The notes: generated from the letters alone by a model not told the origin. A stretch of 64,000 nucleotides of DNA from Eledone cirrhosa (GCA_964016885.1 OZ024740.1:103974001-104038000), one strand, 5' to 3'; shown: positions 1 to 64,000, counted from the first letter of the stretch. Program-made: numbers and translations.

Positions 1-334
1 ATGACAGGTGATGTGAGTTTATAGTCAAGAAATAGATTATCAAGTCATTATAACAACAACAGACTAGATTAATCCTATTGTGTTATCTGGTTGAGGGGAA
101 GACAATTATTAAATAGGTTAAGAAAAGACTAGAAATTTAAAAAATGGCATTTCTGTTTCCACATGATTGTGCTGAGAGATTAGTTGTGAAGGCACCAACT
201 CCAACATAATGCTAATATTCTTACAAATAATTGATTATGAGATGTTTCACTTATGGATCCCCCTTTTTTTCTGTTAAGAAATAATAATTAATGCAAACAA
301 GCATCTAATATGTCTATTTGCCTTTTTTGCTATG

Positions 335-630
335 GATGCAGTCACTAAGTCCTGGGTTTAATCCCATTGAGTGGCATCTCAGACAAGTGTCATTTACTAT
401 AGCCTTGGGTCGACTGAAGCTACATGAATAAAATTGGATAGATTGAAACTGTTTGGAAGGCTGTTGGATCGACTATACCTTGTCACACACTGTACAATGT
501 AGAAACTTCCTGAAAATTACTTTAAGGGTACAGTTGTCGGTAGAATGCTCAGCCACTTACATGTTAATTTCACACGCAAGCTGTTCTATTGATTAAACAA
601 TAGGAACACTCATTGTTGAAACCAGCAAAG
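335..630 (+). mobile_element. Degenerate tRNA-derived SINE
   Basis: Decayed B-box (GGGTTTAATCCC) followed by a SINE body (..GACAAGTGTCATTTACTATAGCC..). Body resembles 27171-27290; the 3' part resembles the 38070-38388 SINE. Confidence 0.5.
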
Positions 631-1717
631 GTTCATTCCAAGTGACTTTTTAGCAATAAGACATTATACCAACACATCATGACAAGGTGAGTAGGTGTTG
701 AAATATGACTAACAAAAGTATATCTCCCCCCTCCCGCTCAGCTCCAATGGAATTTGAAAATGAGAAAATAATTATCTAAATGGCTTCATATTGTAATCTG
801 CACAAAAAAAAAAAAAAAAAAATTTGAAGTGTTATATTATGTAGCTTTACAATGGGAACATGAGATGCTGACAGAAGAGTGAAATAGCTGTGAAAATGGT
901 AAAAGAGTAATATTTGTCACTATTTGAATGTTTTTGTCCTACTATTATAAGCAGTAATATCTAATAGAAACTGAATTGCTATGTACCTATTTGTGTGAAC
1001 ATATTTCTAGTATATTTGCTTCCGTGTGAAACTAATTTTGTTTTTCCTATAAAGCATAAATTGCCGAAAATATATCACAATAACTTGCTAAAAATAGCAA
1101 TATAATTTTTTTTTTATTTTTCTTCATAATACTATCGATAACTGATAGTGGTGATAAAAAATTAATAACTTGCCAGCTTCAGTAAACTTTGAGATAGAGA
1201 AATGTAAACTGAAAAAAACTATCAAGCAAACAAATTGCATAAAATGCAGGTCCCTAATTTTTTGAGGTTATGGATTGATAGGAATAGTACAAAATGGGCG
1301 TTCCTTAATTTTTTATGGTTGGGAAATGATAGGAGTAGTACACAATGATATGTTCAAATAGAGATACAAATTTTACTAAGTTTCCATGTTAATATAGGTG
1401 GGTTAACATGCACAAAACTCAACATTTGAATATTTTGTGAGAATTTGTTTTTCAAGTTGATAATCCTTATTCAGCTATGAAACTGAGATGGAATATGTTA
1501 CAACAATAAGCATTTTAAAGCCATTTTCTATGCAGGGGTTAGCCATATGGGTCACAACGACAAATTTCTCCATTTTGCACTATCCTCTATATCTCTCCTG
1601 ACCAACTTTTCATTTCCTCTTCAATCATCTTTAGCCATGAGTAGAATGTTATACTAGAATAATGTAAGGAGCTGTGTCTTAACCGCAAGAACACAATGAC
1701 TTTGGTATGGTTTAAAT

Positions 1718-1898
1718 AATTGTTTCTACTTTTGGCACAAGGCCAGCAATTACCCAGTGCATTACTGGTACTTTATTTTATCGACCCCGTAAGGATGAAA
1801 GGCAAAGTTAACCTCGGCGGGATTTGAACTCAGATCGTAAGGGGACGTAACTATGCTGGACAGTATGTCCGACCCTCTACCGATACTGCCAATTCACC
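1718..1898 (-). mobile_element. tRNA-derived SINE with Deu/Nin-like core
   Basis: Reverse strand has A-box TGGCAGTATCGG, B-box GAGTTCAAATCC, core GCCTTTCATCCTTACGGGGTCGATAAAATAAAGTACCAG and tail GCTGGCCTTGTGCCAAAAGTAGAAAC. Many copies in the window. Confidence 0.8.
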
Positions 1899-3179
1899 AA
1901 TGTTACCTAGCACCTCAGTGAAGTATATAAATCTAAATAGTATTTGATAGAATACAAACAATATGTAACTTATAAAGAAACCTTAGATATGGTTTTCTAC
2001 AATAAACTAATCATGATGCCCCATGAAGAAGATGATATAGTACTTATACAGTTACTGCTATATTTACCAATGTACAAGTAGTTTAACTAGTATTTTACAC
2101 AATATACTAAATATACTTAAATTTAGAGACCATTCAAAGCCCATCAAGCAGAAAGATTGTAGTTTCATTTTGAGGTTTAAAAGCAAAATATTTCTGTATA
2201 ATTAGTGGCAACGTATTCTTCATCTTAGTGTTATAGTATTTTGTATGTTTTACAATTGACCGATAATAGAGACACATATTTACTGACTAGTAATACTGGT
2301 TAAACCTTCAAAGAAATCATTCAACTAAGAAACAGGTAAGGAATTAAAACTTTTGTAAATATCAACAAGAATTTTCAAAGTATATATATTCTGTTATAGG
2401 TAACCATTGTAGATTGACCAATGTTGAATATGTATTTTTATTGAAGTACATAGTTCTATTAAAAGAAATTTTGGCAACTATATAAACACACTAGTTTAAA
2501 GTATTTGAATCTTCTGATGTTGTTCAAATCATAGTGTTCAGAGGGAATTGCTATATACTACTTTGGGAATATGGATAAAGAATTTCCTGAAATTTTTTAT
2601 ATAAAGCAGTGTTGAAGTGAGCAACATGTAGCCCGATAGAGAACCACTAGTTTGGCCTCTTGAAAGACAGACATATATTTGTAACTTCAGCACAGGTGGT
2701 TTCAATCAAGAACTTGCCATCTCTATTAGCCCTTTTGATGAAAAACTGTCTGAAACTGCCCCTGGTTCGATCATACAAAACTGTCTGTTTTAGGCTGTTT
2801 CTGTAATTCCATCATAATTTAAAGCTTTTGTTAAATTATGCTCCAAACTCCAGGTTAATAATAAAACAGTTATATTACAAAATCATCTAAAATTCTTTAT
2901 TTAAAAAATTTATTTGAAAATCATTTGAAAATATAAGGGTGGTGTCCCAACAAGGCTTCAGCCGGATGGCTGGAACAGGTAAAAGAGTAGTATATTTTAG
3001 AAATATGGCAACAAAATAAAAGGAAAACTATATCTGATTTTGTTGTGTAGTTTGAAGCACTGATTGTTTAACTATTTATTGATGTTAGTTATAATAGTTG
3101 CTATATCTATTCTGTGTTATACTGGGGAAAAGTATGGAATGTCTTCAGGAATTTATCATTTGCATAACCATGTTGATTA

Positions 3180-4310
3180 CCGTATATACTCGCGTATAGG
3201 TCGCCCCGGCAGATAGGTCGCATAACCACTTTTCATTTAACAAATAGACTATTTGCCATTGACTCGCAGATAGGTCGCACTGAAATTTGGGTCGTCAAAC
3301 TACTATTTTTTATGATAATTGAAACTAATAATCTGTTAGCTTTCCATTACTTCACCATTGCGATATATACTCCAAACCATGTTTTATTTATAAAATAAAC
3401 ATTAACATCATCGAAATTTCGTCAATTCGAGATTACTGCGAGATAAAGCCTTTAAGCGTGAAAATTAACTCTTAATATAGTGAAACAACTTGAAATAACA
3501 CGTGTTTTTTAACGTTGAAAGTATAACAGATTTTTAGTGTATCAACATGGCTTCCCAAAGTAGCGAATACCGACTTTGAAGGTTTTACATGCGACGGCAT
3601 TCGAAATGAAAAAGAAACGATAATATTAGTGATTTATCTTCAAATGAATCAGACGTTTTTATTTCTGATGATGATAGTTACTTTGAAAGTGAAAGCAAAG
3701 ATCTGACGGACACCATTGAAAATATTACAGCAACGTGGTTGAAAGATACAACACCAATACATGTTCACACCTATTTCCAAATTCTTCTGCATAACCAACC
3801 ACCTTTAACTTGAAAACTGATAACTTTTTCTCTTACCGGAATTCATATTTCTCAATGAATTATAAAAAAAATTTCAACTATCAACTTTTCTCACTTGCTA
3901 ATTTTGAAAAGAAACACCACATGCAATAATCTGTTTCCTGTTAAAGTAAATACGTCACAATACGTGTTCATAGCAAAGCTAAGACAATGAAATCACATTT
4001 TAATTACCGGGTATGCATTTCTATGGATTTTAATGACATATGGTTCGGTCAGATAGAAAAAAATGTAAACACTACAAAGTTTTAGTAAAAAATTTAAAAT
4101 CAAGAAATATATGTATAAGAAGGTAGATATATGAAATTATTATGTTAAATAATAAAAAATATTAACAAAGTTATTTTTATAAATACCCATCGTTGATGGG
4201 TATTTATGAAAAATCATTGGTCAGTCTGATGCCGATCGGATAGGTCGCACCCCAAAAATTTATACTTATTTATCGTTAAAAAAGTGCGACCTATACGTAA
4301 GTATATATGG
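3180..4310. mobile_element. Non-autonomous Tc1/mariner (Tc2/pogo-like) DNA transposon, 1.13 kb
   Basis: TA|CCGTATATACTCGCGTATAGGTCGC ... GCGACCTATACGTAAGTATATATGG|TA: about 25-bp TIRs and a TA TSD. GATAGGTCGCA recurs subterminally at about 3212, 3269 and 4239. Confidence 0.9.
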
Positions 4311-4330
4311 TAATGCTGGGGCCATCACAG

Positions 4331-4576
4331 TCAGTTATTAGATGGCAGCGAATATATATAGTGAATAGTGCAACATGTACTGAACCTTAGGGCTAGATTC
4401 CAAGTTACAGATGATGGCTCTGACCACATTTCATTAATTACTTTGGTCTGAGAATAGACTTTAATAGAAGTGAGCCACTGTACAAAACTGTCAGATATGC
4501 TCAGCCTGTGCAAATTTTCCAAAAAAATCCCATGATCTACAGCATCAAATACTCGATTTAGCAGCAGAACATACAA
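4331..4576 (-). mobile_element. Decayed CR1/L2-type LINE reverse transcriptase fragment
   Basis: ORF contains FDAVDHGIFLENLHRLSISDSFVQWL...Q.KVIN..WS, resembling the AFD.V.H..LL.KL RT motif. Confidence 0.6.
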
Positions 4577-6375
4577 GTTAAAAATAAAGAAAAAATAATT
4601 GATTTTCTTTTTTCGTCGTCTAACAATTTTTAAGACGACTTTCTATTAATATTTTTATGATTTCCTTCTTCACTGTTGATTTGTGATTCTGTGACAGTGA
4701 GTCAGACTGAATATTATAGAAATAATGTTCAACATCAATAAGTTTGCATTTATCATTAAAACTAATGATCTCCAACATATACTGACCTTATTCAATTTAA
4801 ACTACAACCTATTTTAAAATCTACAAACAATAAAAGCAAAACAGAAAGAAAAGAGAAGAAAATTCATAATTGCCAGTTAAAATTTTACTGAAACTTTTCT
4901 TTCTTTGCATTCTTTATATTGTTGATTTTATTTTCAAGAATGGCACACATCAGAATAACTGTTAGTAGGTCTAAGTGACATCACATTTGGAGAAAGTTAA
5001 ATTATTAAAAGACAATACGATTTTGGCTGACATAGTGTACATATCGATATTTATGATGTCAATATATACACTTGATATGTGTATTTGTTGACTATGGAGT
5101 CATATTAATTTAATGTATAAATGCTGACTAGATGTATACATATTAACACAATTTCTATATAACATCTATCTTCTTCGTCATCATGACAGTTATCGTGTTT
5201 GCATATGATTACAGTCTTATTCTTTTACTAGTTTCAACCATACTAGAGCACCACTTTCAAGGGTTTTAGCTGATTATATCAATCCCAATACTTTGGTACT
5301 CATTTTATTGATCTCATGAGGAATACAAATTACAAAATCAACTAGTGGTGGGAACGAAGGTGAAATGAAATAACACAAGATTTTTTTTGTTTGATGTACT
5401 GATTACTTGTCAATTCACAGACATACAGATGCACACACATTCTAATAATTAGAATATCAAAAAGGTGTAGGTTATGAATAAATATGTATACAAAGTCACA
5501 TTTATAAGTTTAATAATTATTCCTGTTCTGCAACTAACAGCATCAGGTGATATGAATCTGTTTTAGTAAAAGGAGAAAAAGGATTTCAGGTGATTAGATT
5601 GACATTAGTATATTATTGAATATTAGCAGATATAGAATCCAAGGAATTGCTGTTGATTGGTGTCAGCAGCATTTAATCAATTGGAGAGTTGGAGAAATTT
5701 AATTGCCTGGAAGAATTTAGAATCTAATGCATTGGACCTTGCTATTTGTAAGAGAGTAATGAATAGAGAAAAAGTAATACTTTCAATTGAGCTGTAAGCA
5801 ATTTTTTCCTATAGTCATCATGAAAGACAAATTCCATTAGCTCAGTTATGATTTGAACTGAGAACAACAGTAAAGCACCAAATCTCTATAACAAAGTATC
5901 AATGTCTAAACATCATACAGTTCCTTGCACAATTTCCACAGCTCAGAGCCATCTGATTGCAGTATAATGTATTCTAGTGCAGCTACAGCAACATTAGAGT
6001 GACAAGCAGACCTTAATATAAAAAGTTTCATTAAAACAATTCAAGAGAAAAACAAGCTAAAATTAAATTTAGTTATTAATAGGTGCAATATTAAAGCTAA
6101 ATGTGAGTGTTTGTTTTGGCAACAACAAATAGCCGAAAAGTTGCACCACCATTAGTATTCTGAGATATTGTCTGTAGACATGATTGCTTTCTTTTTCAAG
6201 CCCATTCAGCTTAAGGCAGAATGAGAGGAGGAAATGATGGTGGTGGGGAACAGCATTTTTTAAAATTGAGTGTCCACTTCTCATCAGCAGTGGACACAGC
6301 TAAAACATTGTTTACATTGCTTGGATAGTCCTATATTATATGAATGGAGATAGCACATGATTGTTGGAATTTTAA

Positions 6376-6600
6376 CCCTTTTGTTACCATATTTCTAATG
6401 AAATACACAACCATTATGTTTCACTTAATTTGGGAAAGAAAAAAAATGAAAGCATTTAGTAGAATAGCTTTTTTTATGAGTAAGCTGGTGTTTGGAACAT
6501 TACTTAACAAAAAGTTATTACATAAATTATGAACATTAAAAACAAGCAGTTTTATATCATAGAATCAGGGGCAGCTTCAGGCAGCTTGGTATCAAAAGAG
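6376..6600. mobile_element. piggyBac-like MITE, about 230-250 bp family
   Basis: TTAA|CCCTTTTGTTACCA ... TGGTATCAAAAGAG|ATAA. Same family as ~12780-13023, ~16697-16945, 17626-18252 and 22279-22522. Confidence 0.75.
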
Positions 6601-7454
6601 ATAATTTAGACGACCTGAAGTCGGTCTGTATAATGCTGTCTGACCAGTTGCACAAATACAGAAATCTAAATTCAATACAGTCACAGTTATATTGAGTATG
6701 TTTCTGTGATGATTACATGTTTCTTTACAGTGAGTATGTGTTTTGTAGACAGTTCATCTATACAGCTCAATTGTAACAATGGCTACGATAGTGGTGATGG
6801 TTATGGATGCTGCTGAGGAGTCCCCAGTCTGCCCTGATTAAGAAAACACAGAGGAAAAAATAGGAGAGTAACTGTCATTTTTTTTATCAATGGCCTAACT
6901 GTCATTGACTATGGAATTATGATGTTTTAACATCTAGGACTCAAAACATGGTTTGTTATAAAGATGGTATGGGGTTTCTTAATTGTGATTTGGCTTCTAT
7001 ATTTTGTTGCAGCACTGTATTTAAGTTCTCTTTCCCATTGGCTTATGGTGTTGATAACATGGAACAGTGCATAACAGTGCTGCTTGAGAAGATCTATATT
7101 GAATGAGAATAGCCAATAAAATGTTTGCACACACATTCAATAGAACAAGCACTAAAAGTTCTAATCTGGTCTGGGAGAATATTACTTTCTCTCTATTGTT
7201 CTATATTTGATTACATAAGCTGCAAAGTGAAAGAACACACTACATCCACTTCGCAAAATTTGGGTTGTTTGATATGTAGCGTAGCAGTCAAGAAATACTG
7301 CAGCCAGATCACTATTTAGGTTGTCTATTATAATTGGAAGTTCTGACCAACAAAAACACAGTAGAAGGTAGAGTGAACATGATTAATAAGAGAATGCAGA
7401 TTTTGAGCTATCAACATCATGGAGTTGGTAATCCTATATAGATTTGAATGTACC

Positions 7455-7595
7455 AATGTGGCTGAGTCGTTAGAATGCTGGATATAATGCTTTGTAGTAT
7501 TCCTTCTAACTCTCAGTAATCTGAGTTCAAATACAGCTGAGGTCGACTTTAGCTTTCAGGGTTGATAAATAGAATACCAGTTCAATACTGGGGTG
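7455..7595 (+). mobile_element. tRNA-derived SINE (Deu/Nin-like core)
   Basis: TGGCTGAGTCG A-box, GAGTTCAAATAC B-box, GGTTGATAAATAGAATACCAG core. Confidence 0.65.
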
Positions 7596-8924
7596 TATTC
7601 TCTTTTTCTCAAAGAATCAGTTGTGTACCAACTTGGAGAGGAATGGGCTCAGGTATAAATACCCAATTAATGCTGCATGTTACAACAGCACCCCTACAAC
7701 TCTATCAGGGCTTGTGCATACATACAGATTTTAACAACTGATGTGGTTGGGAGGAGTCAAGTGTTTGTCATAAGTTATTAAATTACATAAACACGTAGTA
7801 CCTCTATGTCAAAGTTATCAACAATTTAAAACTGTAAAATGTGGATTTAAACACACTCAGTTTTTGCCAGAGAGTGGGGTATGACAAATTAAATTGATCC
7901 ATATATCTTTCTTGAATGAGTGAAGCACAAGGAACAAGGACAGTGCCTATGATATTTGCAGGTACTTACACACTGGTGAGATTGATGCAGATTATGGATA
8001 GGAAGAATTCCAGATTGAAACATTCTGAAGAGGAAGTATTTCATGCAGAATCTCGGGAGGTGAGATGAGTAGGTCATAAGGTAATCAATTCAAGCAGAAT
8101 AATAATTCAGTGTGTACAACCCCCCCCCCCCCCCTCCCTATCATTTCTAATACTTTTATTCTGTAAGTATAATATCAACAATAACCTTTTCATGTAACAC
8201 AAATCTGTTAGCTTCTTTGAATATCTTAGGAACATAGACACACAAACATTCTATTCATGTCACCTAACACAAAACATTAGATGTGAACACCAATCCTAAA
8301 GTAGCAATGATAGGACAGATACTGCATTGTATTCATCATAATCTGTGGTATAAAGATAGTTTTATATAACATATAGTGATATGGTGTCAATTATTTCATA
8401 CACCATACAACAACAAAAGTTGGCTGGTTTCATATAGCAGCCTCACCATCTATGTGGCTGTAAACTTCATAAGAACATATTAACACTAGAATAAACAAAA
8501 AACACCTAGAAGGTATACAGGGTGATTGACCCTGCAGTTGAAGAGACAATTTCTAAATAGCAGTTCTGTCAAAAACACAGACACAGCAACTAATAAAACA
8601 TAATATTCACTCATTTGAGAACATTGGACAGAATGTGTTGAAAATAGTGTTTAATAGACAAAGGATATTATGTTGTAAGTGTCTAATAAATACAACTACT
8701 TTAATGGATCACAGGCACTGAAATTGTTTGGTATTCATACCATTCTCAAGGTCACTAGTGATACAATGAAAATTATTACAATGATGAATTTAAAGGACAT
8801 CATAGACTGGATGAGGCAGAAGCTGACCATAACTCTATTTTCTACAATTTAGCTCACATGGTTGCTCAACCAGCAAGAAATTGCAGTCTGAATATTTTCA
8901 AATAATAACCTACCAAATTAAAAA

Positions 8925-10662
8925 AATGATTAAATATCAAGATAAACTGTGTTAGAAATGACGCTGGTGCACTTAGCACCAAAGGAAAGGGGCCTTGAAA
9001 TGTTACTATGAGAGACTGATGAATGTAGAGAATAAATGTGAGGAAGAGAGACTGCCAACAGAAGGACCAGCTATTGAAGTTGACAGTTATAGGGTCAAAG
9101 ATGCAATCAAAGAGATGAAGAATGGTAATGTGCAGGACCATCAGAGATAGTTGCTGAGATGCTAAAATGATTGGGAAAAATAAGAGTCAAATTAGTAACC
9201 CACATAGTCAATCAAGTAATACAGGACGAAGTCATACCCAATGACTGGTACAACAGTACAATTATAAATTGCTACCAGGATAAAGGTGATGCTCCAGAAA
9301 GTAGCAACCACAGAGGAATAAAACTAATGGACCGAGTTGGAAAGAGTTACAGTGCAACTAATTAGGGAAAAGAGTCAAATTATATGAGATGCAGTTTGGT
9401 TTCATGCTTGAGAAAAGTACTACAAATGTCCTCTTCTTAGTGAGGCAACTGCAAAAGAAGTTCCTATCCAAGAATAAGCCACTATATTTCGCTTTTGTTT
9501 ATCTAGAAAAGGCCTATGACAGAGTACCTCGATCCATTATCTGGTCGTCCCTAAGGAAATTAGGTGTAGAAAAATGGCTTGGGTGAACAAAGCAAGCCAT
9601 GTACAGAGGAACTGTCAGTAAAGTGAGAGTAGGAAGTGAGTTTAGTGAGGAATTTAAAGTATAGGTAGGAGTTCATCAAGGTTTGGTTCTCAGCTCACTG
9701 CAGTTCATCATAGTTTTGGCTGAGTTTACTCTCAGACCCTTTGCTTCCAAATTCTGTTTCCATAGTCAGAACTTATTTTCTCGTTCTCTTATGGATTCGA
9801 CTACCGACTACAAGGACCAAATCATCTGCATAGAGAAGTTCCATGGTCAGCCAGTGTTAAACTCCTCTGTTATGGCCTGGAGAACTATGATGAACTGCAG
9901 TGAGCTGAGAACCAAACCTTGATGAATCTACATATAGAGAAGTAGCCATGCTCTATATGTAGAAAAGGAGTAGGCATAAACTCAGTGTAACACTTTAAAT
10001 ATTGGGTACACAAGACATGTAGTGAGATAATAGTAGATTAACAGGAAAGGAAGACTTTATATGTAGAAGATGCACAGGGATAATCAAGGAGAAGTTTAAA
10101 AGCTACTCATACTGTTGACAACAGAAGGTTTCTCCCTATGTTCAAAAGGATGACTGTATTTTACCTGTATACAAAGTGCAACAGTGCATAGTAGTAAAAC
10201 ATGGACAGTGACTGCAGAAGACGTGCTTAGACTGGAGAGAAATGAAGTGACCATATTATATTGGATGTGCAATGTAAATGTGAGAAAAAGGCACAGCTTG
10301 GATGAATTAAGGGAGAAGCTGGGTTTAAGCGGAATCCAAGGTGGTGTGCAAGAGAGAAGACTGTGTTGGTATGGACATGTGATCATCATCATCATCATCA
10401 TCATTTTACGTCCGCTTTTCCCTGCTTGCAAGGGTGGGACGGGAACTGATTCTGGCTGTGCATGGATAATGATAAATGGGTGAAGAGGTGCCAGGAAATG
10501 CCAGTGGAGGTAGACCTGGGAAGATGTGGTGAGAGCTTACCTCAAATCACTGAGACTCATAGAGGAGATGACAAAGGAGCACAGTGAGTGGAGAGATGCT
10601 GTGCTGAAAAGAATCCATCCAACCCATGCAAGTGTGGGAAAACGAATGTAAAAATGATGATG
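8925..10662 (+). mobile_element. Old, frameshifted RTE LINE with internal inversion
   Basis: Fragment ORFs (MQFGFM..KSTT, AYDRVPRSIIW, ERNEVTILYWMCN..WYGHV) are homologous to the 704-aa ORF. Ends in the family 3' tail CCAACCCATGCAAGTGTGGAAAACGAATGTAAAATGATGATG. Confidence 0.9.
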
Positions 10663-11940
10663 AAACTAAGAATGGATATAATATGTCATAAAGGAAGGCC
10701 AGATTGTCATGGTTCATGGCTAAAATACCGGTCAGATAATGGATTTTGAATGCATAAAAATCTCTCAGTGTATGCAAATAGCAATAAAGAATGTCAGAAG
10801 CTACAATTGTACACAAAGCTGGCCCTAAAACATCTACAAAAGTGTCATATAGAGTCTTAAATATATACTCATCTAAACACCACCAAACAACAGCATTTAC
10901 AAATAATCCGGAAAAACTATAACACTAAAAGCAATAAGAAAAAGGATAAAAACAGGAAGTGCTATTATCTCCTGTCCTAATATCACATTCCCCAAAATAA
11001 TACATTTAAAAATAAATGTTTCACACACAAAAATAAACCTTGTATCCATAACACATGAAAATTCTAAAAATTCTGCAATATAATGCTCATGGCATTAAAA
11101 CATCTTTATGGAACTATAAGATTTTGCCAACATGACCTTCATGTAATAACAATCTTAGGACCAGAACACTGGACAGTCACCATTCCACAACACTGAACAA
11201 TCACCATTCAAAACAGACTGATATTGTTATAACCACAACACTAAACAGTCACCATTCCAAAATAGAGTGACACTGTTATAACCACAACACTGAACAGCTA
11301 AGAAGACTCAAACAAGGTTAGACAGACCTTTTTCAAATATAAAAAAAAAAATACCCCAAATGACATTCATAAACAAATAGAGAATGACAGGAAACCAAAA
11401 TAAAAACTAATATATACATTAATATAACATACATATGGAAAGGTGGACTTAAAATTATAATGGTGGTGATGATTACACAAATACACACATATATGTATAT
11501 ATTACAACCAGCAGCATTAGCTGTCTCAGCAACCACAGAATGTCTAAACTCTCACAAACACTGTAATTGGAAGAGACTTCAATGTGCTCAACAACGAGTT
11601 TTTGAAAAGTACAGACAACAAATATCATCTCAACTAGACTCCCTTTATTCCTTAAATATTCCACACCAACAGATATCTCACCAAGCTGCTTTCAACAACT
11701 CTTCCTTAGACACTCTCTTCAGTTCAGTTTCACACACCCATCTATACAAACCACTTGGCAAATAATTCCCCACCTTTCCTCAGACCACCCACTAATTATT
11801 CTTACAATATCAAAGACCATCAAGGAAAATGCCAAAAACACTTTTACACATTTCAAAACAGTACAATGAAGCAAGAAATACAATTAAGATTTTCAGAGTT
11901 CTACAAGACCACAACACCAGCATAGATACTGTAATACATG

Positions 11941-12120
11941 CATCATCATCATCATATGCTTGTTTTTATTGCTAGCATACGTTGGAAGAGTTGTGATGGT
12001 TTAAAACTGGTCTCAGCAATATGCACCATTTTCAGCATGATTTCTACAACTGGATGCCTTTCCTAATGCCAACTACTCTATAAAGTAGACTGCTTACATT
12101 TTATCATGGCAGCACTAGAG
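11941..12120 (-). mobile_element. Short element sharing the RTE 3' tail
   Basis: (CAT)n tail plus TTTCTACAACTGGATGCCTTTCCTAATGCCAAC, matching the RTE 3' UTR. Confidence 0.6.
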
Positions 12121-12779
12121 AATTTAAGCCCCCAACAAGACTAAAGAGTCCTTTCAACCTTACATTATTTCAGATTGGTTGCTACACTGTCTCAGTTCGA
12201 TTGCTACATTGTTAAATACATTCTAAATACACATTCTAAAAATATCTTACATGCAGCCAAGGCAAACATGAGAGGGAGGGGGGGGGGATGCAACATCAAC
12301 AGTGTCACTAGCACCCAAACATCATGCTAGGGTGCAAACAAGAAATAGTATGTGCTCTGAATCCACAACCAGAATCTAGATGATGCAGAAAGTGTACTAT
12401 GTCTAGACTGTTACACTAAATCCCATACAATTTATTGCTGCATGTCAGAATATGCAATATGGTCTTTAGTTAGATGGAAACAAGGTATAACCAAGAAGAT
12501 GGATCTGTTGGTCATATACCTTGTGCAGCAAACTACCTTGATCAGAGCTGACCTGGAGTTACACGGCAATAATATAACCTAATATTTATAAACTTTAAAT
12601 CTTCAAGAAAAATTCAAAGGAAAAAAAATACATAATTTTTTTTTTATATGTGGAATTTATAAAATTTCTTACAACACTAAAAAACACAAGATGATATAGA
12701 ATGGAATAATTGACAAACTTAATACCATATTGAGGTGGAGAAGAAAGTAACTTTGACATGGGATTTCCAACTGGATGTT

Positions 12780-13023
12780 TGACTATTTTCTTTACACTAT
12801 TTCTAGTGAAATATTACAATGCCTATGATTTTCAATTAATTTTGAAAATAATCAAGAATTTCTTTGGAATTTAGTAAACTAACTAACTCATTCATTTTAA
12901 AGCAGATATTTGAAATGCAATAAGCTTTTCTCAAATAAAATTATGATTGGAAGGTTTCAATATAAATATGAACACTTTAAAACAAATAACTTTGTATCAT
13001 ACAACTATTTTGTTATCAGAAGG
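12780..13023. mobile_element. piggyBac-like MITE copy (decayed)
   Basis: Internal similarity to 6376-6600 and 22279-22522; ends TTATCAGAAGG|TTAA. Confidence 0.6.
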
Positions 13024-13724
13024 TTAATATATATCATAGTTAGTGGTTCAAATTCAATTTGAAACATCGACAATTCAATCTTTGGGAAACAGAGCTGTGA
13101 TACACATAGGACATTTATAAAACAACAATTAGTTACTAACGGGGTTTATTGGAAACTGTAGAAAAATATCTTTGGTAAGACTTTCTCATCCAGCTTCCCT
13201 GTTAAGGTTGAAAGAAAAAAAAGAAAAAAAAAAGGGAGAAAAACTGATAAAGTTTTTGATAATAATCAGTAGAAAACTGAAAGACAATTTTAATAAGAGA
13301 TAGAAAAAAGATAAGAAAAATAATTTGAAAGATTAACTTGCTACATTTTATATCTTGACAGATGGAATCGGGATTAAAATATCTGTCTGTGACTGGAAAT
13401 CTGATAATTTTGTAAGAATCTAGCAGTGATATTTTTGACTTAACACATTTAATTATTGGATTTATCAAAATGTGTGTAGTGGAGGTGATGATGTTGACAA
13501 TGATGACAAAGACAACAACAATCATGATTATTATTCTTTTTTTCTCTTTTGTTTGAATGTACATTTTCTAATTCCAAAATTCCAAGTAACATTTTTTTAC
13601 TTGTAATTTTAATGTTTGTAATATGAAAATAAAGGAATTTAACAGGAATATGAATGATGAGGGATTATTATTATTTTGGATGCTGCATTAGGGATGTTGG
13701 CAGAATGGATAAACTTGATAACTA

Positions 13725-13835
<111 letters not shown>

Positions 13836-15571
13836 CTATTACAAGTTACAGCAAGTAGGGAGGCAGATTGGTGTAGAAAATAAATGAAATAAATATCGAA
13901 AAAATATATTTATATTAGAATAACATGCAGCAACATTGCAAATAAAGTTCCCGTGGGAGGAAAAAAAAAGGCAAATGAACTATTAGTCAAGAAATAATAC
14001 TTTATGTAACAAATCTTTAGTTGAACATAGGTTGGACAATATGTATGTCATGTATGCCAAACCAATAACTTATAAACTTTGAACTTGATATTACAAATGT
14101 CATTTTTATTTCGAAATATTTATATTTTTTCCTTTTTTAATAAAAATTATCAGTAACAGTTTTTGTTTGTCAAAAAAAAAAAAGAAAAAAAAAAGAGGAT
14201 TAAAAAAAACCCAGAAGAGTAAAGGTAACTATTTTGTTTGATGATATGAAAGAAAAAAAAAAAAAAAATTAAAGACAATTTTCACAATAAAAAATGTTTT
14301 CAATAAATAAATTGGTTCAGTCAATTTATAGTTTGTAGTAAGTCTTTCTAATAATTGCATTGACAAAAGCATTTTATGATCCAAAGTAGCAACAGAAGTT
14401 AGGAAAATGTTTATAATTATGTTATTAGATTAGCAGAATTAACAGTTGTCAATACAGCTCATTGTAATAGTACAATCAACATTGTAATTGCAGTCAGAAA
14501 AGTTTAAATGCTTTAAAAATGTCTTTTGTTGCAAATTAACTGTCTCGTACCTAGTTGAACGGCAGATCTGCAAACACGACTTAGTGTCAATTGGAGTTAT
14601 TTTCAGTACAGGAAGATAGGCCAAAAGGAGCGTAAGTCTATATTCCTATTCTCAAAACAATCAGACATAAGGTAAGTTTATTTCTTGACCAACAGTTCAT
14701 GGAATTACGTAATAGTTTACATGAGAAATATTAGGATAGAGTAGAATAAAGAATGTTTTGTTAGATAAAGTCAACTAAAATATTTTTGAACATTGAAAAA
14801 GACAATACTATAGTAAAAAATAAAGAAAGAAAAAAAGCAATAATAAAAAAAATATGGAAAACTTTAAAATGATTTTAAAATATTCAATAAAATATAAATC
14901 TTGAATAAAATTTATGTAACTTCTTTTTTTCTAAATTAAGTTTGAGAAAATAACAGCAAAACATGAGAGTCTTGGAAATAAATTTAAAAAAAAAAAAAGG
15001 AAGAGAAAATGTTAGATTAATGTAATAAAAGAATTAAAAAATATGCGCATGGCACATAAGAAAAAAGAAAACAAAACAAATTAATTTAGAAATACCTATG
15101 TCTACTAAATAGATAGTCCTGCATTTTCTTGACCATTAGCAAATAGCCTAAAGGGAGATGAATCTTAAAATGGAACTTGTTAACAACTTTAAATTTCTAA
15201 CTATGGACAACATTTAAAATTAAAAAATATTAAAAAGTTATCAAAATGCTATGTAGATCATTAAAAAAATAGAAGAAAAAAAAAATAGTGAAGAGAGAAG
15301 AATAAAACAGAGAAATTAAAAAGTAAAAAAGATTTCATCCAACATTATCTTATAAGTGTGGTATATCCAAAGCTGAGATTTTTTTTTTCTTTTTAAAGAG
15401 GTAAGACATTTGAATCACTTCATCGAGTCACATCAGCAGTGGAAATTTTAGAGTCATTAAGTTTAATAACATCACTCTTAACCTCTTGTCTCTTGGGTAT
15501 TTATTTACAGTCCAAATGTCACATTTTCCAGGTGTCTTCAGGTGCCATGTATATATGTGTAGATATATACA

Positions 15572-15636
<65 letters not shown>

Positions 15637-15718
15637 AAGGCATGTATTGAGTTAGAAACTCAAAATAGTCTCTTACAATAAAATTAGCTCTAGGAAAGAG
15701 CTTTTTCCGAGCTATATA

Positions 15719-15866
15719 ATATAACTGAACAAAAAAGAAAAACGAAAGCAGACATATACATATATGTGTTCAAATTGTAAGGGACCAGATTCGCTAATCT
15801 GGTCCCTTACGATTTGAACACATATATGTATATGTCTGTTCGTTTTTCTTTTTTGTTCAGTTATAT
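15719..15866. repeat. Near-perfect fold-back palindrome (~70-bp arms) next to (TA)n
   Basis: ATAACTGAACAAAAAAGAAAAACGAA...AAGGGACCAGATT cgct AATCTGGTCCCTT...TTCGTTTTTCTTTTTTGTTCAGTTAT. Confidence 0.9.
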
Positions 15867-16696
15867 ATATATATATAAACACTTTTCTTTGCTCTGTTAT
15901 TGAACTCACCAATTTTTATTGAATTGTACAGGGTCTGGCATTTTTATCCACTCCTCCACTGAGTGGAAAAGTGTAGAAAATGAGAAATTTTAAAGCACTG
16001 AGTGGTAACAAAATTTCTGAGTTCAATCTTCACTCAAAGGTATATATATATACATAAGAGTAAAAAAAAAGTTTCTTTTATTTTTTAAAATGGTACCTGA
16101 AGACTACAAAAAATATACCAAGGTAAAAACACAGCATTAAAACCAAAATTAAATAAAGGAAAGTAAAACCTTATACAATATGAGGTTAATATTTTTATCC
16201 TTGTACTCCATTTTGGTAATGACGTCTTAGAGATTGAAAAATTTAACATGGAAGTATGTGTGACTGAATTATCAAGAATAGTGATGGAAAACATTCATGA
16301 AAATGAAGAGAACAGAATATAGAGAAAAAATTTGATAAAAGGAATTCAATTTTTTTTTTTCAACAGTGTTGTAAGTGAATGCTGTAATAGTATTAACAGC
16401 CATTCAAAATACAGCTGTTTTGCATAGTTTTAGTGAGTGTAATCCTGTATAACAACTCAGAAATATTAAGGCAGATGATGAGGTACAGTGCTGTCATAAA
16501 AATTAATAGTTACCTTGAACATTAACTAATTGACACATATTTCTTAAACAATGTTCTGCTTGTAGGCTTAGAGAGAAATTATATAAACACAAACACACAC
16601 ATACATACATATATACACACACGCACACACATGCATAAATATATACATACAATGGGGAAAGAATTTATTTTTATTATTATATGATACATTTTTAAT

Positions 16697-16945
16697 ATCT
16701 CATAATCATATTTCTAATGGTATACAGTGCCTACATTTAAATACATTTCTTAAATAATTAAAATTTTGGAGGTATTTAGTAAAATAACTAACTAGCTTTT
16801 TCAAAAACCAATGTACTAAGATGATATTCAGAAGATAAGCGAACAAAATATTCTGAAAGAAAATAATGATAAATAGTTTTAATTTAAAATAGGTTTTTGT
16901 ACTTTAGAACCACAAGTGGCCTCGTGTAGGTTGGTATCAAAAGGG
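16697..16945. mobile_element. piggyBac-like MITE copy
   Basis: Ends TTGGTATCAAAAGGG|TTAA; body similar to the other copies. 5' boundary approximate. Confidence 0.65.
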
Positions 16946-17625
16946 TTAAGTAACAGCTCTTGCTCTTGGATTTTTAGAATTCAAAGTTGAGATTTAATAT
17001 GAGGACTTAAATTAATGCAAGCTGAAACCCACAAAATGAAGTTTTATTGATATGCAGTATAGGCTTAACCTCTTTTTAACAAACAGGTCCTAAAATCAAT
17101 GATTTACTGTGAAAACAACCCTCTCTGACCACCTCCCCTGGACTACATAGCTTCCAAGTTAAACAGCTTTGACTTATTGGAAACAGATATATGAGGTTAG
17201 AAGATTTATACATAAACATTTCAGATATTGGATAAAACACTATTTCCTAGTTATTTATTTTCATCCTTTCCTTACACCAGGTTGGGAAATACTGCTGGTA
17301 AATTGAAAAATATATTCTAAATACAACTCTTTAAATTGATCTTTATTACACTTCTTCAATTATTATTCTTATTATCATCATCATGAATATAACATTTCAC
17401 AGCAATTTCACAGTTAAAAATGGAATTTTATTCAGAAATAATTTGTTTCTGCAGAGAGAAGTAGGGTAGAAATAAATATTTTTGTTTTCAAATACACACA
17501 CACATAAAACTAGCTGAGACATATCACAAGCTTGCAGTAGCTGAAAAATTGATTTCCATCAAATATTAAACAAGTCTTTTGTAAACACAAAATTTAAACA
17601 AGAACTCTATATAAGTGAAATATAA

Positions 17626-18252
17626 CCATTTTGTTACCATATTTATAATGAAAGGCACCACTTATGATTTTCAAGAATTATGTGGGTTTTAGTACCATAA
17701 CTGACTTCCTCATTATCAAGATGGTGTTTGGAACGTAAAGACTCTTACATAAAATTATGATGGAAGGTTTTTAGATACTCTTGGGTCCCAAATAATAGGG
17801 GTGGGGTGGAATAAGTGGGAAGTTGGATTAAACAGAATTAGTTGTTTAGTTTACATACTTTATTTTATAAAGTATGGGGTTTCTAGTAATGTACTTTTTT
17901 TGTCATGTATAATTTTTTTTGCAATGTATAAAGAATATTAATTGCTGTAGGAATGCTACCACTTAAAATAAAATTTCGCCGGAGATAGATTAGCAAAATT
18001 TAATAAGTGGCGGGTGGGGATGAAAACAATCTGAAAAATTCATAAGCGAGGATGGGGAGGGGCGATTATGCAAGACCCAAGAGCAATATAAACCCTGTAA
18101 TAATACACTTGTATTATTATTATTGGCACTAGGATAATTGCTGGCCTTGTGCCAAAAGTAGAAACAATTATTATTATTATTGGCCTTGTGCCATTATTAT
18201 TATTATCATTAAAGAACCAAGGACAATTTCAGGTGGTTTGATAATAAAAGGG
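17626..18252. mobile_element. piggyBac-like MITE carrying a nested insertion
   Basis: Starts CCATTTTGTTACCATATT and ends TGATAATAAAAGGG|TTAA. Interrupted by 17778-18083 and a SINE tail fragment at ~18135-18195. Confidence 0.65.
17778..18083. mobile_element. MITE with short TIRs (Tc1/mariner-like), nested
   Basis: TA|CTCTTGGGTC ... GACCCAAGAG|CA. Confidence 0.65.
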
Positions 18253-18534
18253 TTAACCCATAGAAATGCTGGCCAGATAGTAAATATTCCTATGGTCATG
18301 TTAAGAAATCTTTCATCTGACATGTAAAATATATTTTTTGCCTTAGAGTGCTTAATACTATATCCTTCACTAATTTACAAGAATTACAACCAGCCAACCA
18401 ACCAACTACTCTGCTTCACCTACTTTCTAACCTAGACAGACAAGAGATGAAAGTGGACATCTCCAGGATGTCCAGTGGTACAATTTGAGGTGACATTGAC
18501 TGCACTATGTAGTTTAGTCTTAGTGGGAGGTGTA

Positions 18535-18732
18535 CGAGGATCGGCAGAAAAGTTCATAGGTTGACTATGAAGGAGTGATGCAAGATCTGTGAAATCTTGC
18601 ATGCATTAATTTCAACTCTTCTTATTAATAGCTGCATTGTTTCTTTCCAGGGACTATGTTGTAAAATTAACCTCATTTGGACATTCTATGAAAGTATCTT
18701 GGTCAGTCTATGAACCTTTCAGCTGACCCTCA
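18535..18732. mobile_element. mariner-derived MITE, 198 bp
   Basis: TA|CGAGGATCGGCAGAAAAGTTCATAG ... CTATGAACCTTTCAGCTGACCCTCA|TA: imperfect 25-bp TIRs and a TA TSD. Confidence 0.8.
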
Positions 18733-18824
18733 TACTGTATTCCCCATTACAGTGTGTCACCAATTTTAGAATCTAATCCATGCATTGCTGTATAAGGATA
18801 ATAATTATTATTTCTTGTATTCAG

Positions 18825-19300
18825 AGCAGTGGATTAGCAGAATAATTTTAGTGTTGGATGAAATGTATTGCAGGCCCACCAAGATCAGCCTCGCCTTTCA
18901 TCCTTTCAGGTCAATAAAATAATGTATTAGTCAAGTACACGGTTGATTTATTCAACATCCTCTGCCCTCTAAATTGGAAGATAAAAGTAAACACATTACC
19001 TTCCAGCCTTTAGCAGAAAAGTATCAGTTAGGCATAGGGAGAAATTAACTATATTGAATACAGCCTTTGTTAGAAATCTTTATTATCATCCTCTTCATCA
19101 TAATATGGATAATGGTTAGCAAAATAGGTAGAGAACTTGACATAATACTTATACAGTATTTAGTTATGTTCTACTGTGTTGTGTTGAAAGACTGCTGCGA
19201 TTGACAAAAAATAAATTCTAGTAGTTAGATGATTCTGGGAGCAATTGAATGGATTATGCTGTCCCCTAAATGTTGGCTTTGTGCTAATGTTAGAAATCAC
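18825..19300 (+). mobile_element. Two decayed tRNA-derived SINE copies
   Basis: CGCCTTTCATCCTTTCAGGTCAATAAAATAA core at ~18892; second, more decayed copy at ~19110-19300 with tail GGCTTTGTGCTAATGTTAGAAAT. Confidence 0.55.
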
Positions 19301-22278
19301 AATCATTATGAGATATATCCTACAATTGTGTGAAGTTAAAAAATCCCATGATTCTTAAAACGCTATCCAATTTCCAGTTATTTTAATCCCAAATCCATCC
19401 ATCAACAATTATAGAATATGTAGCAAGATAAACTTTCAAATTATTTTTCGCATTTTTTTAATGTAACTGCTATTAAAAACTAGGTCTGTTTGCTTTTTTC
19501 TTTTGTTTTTTTACTCCTTTTTAACTACCACCCGAGAAAGCTGATAGGCATTTTAGAATTTCTTTGCCACCATTTCCAATATATCTTTCCGAATATCTTT
19601 TATGAAGTAATTTTAATGAGTACCAGTCAAGTATTGGAATTTTATTTACCAAAAGTGTGTGGGCAGTATTACAAACCATCATGAACCTTTTCAAATACTA
19701 CTTATAGAGTAAGGTGAGGTTAGAGAGGAAGATGTTACCCTTTAGTAAATTTGCTGAAAGGCAGATAGGCTGGAAAACATAACTTGGTGAGGACACTTGC
19801 TTTTGATAGTAAGAGTAATCGAGGATCTGTGAGTTCTCTGATTGGCCCCAAATGGTTATCCTCCAGTTGGAATCTTTCATTTTCTTATATACTGTGTTTC
19901 ATGCCTATTTTCTCAAACTTGATTCTATATAAATCCCCACCACTTTTGTAATTTGTTCTTGTAATGTCCCCTCATCCATTACCCTTGTGGAAAATAAAGA
20001 TATTATATTAGAGGGAATAATAATAATAATTATTATTATTAGAGTAAAACTAAAAAAAAATAAGAGATAAGATCCCAACAAACTGAGTCTGAGAACCAAT
20101 TTGGTTGAAATTCACTTCTCTTACAAGTGCAAATCTTTAGAGAAAAGCATGAATGTCACACAACCCCACATTACCTTATTCTTATGGTTCATTTATAAAT
20201 TTAATACATCTTCATTTCTGCATTCCTTTAAAGTTACAGAGATAAAGATGGTTGCATGTAGTTAAATAGTAAATAACATACATTTACAGATTGACTATTT
20301 ATTTTAACTATGTGTGAAATAATCAAATACTTCGGTTAAAACAGAAGAAATAAAAAAGAAATGTATGCCTTCACATGAAAAATTTAGTTCAGTTTGAGTT
20401 TGCAAATCCTGCTGACGATAATTAAAATTTAAAATCTTTTAAGTGTCTGATTTGTTTGCATCAATTTATAAAATTTATTGCCCTAAACAAATTTGTGGCT
20501 TGTTTTTGTCATATATATAATTGTTTTTATAACTACATAGTGACTGCCTTCTACTAATTCACTGTTAACTTCTACTGGAATGTTAGCAACACAGGAAGAT
20601 TACAATTAGAAAATGTAAACAAAAAGTGAATGTTTGGCCAAAGTTAATTATAAATTAAAATTAATCTAAAATATCGATTTACAAACATTTGGCAAAGTTG
20701 TAATGTCATGTTAAAAATTAACATGATGCAGTTAGCTCCTGCTAAATCCACATCAATAATAGCAATTTTCTCTTTCTTTTTTTTCCTGTTTTCTTTGGAA
20801 TTTTATGTCTAATATTTCCATGTTACAATGGCCTTAAAAATTAGGATATTTGCAAAATGAATACATGGATCATATATTTCTAGAAGACTTCTAACAAGCA
20901 TTTCTCAGAATAACAATACAACACGGTAGTTGTAGTCTTCAACAAAATACTTCCACAGCCTCAGCTTGTCTTCAATGTTCGCATTGTTTCTAGACATTTC
21001 TACTATTGAACACTTGGCTTTGAAGTAAAATTGGGATTAGCATTGCTTATGGCAAGAGTTAAACTAATGTTTCATGTCATTTGGCACAGGAGCCCCATGT
21101 GCTGAAATAGCTGATGAAGCAGGTATTGTTGGCTGTTCTATATGGTAAGGTTCCACAATCTTGTCTGTAGGCTGCTATGCCATTCAGTTGAGCTATGCCA
21201 TTCAGACAAAGGTATATAAAGTCTGCACCCTCCTCATTGCTCCTCTGTTTTTTTTTCTTTTTGCCATTATGATATTATAAATGTATTTTTACTTGGAGAG
21301 GGATAGGCTCTGCTAGGTTTTTAAAAATACCCAAGAAGCATTGTATTAGGGCAGCATCCTACAATTCCATTGGGAGATAAGAGATCAGGGAGTAACATCT
21401 ATTTTAAATTATAATTTTCAAGTTTCAAGGTAATTTATGGTTTCTCAGATGACTTGCGTGCTTAATCATATGTTGATAGTAGAAGTGGGTAGTTGGGACA
21501 TTAATGCTTTTTTTCAAAGGTATTAATAATGGAAACAGGATGAAAACTGAACCAGGTCACACTCAGTGAAGGTAAGAGATTTTGTTTTTTATGGATACAT
21601 AAAATTAGGGTAATAAAGCAGTGGAAATTAAAATCTGCAGTAACAGAGTAATCAGTTGATATTGCCAGATTAAATTAGCTGACCTATTTCTACTCTCTAT
21701 ATAATAACAAAAACGAAAGCAAACATCTTGAAAACAAAGCATAGAAATTACAAAATATCTGTGATTCTTCAGAAGAAATAACGGCTTTTGAAAAAGATGT
21801 GCTGACTAAGGTTTATGATGGATTAGATAGTGCGGTGAGAGATATATAGAAAGATAGAGAGAAAGAAAAAAAAGAAAAAGTGAAGCTGGGAGTATATTTT
21901 CAGGTAGTTGATAATGTTCCAGAAAGATTACAGCACTATAAGATTTGAAGTCAGTATTTCAGAGCTGATGCACAAACCTCACAGATAAGGAAAGACAAAA
22001 CAGGACAATTATTCTACTTAGTATTTATCAAATGATTTATATAGTTAATGTAACAAGAAAATGTTTACAGAATATTTTGTAGAGCTGTTAGACCTAATTT
22101 CATAAAGACAATGAACTGCTGTTTAAAACTTCTTCAGTTCAATATTAATGAGAGAATATTGTGAAATATTCTACCAATAATATATTCTTCTTGCAGCCTT
22201 CTTTCTAAGGATTAATTCCAAACTTACACAGAATTAGTCACATGAGTTGCTGTTCTTCTGTATATTATCAAAATTTAA

Positions 22279-22522
22279 TCCTTTTATTATATTTCTTACA
22301 AAATACATTGTCAGTAATTTTCAAATAATTTTGAAAATAATCAAGAATTTGAAGTGATTTGGTGATATAACTAATTGCCTCATAATTTATCAGGTGTTTG
22401 GAGCATAATATAACAAAGGTTTTTTACATAAAATTATGATGGAAGGTTTTTAGATAAATACAAAACTGTTAAAACAAACAGCTTTGTGTAATAGAATCAA
22501 GGGCAGTTTGGTAACAAAAGGG
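22279..22522. mobile_element. piggyBac-like MITE copy
   Basis: TTAA|TCCTTTTATTA ... TTGGTAACAAAAGGG|TTAA. Confidence 0.7.
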
Positions 22523-22894
22523 TTAATCTATTGTTTTCACAGCTTTACTGTGCATGTCCTGTCACTTTAAACAGTTGAAGCACTTTTTAAATCAATCCCA
22601 ACATATTACTGATAACTATTTTACTGAAACTTTGCTACTTTTAACTGCTGGTAGGAGAGGAAATGAAAATTTGACATCTATGTCTTTTGCTAAAGCAGCC
22701 ATGGGCAACCTTTTACATAGGATGTAGCTCATGATAAGGTGGGCTGCATTTCTAAAAAATTTGAAATTATGTGTGCCATTCAGAAAGCCAAATGGATTAC
22801 AGTTTACCCATAATTGGGCTTGAGTATAAGCAGAGGAAGTGAAAACAGTTCCAAAGTGAATAGATACTATATTGCACATTACATTCACCAGAAC

Positions 22895-23580
22895 ACTAAC
22901 AAATCTGATGCTCTACAGATTCTGTTAATCCGCCACCACTGTCACCAATAATAATCATGATAATTCTAACACTGGCACAACGCCAGCAATTTGGTGGTAG
23001 AGGAAAGGTGGTTATATTGACCTCATCATTTAACTGGTCGTTTATGTTATCAGCCTCAGAAGGATGAAAAGTAAAGTTGACCTTGCTGGGTTTTGAACTC
23101 AGAATGTAAAGAGCCAGAAAAAATACCACAATGGCATTTTATTCGATGTTCTACTAATTCTTCCAATTCCCTACTCTCTAATAATGGTTCCTAATTTAGG
23201 CACAAGACCAACAATCTGAGAGAAAAGGGAAGTTAATCATATTGATCCCAGTACTTGACCGGTACTTTAATTCATTGACCTCAGAAGGATGAAAGGCAAA
23301 GTTGACCTTGGTATGTTTTGAACTAAGAATGTAAAGAGCCAGACTAAATGCCGCAAAGCATTTCCTTTGATGCTCTACTGATTCTGCCAATCCAACACTT
23401 TAATGGTTTCTGATTTAAGCAAAAGGTCAACAATTTGAGGGGAGGGGAAAGTTCATTAAGTTGACCCCAGTACATTACTGGTGCTTTATTTTATCAACCC
23501 TGTAAGGATGAAAGGCAAAGCAAAACCTCGGCAGGATTTGAACTCAAAACATAAAAGGCCGTAACTACATGCCGTAAAGC
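22895..23580 (-). mobile_element. Head-to-tail cluster of three (plus one partial) tRNA-derived SINEs
   Basis: Repeated ~220-bp unit containing AAGGATGAAAGGCAAAG..TTTGAACTCA at ~23060, ~23286 and ~23504, same family as 1718-1898. Confidence 0.85.
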
Positions 23581-24193
23581 TTTGGAGTTTGTTATATTTC
23601 TCTCCAATGTAGAAAATAACATTAACAAAAAAACAATATATCTTAAGACAGAAATGTTTTTGAAAAAGTAATTTGTTTAAAATAAATGAAATAGATTCCA
23701 AATTGTTATAATTAACATTTTAAATAACATTCAATATCAATACTACCTGAAATTGTTTTCAATTTAATTTTTCAGATTATTTCTTTTATTTTAATCTTGA
23801 ACTTTTAAAAAGTTCTTTTATAAACATTTTATACAAATTTTACTTAAATTAGAATTTATTTAAATAAAAGAAAATCACATATTGACAGATTTTTTTCTTT
23901 AACAAAAAAAGGAACAACAATAACAGTTTAAATTTGAAAAGCAAGATGAAATATTTGAAAAGAAAGTGGAGTCAGTAGTGATTGGTGATTATATAAGAGA
24001 AATAACCAAGTGAGTTGTTATCAGTGGCACTCTAAAACATAAGCAAAACTCAAGGAATGCTGCATTTTATTTAATTTTATTTTGTTTTCAAGAATTGTGA
24101 TGACTAAAAGAGAAAAAAAAGGTTGTGTAGAGAACATGGCAATAAATGAGATGTAGAATAGTTAAGAGCTATAAGGAGGGGGGATTTACTCAC

Positions 24194-24266
24194 CTTCAGA
24201 TCTCTGTGTACAATACCATGGTGATGGCAATAATTAACACTCTCTAATATTTGCTGCATGCAGTGA
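24194..24266 (-). CDS. CaMKII: CaMKII kinase-domain exon '6b' (alphaE helix + HRD catalytic loop), 73 nt, alternative copy 2
   Basis: Minus strand ATTTCAG|T CAC TGC ATG...GAT CTG AAG|GTGAGT encodes (S)[24 protein letters not shown]. Same length and phase as 39309-39381; 17/24 residues identical. Confidence 0.95.
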
Positions 24267-24375
24267 CTGAAATATGAAAGAACAATGGATTTGCTGATCA
24301 AAAAGCAGCTCACATGTCACCATAGCAACAACTGTCTGACTGACTGACTACCCCATGCATTACTAGTGCAGTAAC

Positions 24376-24477
24376 TCCGCTGCAGCTATGCTTTTGATGA
24401 GAAATGGAAGGGAGAGGAGGAATTAGATTTTGCTTGCCCGACCACCATCCTGTACACTAGCCAGGCAGATTTTCAGC
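24376..24477 (-). promoter_or_regulatory. Candidate intronic docking element upstream of exon 6b
   Basis: Partner of 39169-39270. Between the two arms the transcript reads UCUAAU followed by a pyrimidine tract (24399-24427). Confidence 0.7.
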
Positions 24478-24567
24478 TTCAGAGGAGGACATTGGTGAGG
24501 GTACTGAAGTTTGTTGTGAGGTTGGCCATAAGTATGTGTTTTTTTTTGTGTATTTGCATGTGTGTTA

Positions 24568-24640
<73 letters not shown>

Positions 24641-24869
24641 AATGTGTGTACACAAAATAACAAAGGATTAGTATATATATATACATATATATATGTATAT
24701 ATATAAACTATTATCTAGCATCCATGTAAGAGAAATCTTATCTATATTGATATGAGAAAGAAAACTACTTTAAGAAGGAGAGAAAGGGAATGTATGTGTG
24801 TGTGTGTACTTGCATACATGTGAGTGAGTGCCTGTGTGTGTGCATATATATATATTAGAATTATTCAGT

Positions 24870-24928
24870 TGATACCATTTATATCACTACTTGGAGTTTC
24901 CACCAGAGTAGTGGTGTAAATGGTATCA
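24870..24928. repeat. Short hairpin palindrome
   Basis: TGATACCATTTATATCACTACT ... AGTAGTGGTGTAAATGGTATCA. Confidence 0.75.
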
Positions 24929-24996
24929 CTCACATATATTTAATAATTGTGCTCAACAAGTATTGAGTACTCATTTTCCCATTCATTTTAATCAAT

Positions 24997-25043
<47 letters not shown>

Positions 25044-25083
25044 AGAAAGATAGAGAGAGAAAGAAAGAAAGAAAAAGAAAGAA

Positions 25084-25157
25084 AGAAAAAGAAAAAGAAA
25101 AAGAAAAAGAAAAAGAAAAAGAAAAAGAAAAAGAAAAAGAAAAAGAAAAAGAAAAAG
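25084..25157 (+). repeat. (GAAAAA)n microsatellite
   Basis: Direct read. Confidence 0.95.
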
Positions 25158-26209
25158 AAGAGAGAAATGGGGATGAAGAAAGACAGAGCAGTAGAATTGG
25201 TACAGATATACTAATATTGCAAGAATTCCATTGAGAGACCTATTAGTCTAATACAATGATGTGCTGAATGAAAAGTACAATATGACATAGATGCTAGTGT
25301 TTCACTAACAATATCACGTAAGCCACAAATAGTGAGAAATTCTTAGAATCTTCAGGATTAGTGTCAATTTAGTATTTGATAAGAACTGCTTAACCCATTT
25401 TCATAATTATATTCTTTTAAAATAGATTTTACCTAAAAAGAAGACACACTTAATCATTTTGTGACATCTTTATGCAGAAATGTATAAGTGTGTCTGCGTG
25501 TGTTCGTGTCCACAAAGCTTAAGAAGTTTTATGGTAGAGTGAATTTACTGTCATGCAAGTGTATGTGGCTAGAAGTGGATATCATTCCAAAATCATTGAT
25601 TCTATAAATGGCTTCATGATGTAGGCCAAATGGATGGGGGTGTTTAGAAAGGGGTTATCATGTGCTAGTTTCCTGGACTCTAAACTGGATCACCACAGAA
25701 ACAAGTTCTTGAGACAAGTTACTTATAGCAGTAATAACTGTATCAGTGGCAGTAAATTTAGAAGCAAATAAAGATGAGATTATTTCAGGTTGACATAGAA
25801 AGTGAGTGATAAAGGCAAAATATAAAGACAAAAACAGAAACATCATACCCTTAATTGGTTCTGGACTATAGAATATTATGAATATAAAATTTTTCATAAA
25901 TTCTCCAGGAAAAGAGTTCTCTCATAATTTGCATTTTCTATTTACTGTCAATTAATGAAGCACTTTAGTTGCTAAAAAGCTATTTGAAAGCCAAGAGACT
26001 GCAGTGTCATATGTAACAGATATATCTAAAACATAACTATAAAGTTTACAGTGGTCAACTACTATCCACATAAATGTTCGAACTTTACCACAGTCCCTAT
26101 ACAGAACTCTTTGACAAGGCCCTTAATGCTCTGCATATGAAATCTTGTTTTCCCCACATATGATGACAAACACCCCTCCTATATATACATATGTGTGTGT
26201 GTCTATGTA

Positions 26210-26345
26210 AAGCAGTGAATTGGCAGAGTTAGAATGTCAGATAGAAGGCTTTATGGCATTTATCCTGGCTTTCTGCACTCTAGGTTCAAATTTGCCGTTC
26301 ATTCTTTCGAGGTCGATAAAACAAAAAACAGTTCAATACTGGAGT
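26210..26345 (+). mobile_element. tRNA-derived SINE (Deu/Nin-like core)
   Basis: TGGCAGAGTT A-box, GGTTCAAATT B-box, TTCATTCTTTCGAGGTCGATAAA core. Confidence 0.65.
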
Positions 26346-26559
26346 CAATTCTCTCTTTCATTCATTCTTGGTAAAAATATCAGCTGCATTCAGACCTGGT
26401 GAGAGATGGGTTTTGTCAAGTTTAAAATGTCACAACAGCACCTCCATCAGGTGTTATGGGTTCATACATACATATATTTATATATAAATAAATATATGTA
26501 CATACCCACACACATATATAAAGGACCCTCTCTTGCACGATCATTAGATTTTTTTAATT

Positions 26560-26990
26560 AGTAGGTCTTCAATTTTGTGTTCATGCCAACCTTTGCCTAT
26601 GGTCTTGAATTTTGGGTAACTACAGAAAAAATACGATTGCAAATACGAGCAGCAGAAATGGGGTTCCTCCAAAGTGTCTTTGGAGTAACATTACTTGATA
26701 GAGTGCGTAGCTCGGAAATCAGAAGGGTGTTCCAGGTAGAGCTGCCACATCTTCGAATTGAGAGATCACAGCTCCAATACTATAGGCATGTGGTTAGAAT
26801 GTATCAGGAAGGAATTGCTGGACAGATTTTACAGGAAAAAACCAACTGGCAGGAGAACCAGGGTAGACCCTGAGCAATATGGTTGGATAACATCCATGAG
26901 CTTGGCTGGATAACATCCATGAGCTTGGCTGGATCTCATCCAGCCAGATCAACTGGAGATGGTTGCTTATGACAGCCATGAGGAGCTGTG
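26560..26990 (+). mobile_element. 3' fragment of a second RTE-clade LINE family
   Basis: PTFAYGLEFW...IRAAEMGFLQSVFGVTLLDRVRSSEIR..IERSQLQYYRHVVRM is the typical RTE C-terminal region. 23-bp tandem duplication at ~26884-26933. Confidence 0.85.
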
Positions 26991-27170
26991 AGCACTGAAG
27001 TCAGTAAGGACACTAACTTCAGAGAGAGGTAAGGGAGATGTACTTCAAGTGAGAGGGGGGGATGCTGTGTAAGAGTATCTGGATGTCTCTGTTTCTTTTC
27101 TTGTTGAACTTTTATATGTGGGTCTACTGCATAGTTGATGCCTATATATATATATATATATATATATATA

Positions 27171-27545
27171 GGCACAGAAATAGCTGTGTGGTTAAGAAGC
27201 TTAATTCAAAACCCATAGGATTTTAGGTTCAGTCACAGTGCCTTGTGAATGAATTTGGTAAAAAGAAACTGTAAGGAAACCCACTGTGTATGTGTGTGTG
27301 TCTGTATATATACACATGCATAAACTGTGTGAGCATGTATATTCGTGACAGTTATCGCAAATGTATTATAACACCAATACATTTTGAAAATACGGGTTCA
27401 ATAAACATCAGTGGTATATTTACCATACTAAAAATAAAGTATGGGTTTGCACCAGAAAAAGCATTCAGCTGTGGAAAAGCTGCCTTAAAGGTCTTATCCA
27501 GCCTATGCATGCATGGAAAAACAGACGTAAATATGATGATGATTG
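27171..27545 (+). mobile_element. tRNA-head SINE with RTE-derived 3' tail
   Basis: TAGCTGTGTGG A-box and GGTTCAGTC B-box; ends CATGCATGGAAAAACAGACGTAAATATGATGATGAT like the RTE tail. 5' flank is (TA)n. Confidence 0.7.
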
Positions 27546-28100
27546 TGTGTGTGTGAAATGATGTGGGTTAGCTCATCAGGAACAATGTTTGGTCAGACTC
27601 ATTTTTGTGACATCAAATGTCACATTCAAATGAATCCAAAAACCAAACAAAAAAGAACAGTTTAAAGAAGTTATGAAAAAAGTTTATATTCGATTTTGTC
27701 AGAGCAAGGTACAGCATGATCAATCCTGGCCAGACTTGTCTCTCGATGTGTGTGTGTGATTCATATCCACACACACACACACACACACACATCATTGTTT
27801 ACACATCTGCTTTTCTAAGTTTGCATAGGTTGAACATATCTATCTATCTAGGGCGGGTAAAATTCCCGAGATCCATGGGCAAGTTCTCTCCAGCGGTCTC
27901 TGTCCCTCATTATTGCTGCCATGTCCTGCGTCTCCAACAGACTAGTGTCTGTCCTTAGGGCATCAACATGTGGTGTGATATTGACAAACATGAGAAAGAG
28001 TACTCAGTACTAACCAAAGTAGTCATTATTATGGCTATGTGGGGAGCTTTGTTAATCTGGAGTTTCACCTCTGTACTCAAAGGATCATCAGACAAGACAT

Positions 28101-28131
<31 letters not shown>

Positions 28132-28132
<1 letters not shown>

Positions 28133-28566
28133 CGATATTAACAAATGGAAACTATATTTATAAAACCATATTTATTTCATTATACATATTTCAAGGACAC
28201 CAAGTTAAATTATGGTGTGATTTCATCAGATAAAATATAATATAGATCAGTTTTATAAATAAATATTGACATACCCTTAAAGAATGCAACCATTGCAACT
28301 ATCCGGGAGCTTCCAACAGCAATGGTTGCATTCTTTAAGAGTATGTCAATATTTATTTATAAAACTGATCTATATTATATTTTATCTGATGAAAGCACAC
28401 CATAATTTAACTTGGTGTCCTTGAAATATGTATAATGAAATAAATATGGTTTTATAAATATAGTTTCCATTCGTTAATATCGTATTTTTACTCCAATAAT
28501 TTGTTGAGTGCTTTATATCAGTTATAAAAATATTTGGTTGTATCCCAACAATTTAAATAGAACTTT

Positions 28567-28568
<2 letters not shown>
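28132..28568. mobile_element. Penelope-like pLTR remnant forming a ~165-bp-arm inverted repeat
   Basis: 28132-28296 is the reverse complement of 28320-28484. (TA)n on both sides; each arm contains a hammerhead core. Confidence 0.75.
28378..28442 (+). ncRNA. Type I minimal hammerhead ribozyme (mirror copy on minus strand at 28173-28237)
   Basis: Stem I TATTTTAT/ATGAAATA, CTGATGA at 28386-28392, stem II AAG.ACACCA/TGGTGT.CTT, GAAA at 28423-28426, short quasi-palindromic stem III ATATGTAT, AUA cleavage triplet at 28432-28434. Confidence 0.7.
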
Positions 28569-28610
<42 letters not shown>

Positions 28611-29181
28611 CATACATATATATGTATGTAAAAGGTAAACAGAAATAACAACACAATTGGTACAGTATATGGAAGGTATATATTAAGTTAACGCTTGATA
28701 TAGCAGGAAGAGGGTCTTAATGTGTGTGGGGGGGGGGGCACAGTTATAGCTTAATTGACAGGCATGGGATCTATCAGGAATTATGTGATGAGCCAGTGAA
28801 GAAAAGGAAAATAGGAAAAAAAGGAAAAAGGGAAAAGGAAAAAATATATATAGAGGAATGAAGAAGATTGGAGGTGAACAGTTGTATGTATAAAAATAAT
28901 TAGTAGTATTGGTGTTAGCTATTACCTTTTTCTTGGTGGGTTTTTAACCTTTTTATGTTTTATAACCTAGGTAATCATTATGTTTGATAATGTATTTTAG
29001 TGTCTAGGTCAGAGACATTGTGTCTATTAAAGTGGCATCAGCTATGGGTTAAGATTAAATAAATTATCCTGTTGGTGTAGAAGTTTTTGTTTGTGTTTTC
29101 TTGGGTGGGTGTTGTGTGGGTGTCCAGTAGTGAAATGGCAACTAGTAACATTTCACATAAGATTGTATAAACATTTGTTAG

Positions 29182-29225
<44 letters not shown>

Positions 29226-29509
29226 CTACACACATACACATACACATACACACAAATATATATCAGCTGAACTTCTGATACACCAACACTGGATTTTACA
29301 ATATTCCAAGAGATGGCAAATCTGAATAGACTTGCTTTTTTCTCAAAGATTATTTTTTTAGTTTTAGCCATCTCATTTATTTTCTGATGGAGGACTAGCT
29401 TCTGAAACATTAAGACTCTCCCTACTGTATCAAATGTAAATAATATATATCTTCATTGTACTGTGTTGTTTGCGTTGTTATTTCTGTTTGACATATATAT
29501 ATATATGTA

Positions 29510-31849
29510 TGCACCTCCCAACATAGACTGATAATTAGCGACCTCATAGTCAGGACGAGACGTACTCGACAACAGAAGAGGACTATCCTCAGGAGGAAAA
29601 TATGGAAGCTAAAGGACCCCACAGCCAGGAATAAATTTCAAAGCATATTACTTGATGCTTTCGACAGTAAAGAAGAACATTTAGAGTCGGACAATATAGA
29701 GGGAGAGTGGGAATTTCTGAAAGCAAACCTGCTGTTGGCGACAGACGAAGTCTGTGGCTGGAGCAGGCCTGTAGGCAGGAGGAGAGTAACATGGTGGTGG
29801 AACAGTAAGGTGGAGGGGTCAATTAAGGCCAAAAAGCAGGCTTGGAAAGTATGGCGGGATGGGGGAAGTAGAGAGGACTATCAAGTGGCCAGGAGGGAAG
29901 CTAGGAGACAAGTGTACTTAGCAAGAAGGGAAGCTGAGGAAAGAAAGTTCAAGCATGTTCTACAACGCGATGACCAAAAACGTGAGGTGTTCAGGATTGC
30001 TAGGCAATGCGTCAAGGAAAACCGTGATATTGTCGGGGAGAAGTGTGTACTAAACGACGATGGCACACTTGCCATCACCGACGCTGATAAGAAGGTAGCT
30101 TGGAAGTGTCACTATGAAAGGCTACTAAATGAGGAGAATAATTGGGAGAAAGGCAGTCTCCCCCATATCGACCCAATAGAGGGACCAGCAGTGTTAGTCG
30201 AGGGGAGTATAATAAGTAAGGCAATCAAGGATATGAAGACGGGTAAGGCGGCTGGGCCTTCGGAAATAGTTGCTGAGATGCTGAAGGCATCTGGCACGGT
30301 GGGACACACCATGGTCACCCGCATAGTTAACCAAGTCGTACAGAATGGGGTTGTTCCGAAGGACTGGCATAGCAGCATCATCGTTAACTGTTATAAGGGT
30401 AAAGGAGACGCCCTAGATAGGAGTAACTATAGAGGCATTAAATTAATCGACCAGGTCATGAAGGTCACGGAAAAAGTAATAGCGCAACTAATCAGAGAGA
30501 GAATTGACCTAGATGAAATGCAGTTCGGGTTTGTGTCAGGCAAAAGTACCACAGACGCTCTTTTCATAGTACGACAACTACAGGAGAAGTACCTAGCTAA
30601 AGGTAAACCCCTCTACTTAGCTTTTGTCGACTTGGAGAAAGCCTTCGACAGAGTCCCCCGCTCCATTATCTGGTGGGCTCTTAGAAAACTAGGCGTTGAC
30701 GAATGGCTTGTGAGGGCTATACAAGCCATGTATAAAGAAACAGTCAGCAAGGTTAGAATTAACAACGAATATAGTGAAGAGTTTAGCGTAAAAGTTGGCG
30801 TCCATCAGGGCTCTGTTCTCAGCCCACTACTATTTATTATTGCCCTTCAGGCTATAACAGAGGAGTTCAAGACAGGCTGCCCATGGGAACTCCTATACGC
30901 AGACGACCTGACACTCATAGCGGAATCAATGGCCGAGCTAGAGAAGAAATTCCAAACATGGAAGCACGGCCTAGAGTCAAAAGGACTTAAAATTAACCTG
31001 GCTAAGACCAAAGTACTAGTTTGTAGGAAAGAAAACAAGGCGGCGGTCCCTTCTGGGAAATGGTCGTGCTCGGTGTGTAGGAAAGGCGTGGGTAGAAACT
31101 CCATTTTATGTCCTAAATGCAAAGTATGGGTGCATAAAAGATGTAGTGGGATCACAGGTAAGCTAACTAAGAACATAGATTTTACATGTGGCCGGTGCTC
31201 TGGTGCAATAAGTAGCAGCAAGTGCCCACAAACTACTAGCTCTTTCAATTGCGCAGAGGGTTCTATAGAAATAGTGGACAGCTTCCGTTACCTGGGCGAT
31301 AAAATCAGCAGTGGGGGAGGGTGCTCTGAAAGTACTGTAGCTAGAGTCAGAACTGGTTGGAAAAAGTTCAGAGAGCTTATACCACTATTAGCTGCTAAAG
31401 GGTTCTCACTAAAAATGAAAGGCAGGTTGTACGATGCCTGCATACGAACAGCAAGGCTGCATGGCAGTGAGACCTGGGCATTGTGTGCAGAGGATATACG
31501 CAGACTAGAGAGGAACGAAGCTTGCATGCTCCGCTGGATGTGTAACAGTAATATACGTGAACGGCAAAGCATAAACGAACTAAGGAAAAAATTAGAGATA
31601 AGAGGGATCAGATGTTTACTCGAGAGAAGGCTACGTTGGTATGGACACGTGATGCGCACGAAAGTCGATAGCTGTATAACAAAGTGCAGGGCAATAAAGA
31701 TAGACGGTAGTCACGGAATAGGCAGACCTAGAAAAACCTGGGACGAGCTGATAAACTCCGACATCACACACTTACACCTCTCCAAGACAATGTCACTGGA
31801 CCGAGACCTTTGGCGGTACTCAGTAACAGAGAAGACCCGCCTTACCTAA
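29510..31849 (+). CDS. RTE LINE ORF2 (N-terminally truncated): RT with inserted PHD-type finger
   Basis: Motifs [40 protein letters not shown]. The frame is open upstream of the called 29735 start, back to 29510. Confidence 0.9.
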   Translation, partial: CTSQHRLIISDLIVRTRRTRQQKRTILRRKIWKLKDPTARNKFQSILLDAFDSKEEHLESDNIEGEWEFLKANLLLATDEVCGWSRPVGRRRVTWWWNSKVEGSIKAKKQAWKVWRDGGSREDYQVARREARRQVYLARREAEERKFKHVLQRDDQKREVFRIARQCVKENRDIVGEKCVLNDDGTLAITDADKKVAWKCHYERLLNEENNWEKGSLPHIDPIEGPAVLVEGSIISKAIKDMKTGKAAGPSEIVAEMLKASGTVGHTMVTRIVNQVVQNGVVPKDWHSSIIVNCYKGKGDALDRSNYRGIKLIDQVMKVTEKVIAQLIRERIDLDEMQFGFVSGKSTTDALFIVRQLQEKYLAKGKPLYLAFVDLEKAFDRVPRSIIWWALRKLGVDEWLVRAIQAMYKETVSKVRINNEYSEEFSVKVGVHQGSVLSPLLFIIALQAITEEFKTGCPWELLYADDLTLIAESMAELEKKFQTWKHGLESKGLKINLAKTKVLVCRKENKAAVPSGKWSCSVCRKGVGRNSILCPKCKVWVHKRCSGITGKLTKNIDFTCGRCSGAISSSKCPQTTSSFNCAEGSIEIVDSFRYLGDKISSGGGCSESTVARVRTGWKKFRELIPLLAAKGFSLKMKGRLYDACIRTARLHGSETWALCAEDIRRLERNEACMLRWMCNSNIRERQSINELRKKLEIRGIRCLLERRLRWYGHVMRTKVDSCITKCRAIKIDGSHGIGRPRKTWDELINSDITHLHLSKTMSLDRDLWRYSVTEKTRLT

Positions 31850-32250
31850 ATATATAGTAAAACCTACTCCAGCCAGTAGGCATCTCTAACAAAATACACC
31901 CCGTCCCACCACCACCACCCCCACCCGATCCACACCACCCCATTCTATGTAAAGTTATGTTGGTGCCGCGCCATCGAGGCCGAAACAAATGAGATCGTGT
32001 AGGTGTCACAACAAAAAAACACACAGTCCACGCTGTAATGTGGCCGTGTAGGCAACACGGTAAAAACCTCCCAGACCCACACTGTAAATGTGGTTGGTGT
32101 TAGGAAGGGCATCCAACTGTAGAAAACCTGCCAGACAGTCCTATGCGAGCAAGACAATCACTCTTGTCTCAAGTGGGACTACCCCCGTCCAAACCCATGC
32201 AAGCGTGGAACACGGACGTTAAACGTTGATGATGATGATGATGATGATGA
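29510..32250 (+). mobile_element. Young 5'-truncated RTE-clade LINE
   Basis: Open frame from the end of the APE domain (CTSQHRLIISDL) through the RT, a ~380-nt 3' UTR and a (GAT)n tail. (TA)n immediately 5'. Confidence 0.95.
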
Positions 32251-32409
32251 TATATGAGAGAGAGAGAGAGAGATAGTGAAATACGTATCCTTGAATATGT
32301 TTTGCTATTTTGTTGTGGAACTAACTCTATACTGACCTCATCCTTCAGACTGAGTGTTCTACCAACTTCAGATATAACCTGTTTTTTTACCACTATAGAG
32401 AGAGAGCGC

Positions 32410-32446
<37 letters not shown>

Positions 32447-32727
32447 TTACCAAAAAAATGCTTATACAATCTTAATTTGAGAACTTTAAAGCTATAAATA
32501 TATGAAAAAATATTTTGCCTTAAAATCACAAAATTGTGATAAGTTAAAGAAATGATACTTTCCAGAAATTCCTCTATTCACCTCTTTATAGTGATACATA
32601 TTAGTAATTCTTACTTTATATAACTTAATTACATATAAAAAAATGTTTAAATAATCACCCTGACCAGAAGTCCATGTTTGTTTCTTGTGATAGTTAATAG
32701 ATGAATTTACAATCATTGCTCCTGATA

Positions 32728-32980
32728 TCATCATCATCATTATTTAACATCCATTTTCACTGCTAGCTTGGGTTAGACAAGTTGTCCCATTGTGAGATGA
32801 GTCAGATCAAGTTACTGTGTTTTGCTCATACAGAACTGATTCTAGCTTGGTTTTTATGGCTGGATGTCTTTCCTAACACCAAATACATTTACAACTGATA
32901 GGTTGGAATGGGGACATTGTCATCTTGTCACTAGCACGACCACCTTACAGGGTGGACTGGGTGTTTTTTGTTGTGTCACC
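32728..32980 (-). mobile_element. Short non-autonomous element with RTE 3' tail
   Basis: (CAT)n tail plus GGCTGGATGTCTTTCCTAACACCAA; homologous to 35127-35370 and 36845-37072. Confidence 0.7.
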
Positions 32981-35126
32981 AAAGGTACAAATATTTTATA
33001 AATCATTTGAAACTGGATTATAGTTTGTAATTAAAGGGTCATTATTATTATTATTTCCTGTGGTCACTCAAAGTTAGGTAGTTGGAACAGTGCGGTCACT
33101 CAAAGTTAGGTAGTTGGAACAGTGCCAAACCCAAATACTTATCCATGTGTATTCAGTTTTAAAAAGGTGCACTGTATTACTACATGCCATAAGAGTCAAC
33201 TAAAAGCGTTGAAATATATCAGTGGTAGAGCTAGTTTAACTAGTGGTGTAGATATGAATAATGATCATATTACCAAAATTTATAAATTTATGATTCTGTA
33301 TACTGGGTCAATATATTGTGCAGCAGCCTGGCTTAGTTCACATGATTCTTGTGACAAACAATCTCTACATTGACAAAATTAACACTTAATTATTTATATA
33401 TTCAGGAATAAAAGATAATAGTATTATTAGTGTTATAGAGGATTCAGTTTAAAGAGTAAATATAAATGTTAAGTTTCAACATTAACAAAGTCAGTAATTA
33501 TTTTAATTGAGTAGTAATTATTTCAAGTATCGAAGTAAGTCCTATGGAGGGTAAGTGGCAGAAAATTAATTCCTACATAGATGCATTCTCTACAGTCCCT
33601 CTCTGTATGGTGAAGCAGTGCTCAATATATTAGTGGTTATTATCATAGTTATAAAAAGTATTGTTAGAGAAGAAATGAGAGAAATTGGATTCTGTTTTTG
33701 TATTGTTTCCCTATAGTAGACATATAACTTTGCTGTGTAAGTATATTCCTGTAGAGCTAAAAGTTTTTTTATGATTTGAAGTGTTAGCTTCTTCCAAGGT
33801 TTGATCATGGGGAAGTTCCAAGATGAGGCCATGCAACTGGCTTCTACTATGCTATCAGCCTACACTCAACATCAATATCATTATATTATCCTCTGGAGCC
33901 TAATAGTTTATAGCTTAAATAAGTCTTAGTAATCCTATGTCAACATGCAGTAACTTTCTTCAATTTCTAGTTGAGTAGTGATATTTTCAAAGAGAATTTG
34001 CTTAGCTTCTTCTGTACAGAGGTTACATACTCTTCAATTTCCCATATATTGTAAAGCTCTTGCTAAAGATTTTTTACTGGGGATCATGTGTAGCTAGCTT
34101 GATAATACCATCACCTATTGCCTCTTAGAGTTGCAGAATGTATTCAGATGTTGGCTATATCATATCTTGAAGTTGATGGCTTATTTATGTAGTTACCTCT
34201 CACAATAAATAATACTTTTATCCAGGCAGTGGGAGTCAAGAGATCCTTCTCAAGAGCTAGTGCAGTTACTGCCAGAAGAGTTTGTCCTATCACTATATCT
34301 ACTATTCTCAACTCCTGCTAAGTTTAGCTAAATTGGAAGAAGTGATATTTTGTCCTAGGTTAGAAGTAGAGAAATTATAGAATTTTGCGATAGTATGATT
34401 AAAAATCATATGGTGTCTGTGTTGTGGAGGGAAATTCTTGCTCTGTAAGAAGAAAAAATGTCTTTAGAAAGCAGCTCTGAAGTTGTATCCTTCACCATCA
34501 TCTCTTTCTCCAAAACTTAATGTACATTTATTGTATACAGTTTGTATGTGTGTGTGCATATATCTAACTATTCATACATGTGTGTGTATGTATGCGCACA
34601 TGCACACACAATAGAACTTAATGCTAATTTACATTTATAATTTTTAAAATGAGAGACGCCTAGTTTGCTATACGAAGTCAGTGAAGATGATAATTATGAG
34701 ACAGTACCAGAAAATGCACAGATTAAAAATTTACTATTAAATGCTTATATGTTTTTGACATGATATATAGAGCTCTTTAAAGGTAAAAGGATATAGGAAC
34801 ATTACATTGGACAGTAACATAAAATATTAAGGTATACATCCTATAGACATATTTATTGCCATATTTGCCACGGTCTGATGGTACATTCATCTCAGTTCAG
34901 CTATTGATAATGCTTGCCTATTTTTATTAATACAAAGGAAATATCACAATACTATACACTTTATATAACATGCACAGATAGACACACCCACAAATATATG
35001 TATGTATTTATATATATATATACACACACACACGCATACACATATATATATATATATGTATAGGAAAAAGTATGACCCCGACGGCAGAGCTCAAGCCGTT
35101 TTGATGGCTATTTCTATATATATATA

Positions 35127-35370
35127 TGATCATCATCACCGTTTTACATCCATTCAACAAACGGTTGTCCTGTTGTGGGCAATGGTAGGTCGGGTGATCT
35201 TGTCTTGCTCATACAGGAACTGATTTGGGCTCGATTTCTACATGGATGCCATTCCTAGCACCAACCTCATTTACAGTGAGTGCTGGGTGCTTTTTTTTCC
35301 ATGGCGCCTACACAACCACTTTACAGTGTGGGCTGGGTGCTTTTTGTCATGACACCTCCATGACCACTTT
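35127..35370 (-). mobile_element. Short non-autonomous element with RTE 3' tail
   Basis: TTGTCTTGCTCATACAGGAACTGA, GGATGCCATTCCTAGCACCAAC; (GAT)n-type tail. Confidence 0.7.
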
Positions 35371-35939
35371 GTAGTGAGAGGGCATGACACACACACATAC
35401 ATACATGTGTGCGCTTACAAATGAATATGCTCATTTATAAATATATATAGACATTAAAAAATTGTGACTATCAGCAAGTAGATATTTGATATGTCTATAC
35501 AATGTTCACATACAAATACATTAATTTAGATTTCCACAGGTAGATAAATAGATAGATAGATAGATTGAAAGCTTTCAAGTGTGAAGATATATGTTACAGA
35601 AGCTTTGTAGCAAATATATATAGATGACTGTGAGGGGTGTTATAAAATTAATTTATATAATAAATCAAAAGTAAAGTCGATGTAGTGGACTATTGAAGTC
35701 AAGCAATGATAAAAACTATTACATAATAAGTTAAACAGGAATTCAATTAATACGAGTGTCTTACAATACCCATGAAATTAGGCACACCTTTCATTGACTG
35801 TATGTCAACAAACTATCAATACCTAAGTGGTCACATAGACAAATGTGTGTATCATCATCATCATCATCATTATTTTACGTCCACTTTTCCCTACTTGTAA
35901 GGGTGGGACAGTGTATATATATATATATATATGTATATA

Positions 35940-36840
35940 TATAGAAATAGTGGACACCTTCCGTTACCTGGGTGAGAAAATCAGCAGTGGTGGAGGGTGC
36001 TCAGAAAGTACAGTAGCTAGAGTCAAAACGGGATGGAAAAAGTTCAGAGAGCTTATACCACTATTGGCCGCTAAAGGGTTCTCCCTAAAAATGAAAGGCA
36101 GGTTGTATGATGCCTGCATACAAACAGCAATGTTGCATGGCAGTGAGACTTGGGCATTGTGTGCAGAGGATATACGCAGACTGAAGAGGAACGAAGCTTG
36201 CATGCTCCGCTGGATGTGTAATAGTAATATACGTGAACAGCAAAGCATAAACGAACTAAGGGAGAAATTAGGAATAAGAGGGATCAGATGTTGTTTACTC
36301 GAGAGAAAACTACGTTGGTATGGTCACGTGATGTGCATGAAAGACGACAGCTGTATAAAAATGTGCAGGGCGATAAAAATAGACGGTAGCCACGGAGTAG
36401 GCAGACCCAGAAAAACCTGGGACGACTTGATAAATTCCGACCTCACACACACCGACCGAGATCTTTGGCGCTACACAGTAATACAGAAGACCCGCCTTGC
36501 CTATGTACAAAGCGAAACCTACAGTCAGTAGGCACCTCTAACAAAAATACACCCCCGTCCCACTACCCCCACCCCATCCACACCACCCCTTTCAATGTAA
36601 AGTTATGTTGGTACCACAACATACAGGCCGAAACAAATGAGGTCGTGTAGGTGTCACGACAAAAAACACAGTCCACGCTGTAATGTGGTTGGTGTTAGGA
36701 AGGGCATCCAGCCGTAGAAAACCCGCCAGACAGTCCTATGCGAGCAAGACAACCACTCTTGCCTCAAGTGGGAAAATTCCCGTCCAAACCCATGCAAGCA
36801 TGGAAGATGGACGTTAAACGATGAGGATGGTGATGATGAT
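35940..36840 (+). mobile_element. 5'-truncated copy of the young RTE LINE
   Basis: EIVDTFRYLG...RDLWRY nearly identical to 31265-31849. (TA)n 5' flank and (GAT)n tail. Confidence 0.95.
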
Positions 36841-36844
36841 ATAT

Positions 36845-37072
36845 ACCCACACTGTAAAGTGGATGTGTAAGTACCAAGGAAAAAAAAAAGCACCCTGTAC
36901 TCACTGTAAATGAGGTTGGTGTTAGGAAGGGCATCCAGCTATAAAAATCAAGCCAGAATTAGTTCCCGTATGAGCAAGACAAGGTCAGCCGACCGGACAC
37001 TGCCCACAACAGTACAACCCATCTAACCCATGCTAGCGTGGAAGAACAGACGTAAAACGGTGATGATGATGA
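36845..37072 (+). mobile_element. Short non-autonomous element with RTE 3' tail, directly after the LINE
   Basis: GTTGGTGTTAGGAAGGGCATCCAGC..ATGAGCAAGACAA..CCCATGCTAGCGTGGAAGAACAGACGTAAAACGGTGATGATGAT. Confidence 0.75.
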
Positions 37073-37644
37073 TATATATATTTGCTGTGACCCATCTTCT
37101 CTCTCTCCTTCTACCTACCTATTTCGTTGCTTTCTACTCTTCCCTCTTTCTTTCTCTCCCTTTCTCCCTCTCTCTGCCAGCCACCTCATTGTTTCCCTCG
37201 TCTGACCCTCTAGCAGTCCTTTTCTCACTTACACTCACTGGGGTCAGACGTGTCTTTTCGTTCGCCCACACACTCTCGAACTTACGTTCAGCTATCGATG
37301 TGGACTTGGATTTTCTTACTTTAAGTTGCTTGCACATTCCTCGGATTGTTGTTTTTTCCCGCTGTTTTTCTCTTTTCTTCCCTTTTTTTCCTTTTCCTTC
37401 CCTCCCTCCATTTTCTGACAACTGATGAGGAAAATTACCCCCCACGTTCTTGCTTTCTTCTTATTCTTATTCCTATTTTTAAGCCCACCTATATATATAT
37501 ATATATCATTATCTATAATATATATATATACACACATGCATTCATACACACGGACGCATTCATGCACATGAACACATTCATACAGTACACACACATTACG
37601 CAAATATATATTTGTAGGCATACACACATGTACTAGTATGTATG

Positions 37645-37693
<49 letters not shown>

Positions 37694-37695
<2 letters not shown>

Positions 37696-37885
37696 CAAAG
37701 GAGTTGTGGTAAGGTACCAGATGGACCATAACGCACCAGAGCACTCAATACTTAGGGTAGTAGAGTGGGTAATAGGAAAATGTATGACCCCGACGGGAGA
37801 GCTCAAGTAGTTTCGACTGCTATTTCTGGACTCCAGAAATAGCAGTCGAAACTGCTTGAGCTCTGCCGTCAGGGTCATAGATTTT

Positions 37886-37890
<5 letters not shown>
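37694..37890. mobile_element. Penelope-like pLTR fragment with fold-back (partial hammerhead)
   Basis: Palindrome at ~37772-37890 centred at TGGACTCCA containing CGAAAC.GC-TTGAGCTCT-GCCGTC. Near-identical to 46778-46970 and the fragment at 35060-35115; embedded in (TA)n. Confidence 0.65.
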
Positions 37891-37950
<60 letters not shown>

Positions 37951-37951
<1 letters not shown>

Positions 37952-38388
37952 AAAATCTATGAACGTGAATTTCCTGGGCAGACTGTTCCATTAATCAAAT
38001 CATTTGGAAGAATCGTCAGAATGACCAGATATCTGACAAGAATAGGTGTGTATATATGTGCACACACACATATATACACACCTGTTCTTGTCAGACATCT
38101 GGTGATTCTGACGATTCTTCCAAATGATTTGATTAATGGAACAGTCTGCCCAGGAAATTCACGTTCAAGTTAACATGAAATTAACAAATACACGTTCCCT
38201 TAACAGAGTTCGCAGGGTTATTCAACAGGGTGAATTCAAGCTACAACTAATTCTTGTCAGCTGTGTGGACTGGTGCAAGGTGAAATAGAGTGCCTTGCTC
38301 CAGTACACTGTGCACTACCAAGAATTGAACTCCCAATCTTATGATCATGAGCTGAAAACCTTATCCACTAAGCTATGTGCCTTCACAC
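37951..38388 (-). mobile_element. tRNA-derived SINE (38070-38388) with inverted duplication of its 3' ~100 bp (37951-38060)
   Basis: Reverse-strand head GAAGGCACATAGCTTAGTGG...GGGAGTTCAATTC. Arms GAACGTGAATTTCCTGGGCAGACTG.../...CAGTCTGCCCAGGAAATTCACGTTC. Confidence 0.8.
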
Positions 38389-38615
38389 ACAAACACGCAT
38401 TTATGTAAAAGTGTGTGTGTGCATGCACGCGCATGTATCATCATTATTTTCGATCTACTTTCCATACTGGCATGGGTTGGGTGACTTGATAATTTGAGTT
38501 TTTATTTAGCATTACTGCCCCCCTGGATTAATCAGAGGAACATCTTGCATTGTTTCAGGGTTTCAGTTACGTAGTGCACTGGAAGCATTTTATCAAGGTA
38601 CCAGCATGTGCATGC

Positions 38616-38618
<3 letters not shown>

Positions 38619-38694
<76 letters not shown>

Positions 38695-38695
38695 T
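38619..38695 (+). repeat. (GA)n microsatellite
   Basis: Direct read. Confidence 0.95.
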
Positions 38696-39168
38696 GAGAA
38701 AGAGAAAGAGTAAATGAATGCAATAATAATTGAAGTATAGAGCGGGTTTTAATTTGTCCTGTCACACAAACACACACACTCAAATATATACATGTGTGTG
38801 TGTGAGTGTGTGTGTGTGTAAACAACAGTTGACTTAAGAAGTATTGTGGTCTGCAGAGAAGCAGCATTTCCTATATCCTTTACAGGTCCTCTGAAACAGG
38901 TTAGATTGGTATGGTTGATGTTCAATTTGAACGTTTTTCTATAAAGAGTTGTAATTTGATTATACACACTCAGAAATAACAATTTGTTTATTTGTAGGAA
39001 AAAGAATATTTATGCAAAAGGAAAGGACCAAAACCAAAATAAAAGAAAAAAAAGGAATAAATCAAATGAAACCAATCCCTGCCCTGCTGCCAAAAACTGT
39101 GGGTAAAATATGTACTTGTAAGGAAAGGAATCTATGTCAGCTGATAACTCAGTGTCATTTGAACCATG

Positions 39169-39270
39169 GCTGAGAATCTTGCCGAGCTGGTGACCAGCAG
39201 GTGGAGAGCAAGCAAGCTGGCAGACAGCCAAGATGGTGGGTGGGAGACATATGAACATATCTGCTGCGGA
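39169..39270 (-). promoter_or_regulatory. Candidate intronic RNA-pairing element downstream of exon 6a
   Basis: 39169-39215 is complementary to 24430-24477 (about 39 of 47 nt pairable, including 2 G-U). 39254-39270 is complementary to 24376-24392 (15 of 17). Unique, GC-richer than the surroundings. Confidence 0.7.
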
Positions 39271-39308
39271 ACAGAACATAATTTCACTACTTTGCGTCCT
39301 GCACCCAC

Positions 39309-39381
39309 CTTCAAGTCTCTGTGTATTATACTATTTTGGTGGCAGTGGTTAACTCCTTCTAAGATTTGTTGAATGCAGTGA
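39309..39381 (-). CDS. CaMKII: CaMKII kinase-domain exon '6a' (alphaE helix + HRD catalytic loop), 73 nt, alternative copy 1
   Basis: Minus strand TTTTCAG|T CAC TGC ATT...GAC TTG AAG|GTGGGT encodes (S)[24 protein letters not shown]. Length and phases (2/0) match vertebrate CAMK2 exon 6. Confidence 0.95.
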
Positions 39382-39783
39382 CTGAAAAGATATAAGATAA
39401 CAGCATGTAGCAAGCACAAGTAGGAGAGAGAGAGAGAGATAGAGAAAGTAAGAGGAGATATAGACAGAGAGAGAGAAAGAAAGAAAGAGGCTAGTTCATT
39501 TTGTGAATGATGCTGAAGGATGCTGGCAGCAAAATGCTAAGATATCAATAGTGCCACTGCATATGAATGCAATGTTATGATGCCAGCGTGAAGTTTAGTA
39601 GGCACATTCAAGGCTCAAATCATGCTGTTTAAAGAGCAGTGGAGTGAAGTAGTAATGATTAAATCAACTGCTTCAAAGAAGAAAGTAAAAAAGCTATTAA
39701 TAGAATACAGATTTTTAAGAATGTTACCGAAAAGGTGGGGGAAGGCACAAATTAAATTAAGAATGAAATATATATATATATAT

Positions 39784-40000
39784 GGGGTTTATAACCCTCA
39801 GAGAAATGGAAAAAGATGAGTATTGATGTACATGGGAGTCGAACCCACATCTTTGGTTATCCAGACCACTGTGCTACCATTACACCAACACACCACCCGG
39901 GTAATGGTAGCACAGTGGTCTGGATAACCAAAGATGTGGGTTCGACTCCCATGTACATCAATACTCATCTTTTTCCATTTCTTTGAAGGTTATAAACCCC
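39784..40000. repeat. Fold-back inverted repeat (~100-bp arms) of a tRNA-like sequence
   Basis: 39784-39883 is the reverse complement of 39901-40000. Confidence 0.9.
39824..39894 (-). pseudogene. tRNA-like cloverleaf (SINE head or pseudo-tRNA), GGA at the anticodon position
   Basis: GGTGTGT tg GTGT-AATGGTA-GCAC a GTGGT-CTGGATA-ACCAA agat GTGGG-TTCGACT-CCCAT GTACATC a. Multiple G-U pairs, an anticodon-stem mismatch and U37 argue against a functional tRNA. Confidence 0.65.
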
Positions 40001-40101
40001 ACTATCGGACTAAAATTTCTTTAGTAAAAAAATACGGTGAAAGCTCCTATTTCTAATTTCATTAATTTCAAACACGCTCACAGCTTCAAAAACATACTAA
40101 C

Positions 40102-40107
<6 letters not shown>

Positions 40108-40185
<78 letters not shown>
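40108..40185 (+). repeat. (GA)n microsatellite
   Basis: Direct read. Confidence 0.95.
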
Positions 40186-40191
<6 letters not shown>

Positions 40192-40789
40192 CGTAGCTGT
40201 TTCCATATATTTTCTTGTGTCTCAAAAGCATATTCATCAAATGATGCTGAATCTATAAAGTTAGGATGATCAAGATTGAAGATTGGAGTGAGTAATTCAA
40301 ATCCCCCAATCCTTGTTCCTGCACTTTTAGATTTACTACTCAATACACATTGCTCACACCATTTCTTTCATTACTCAGATGTTTCTCTCTCACTATCACC
40401 CATTCGTGTAAAATGCTGGTTATATTAGGAATAGGGGAAAATCTAAAAAGAATATATAGGGTTCAGTTGTTTCTGAGGTGAATGACACACATAGTGTATT
40501 AGCCAGGAAACCACTAATATGTAAGGCTATACCTGGAAGTCTTTCTATTTCACACAGGCAAGATTCTGGTCATTTGAGATACAAGCTACACTATCAATTG
40601 TTCTTGAAATATTTTCTATGACTGAATGCCTTTCCTAACACCAATGACTATAGTGTACTGGCTACATTTTATCATGGTTCTCATGATTGGAGAGTCCTCT
40701 CTATTTTACATCATTAATGTGTACGGAGTGCATTTTATCATTGCAAAAGCACTAGCGAAGTTGCCTCATCCCCTACAATAGTCCTCTCC

Positions 40790-41325
40790 ACTCCACATAG
40801 TCTTTATTCTTTCAAGATAAATGTGATTAAGAGGGAAAAGAGGAGAGAGTATAAATAGGATGATAATGGAGGGAATAATGAGGCAGAAACTGATATTGAT
40901 TGTTGGCTGAATATATAACTGCATGAGCAGCATTAAGAGATAGCAATAAAAAAAAGTAATGGTAAGGGAGAGCAAGTGATGGATAGCAACAGAGATGGAT
41001 GATATCAACAAGTCAACTAAAGAGAATAATGGTTAGTGGCAAAAGATGATGCCCTGTGACAGATGTGAAAAGAAATTGAAAAAGATGGCTGAATTATATG
41101 TTGAGGAAAGTTGAAAGTGATTGGGTGAGAGGAGTAATGGTAATGAATGTGGAAGGAAGTAGATGAAGGAAAAGACTTGAAAGACATGGTTTAAGGTGAT
41201 GGAGGAGGAAATAATTACAAAGAGTTTAGTATAGAAAGATGCAGAGGATAGGGTAAAATGGAGAGACTGTCATAGAGCCCACAAGGCTAACATCTGCTTT
41301 AACAGGACAAATGACCTGAAAACAC
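40790..41325 (+). mobile_element. Highly decayed RTE-type LINE 3' fragment
   Basis: Purine-rich; remnants of RWLNYMLRK, GSR.RKRLERHG and DAEDRVKWR resemble an RTE C-terminus. Confidence 0.5.
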
Positions 41326-43138
41326 TTGCAGCTGTGTGTATATGTATAAACAATAGGATGAGTTGTATCGTAATAACATTTAAGTAGGAGTTTTCAGTGT
41401 TAAATGTACTTTTGAAAGTAGGCCACTCTAATTAACATGGTATATTTTGGCATGGGTAAACATAGACAATTTTAAATGCAAAGACTATATTTCAGTAGTT
41501 AAATTTTGATTGTGTGCTTTGAGTTCATAACTGAATTCAGCTCTTTGTGCCTTGGATATGCCTAGTGTATTATTTTTGTGCTTTTCTTTTGGACGGATCA
41601 TCATGACCCAAGACTAGACTGATCAGAGAACCATGTCTAGCTCATAAGTACTGAACACAATATGCATACTTTACTTAGTAGTGCTATTTTCTGAATATTG
41701 TGTGCATAGGGATCATTTCTGTTTTCAATCATTCCATTCTATTTATCTTTATTCATCATCATTAAATGCCCATTTTCCCCTGGTGATGTTAAATGGTAAT
41801 AACGATGATGGTGGTGAAAGAACCAGATAAGGATGACTGAAAATAGAGATAATCTCTATAATAGTACAATATTAGTTTACTCTTTTATTGGTTCTAGTCA
41901 TTAAACTGTAGCCATGTTGATGTAATTTCTTTTTTAGGGAGATATTTGCACCCATTAGAGTTGATACAGAGATGGGTAGACAATTCTTTTCCTGACAGTG
42001 TTTGACAATACTATTTGTACAATTTCCATATGTGTATGAATTGTCAATTTGTCAGTCTCAAACTTTTTTGTGGAGTGTATGTTCCATCTCTTCTTTTTGG
42101 CTATTCCATAATGTTAGTATGTTTTTCAGTGTATGAAAGTTCCAACTCTCTGGCATGTTTATATATATATATATATATTATCTTTTGCTTATTTACTATT
42201 ATTGATTTAATTTTTCTTCAAAACTTCCAAAGGTAAAATTTCCAGCAACAATAAATATTCAAGTGAAAAGATTACATGGGATGCTTGGAGAAATTCTGTT
42301 ATGTGATTCAGAAAAGAAGTGACCAAGGGAATTAACTGTATTGCCTTGGCGAATAAAGGCAATCTAGTGAAAACATAAAGCAGTGGTTTTATGTATTTTG
42401 AATAATAAAACAATTTTGCTGATGGAGAGGAGGCGGAATCTTATTTCATAAATTAATCAGTAAAACAAAACAGATTTGTCAATCATTTGTTAATGGATAC
42501 AGAGAGTGTGCATATAGTGAGAGGATAGAAAGATTAACAAATATTTTTTTAATGATATATTTGAGTTGAAATTTGAAAAACGGATGTTTATAAGTAGGAA
42601 ATTTAATTATATGATGTTCTTGTATTTCAGCTAAAGTTTTCTGAGACATTTTCTTCATCACCTACATTAAAAGGATATATCTAGAATTATATATATATAT
42701 ATATATAACTATTTATTTTTGAAGAAAACAAAAAACTCTAGAATGTTCTAGCTCCAAATAAACCTTCCCTAAAAGTATAGCTCAAAGAAGGAGACTTTTA
42801 TATTTTAATGAAACAAATATATGATTTGGAAAAAAAGAAAAAAAAAAACGGAGATTCAAAAAGAAGTCTATTTGTGTACAAAAATGGACAATGTAGAGCT
42901 CCAACTAGAAGCTGTGTGTGTGTGTGTGACCATGTGTATCTGTGTGTTTTGAAATAATACATGTATAACAGACCCATTTTCACTTAGGTGAGTAGCAGAA
43001 GAAAAGTAGTGCAAGGTTTTATTACTACTAGCTATTACTGATGTTCAAAGTACTGTTGCAGAGAAATTAGCAGACATGTGAGGAATTAAAAGAATGCAAA
43101 AAACGAAAATGAAATTCAGTTTTTATATATATATACAT

Positions 43139-43183
<45 letters not shown>

Positions 43184-43235
43184 TATATATATATAATCAC
43201 ACATATATACATATATACACACACACACACATGTA

Positions 43236-43272
<37 letters not shown>

Positions 43273-43599
43273 GTATATATATCCTCCCTACCTCCCATTT
43301 AGCCATGATTCCTTGGTCAGGAGTTAACTATTTATGCATGCATCATAGAATCAGAATGCAGTAGCAGCATGGTACTCAATCAGCAGTCAAGTCAAATTTC
43401 ATAAAACAAAAAACAAACTGTTTTCAGTCCAATATAATGCAATACAAACAAATTCAACATACAGGTTGTGATTATTTATGTGTGTGTGTATACATATATA
43501 ACATGTGTGTGTCTCTTAGTCAAAAGTCTAAATACATTGATGAGCAAAAGGTTTTATGTTATTAATTGATGAAGTAGATATGAAAAACAAAGAATGTAT

Positions 43600-44520
43600 T
43601 ATATGATAAAATATGCAAATAACCTGAAAACACTTTACTGAAATATAGATACCAATGTTAGAATCCATAATACTTGTTATGACACCCCTTTGCCTGCAAT
43701 ACAGAAACCCTCTGGTTAGAAATGCTTCGAAGAAAACTGTTGCTGTAATCTGGGGTTATATCCTTTGTCCAAATCTATAAGCTTTTTTTTTTGTAATATC
43801 CCATGCATTTTGTATTAGGTGAGGTCAGGATAACTAATTAAAAAATGAATATAAGTAATATTAAAATAATATTAGCTCTAAGCTAGCCATCATACATTTT
43901 ACACTATCCTGATTGAATATAGTGCAATTTTCAAAATATCCAGGTCGATTTTAGCATTTATCATTGCATTTTGAGGCATTATCCATATACCAGTTCTCAA
44001 ATTTGCATACCCGTTGTTTGATACTTGCAAATGTACAAGTGTATACCTGGGATTGTATGTTCAGTTTGATTGATGACAAACAAAAGAAACATTAACATAT
44101 ATATGTCTGAGAAATGGACAAAAATCCCAACCATATTTACATAAAATTTGAATTTGGTGAAAATTGTCAAAATATCAACCCTGAATATAAGCCCATTGTT
44201 GTACCATCTATTTTTGGTCATATATTCCTTGGCTTATATTCAAGAATATATAGTAAATGAAAACTATTAAATGAATGGTTCTCAAAAATTACTTTAAACC
44301 AGTTCTTCTTTGTTCAATTTTTATGATCCCTGCAAGATTGCAGATGGTCTTGGATATTTTCAGCGAAAGACTTTTAAAAATTTTATTTTGTCTTACAACT
44401 AGATTAAAGTCTTTCTGCAATCCTGTCATATAAATTTAAAATGTAGCTTGAGGTCTTTCTGGTGATTTGTATTCTTCAATCTCATGAAATCAAGACAAAG
44501 CTTTCTGGACAACACCAACA
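43600..44520 (-). mobile_element. Possible decayed Tc1-like transposon remnant
   Basis: AATACTTGTTATGACACCCCTTTGCCTGCAATACAG and later text resemble Tc1-family reverse-strand sequence. No intact ORF or TIR pair found. Confidence 0.35.
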
Positions 44521-45039
44521 GATATATTTAGCTGAGTTAATATTTTCCTAAGTTTGAATCCAGTGACAACAATCTGGGCCCCCTTTTCAGATGACAATTC
44601 CATAAATTTATAAAATGTTGATGTAACTTGTATCAAAAATGTCAAAAAAGACAAAATTTATCATCAACACTATTATCCAAATTTAATGCCTGTCTTTCCT
44701 GCTAGCAAAAATATAATATTTCATCTTCATACATCATATGTTATATAAATAAATTAACTCTGTAACTTTCAAAGATCAAGTAAATAATGTAAAAAAATAT
44801 TTAGAAAAATACTAAATTTCATCTTTCTATCCAGACTTTTGACCAAGATATGTGTGTGTGTGTGTGTGTTTGTATTTATGTGTGTGTGGGTATACACACA
44901 CATGCACCAACAATATTGATTTCAATATTAGCATAACTGAACTCAGTCTCTGATTTTCTTTTCTTTTGAGATTTAAAAGGTTAAAAGATGCTGAAAGAGA
45001 TGGTCTACCAATTGACATATCATCATTTTCACCATCATC

Positions 45040-46115
45040 AATTTTATTTATTTATTTATTATTATTTTTTTTAGATTAGGCCCCAAACAAATTTCTGTAC
45101 AGTATGTTACTGGTATTTATTACATTGAGCATAAGATGATGATAAATGGCAAAGTTGATAGAAATAGGGTTTGAAGTTAGAAGCAAGAAAGGTCAAAACA
45201 TATAATGGAATGCATTTAATTCACCATCACTCAACTAACTTGGTCAACTTCATTTACTAGCAATGAAGTGTTAAGTGGCAAAAATAGCATAATAAGAACA
45301 TTGTGTTGTCTAGTTATGCTCAATTAAATTCTGAGTTTAGACTGAACCAAGGTCAGCTTCATCTCTTATTAACAAAGGTCAGTAAAGCAAGTACCAGAAA
45401 TATACTGAAACTCTATTAAATCAACAATCCTTTTTACCTTTAAATTTATGGACTTGTAGGAATGTAACAAATTATTATTATTTAATAGGGTAGTACATAA
45501 TTAAATCATTAGAGAGCTATAAAAACAAACTTTGTGGTATACAATTACATTGCTTTATGATTTCAGTTCAAATCATGCCAGTCAAGTACTAGTAATCAAT
45601 TTAATCAACTATTTTCTTTCACAAAAATGTGTGCAGCCTTGTATGTAAGTTAGGAATAATTATTGATGTTGTTGTTGTTATTAAGATGGTGGATTGATAG
45701 TATTGGTAGAGCATTGGACAAAATGCTTTGTGGTATTTGTTCTGGCCCTTTGCATTCTGAATTCAAATCCTATTAAGATCAACTTTGCCATTTATCCTTT
45801 CAAGGTTGATGAAATAAAGTTACTAGTCAATTTTCCTCTCCCCTCAAATTGTAAGTCTTGTGCCCAAAGCAGAAACCATTAATATAACATAAAAGGAATC
45901 ATTATTAAAACTAAGGTGGTGGATAGTCAAAATTGTTAGAGGATTGGATAAAATGGTTTGTGATATTGTTCCCAAGTTTGAATTGTGCCAAAGTCAACTT
46001 TGCATTTGATCCATCTGGGGTTGAAAAAATAAAGTACCAGTGAAATACTTCTGTTGATATAATCAACTTCCCCTCTTCCCTCAAATCTGCTGGCCTTGTG
46101 CTTAAATTATTATTA
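45040..46115. mobile_element. Cluster of about five decayed tRNA-derived SINEs (one minus, four plus)
   Basis: Recurring CAACTTTGC..T.ATCC.T...GGTTGA..AAATAAAGT core and GGCCTTGTG-type tails with (ATT)n spacers. Confidence 0.7.
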
Positions 46116-46591
46116 TTATTATTACCATTATCATTGCTTCTTTAACTACTACTACAATAAATATAACAACAGGCATATATACAACATTTCAATTTTAAAT
46201 AATTGTATTTAATGTTTAGCTAATTAACAACTAAATCAATGAGGGTGATGATGACACAAATAAGGCTGATATGTGTAATATTGGTGGGGAAAACACTGAA
46301 ATCAATATTAATGGTGTTAATAAGAATTATAGCAACAGTTAGAATCAACATAGTTTATTACCAAAATAAACAAACATGGTTATTTAATGGGCAAGTAGTT
46401 AAACATAAAAACGTTTTGCAAGAAGATTTTTGACATTCATTTCAAACACAAATCAATCAAGTTATAAATAATTAAGAAATATGTGAATAATTGAAATACT
46501 TGGAAAGGAAACTATAACTGTAAAATTGCAGTGATTATATATATGGAGTGTCTGTGGAAAGACTACTAATCGAAGTAATACTTGATACATA

Positions 46592-46708
46592 ATGGGATGC
46601 AGAGTTGGTATGCTTAGGAAGAAAATATTCGGCCATGAGCCTACGGTTTCTGCTCATGACCTCAAGGTCCAATATTCTCTTCCTAAGTATACCAACTCTG
46701 CATCCCAT
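46592..46708. repeat. Hairpin (38-bp outer stem plus inner stem)
   Basis: ATGGGATGCAGAGTTGGTATGCTTAGGAAGAAAATATT ... AATATTCTCTTCCTAAGTATACCAACTCTGCATCCCAT. Confidence 0.85.
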
Positions 46709-46777
46709 AAACAATACCATTCAATTTCTAGGTTTTACTCGTACATGCATGAATATATACATATATATATATATATA

Positions 46778-46970
46778 TAACAAAGGAATTGTGGTAAGGA
46801 ACCAGATGGACCATAACGCACCAGAGTACTCAATACTTAGGGGAGTAGAGTGGGAAATAGGAAAAAGTATGACCCCGACGGCAGAGCTCAAGCCGTTTCG
46901 ACGGCTATTTCAGTCCAGAAATAGCCGTCGAGACGGCTTGAGCTCTGCCGTCGGGGTCATACTTTTTCCT
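46778..46970. mobile_element. Penelope-like pLTR fragment with fold-back, second copy
   Basis: Near-identical to 37694-37890; palindrome at 46857-46970; flanked by (TA)n. Confidence 0.65.
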
Positions 46971-46990
46971 ATATATATATATATATATAT

Positions 46991-48731
46991 CATCATCATC
47001 GTTTAATGTCCGTATTCCACGCTCGCATGGGTTTGGACGGGAGTTTTCCCACTTGAGGCAAGAGTGGTTGTCTTGCTCGCATAGGACTGTCTGGCAGGTT
47101 TTCTATGGCTGGATGCCCTTCCTAACACCAACCACATTTACAGTGTGGAACTGGGAGGTTTTTACTGTGTTACCTACACGCCCACATTACAGCGTGGACT
47201 GTGTGTTTTTTTGTCGTGACACCTACACAACCTCGTTGGTTTCGGGCTGGATGTTGTGGTACCAACATAACTTTACATTGAAAGGGGTGGTTTGGATGGG
47301 GTGGGGGTAGTGGGACGCGGGTGTATTTTGTTAGAGGTGCCTACTGACTGTAGTAGGTTTCACTTTGCACTTAGGTAAGGGGGGGTCTTCTCTATTACTG
47401 TGTAGCGCCAAAGATCTCGGTCCAGTGACATTGTCTTAGAGAGGTGTAAATGTGTGAGGTCGGAATTTATCAGCTCGTCCCAGGTTTTTCTGGGTCTGCC
47501 TACTCCGTGGCTACCGTCTATTTTTATTGCCCTGCACTTTTTTATACAGCTGTCGTCTTTCATGCGCATCACGTGACCATACCAACGTAGTCTCTCGAGT
47601 AAACAACATCTGATCCCTCTTATTTCTAATTTCCCCCTTAGTTCTTTTATGCTTTGCCGTTCACGTATATTACTATTACACATTCAGCGGAGCATGCAAG
47701 ATTCGTTTCTCTCCAGTCTGCGTATATCCTCTGCACACAATGCCCAGGTCTCACTGCCATGTAACATCGCTGTTCGTATGCAGGCATCATACAGCCTGCC
47801 TTTCATTTTTAGAGAGAACCCTTTAGCGGCCAATAGTGGTATAAGCTCTCTGAACTTTTTCCATCCCGTTCTGACTCTAGCTACTGTACTTTCAGAGAAC
47901 CCCCCCCCCCCCACTGCTGATTTTGTCACCCAGGTAACAGAAGCTGTCCACTATTTCTATAGAACCCTCTGCGCAGTTGAAGGAGCTAGTATTCTGTGAG
48001 CACTTGCTGCTACTTATTGCACCAGAGCACTGGCCACATATAAAATCTATATTCTTAGTTAGCTTACCTGTGATCCCACTACATCTTCTATGTACCCATA
48101 CTTTGTATTTGGGACATAAAATGGAGTTTCTACCTACTCCTTTCCTACACACTGAGCATGGCCATTTCCCAGATGGGACCAGTGCCCTATTTTCCTTCCT
48201 ACAAACTAGAACTTTAGTCTTAGACAAGTTAACTTGAAGGTCTTTTGATTCTAGGCCATGCTTCCATGTTTGGAATTTCTTCTCTAGTTCAGCCATTGAA
48301 TCAGCTATGAGCGTTAGATCATCTGCATATAGGAGTTCCCATGGGCAGCCGGTCTTGAACTACTCTGTTATAGCCTGAAGGGCAATAATAAATAGTAGGG
48401 GCTAAGGACGGAGCCCTGATGAACACCAACTTTTACGCTAAACTCTTCACTATATTCGTTGTTAATTCTAACCTTGCTGACTGTTTCTTTATACATGGCT
48501 TGTATAGCTCTCACAAGCCATTCATCAACACCTAGTTTTCTAAGGGCCCACCAGATAATCGAGAGGGGTATTCTGTAAAAGGCTTTCTCCAAGTCAACAA
48601 AAGCTAAGTATAGGGGTTTACTTTTAGCTAGGTACTTCTCCTGTAGTTGTCGTACAATGAAAAGAGCGTCTGTTGTACTTTTACCTGACACAAACCCGAA
48701 CTGCATTTCGTCTAGATCAATTCGCTCTCTG
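46991..48731 (-). mobile_element. 5'-truncated, frameshifted copy of the young RTE LINE
   Basis: ORF pieces [14 protein letters not shown].., MAELEKKFQTWK.., ..RDLWRYTVIEKT. (CAT)n tail at 46991; (TA)n on both sides. Confidence 0.95.
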
Positions 48732-48788
48732 ATATATATATATATGCATGAATATATATATATATGCATGAATATATATATATATGCA

Positions 48789-48830
<42 letters not shown>

Positions 48831-49084
48831 TGAATATATATATATATATAAAGAATGAATAATAACAGGTAGACATCATAAAAAGGTAATTTATTCTGTG
48901 TGCTTACAAATGTTTCCACGGTGGTTATACAGCCTAGTTACGCTATGTGCAAAATATTTTGATAACAGATGAGCATAACGTAATATCGGCCTCCCAACCA
49001 CTAAATGGGAGACAGCAGTACAGGTGGGTTGTGTAATACCTATCACAACCTATCCATGGTAGACCCGCTACCCACAACAAAAAC

Positions 49085-49415
49085 TGTAACTGCCACCTAC
49101 CTGAAAGATGTCCATTAAAGAATAAATGCCTAAAGTCCAACACTGTTTACCAATGCACGGTTGAATCGAACGACCAGAAATGGTATTACATCGGGTCTAC
49201 CACTACCTCATTTAAATTTCGCGGGTACCGTCATCGATTCTCAATTAAACATCCTGATCACCGTTTTGTGACCACGCTCGCCAACAAGACCTGGCACTTC
49301 CGTGAACGCAACCAACAGTTCACCTTGAAATGGGATATACTTTCCAGTGCAAGTGCATATCGGAGAGGATTAAAGTAATGTAGGTTATGTAACCTTGAAC
49401 TCTTTTACATATTAA
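49085..49415 (+). pseudogene. GIY-YIG endonuclease remnant of the Penelope-like element
   Basis: CNCHLPERCPLKNKCLKSNTVYQCTVESNDQKWYYIGSTTTSFKFRGYRHRFSIKH...; after a frameshift FTLKWDIL and CRLCNLELFYIL. Confidence 0.85.
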
Positions 49416-49964
49416 AATCCAAAAATAAATTACTAAATGATAGAATCGAACGATCATTATACTGCAACCACAAACTGAAAGATAAATTCTCTCACTATAA
49501 AATAACTTAACATTCAAACCCGTAACTATAACATTGATTTCTAGCTAACCACTTTCTCTTCTCCTACACTGCTTATCACTATAAATGGGAACTTAGTGCA
49601 ATTCGTAGATTACTACTATGAACCCAATGTTCTGTCCCCTCTCTATCCATTCCACTCTATCTCTCTCATCCTAGGCCTACCTCCCTCCCTCCCCACATCT
49701 ATGAACCTTCCCTCTGGGACAATAAATAATTCCAACCTTGACTATCAACGCATCGCTTAAGGTGGTGGCTTTAAGAGTAACCAGTATAATAAAACCCCTA
49801 CCACAACATTTTGATTAAGATATCTACAAACCACTCTCTCCCATTTCTCCAACCCCTGCATATCTTTCTCTCTTTCTTCCTCTCCCCTTCTTTTCTCTCT
49901 TCCTTTTCTACTCTATATTCACCAATAACCTAACTTAAGGGTATTTACATTGTACATTTTAACC

Positions 49965-50088
49965 ATTCTGCTCTGAAGATACAGTGGTCACAGCATTTGA
50001 TAATTGAGTTTTGCAAACAGTTATAAATTTGCACATAGCATAACTAGGCTGTATAACCACCGTGGAAACATTTGTAAGCACACAGAAT
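49965..50088 (+). ncRNA. Type I hammerhead ribozyme in the Penelope pLTR
   Basis: Stem I (ATTC)TGCT/AGCA(..GAAT), CTGAAGA at 49973-49979, extended stem II TACAGTGGT/ACCACCGTG, GAAA at 50065-50068, stem III ACA-TT-TGT, GUA at 50074-50076. Confidence 0.8.
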
Positions 50089-50276
50089 AAATTACCTTTT
50101 TATGGTGTCTACCTGTTATTATTCATTCTTTATCTACACTCCGGAATACAGAAGGATCAGGAACTAAGTTTCTTCAACAATTCTTCCATAACTCGTTGAG
50201 TAACCTCTTACCATACGTCAACTCTATCCAGTGTAGTAATTAACCATTACTGCATCTAGGATAATCTTATACCTAA

Positions 50277-50620
<344 letters not shown>

Positions 50621-50632
50621 ATATTTACCAAA

Positions 50633-50990
50633 AAGAAGAACAAGTCAGCATCATTGGATACCATCAGGGTTGCAAGTGTTGTATCAGAGTTTTCCTTCTC
50701 CTAGATTCTTGGTTAAGAGAGTGGGACTGGCTTTGTGCAGTGCCTTTGCTCACTATAAAAGCTTCGCGGCACAGGCATTGCTTTATATCTGGAGATCTCT
50801 CTGCACTTGTCGTCACATGGTACCATGGGCCCAGCACTGTGTCAATAATTGTCACAAGTGTAGTGTTTGTACCAGAGTTTTCAAGTCGCTGGCTGGACTA
50901 AAAAGTCACACTCGTTCAGCGCACCGGTAGGGGTTCTCCTACATGGATATAAAGTAGTGGCCGTACTCGAAAGCGAGTTGGCAGCCACCA
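50633..50990 (+). mobile_element. 3' end of an RTE-BovB-like LINE with C-terminal C2H2 finger
   Basis: ...IWRSLC...[25 protein letters not shown] then a short UTR; between (TA)n tracts. Confidence 0.7.
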
Positions 50991-51134
50991 TATATATATA
51001 TATGTATATATATATATGCATGAATATATATACATATATATATATGTATATATATATATGCATGAATATATATATATATATATATGTATATATATGCATG
51101 AATATATATATATATCTATGTATATATATATATT

Positions 51135-51994
51135 CTGAATTAATTTTCCGTATCATATTTTTTATATACTTCGTACGAGCATTTATGTAGTTTGCATTAG
51201 AATTTTTGTATCATGGGAGCACCCTCAGAGATAGTATTAGTATTCTTTTTCGTGATTCTGAATTATTATTTTGTATTAGTTTATTTTTTTTTGCACTGGG
51301 TGGTTGCTGGCCTTGTGCCTGGGGTAGAAACCTTTATTTCGTATTGGTCTCGGGACTCTGAATTATTATTTCGTGGTAGTTTCTTTAGTATTTTGGCCCC
51401 CCACTTGTTGACACGCCACCCGTAAGATATACTCGGTTGATTACTTATACCTCTTAAAAGGGCCTCATTATAATTCTGTCCCACCTAGTAAACCTTTCTT
51501 TAGTCTAGCAGTACCAGTGAGAGACTTGATAGCTGTCCTTAGGTTATAGTAACCAGAAATTGTTTTTTTTTTTACATTTAATTGTTTTCTTTTTGTGTTT
51601 TTTTAACATTCTCGGTAATTTTCTATATATTTACCCCATACTGTTTTACTTATTGTTTCGACTTCCTCCCCCTCCCCTTCCCTAGTATACTTCTCTTGAC
51701 CTCTTATCCTTAGGATTCTGCTGTAGTTGGCACTATCAATGCACGATTGGGTTTCCTCCACTCCCTCTCCGTCCTACTGGCAAGTTTAGCTATCCCTTCC
51801 TCCACAAATTGCCATGATAGAATTATGTGTCTAAACAACAAACTTTTGACCAATCCTTGTGACAATAACTTTTACCATATATGGAATTACCCCTTGAGAA
51901 GCTCGGCTATTCATATACCAGGATAAAAATGTTCATTTAGTCCAGAATTAGCCGTCAGAGTGGCTTGAGCCCAGCCGTCGGGGTCCTACTCGTT

Positions 51995-51998
<4 letters not shown>
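51135..51998 (+). mobile_element. Probable Penelope-like pLTR with degenerate hammerhead at 51889-51984
   Basis: Stem I ACCCC/GGGGT, stem II CGGCTA/TAGCCG and stem III GGC..GCC-GTC are retained, but the CUGANGA and GAAA boxes are mutated. Related to 37694 and 46778. Confidence 0.5.
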
Positions 51999-52062
<64 letters not shown>

Positions 52063-52118
52063 TATATATATGAATATATATATATATATATATGAATATA
52101 TATATATATATATATATA

Positions 52119-52181
<63 letters not shown>

Positions 52182-52210
52182 TATATATGAATATATATTC
52201 ATATATATGA

Positions 52211-52249
<39 letters not shown>

Positions 52250-52256
52250 TATATAA

Positions 52257-52296
<40 letters not shown>

Positions 52297-52455
52297 GAAT
52301 ATATATATATATATATATATGAATATATATATATATATATGAATATATATATATATATATATGAATATATATATATATATATATATATGAATATATATAT
52401 ATATATATATATGAATATATATATATATATATGAATATATATATATATATATATA

Positions 52456-52507
<52 letters not shown>

Positions 52508-52510
52508 TAT

Positions 52511-52577
<67 letters not shown>

Positions 52578-52588
52578 TATATATATAT

Positions 52589-53124
52589 CATCATCATCAT
52601 CATCATCAGGTTTAGCGTCCGTGTTCCATGCTGGCATGGGTTTGGACGGGGGTTTTCCCACTTGAGGCAAGAGTGGTTGTCTTGCTCGCATAGGACTGTC
52701 TGGCGGGTTTTTCTACAGTTGGGTGCCCTTCCTAACACCAACCACATTTACAGTGTGAGGCTGGGAGGTTTTTACCGTGTTGCCTACACGGCCACATTAC
52801 AGCGTGGACTGTCTGGCGGGTTTTCTACAGCTGGATGCCCTTCCTAACACCAACCACATTTACAGTGTGGGGCTGGGAGGTTTTTACCGTGTTGCCTACA
52901 CGGCCACATTTACAGCGTGGGACTGTGTGTTTTTTGTTGTGACACCTACACGATCTCATTTGTTTCGGCCTGGATGTTGTGGGACCAACATAACTTTACA
53001 TTGAAAGGGGCGGTGTGGATGGGGTGGAGGTGGTGGGACGGGGGTGTGTTTTGATAGAGATGCCTACTGACTGTAGTAGGTTTTTACTTTGTATTTAGGT
53101 AAGGCGGGTCTTCTCTATTACTCT
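52589..53124 (-). mobile_element. 3' end of the young RTE LINE with duplicated UTR block
   Basis: (CAT)n tail, UTR with a ~110-bp direct repeat, terminal codons of ORF2; inside (TA)n. Confidence 0.9.
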
Positions 53125-53234
53125 CTATATATATATATGAATATATATATATATATGAATATATATATATATATATGAATATATATATATATATATATAT
53201 ATGAATATATATATATATATAAATATATGAATAT

Positions 53235-53292
<58 letters not shown>

Positions 53293-53334
53293 GAATATAT
53301 ATATATATATATAAATATATATGAATATATATAT

Positions 53335-53369
<35 letters not shown>

Positions 53370-53392
53370 AATATATATATATGAATATATAT

Positions 53393-53427
<35 letters not shown>

Positions 53428-53567
53428 AATATATATATATATATGAATATATATATATATAAATATATATATGAATATATATATATATATATATATATGA
53501 ATATATATATATATATATATATATGAATATATATATATATATATGAATATATATATATATATATATG

Positions 53568-53675
<108 letters not shown>

Positions 53676-53690
53676 AATATATATATATAA

Positions 53691-53741
<51 letters not shown>

Positions 53742-53742
53742 A

Positions 53743-53776
<34 letters not shown>

Positions 53777-54082
53777 GAATATATATATATATATATGAAT
53801 ATATATATATATATATATATGAATATATATATATATATATATGAATATATATATATATATATATGAATATATATATATATATGATATATATGAATATATA
53901 TATATATATATATGAATATATATATATATATATATGAATATATATATATATATGAATATATATGAATATATATATATATATATATGAATATATATATATA
54001 TATATATATATATGAATATATAAATATATATATATATATATAAATATATATATATAATATATATATATATATATGAATATAT

Positions 54083-54200
<118 letters not shown>

Positions 54201-54208
54201 GAATATAT

Positions 54209-54315
<107 letters not shown>

Positions 54316-54422
54316 TATATAAATATATATATATATGAATATATATATATATATATGAATTATATATATATATATATATATGAATATATATATATATATG
54401 AATATATATATATATATATATA

Positions 54423-54462
<40 letters not shown>

Positions 54463-54537
54463 TATATATATATATACATGTAAGTATGTATGTATACGTA
54501 CATACATATATGTATACAGACGTACAGTAGCATGCAC

Positions 54538-54581
<44 letters not shown>

Positions 54582-54769
54582 TATATATATGTGCATGCTA
54601 CTGTACGTCTGTATACATATATGTATGTACGTATACATACATACTTACATATATATATATATATATTCATATATATATATATATATATATATATGTGCAT
54701 GCTACTGTACGTCTGTATACATATATGTATGTACGTATACATACATACTTACATATATATATATATATA

Positions 54770-54839
<70 letters not shown>

Positions 54840-54853
54840 TATATATATATATA

Positions 54854-54889
<36 letters not shown>

Positions 54890-55035
54890 TATATATATTC
54901 ATATATATATATATATTCATATATATATATATATATATTCATATATATATATTCATATATATATATATATTCATATATATATATTCATATATATATATAT
55001 ATATTCATATATATATTCATATATATATATATATA

Positions 55036-55099
<64 letters not shown>

Positions 55100-55109
55100 T
55101 ACATATATA

Positions 55110-56101
<992 letters not shown>

Positions 56102-56166
56102 TTATATATATATATATGAATATATATATATATATATATATATATGAATATATATATATATATATA

Positions 56167-56210
<44 letters not shown>

Positions 56211-56316
56211 TATAAATATATATATATAAATATAAATATATAAATATAAATATATATATATAAATATAAATATATAAATATAAATATATATATATAAATA
56301 TAAATATATAAATATA

Positions 56317-56488
<172 letters not shown>

Positions 56489-56503
56489 AATATGTATATA
56501 TAT

Positions 56504-56540
<37 letters not shown>

Positions 56541-56566
56541 AATATATATATATAAATATATATATA

Positions 56567-56662
<96 letters not shown>

Positions 56663-56679
56663 AATATATATATATATAA

Positions 56680-56743
<64 letters not shown>

Positions 56744-56749
56744 GAATAT

Positions 56750-56780
<31 letters not shown>

Positions 56781-57067
56781 AATATATAAATATATATGTA
56801 TATATATATATATAAATATATATATATGCATGAATATATATCTATCTATATATGCATCAATATATATATATATATATATACACATGAATATATATATACC
56901 TATATATGCATGAATATATATATATATGCATTCATAATATATATATATATGCATGCATAATATATATATATGCATGCATAATATATATATATATATCTAT
57001 ATATCTATATATGCATGAATATATATATATATGCATGCATATATATATATATATATATATATATTCA

Positions 57068-57167
<100 letters not shown>

Positions 57168-57219
57168 TGCATATATATATATATATATATATATATTCAT
57201 GCATATATATATATATTCA

Positions 57220-57257
<38 letters not shown>

Positions 57258-57363
57258 TGCATATATATATATATATATATATATATTCATGCATATATAT
57301 ATATATATATTCATGCATATATATATATATATATTCATGCATATATATATATATATATATTCA

Positions 57364-57398
<35 letters not shown>

Positions 57399-57562
57399 GC
57401 ATATATATATATATATATTCATGCATATATATATATATATATTCATGCATATATATATATATATATTCATGCATATATATATATACATATATATATATAC
57501 ATTCATGCATATACATATATATATATATATAAACATGCATATATATATATATACATTCATGC

Positions 57563-57593
<31 letters not shown>

Positions 57594-57955
57594 CATGCAT
57601 ATATATATATATACATTCATGCATATATATATATACATATATATATTCATGCATATATATATATATATATATATTCATATATATATATATATTCATGCAT
57701 ATATATATATATATATTCATGCATATATATATATATATATTCATGCATATATATATATATATATTCATGCATATATATATATATATATTCATGCATATAT
57801 ATATATATATATTCATGCATATATATATATATATATTCATGCATATATATATATATATATTCATGCATATATATATATATATATTCATGCATATATATAT
57901 ATATATATTCATGCATATATATATATATATATTCATATATATATATATATATTCA

Positions 57956-58017
<62 letters not shown>

Positions 58018-58020
58018 TGC

Positions 58021-58054
<34 letters not shown>

Positions 58055-58060
58055 TCATGC

Positions 58061-58094
<34 letters not shown>

Positions 58095-58100
58095 TCATGC

Positions 58101-58134
<34 letters not shown>

Positions 58135-58236
58135 TCATGCATATATATATATATACATATATATATATACATATATATATACATATACATATATATATAC
58201 ATATACATATATATATACATATACATATATATATAC

Positions 58237-58273
<37 letters not shown>

Positions 58274-58325
58274 CATATATATATACATATACATATATAT
58301 ATACATATACATATATATATACATA

Positions 58326-58377
<52 letters not shown>

Positions 58378-58389
58378 CATATATAATAC

Positions 58390-58439
<50 letters not shown>

Positions 58440-58467
58440 ATACATATACATATATATATACATATAT

Positions 58468-58582
<115 letters not shown>

Positions 58583-58663
58583 TATACCAATATACATATA
58601 TATACATATATATATATATACATATACATATATATATACATACATATATATACATATATATAC

Positions 58664-58696
<33 letters not shown>

Positions 58697-58779
58697 CATA
58701 CATATATATACATATATATATATACATATATATATATATACATATATATATACATATATATATACATATATACATATAC

Positions 58780-58854
<75 letters not shown>

Positions 58855-58869
58855 CATATATATATATAC

Positions 58870-58924
<55 letters not shown>

Positions 58925-58933
58925 CATATATAC

Positions 58934-58984
<51 letters not shown>

Positions 58985-58993
58985 CATATATAC

Positions 58994-59054
<61 letters not shown>

Positions 59055-59061
59055 TATATAC

Positions 59062-59152
<91 letters not shown>

Positions 59153-59155
59153 TAC

Positions 59156-59226
<71 letters not shown>

Positions 59227-59261
59227 CATATATATATACATATATATACATATATATATAC

Positions 59262-59308
<47 letters not shown>

Positions 59309-59633
59309 CATATATATATATACATATATACATATACATATACACATATATACATATACATATATATATATACATATATATATATACATATATACATATA
59401 TATATATACATATATACATATATATATATACATATATACATATACATATATACATATACATATATACATATATACATATATATATATATATACATATATA
59501 CATATATACATATATATATATATATACATATATACATATATACATATATACATATATATATATATACATATATACATATATACATATATATATATATATA
59601 CATATATACATATATATATATATACATATATAC

Positions 59634-59664
<31 letters not shown>

Positions 59665-59731
59665 CATATATACATATATACATATATACATATATACATA
59701 TATACATATATATATATATATACATATATAC

Positions 59732-59762
<31 letters not shown>

Positions 59763-59819
59763 CATATATATATACATATATATACATATATATATACATA
59801 TATATATACATATATATAC

Positions 59820-59850
<31 letters not shown>

Positions 59851-59859
59851 GATATATAC

Positions 59860-59908
<49 letters not shown>

Positions 59909-59923
59909 CATATATATATACAT

Positions 59924-59956
<33 letters not shown>

Positions 59957-60061
59957 TATATATACATATACATATATATATATATACATATATACATATA
60001 TACATATATATATATATATACATATATATACATATACATATATATATATATACATATATAC

Positions 60062-60107
<46 letters not shown>

Positions 60108-60122
60108 ATATATACATATTAC

Positions 60123-60153
<31 letters not shown>

Positions 60154-60162
60154 CATATATAC

Positions 60163-60193
<31 letters not shown>

Positions 60194-60202
60194 CATATAT
60201 AC

Positions 60203-60233
<31 letters not shown>

Positions 60234-60400
60234 CATATATACATATATATACATATATATATATATACATATATATACATATACATATATATACATATAT
60301 ATATATATACATATACATACATATACATATATATACATATATATATATATACATATACATACATATACATATATATATATATACATATACATACATATAC

Positions 60401-60465
<65 letters not shown>

Positions 60466-60472
60466 CATATAC

Positions 60473-60505
<33 letters not shown>

Positions 60506-60523
60506 CATATATATTATATATAC

Positions 60524-60612
<89 letters not shown>

Positions 60613-60685
60613 CATATATATATATACATATATATATATATACATATATATATATACATATATATATATACATATATATATATAT

Positions 60686-60814
<129 letters not shown>

Positions 60815-60925
60815 CATATATACATATATATACATATATACATATATATACATATATACATATATACATACATATATACATATATATACATATATATATA
60901 TACATACATATTTACATATATATAC

Positions 60926-60958
<33 letters not shown>

Positions 60959-60959
60959 C

Positions 60960-60990
<31 letters not shown>

Positions 60991-60991
60991 C

Positions 60992-61059
<68 letters not shown>

Positions 61060-61075
61060 CATATATATATATATA

Positions 61076-61448
61076 CATCATCATCATCATCATCATCATC
61101 AGGCTTAGCGTCCGTGTTCCACGCTTGCATGGGTTTGGACGGGGGTTTTCCCACTTGAGGCAAGAGTGGTTGTCTTGCTCGCATAGGACTGTCTGGCGGG
61201 TTTTCTACAGTTGGATGCCCTTCCTAACACCAACCACATTTACAGTGTGGGGCTGGGAGGTTTTTACCGTGTTGCCTACACGGCCACATTACAGCGTGGA
61301 CTGTCTGGCGGGTTTTCTACAGCTGGATGCCCTTCCTAACACCAACCACATTTACAGTGTGGGGCTGGAGGTTTTTACCGTGTTGCCTACACGGCCACAT
61401 TTACAGCGTGGACTGTGTGTTTTTTTTTCGTGACACCTACACGATCTC
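61076..61448 (-). mobile_element. 3' UTR of the young RTE LINE, running into the gap
   Basis: Near-identical to 52589-52958, including the UTR duplication. Confidence 0.9.
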
Positions 61449-61648
61449 NNNNNNNNNNNNNNNNNNNNNNNNNNNNNNNNNNNNNNNNNNNNNNNNNNNN
61501 NNNNNNNNNNNNNNNNNNNNNNNNNNNNNNNNNNNNNNNNNNNNNNNNNNNNNNNNNNNNNNNNNNNNNNNNNNNNNNNNNNNNNNNNNNNNNNNNNNNN
61601 NNNNNNNNNNNNNNNNNNNNNNNNNNNNNNNNNNNNNNNNNNNNNNNN
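61449..61648. other. Assembly gap (200 N)
   Basis: Run of N. Confidence 1.
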
Positions 61649-61658
61649 CATATACACA

Positions 61659-61690
<32 letters not shown>

Positions 61691-61771
61691 CATATATATA
61701 TATATACATATATACATATACATATATATACATATATACAATATACATATATATACATAATATACATATAC

Positions 61772-61804
<33 letters not shown>

Positions 61805-61810
61805 CATATA

Positions 61811-61841
<31 letters not shown>

Positions 61842-62056
61842 ATACATACATACATATACATATACATATAATACATATATACATATATACATATATACAT
61901 ATATACATATATACATATACATATATACATATATACTATAATATACATATATATATACATATATATATACATATATATATATATATACATATATACATAT
62001 ATACATATATACATATAATATATACATATATATATATATATACATATATACATATA

Positions 62057-62087
<31 letters not shown>

Positions 62088-63703
62088 ATATATATACATA
62101 TATACATATACATATATATACATACATACATATATACATATATATACATACATATACATACATACATACATACATATACATACATACATACATATATATA
62201 CATATATATAGATATATATACATATATACATACATATATATAAATATATATAGATATATATACATATATACATACATATATATACATATATATAGATATA
62301 TATACATATATACATACATATATATACATATATATACATATATATAGATATATATACATATATATACATACATATATATAGATATATATACATATATATA
62401 GATATATATACATATATATACATACATATACATACATATATATAGATATATATACATATATATAGATATATATACATATATATACATACATATATATACA
62501 TATATATACATACATATACATAGATATATATACATATATATACATACATATACATAGATATATATACATATATATACATACATATACATAGATATATATA
62601 CATATATATACATACATATACATAGATATATATACATACATATACATAGATATATATACATACATATACATAGATATATATACATACATATACATAGATA
62701 TATATACATATATATACATACATATACATAGATATATATACATATATATACATACATATACATAGATATATATACATATATATACATACATATACATAGA
62801 TATATATACATATATATACATACATATACATAGATATATATACATATATATATACATACATATACATACATATATATACATACATATACATAGATATATA
62901 TACATATATATACATACATATACATAGATATATATACATATATATACATACATATACATAGATATATATACATATATATACATACATATACATAGATATA
63001 TATACATATATATACATACATATACATAGATATATATACATATATATACATACATATATATATATACATATATATACATACATATACATAGATATATATA
63101 CATATATATACATACATATATATATATACATATATATACATACATATACATAGATATATATACATATATATACATAGATATATATACATATATATACATA
63201 CATATATATATATACATATATATACATACATATACATAGATATATATACATATATATACATACATATACATAGATATATATACATATATATACATACATA
63301 TACATAGATATATATACATATATATACATACATATACATAGATATATATACATATATATACATACATATACATAGATATATATACATATATATACATACA
63401 TATACATAGATATATATACATATATATACATACATATATATACATATATATACATACATATATATACATATATATACATACATATATATACATATATATA
63501 CATACATATACATACATATACATATAGATATATATACATATATATACATATAGATATATATACATATATATACATATAGATATATATACATATATATACA
63601 TATATATACATACATATATATATACATATATATACATACATATATATATACATATATATACATACATATATATATACATATATATACATACATATATATA
63701 TAC

Positions 63704-63852
<149 letters not shown>

Positions 63853-63881
63853 CATATATATATATACATATATATATATAC

Positions 63882-63934
<53 letters not shown>

Positions 63935-64000
63935 CATATAGATATATATACATATATATACATATAGATATATATACATATATATACATATAGATATATA

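Follow-up and report, generated by a model that had tools for sequence, protein, structure and literature searches.

How two-exon clusters are coordinated once the intron between the exons has become very long is a question raised by cephalopod neural genes, which have such introns. We addressed it in a window of 64,000 nucleotides from Eledone cirrhosa, in which an earlier note had recognised a CaMKII gene with the exon pair 6a/6b. That identification was borne out: exons 6a, 6b and 7 lie in the 64-kb window on the minus strand, as do the pairing arms and splice-site elements described below. Exon 6a (39309..39381) extends from helix E to the catalytic HRD motif and encodes a peptide with 100% identity to the annotated Octopus isoforms P0154, P0179 and P0181. 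Exon 6b (24194..24266) has UGCAUG at its 5′ end, and the constitutive exon 7 (13733..13835) carries the DFG motif. Exon 5 is absent from the window and the next 120 kb and was found on the unplaced contig C1708. Isoforms with 6a and with 6b are both annotated in Octopus, and the two exons differ at 7 of their 24 residues, a part of the kinase's catalytic core that adjoins the HRD motif. The tandem pair is present in cephalopods, a gastropod, an annelid and mollusc-like contigs. The exon pattern had no match in the genome-contig or viral-contig collections, and a protein search with exon 6a and its translated 5′ flank matched one protein, unrelated outside the exon.

The intron separating 6a from 6b is 15,042 nt long (between 39308 and 24267), and exon 7 is transcribed 10.4 kb after exon 6b. 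At the 6a donor region (39302..39311, GT at 39308-39307), the first six intron bases are identical in all five mollusc-like 6a loci (L038, L048, L055, L071 and L079). Both exons are 73 nt, not a multiple of three, and joint inclusion leads to a stop after 10 shifted codons in 6b; exclusivity would thus be backed by a frameshift, with nonsense-mediated decay itself putative.

Complementarity between the two ends of the intron

The earlier note had drawn two helices across this intron, and all four arm sequences were confirmed in place on the minus strand. Helix 1 joins a 5′ arm (A1, 39169..39215), beginning 94 nt into the intron, to a 3′ arm (B1, 24430..24477), ending 163 nt upstream of exon 6b. 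The roughly 39 of 47 positions once aligned by hand are computed as 38 pairs over 47 nt (22 G-C, 14 A-U and 2 G-U; −57.7 kcal/mol), or 39 with one flanking base, and there are two A-C mismatches, at 24472 and 24458. This geometry implies a loop of about 14.7 kb (14,691 nt inside helix 1), a span well above 10 kb for a cluster of two exons.

This complementarity is between two unique islands at the intron ends. In a scan of ∼3,177 windows across the 64 kb, A1 and B1 were mutual best partners, with best energies of −58.6 for one arm (next −46.3) and −58.5 for the other (next −40.8). With flanks chosen blind, 200 nt from the start of the 6a-6b intron and 250 nt from its end, helix 1 was reached by 0 of 300 dinucleotide shuffles (z −7.1; extrapolated tail probability ∼6e-5). 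Random GC-matched pairs of real DNA from the locus were as strong in 3 of 300 cases, all three multi-copy repeats; both sides were single-copy in 7 of these 300 pairs, the best of which reached −40.3. Helix 1 is also the strongest of 15 splice-site flank pairs around exons 5, 6a, 6b and 7. Co-folding yielded a net gain of −23.4 kcal/mol, equalled in 0 of 150 shuffles (z −3.5), with folding run on excerpts lacking the 14.7-kb loop, which contains strong repeats of its own. A1 and B1 each also have local folds of their own, and because the opposite strand is equally stable (−56.3 versus −57.7 kcal/mol), helix 1 carries no RNA-strand signature.

The arms are unique, as had been claimed: a genome DNA search returned the sister exon only, and two probes taken from the arms, of 22 and 21 nt, had one match each at two or fewer mismatches. 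Their origin as inverted copies of a dispersed repeat was rejected, both arms being single-copy. Rfam gave no match to the arms, its only match being a tRNA at 39824-39894.

The 5′ arm is conserved letter by letter in three other organisms, and the duplex is absent from all five distant loci. A1 has one listed change in 47 nt, located at a mismatch. In organism F (run X11) there is one listed change in the 140 nt of 39169-39308 versus 21 in the 339 nt that follow (p 0.007, Fisher test), and in runs X9 and X10 the match stops at 39095, the 150 nt beyond being replaced. Apart from this change in A1, three substitutions are listed, and they preserve predicted pairs; the change at 39228 in X9, X10 and X24 converts a G-U to an A-U pair against the window's own partner strand. 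Since 0.71 of transitions are tolerated, four tolerated changes would arise by chance about one time in four. X9, X10 and X24 are not independent because they show the same changes wherever covered, and alignment-piece totals exceed the listed changes by 2-4. Conservation on the 3′ side was measured as word share rather than by letter-by-letter alignment: over 24150-24520, 11 runs of organisms B-F (leaving out X20, word share 0.19) share 0.65 of 31 words, and the 11 missing words may include B1. Conservation beside alternative exons is, moreover, common in general even where nothing pairs.

Five other animal loci carry both exons, with 6a-6b introns of 637-1,592 nt, and in none of them do the intron ends form such a duplex (z −1.2 to +1.5). 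For four of the five, all but L027, folding the entire intron gave z of −3.54, 0.26, 0.17 and −1.78, and these introns align poorly with each other except for short motifs. Deep conservation of the duplex was therefore rejected. As the short introns elsewhere lack it, the bridge may be a product of intron expansion in cephalopods.

Helix 2, a predicted donor hairpin and the 6b acceptor

Helix 2 would join a 5′ arm (39254..39270) to a 3′ arm (24376..24392). The distances reported for it are correct, its 5′ arm beginning 38 nt past the 6a donor and its 3′ arm stopping 110 nt short of exon 6b, whose first base is 24266, and it can indeed be drawn, with 14-15 pairs (−19.6). It does not, however, exceed chance: 274 of 1000 shuffles of the region match it, and among partners of the 3′ arm in the window it ranks only third. 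Its ensemble probability is ∼0, and forcing it costs 13.2 kcal/mol, or 8.1 with the donor held open. Being at chance level and 8-13 kcal/mol worse than alternative folds, helix 2 was rejected as the likely fold and is probably not the helix that forms; the 5′ arm is predicted to fold locally and the 3′ arm to pair locally with 24371-24357. No change is listed in the 5′ arm in runs X9, X10, X11 and X24, which leaves helix 2 a small chance.

Folding prefers over helix 2 the extensions H3c (39219..39231 with 24340..24352; p 0.7-0.9) and H3a, together with a local hairpin over the 6a donor. H3a is a predicted 11-bp pairing (p 0.99 with the donor held open) of 39246..39256 with 24308..24318, which lies 10 nt before the proximal branch-point candidate. 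The donor hairpin pairs the donor region with CACCCACC (39235..39242; p about 1.0), a segment with no listed change in other organisms' runs. Against shuffles the extensions are borderline, the zipper being matched in 55 of 1000 and the opening energy of the donor hairpin in 3 of 40. A conserved 6a-donor hairpin was rejected, as among five other 6a loci the corresponding counts were 1, 10, 15, 20 and 34 of 40.

The acceptor side carries two candidate branch points. The proximal one (A at 24298, by eye) is followed by a pyrimidine tract and the 6b acceptor (24267..24303). The other is a branch-point-like CUAAU (A at 24422) with a pyrimidine tract and three AGs (24380..24425), a putative cryptic or decoy acceptor at the base of helix 1. 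CUAAU is unpaired in 4 of 4 folds, and a similar motif aligns in L038, L048 and L071. As a distant branch point for 6b, A24422 is disfavoured: because 12 AGs lie between it and the acceptor AG, 6b has no AG exclusion zone.

UGCAUG, the Fox/RBFOX motif, occurs at 24354..24359 as a candidate site. Because its background here is 1.08 per kb, this intronic copy, which is paired in predicted folds, is weak alone. GCAUG is thus present 3′ of B1 (24359-24354) and at the start of exon 6b. The exonic TGCATG was found in 4 of 4 distinct 6b exons beside a 6a versus 2 of 15 single-exon copies, a contrast confounded by clade and leaving out 5 loci of undecided exon status.

Resemblance to known pairings

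The likeness drawn in the earlier note to the docking/selector systems of Dscam1, Mhc and 14-3-3 did not survive: because both arms share the single intron between the exons and loop out no exon, helix 1 is not a docking/selector pairing. What it shares with these systems (Dscam1, Mhc, 14-3-3zeta, serpent) is long-range intronic pairing at tandem duplicated exons. Their flanking intron pairs in competition with internal introns, with exons looped out (PMC6071210, PMC4691838), and internal introns show no tendency to pair with each other (PMC6071210). Helix 1, in contrast, is a single non-competing pairing within an internal intron, and neither arm had a second, competing partner in the 64-kb window or among the 15 flank pairs, a set that takes in the flank of the exon 5 donor (contig C1708) and leaves out most of intron 5 outside the window.

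A stem between IAS2 and ISAR, lying between exons IIIb and IIIc of FGFR2, was reportedly described by Muh in 2002 and Baraniak in 2003. It sits in the intervening intron and is shorter, spanning under 1 kb. It is described as formed from two intronic elements at a mutually exclusive pair and reported as conserved from sea urchin to human (PMC2471395, PMC12772994), with GCAUG both beyond the 3′ arm and within the second exon (PMC2471395). Helix 1 would act in a like manner, without homology: its stem runs within the intervening intron from near the first exon's donor to an element near the second exon, GCAUG lies downstream of the 3′ arm and in the second exon (of weak significance), and the two mutually exclusive exons give a frameshift on double inclusion. 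Unlike the FGFR2 stem, it has 38 bp across 14.7 kb and was not found beyond close relatives of the window.

The type of mechanism has precedents in FGFR2, ATE1 and SCN genes, and the 14.7 kb of helix 1 sets no record beside the 30 kb of ATE1. ATE1 R2-R5, in a gene that also has an R1R3/R3R4 module, encloses exon 7b, sets the ratio rather than exclusivity, and is proposed to have originated in response to intron expansion (PMC7797038). Helix 1 resembles R2-R5 in pairing over a distance above 10 kb at two neighbouring exons and in probably affecting their ratio rather than exclusivity. It differs in enclosing no exon, with its 3′ arm ending 163 nt before 6b, and no pair of similar competing elements was found upstream of both CaMKII exons.

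Dscam exon 17 is said to combine steric exclusion with RNA structure. Steric exclusion through a branch point near the upstream donor is described for OGDH 4a/4b (PMC7969005), with a donor-to-branch-point threshold of ∼50 nt (PMC7969005, PMC5740500). The CaMKII intron is similar in having a branch-point-like motif and pyrimidine tract far from the acceptor and beside the helix end, where structure could shorten the path from the donor; it is dissimilar in its linear distance of 15 kb and in lacking an AG exclusion zone. In SCN-alpha genes, an Rbfox2 bridge between ISRE1 and ISRE2 (−17 to −23.6 kcal/mol) promotes 5b skipping, as tested in minigenes (PMC12772994); it shares with CaMKII an RNA bridge and Fox sites, candidates here, at a two-exon pair of a neuronal gene, and is the weaker bridge. 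The same kinase exon is tandemly duplicated in vertebrate CAMK2D, whose 6A and 6B are mutually exclusive and tissue-biased, 6B reaching ∼10% in mouse olfactory bulb; the part of that report seen gives no RNA-structure mechanism (PMC12060085).

A possible RNA bridge and its alternatives

We give about even chances that helix 1 was selected as an RNA bridge, of the type of the IAS2-ISAR stem in FGFR2, and biases 6a/6b choice. The helix would close once B1 is transcribed, 163 nt before the 6b acceptor appears, and cut the effective intron length from 15,042 nt to ∼256 nt. The 6b-proximal block of branch-point-like motif, pyrimidine tract and UGCAUG would come to lie 100-170 nt downstream of the 6a donor, and sequence behind that donor could then pair onto the stretch before the 6b acceptor. 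Helix 1 would in this way probably bring the either-or exons close and aid the choice between them, and the link first proposed between selection of 6a and the 6b acceptor is plausible. A transcript already committed to 6a could hold 6b in repression until transcription reaches exon 7, a Fox-type protein being a candidate helper; the likely outcome would be a biased 6a/6b ratio. Because double inclusion shifts the frame and hits a stop inside 6b, strict exclusivity need not depend on helix 1. The two 47-nt arms offer a defined, compact target for blocking or swapping, and, if confirmed and missing in short-intron relatives, the bridge would provide a clean natural test of long-range pairings offsetting intron expansion.

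That the complementarity is a coincidence between GC-rich protein-binding elements or a decayed inverted duplication, or that helix 1 never closes across 14.7 kb in vivo, appears improbable. The absence of strand asymmetry, the local fold available to each arm and the lack of the duplex in 5 of 5 other paired loci fit such an origin, but the blind-test tail at the 6a-6b intron, the co-folding gain and the retention of the arm while adjoining intron was replaced argue against it. Still far less credible is that helix 1 belongs to a wider docking/selector-like network, with an element at ∼39563-39534, upstream of 6a, pairing downstream of exon 5 or of 6b. By z, its pairings rank second and third among the 15 flank pairs, with 1 and 2 of 300 shuffles as good, the latter pairing having a 10-bp perfect core. 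However, these pairings (about −24 to −25 kcal/mol) are weak after 15 comparisons, that with the 6b-downstream site loops out both exons, a matching selector before 6b is absent (19 of 30 shuffles as good), and such pairing occurs in 0 of 5 other loci (the exon 5 end of L027 being placed a few bases off).

It is also possible, though unlikely, that helix 1 clamps the intron ends while a switch enforces exclusivity, the strand 39302-39235 either hiding the 6a donor, so that 6b is used, or, once U1 opens the donor, zipping onto 24318-24308 and the 6b acceptor and leaving the 6b branch point too near the 6a donor for the two to be used together. The two predicted states lie 10.3 kcal/mol apart, near the −11.0 computed for pairing with U1. 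In the open-donor prediction, H3a forms at p 0.99, 39302-39282 pairs with 24279-24260, and the path from donor to candidate branch point is 62 nt, or ∼48 with the inner hairpin collapsed, near the threshold of ∼50 nt. Yet acceptor bases are paired 10/19 in the closed and 11/19 in the open state, which is no clean switch, and the branch-point candidate is paired 6/7 closed and 0/7 open, opposite to the expected direction. Moreover, the zipper and donor hairpin are borderline against shuffles, the state gap grows to 16 kcal/mol with the changes of organisms D/E, and double inclusion is already eliminated by the frameshift. A cephalopod-specific clamp that evolved with a roughly twenty-fold growth of the 6a-6b intron and acts as a true toggle, one strand hiding the 6a donor or, 15 kb off, masking the 6b acceptor and crowding its branch point, is a shade more doubtful; if true, it would provide an RNA memory of 6a choice over minutes of transcription, and the balance between the two kinase-core isoforms could be adjusted by ADAR acting at the two A-C mismatches. 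We likewise consider it rather improbable, if less so than coincidence, that helix 1 forms and is conserved without steering exon choice, either easing the processing of a very long intron or serving as an ADAR landing duplex. The A-C mismatches, the absence of the duplex where the intron is short and the high ADAR activity of coleoid cephalopods agree with this. On the other hand, the 6a-6b junction is unproductive, and there is therefore little reason to aid its splicing; since each arm is intron sequence, an edit in it would recode nothing. In run X24 the 5′ arm is covered by two RNA reads, neither of them spliced at the 6a donor, with no edit and with no spliced 6a reads beside them, and the intron holds far better ADAR substrates, with arms of 172 nt and 101 nt at 97%.

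Alternative exons of CaMKII and the helix in the intron between them

The CaMKII gene lies on the minus strand, with two coding exons of 73 nt each, 6a (39381-39309) and 6b (24266-24194), followed by coding exon 7 (13835-13733); later exons were located further along on contig C1, and exon 5 (34196-34132) lies on an unplaced contig, C1708. The 6a and 6b peptides are 71% identical, and in a search of the 3.0-Gb genome the sole other DNA match of each exon was its partner. CaMKII records of Octopus and cuttlefish match the 6b peptide without a difference (100%), and three Octopus records carry the 6a peptide at 100% identity, so the annotation of a relative includes both isoforms; P0154 (6a) and P0007 (6b) are 478-residue isoforms with the exon at the same place. 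The 6a/6b pair recognized in the earlier note is confirmed. When 6a is joined to 6b the frame shifts, and a stop is reached once 10 codons of 6b have been read. In Nucella (P0001) and Owenia (P0126) the gene models hold 6a with part of 6b behind it, and the tandem pair is therefore old. Exons 6A/6B are present in CAMK2D of both mouse and human (PMC12060085, PMC9741552). Tandem exon-6 copies also occur in fish gene models (P0122), and the 6a peptide gives high scores against chelicerate records, among them P0216 and others from horseshoe crabs related to it.

The intron between 6a and 6b contains a real long-range helix (helix 1) of 38 pairs and -57.7 kcal/mol, formed by a 5' arm at 39169-39215 and a 3' arm at 24430-24477, with 93 nt separating the helix from 6a and 163 nt separating it from 6b. 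Its geometry and complementarity can be read directly from the DNA, and the sequences of all four arms of the two helices originally described are as first written. Among ~3,177 windows the arms are each other's best partner; with flanks chosen blind, 0/300 shuffles were as strong (z -7.1), as again at other window sizes, and none of the other 14 splice-site flank pairs equalled it. Three of 300 GC-matched pairs of real DNA from the same locus were as strong, all of them multi-copy repeats. Both sides were single-copy in just 7/300 such pairs, the best reaching -40.3, and the two arms of helix 1 are themselves single-copy, as had been claimed, rather than copies of a common repeat. Co-folding gains -23.4 kcal/mol, and when excerpts are folded without the loop helix 1 is predicted at p 0.87-1.0 under every condition tried.

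The second pairing of the earlier note (helix 2, 39254-39270 with 24376-24392) did not hold up: it is at chance level, 274 of 1000 shuffles being as good, and ranks third among the partners of its 3' arm. As the likely fold it was rejected, with an ensemble probability of ~0 and a cost of 8-13 kcal/mol when forced. The loop-free excerpts instead predict an extension beside helix 1 (39231-39219/24352-24340) and a hairpin masking the 6a donor. With the donor held open, an 11-bp extension is predicted to stop 10 nt short of the proximal branch-point candidate, and 39302-39282 to pair onto the 6b acceptor. These additional structures are borderline against shuffles (55/1000, and 3/40 for the donor hairpin).

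Helix 1 and exon 6 in close and distant relatives

Sequencing runs of related organisms (A to G) were found by querying with the 3' region 24150-24520 (31 words; 24 rows in all). All 31 words are present in three runs of organism A, 0.65 of them in 11 runs of organisms B-F, and 0.55-0.58 in five probable RNA runs of organisms B and G, the region being mostly intronic. This 3' side is compared by word share, and the letter-level comparison covers the 5' region in 4/24 runs. Single contigs span the whole 5' arm in D (X9), E (X10) and F (X11), all with a listed change at 39184, where C faces U at an unpaired position of helix 1. Organism F has one change in 140 nt (39169-39308), whereas the 339 nt that follow hold 21 (p 0.007), and in D and E the match ends at 39095, the following 150 nt being exchanged for 205 other letters. 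Further listed changes, shared by D, E and G, fall at 39228, 39250 and 39290, with a one-base insertion beside 39290. In the donor-open fold with the window's own 3' side, those at 39228 and 39290 would turn G-U into A-U and that at 39250 A-U into G-U. The listed changes agree weakly with the modelled pairing: 71% of possible transitions in this stretch would be tolerated anyway, the three organisms D, E and G are identical in their changes wherever they are covered, and the totals given for the pieces run 2-4 above the changes listed, at positions that are not displayed. In raw RNA run X24, two reads over the arm are unspliced at the 6a donor and have the strand expected for a stranded library; no spliced 6a read occurred in the ~6% of the run that was read.

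A degenerate exon-6 pattern matched 65 metagenome loci, with both exons at six loci on five contigs (L027, L038, L048, L055/L056 and L071), of which four, judged by their peptides, appear molluscan and one annelid-like. Their 6a-6b introns measure 637-1,592 nt, and the blind test applied to the window found an end-to-end duplex in 0/5 of them (z -1.2 to +1.5 vs -5.9 for the window). The six-base 6a donor is identical in 5/5 mollusc-like 6a loci (L038, L048, L055, L071 and L079), and L038, L048 and L071 have, by eye, a branch-point-like motif ~190-240 nt before 6b that resembles the window's motif at the end of the 3' arm. TGCATG stands at the start of 6b in 4/4 distinct paired copies vs 2/15 single copies, a clade-confounded count that leaves out five loci of unknown status. 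Many annelid-like copies (L026, L028, L030, L031, L034, L035 and similar) run from exon 5 through a 6b-type exon to exon 7 and show no 6a that could be detected. L027 retains both exons, and the pair was apparently lost in a paralog or lineage. At 300-480 nt ahead of the 6b acceptor, the 6a-6b intron of L027 also holds a long near-perfect local stem (~+1112 to +1295) with ~15 contiguous pairs, and long internal stems occur in L038, L048, L055 and L071.

Possible roles in exon choice

Transcription would reach 6a 15 kb or more ahead of 6b, and a transcript already using 6a would have to pass over 6b until exon 7 is made. A bridge closing just before the 6b acceptor emerges would set 6b-proximal elements beside the 6a donor, and we infer that it offers a simple way of linking the two decisions. 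That helix 1 is such a bridge, biasing the 6a/6b ratio, we hold to be about an even call. A strict structural switch is rather unlikely: the predicted extras make no clean switch, because 10/19 vs 11/19 acceptor bases are paired in the two states and the branch-point candidate is masked in the closed state, not in the open one. A helix that forms with no effect on exon choice is improbable, and slightly more so is a coincidental complementarity, against which stand both the shuffles of helix 1 and the co-folding gain, matched by 0/150 shuffles. A docking network is very improbable. Docking/selector systems (PMC6071210, PMC4691838), with which the pairing was at first compared, have two defining features that helix 1 does not show: competing partners, looked for in the 64 kb and among 15 flank pairs, and pairing between different introns.

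A biasing bridge would work like the IAS2-ISAR intronic stem of FGFR2, which activates IIIb and represses IIIc, with Fox proteins bound to GCAUG elements that lie both downstream of ISAR and inside IIIc (PMC2471395, PMC12772994). The two are not homologous. In ATE1, R2-R5 pairing sets the isoform ratio and is proposed to offset intron expansion; it is longer than helix 1 and encloses an exon (PMC7797038), whereas the loop of helix 1 skips nothing because both arms lie inside one intron. Steric exclusion, as outlined in PMC7969005 and PMC5740500, requires under ~50 nt between donor and branch point; the distance is 15 kb in the linear sequence, and the predicted folded path is 62 nt, or ~48 nt with an inner hairpin counted as collapsed. 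In the mainly open-access literature on CaMKII/CAMK2D mutually exclusive exons with RNA structure, cephalopod CaMKII splicing, cephalopod long-range structure and molluscan competing structures, no paper on this pairing was listed; supplements that catalogue complementary regions, or editing sites of cephalopods, may be relevant to its novelty. The kind of mechanism is already known, and helix 1, which is probably under selection, would be a further example with a proposed function.

Other elements in and near the window

An element upstream of 6a (39563-39534, minus strand) pairs with 24046-24015 (minus) downstream of 6b through a 10-bp perfect core (2/300 shuffles as good) and also with C1708 ~34088-34052 (minus) downstream of exon 5 (1/300), 15 comparisons having been made. 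At the base of helix 1, 24425-24380 (minus) resembles a textbook cryptic acceptor, with CUAAU, a pyrimidine tract and three AGs; splicing exon 5 to 24390 or 24379/24385 is computed to add a stop or a frameshift. A near-perfect fold-back of a tRNA-like element (~39783-40020), probably a short repeat element, lies 400-640 nt upstream of 6a, 39823-39895 being called tRNA-Ser by ARAGORN and tRNA by Rfam. Near-perfect inverted repeats in the 6a-6b intron at 28125-28490 and 37960-38167 (172-nt and 101-nt arms, 97%) are good candidates for ADAR editing, and more nested inverted repeats occupy 35001-37949. Very low-GC simple sequence fills 52000-64000, with an assembly gap at 61449-61648. The contigs C1708 and C1413, which hold exon 5 and an earlier exon, are unplaced, and C1708 probably belongs in the gap because it begins with similar low-GC sequence.
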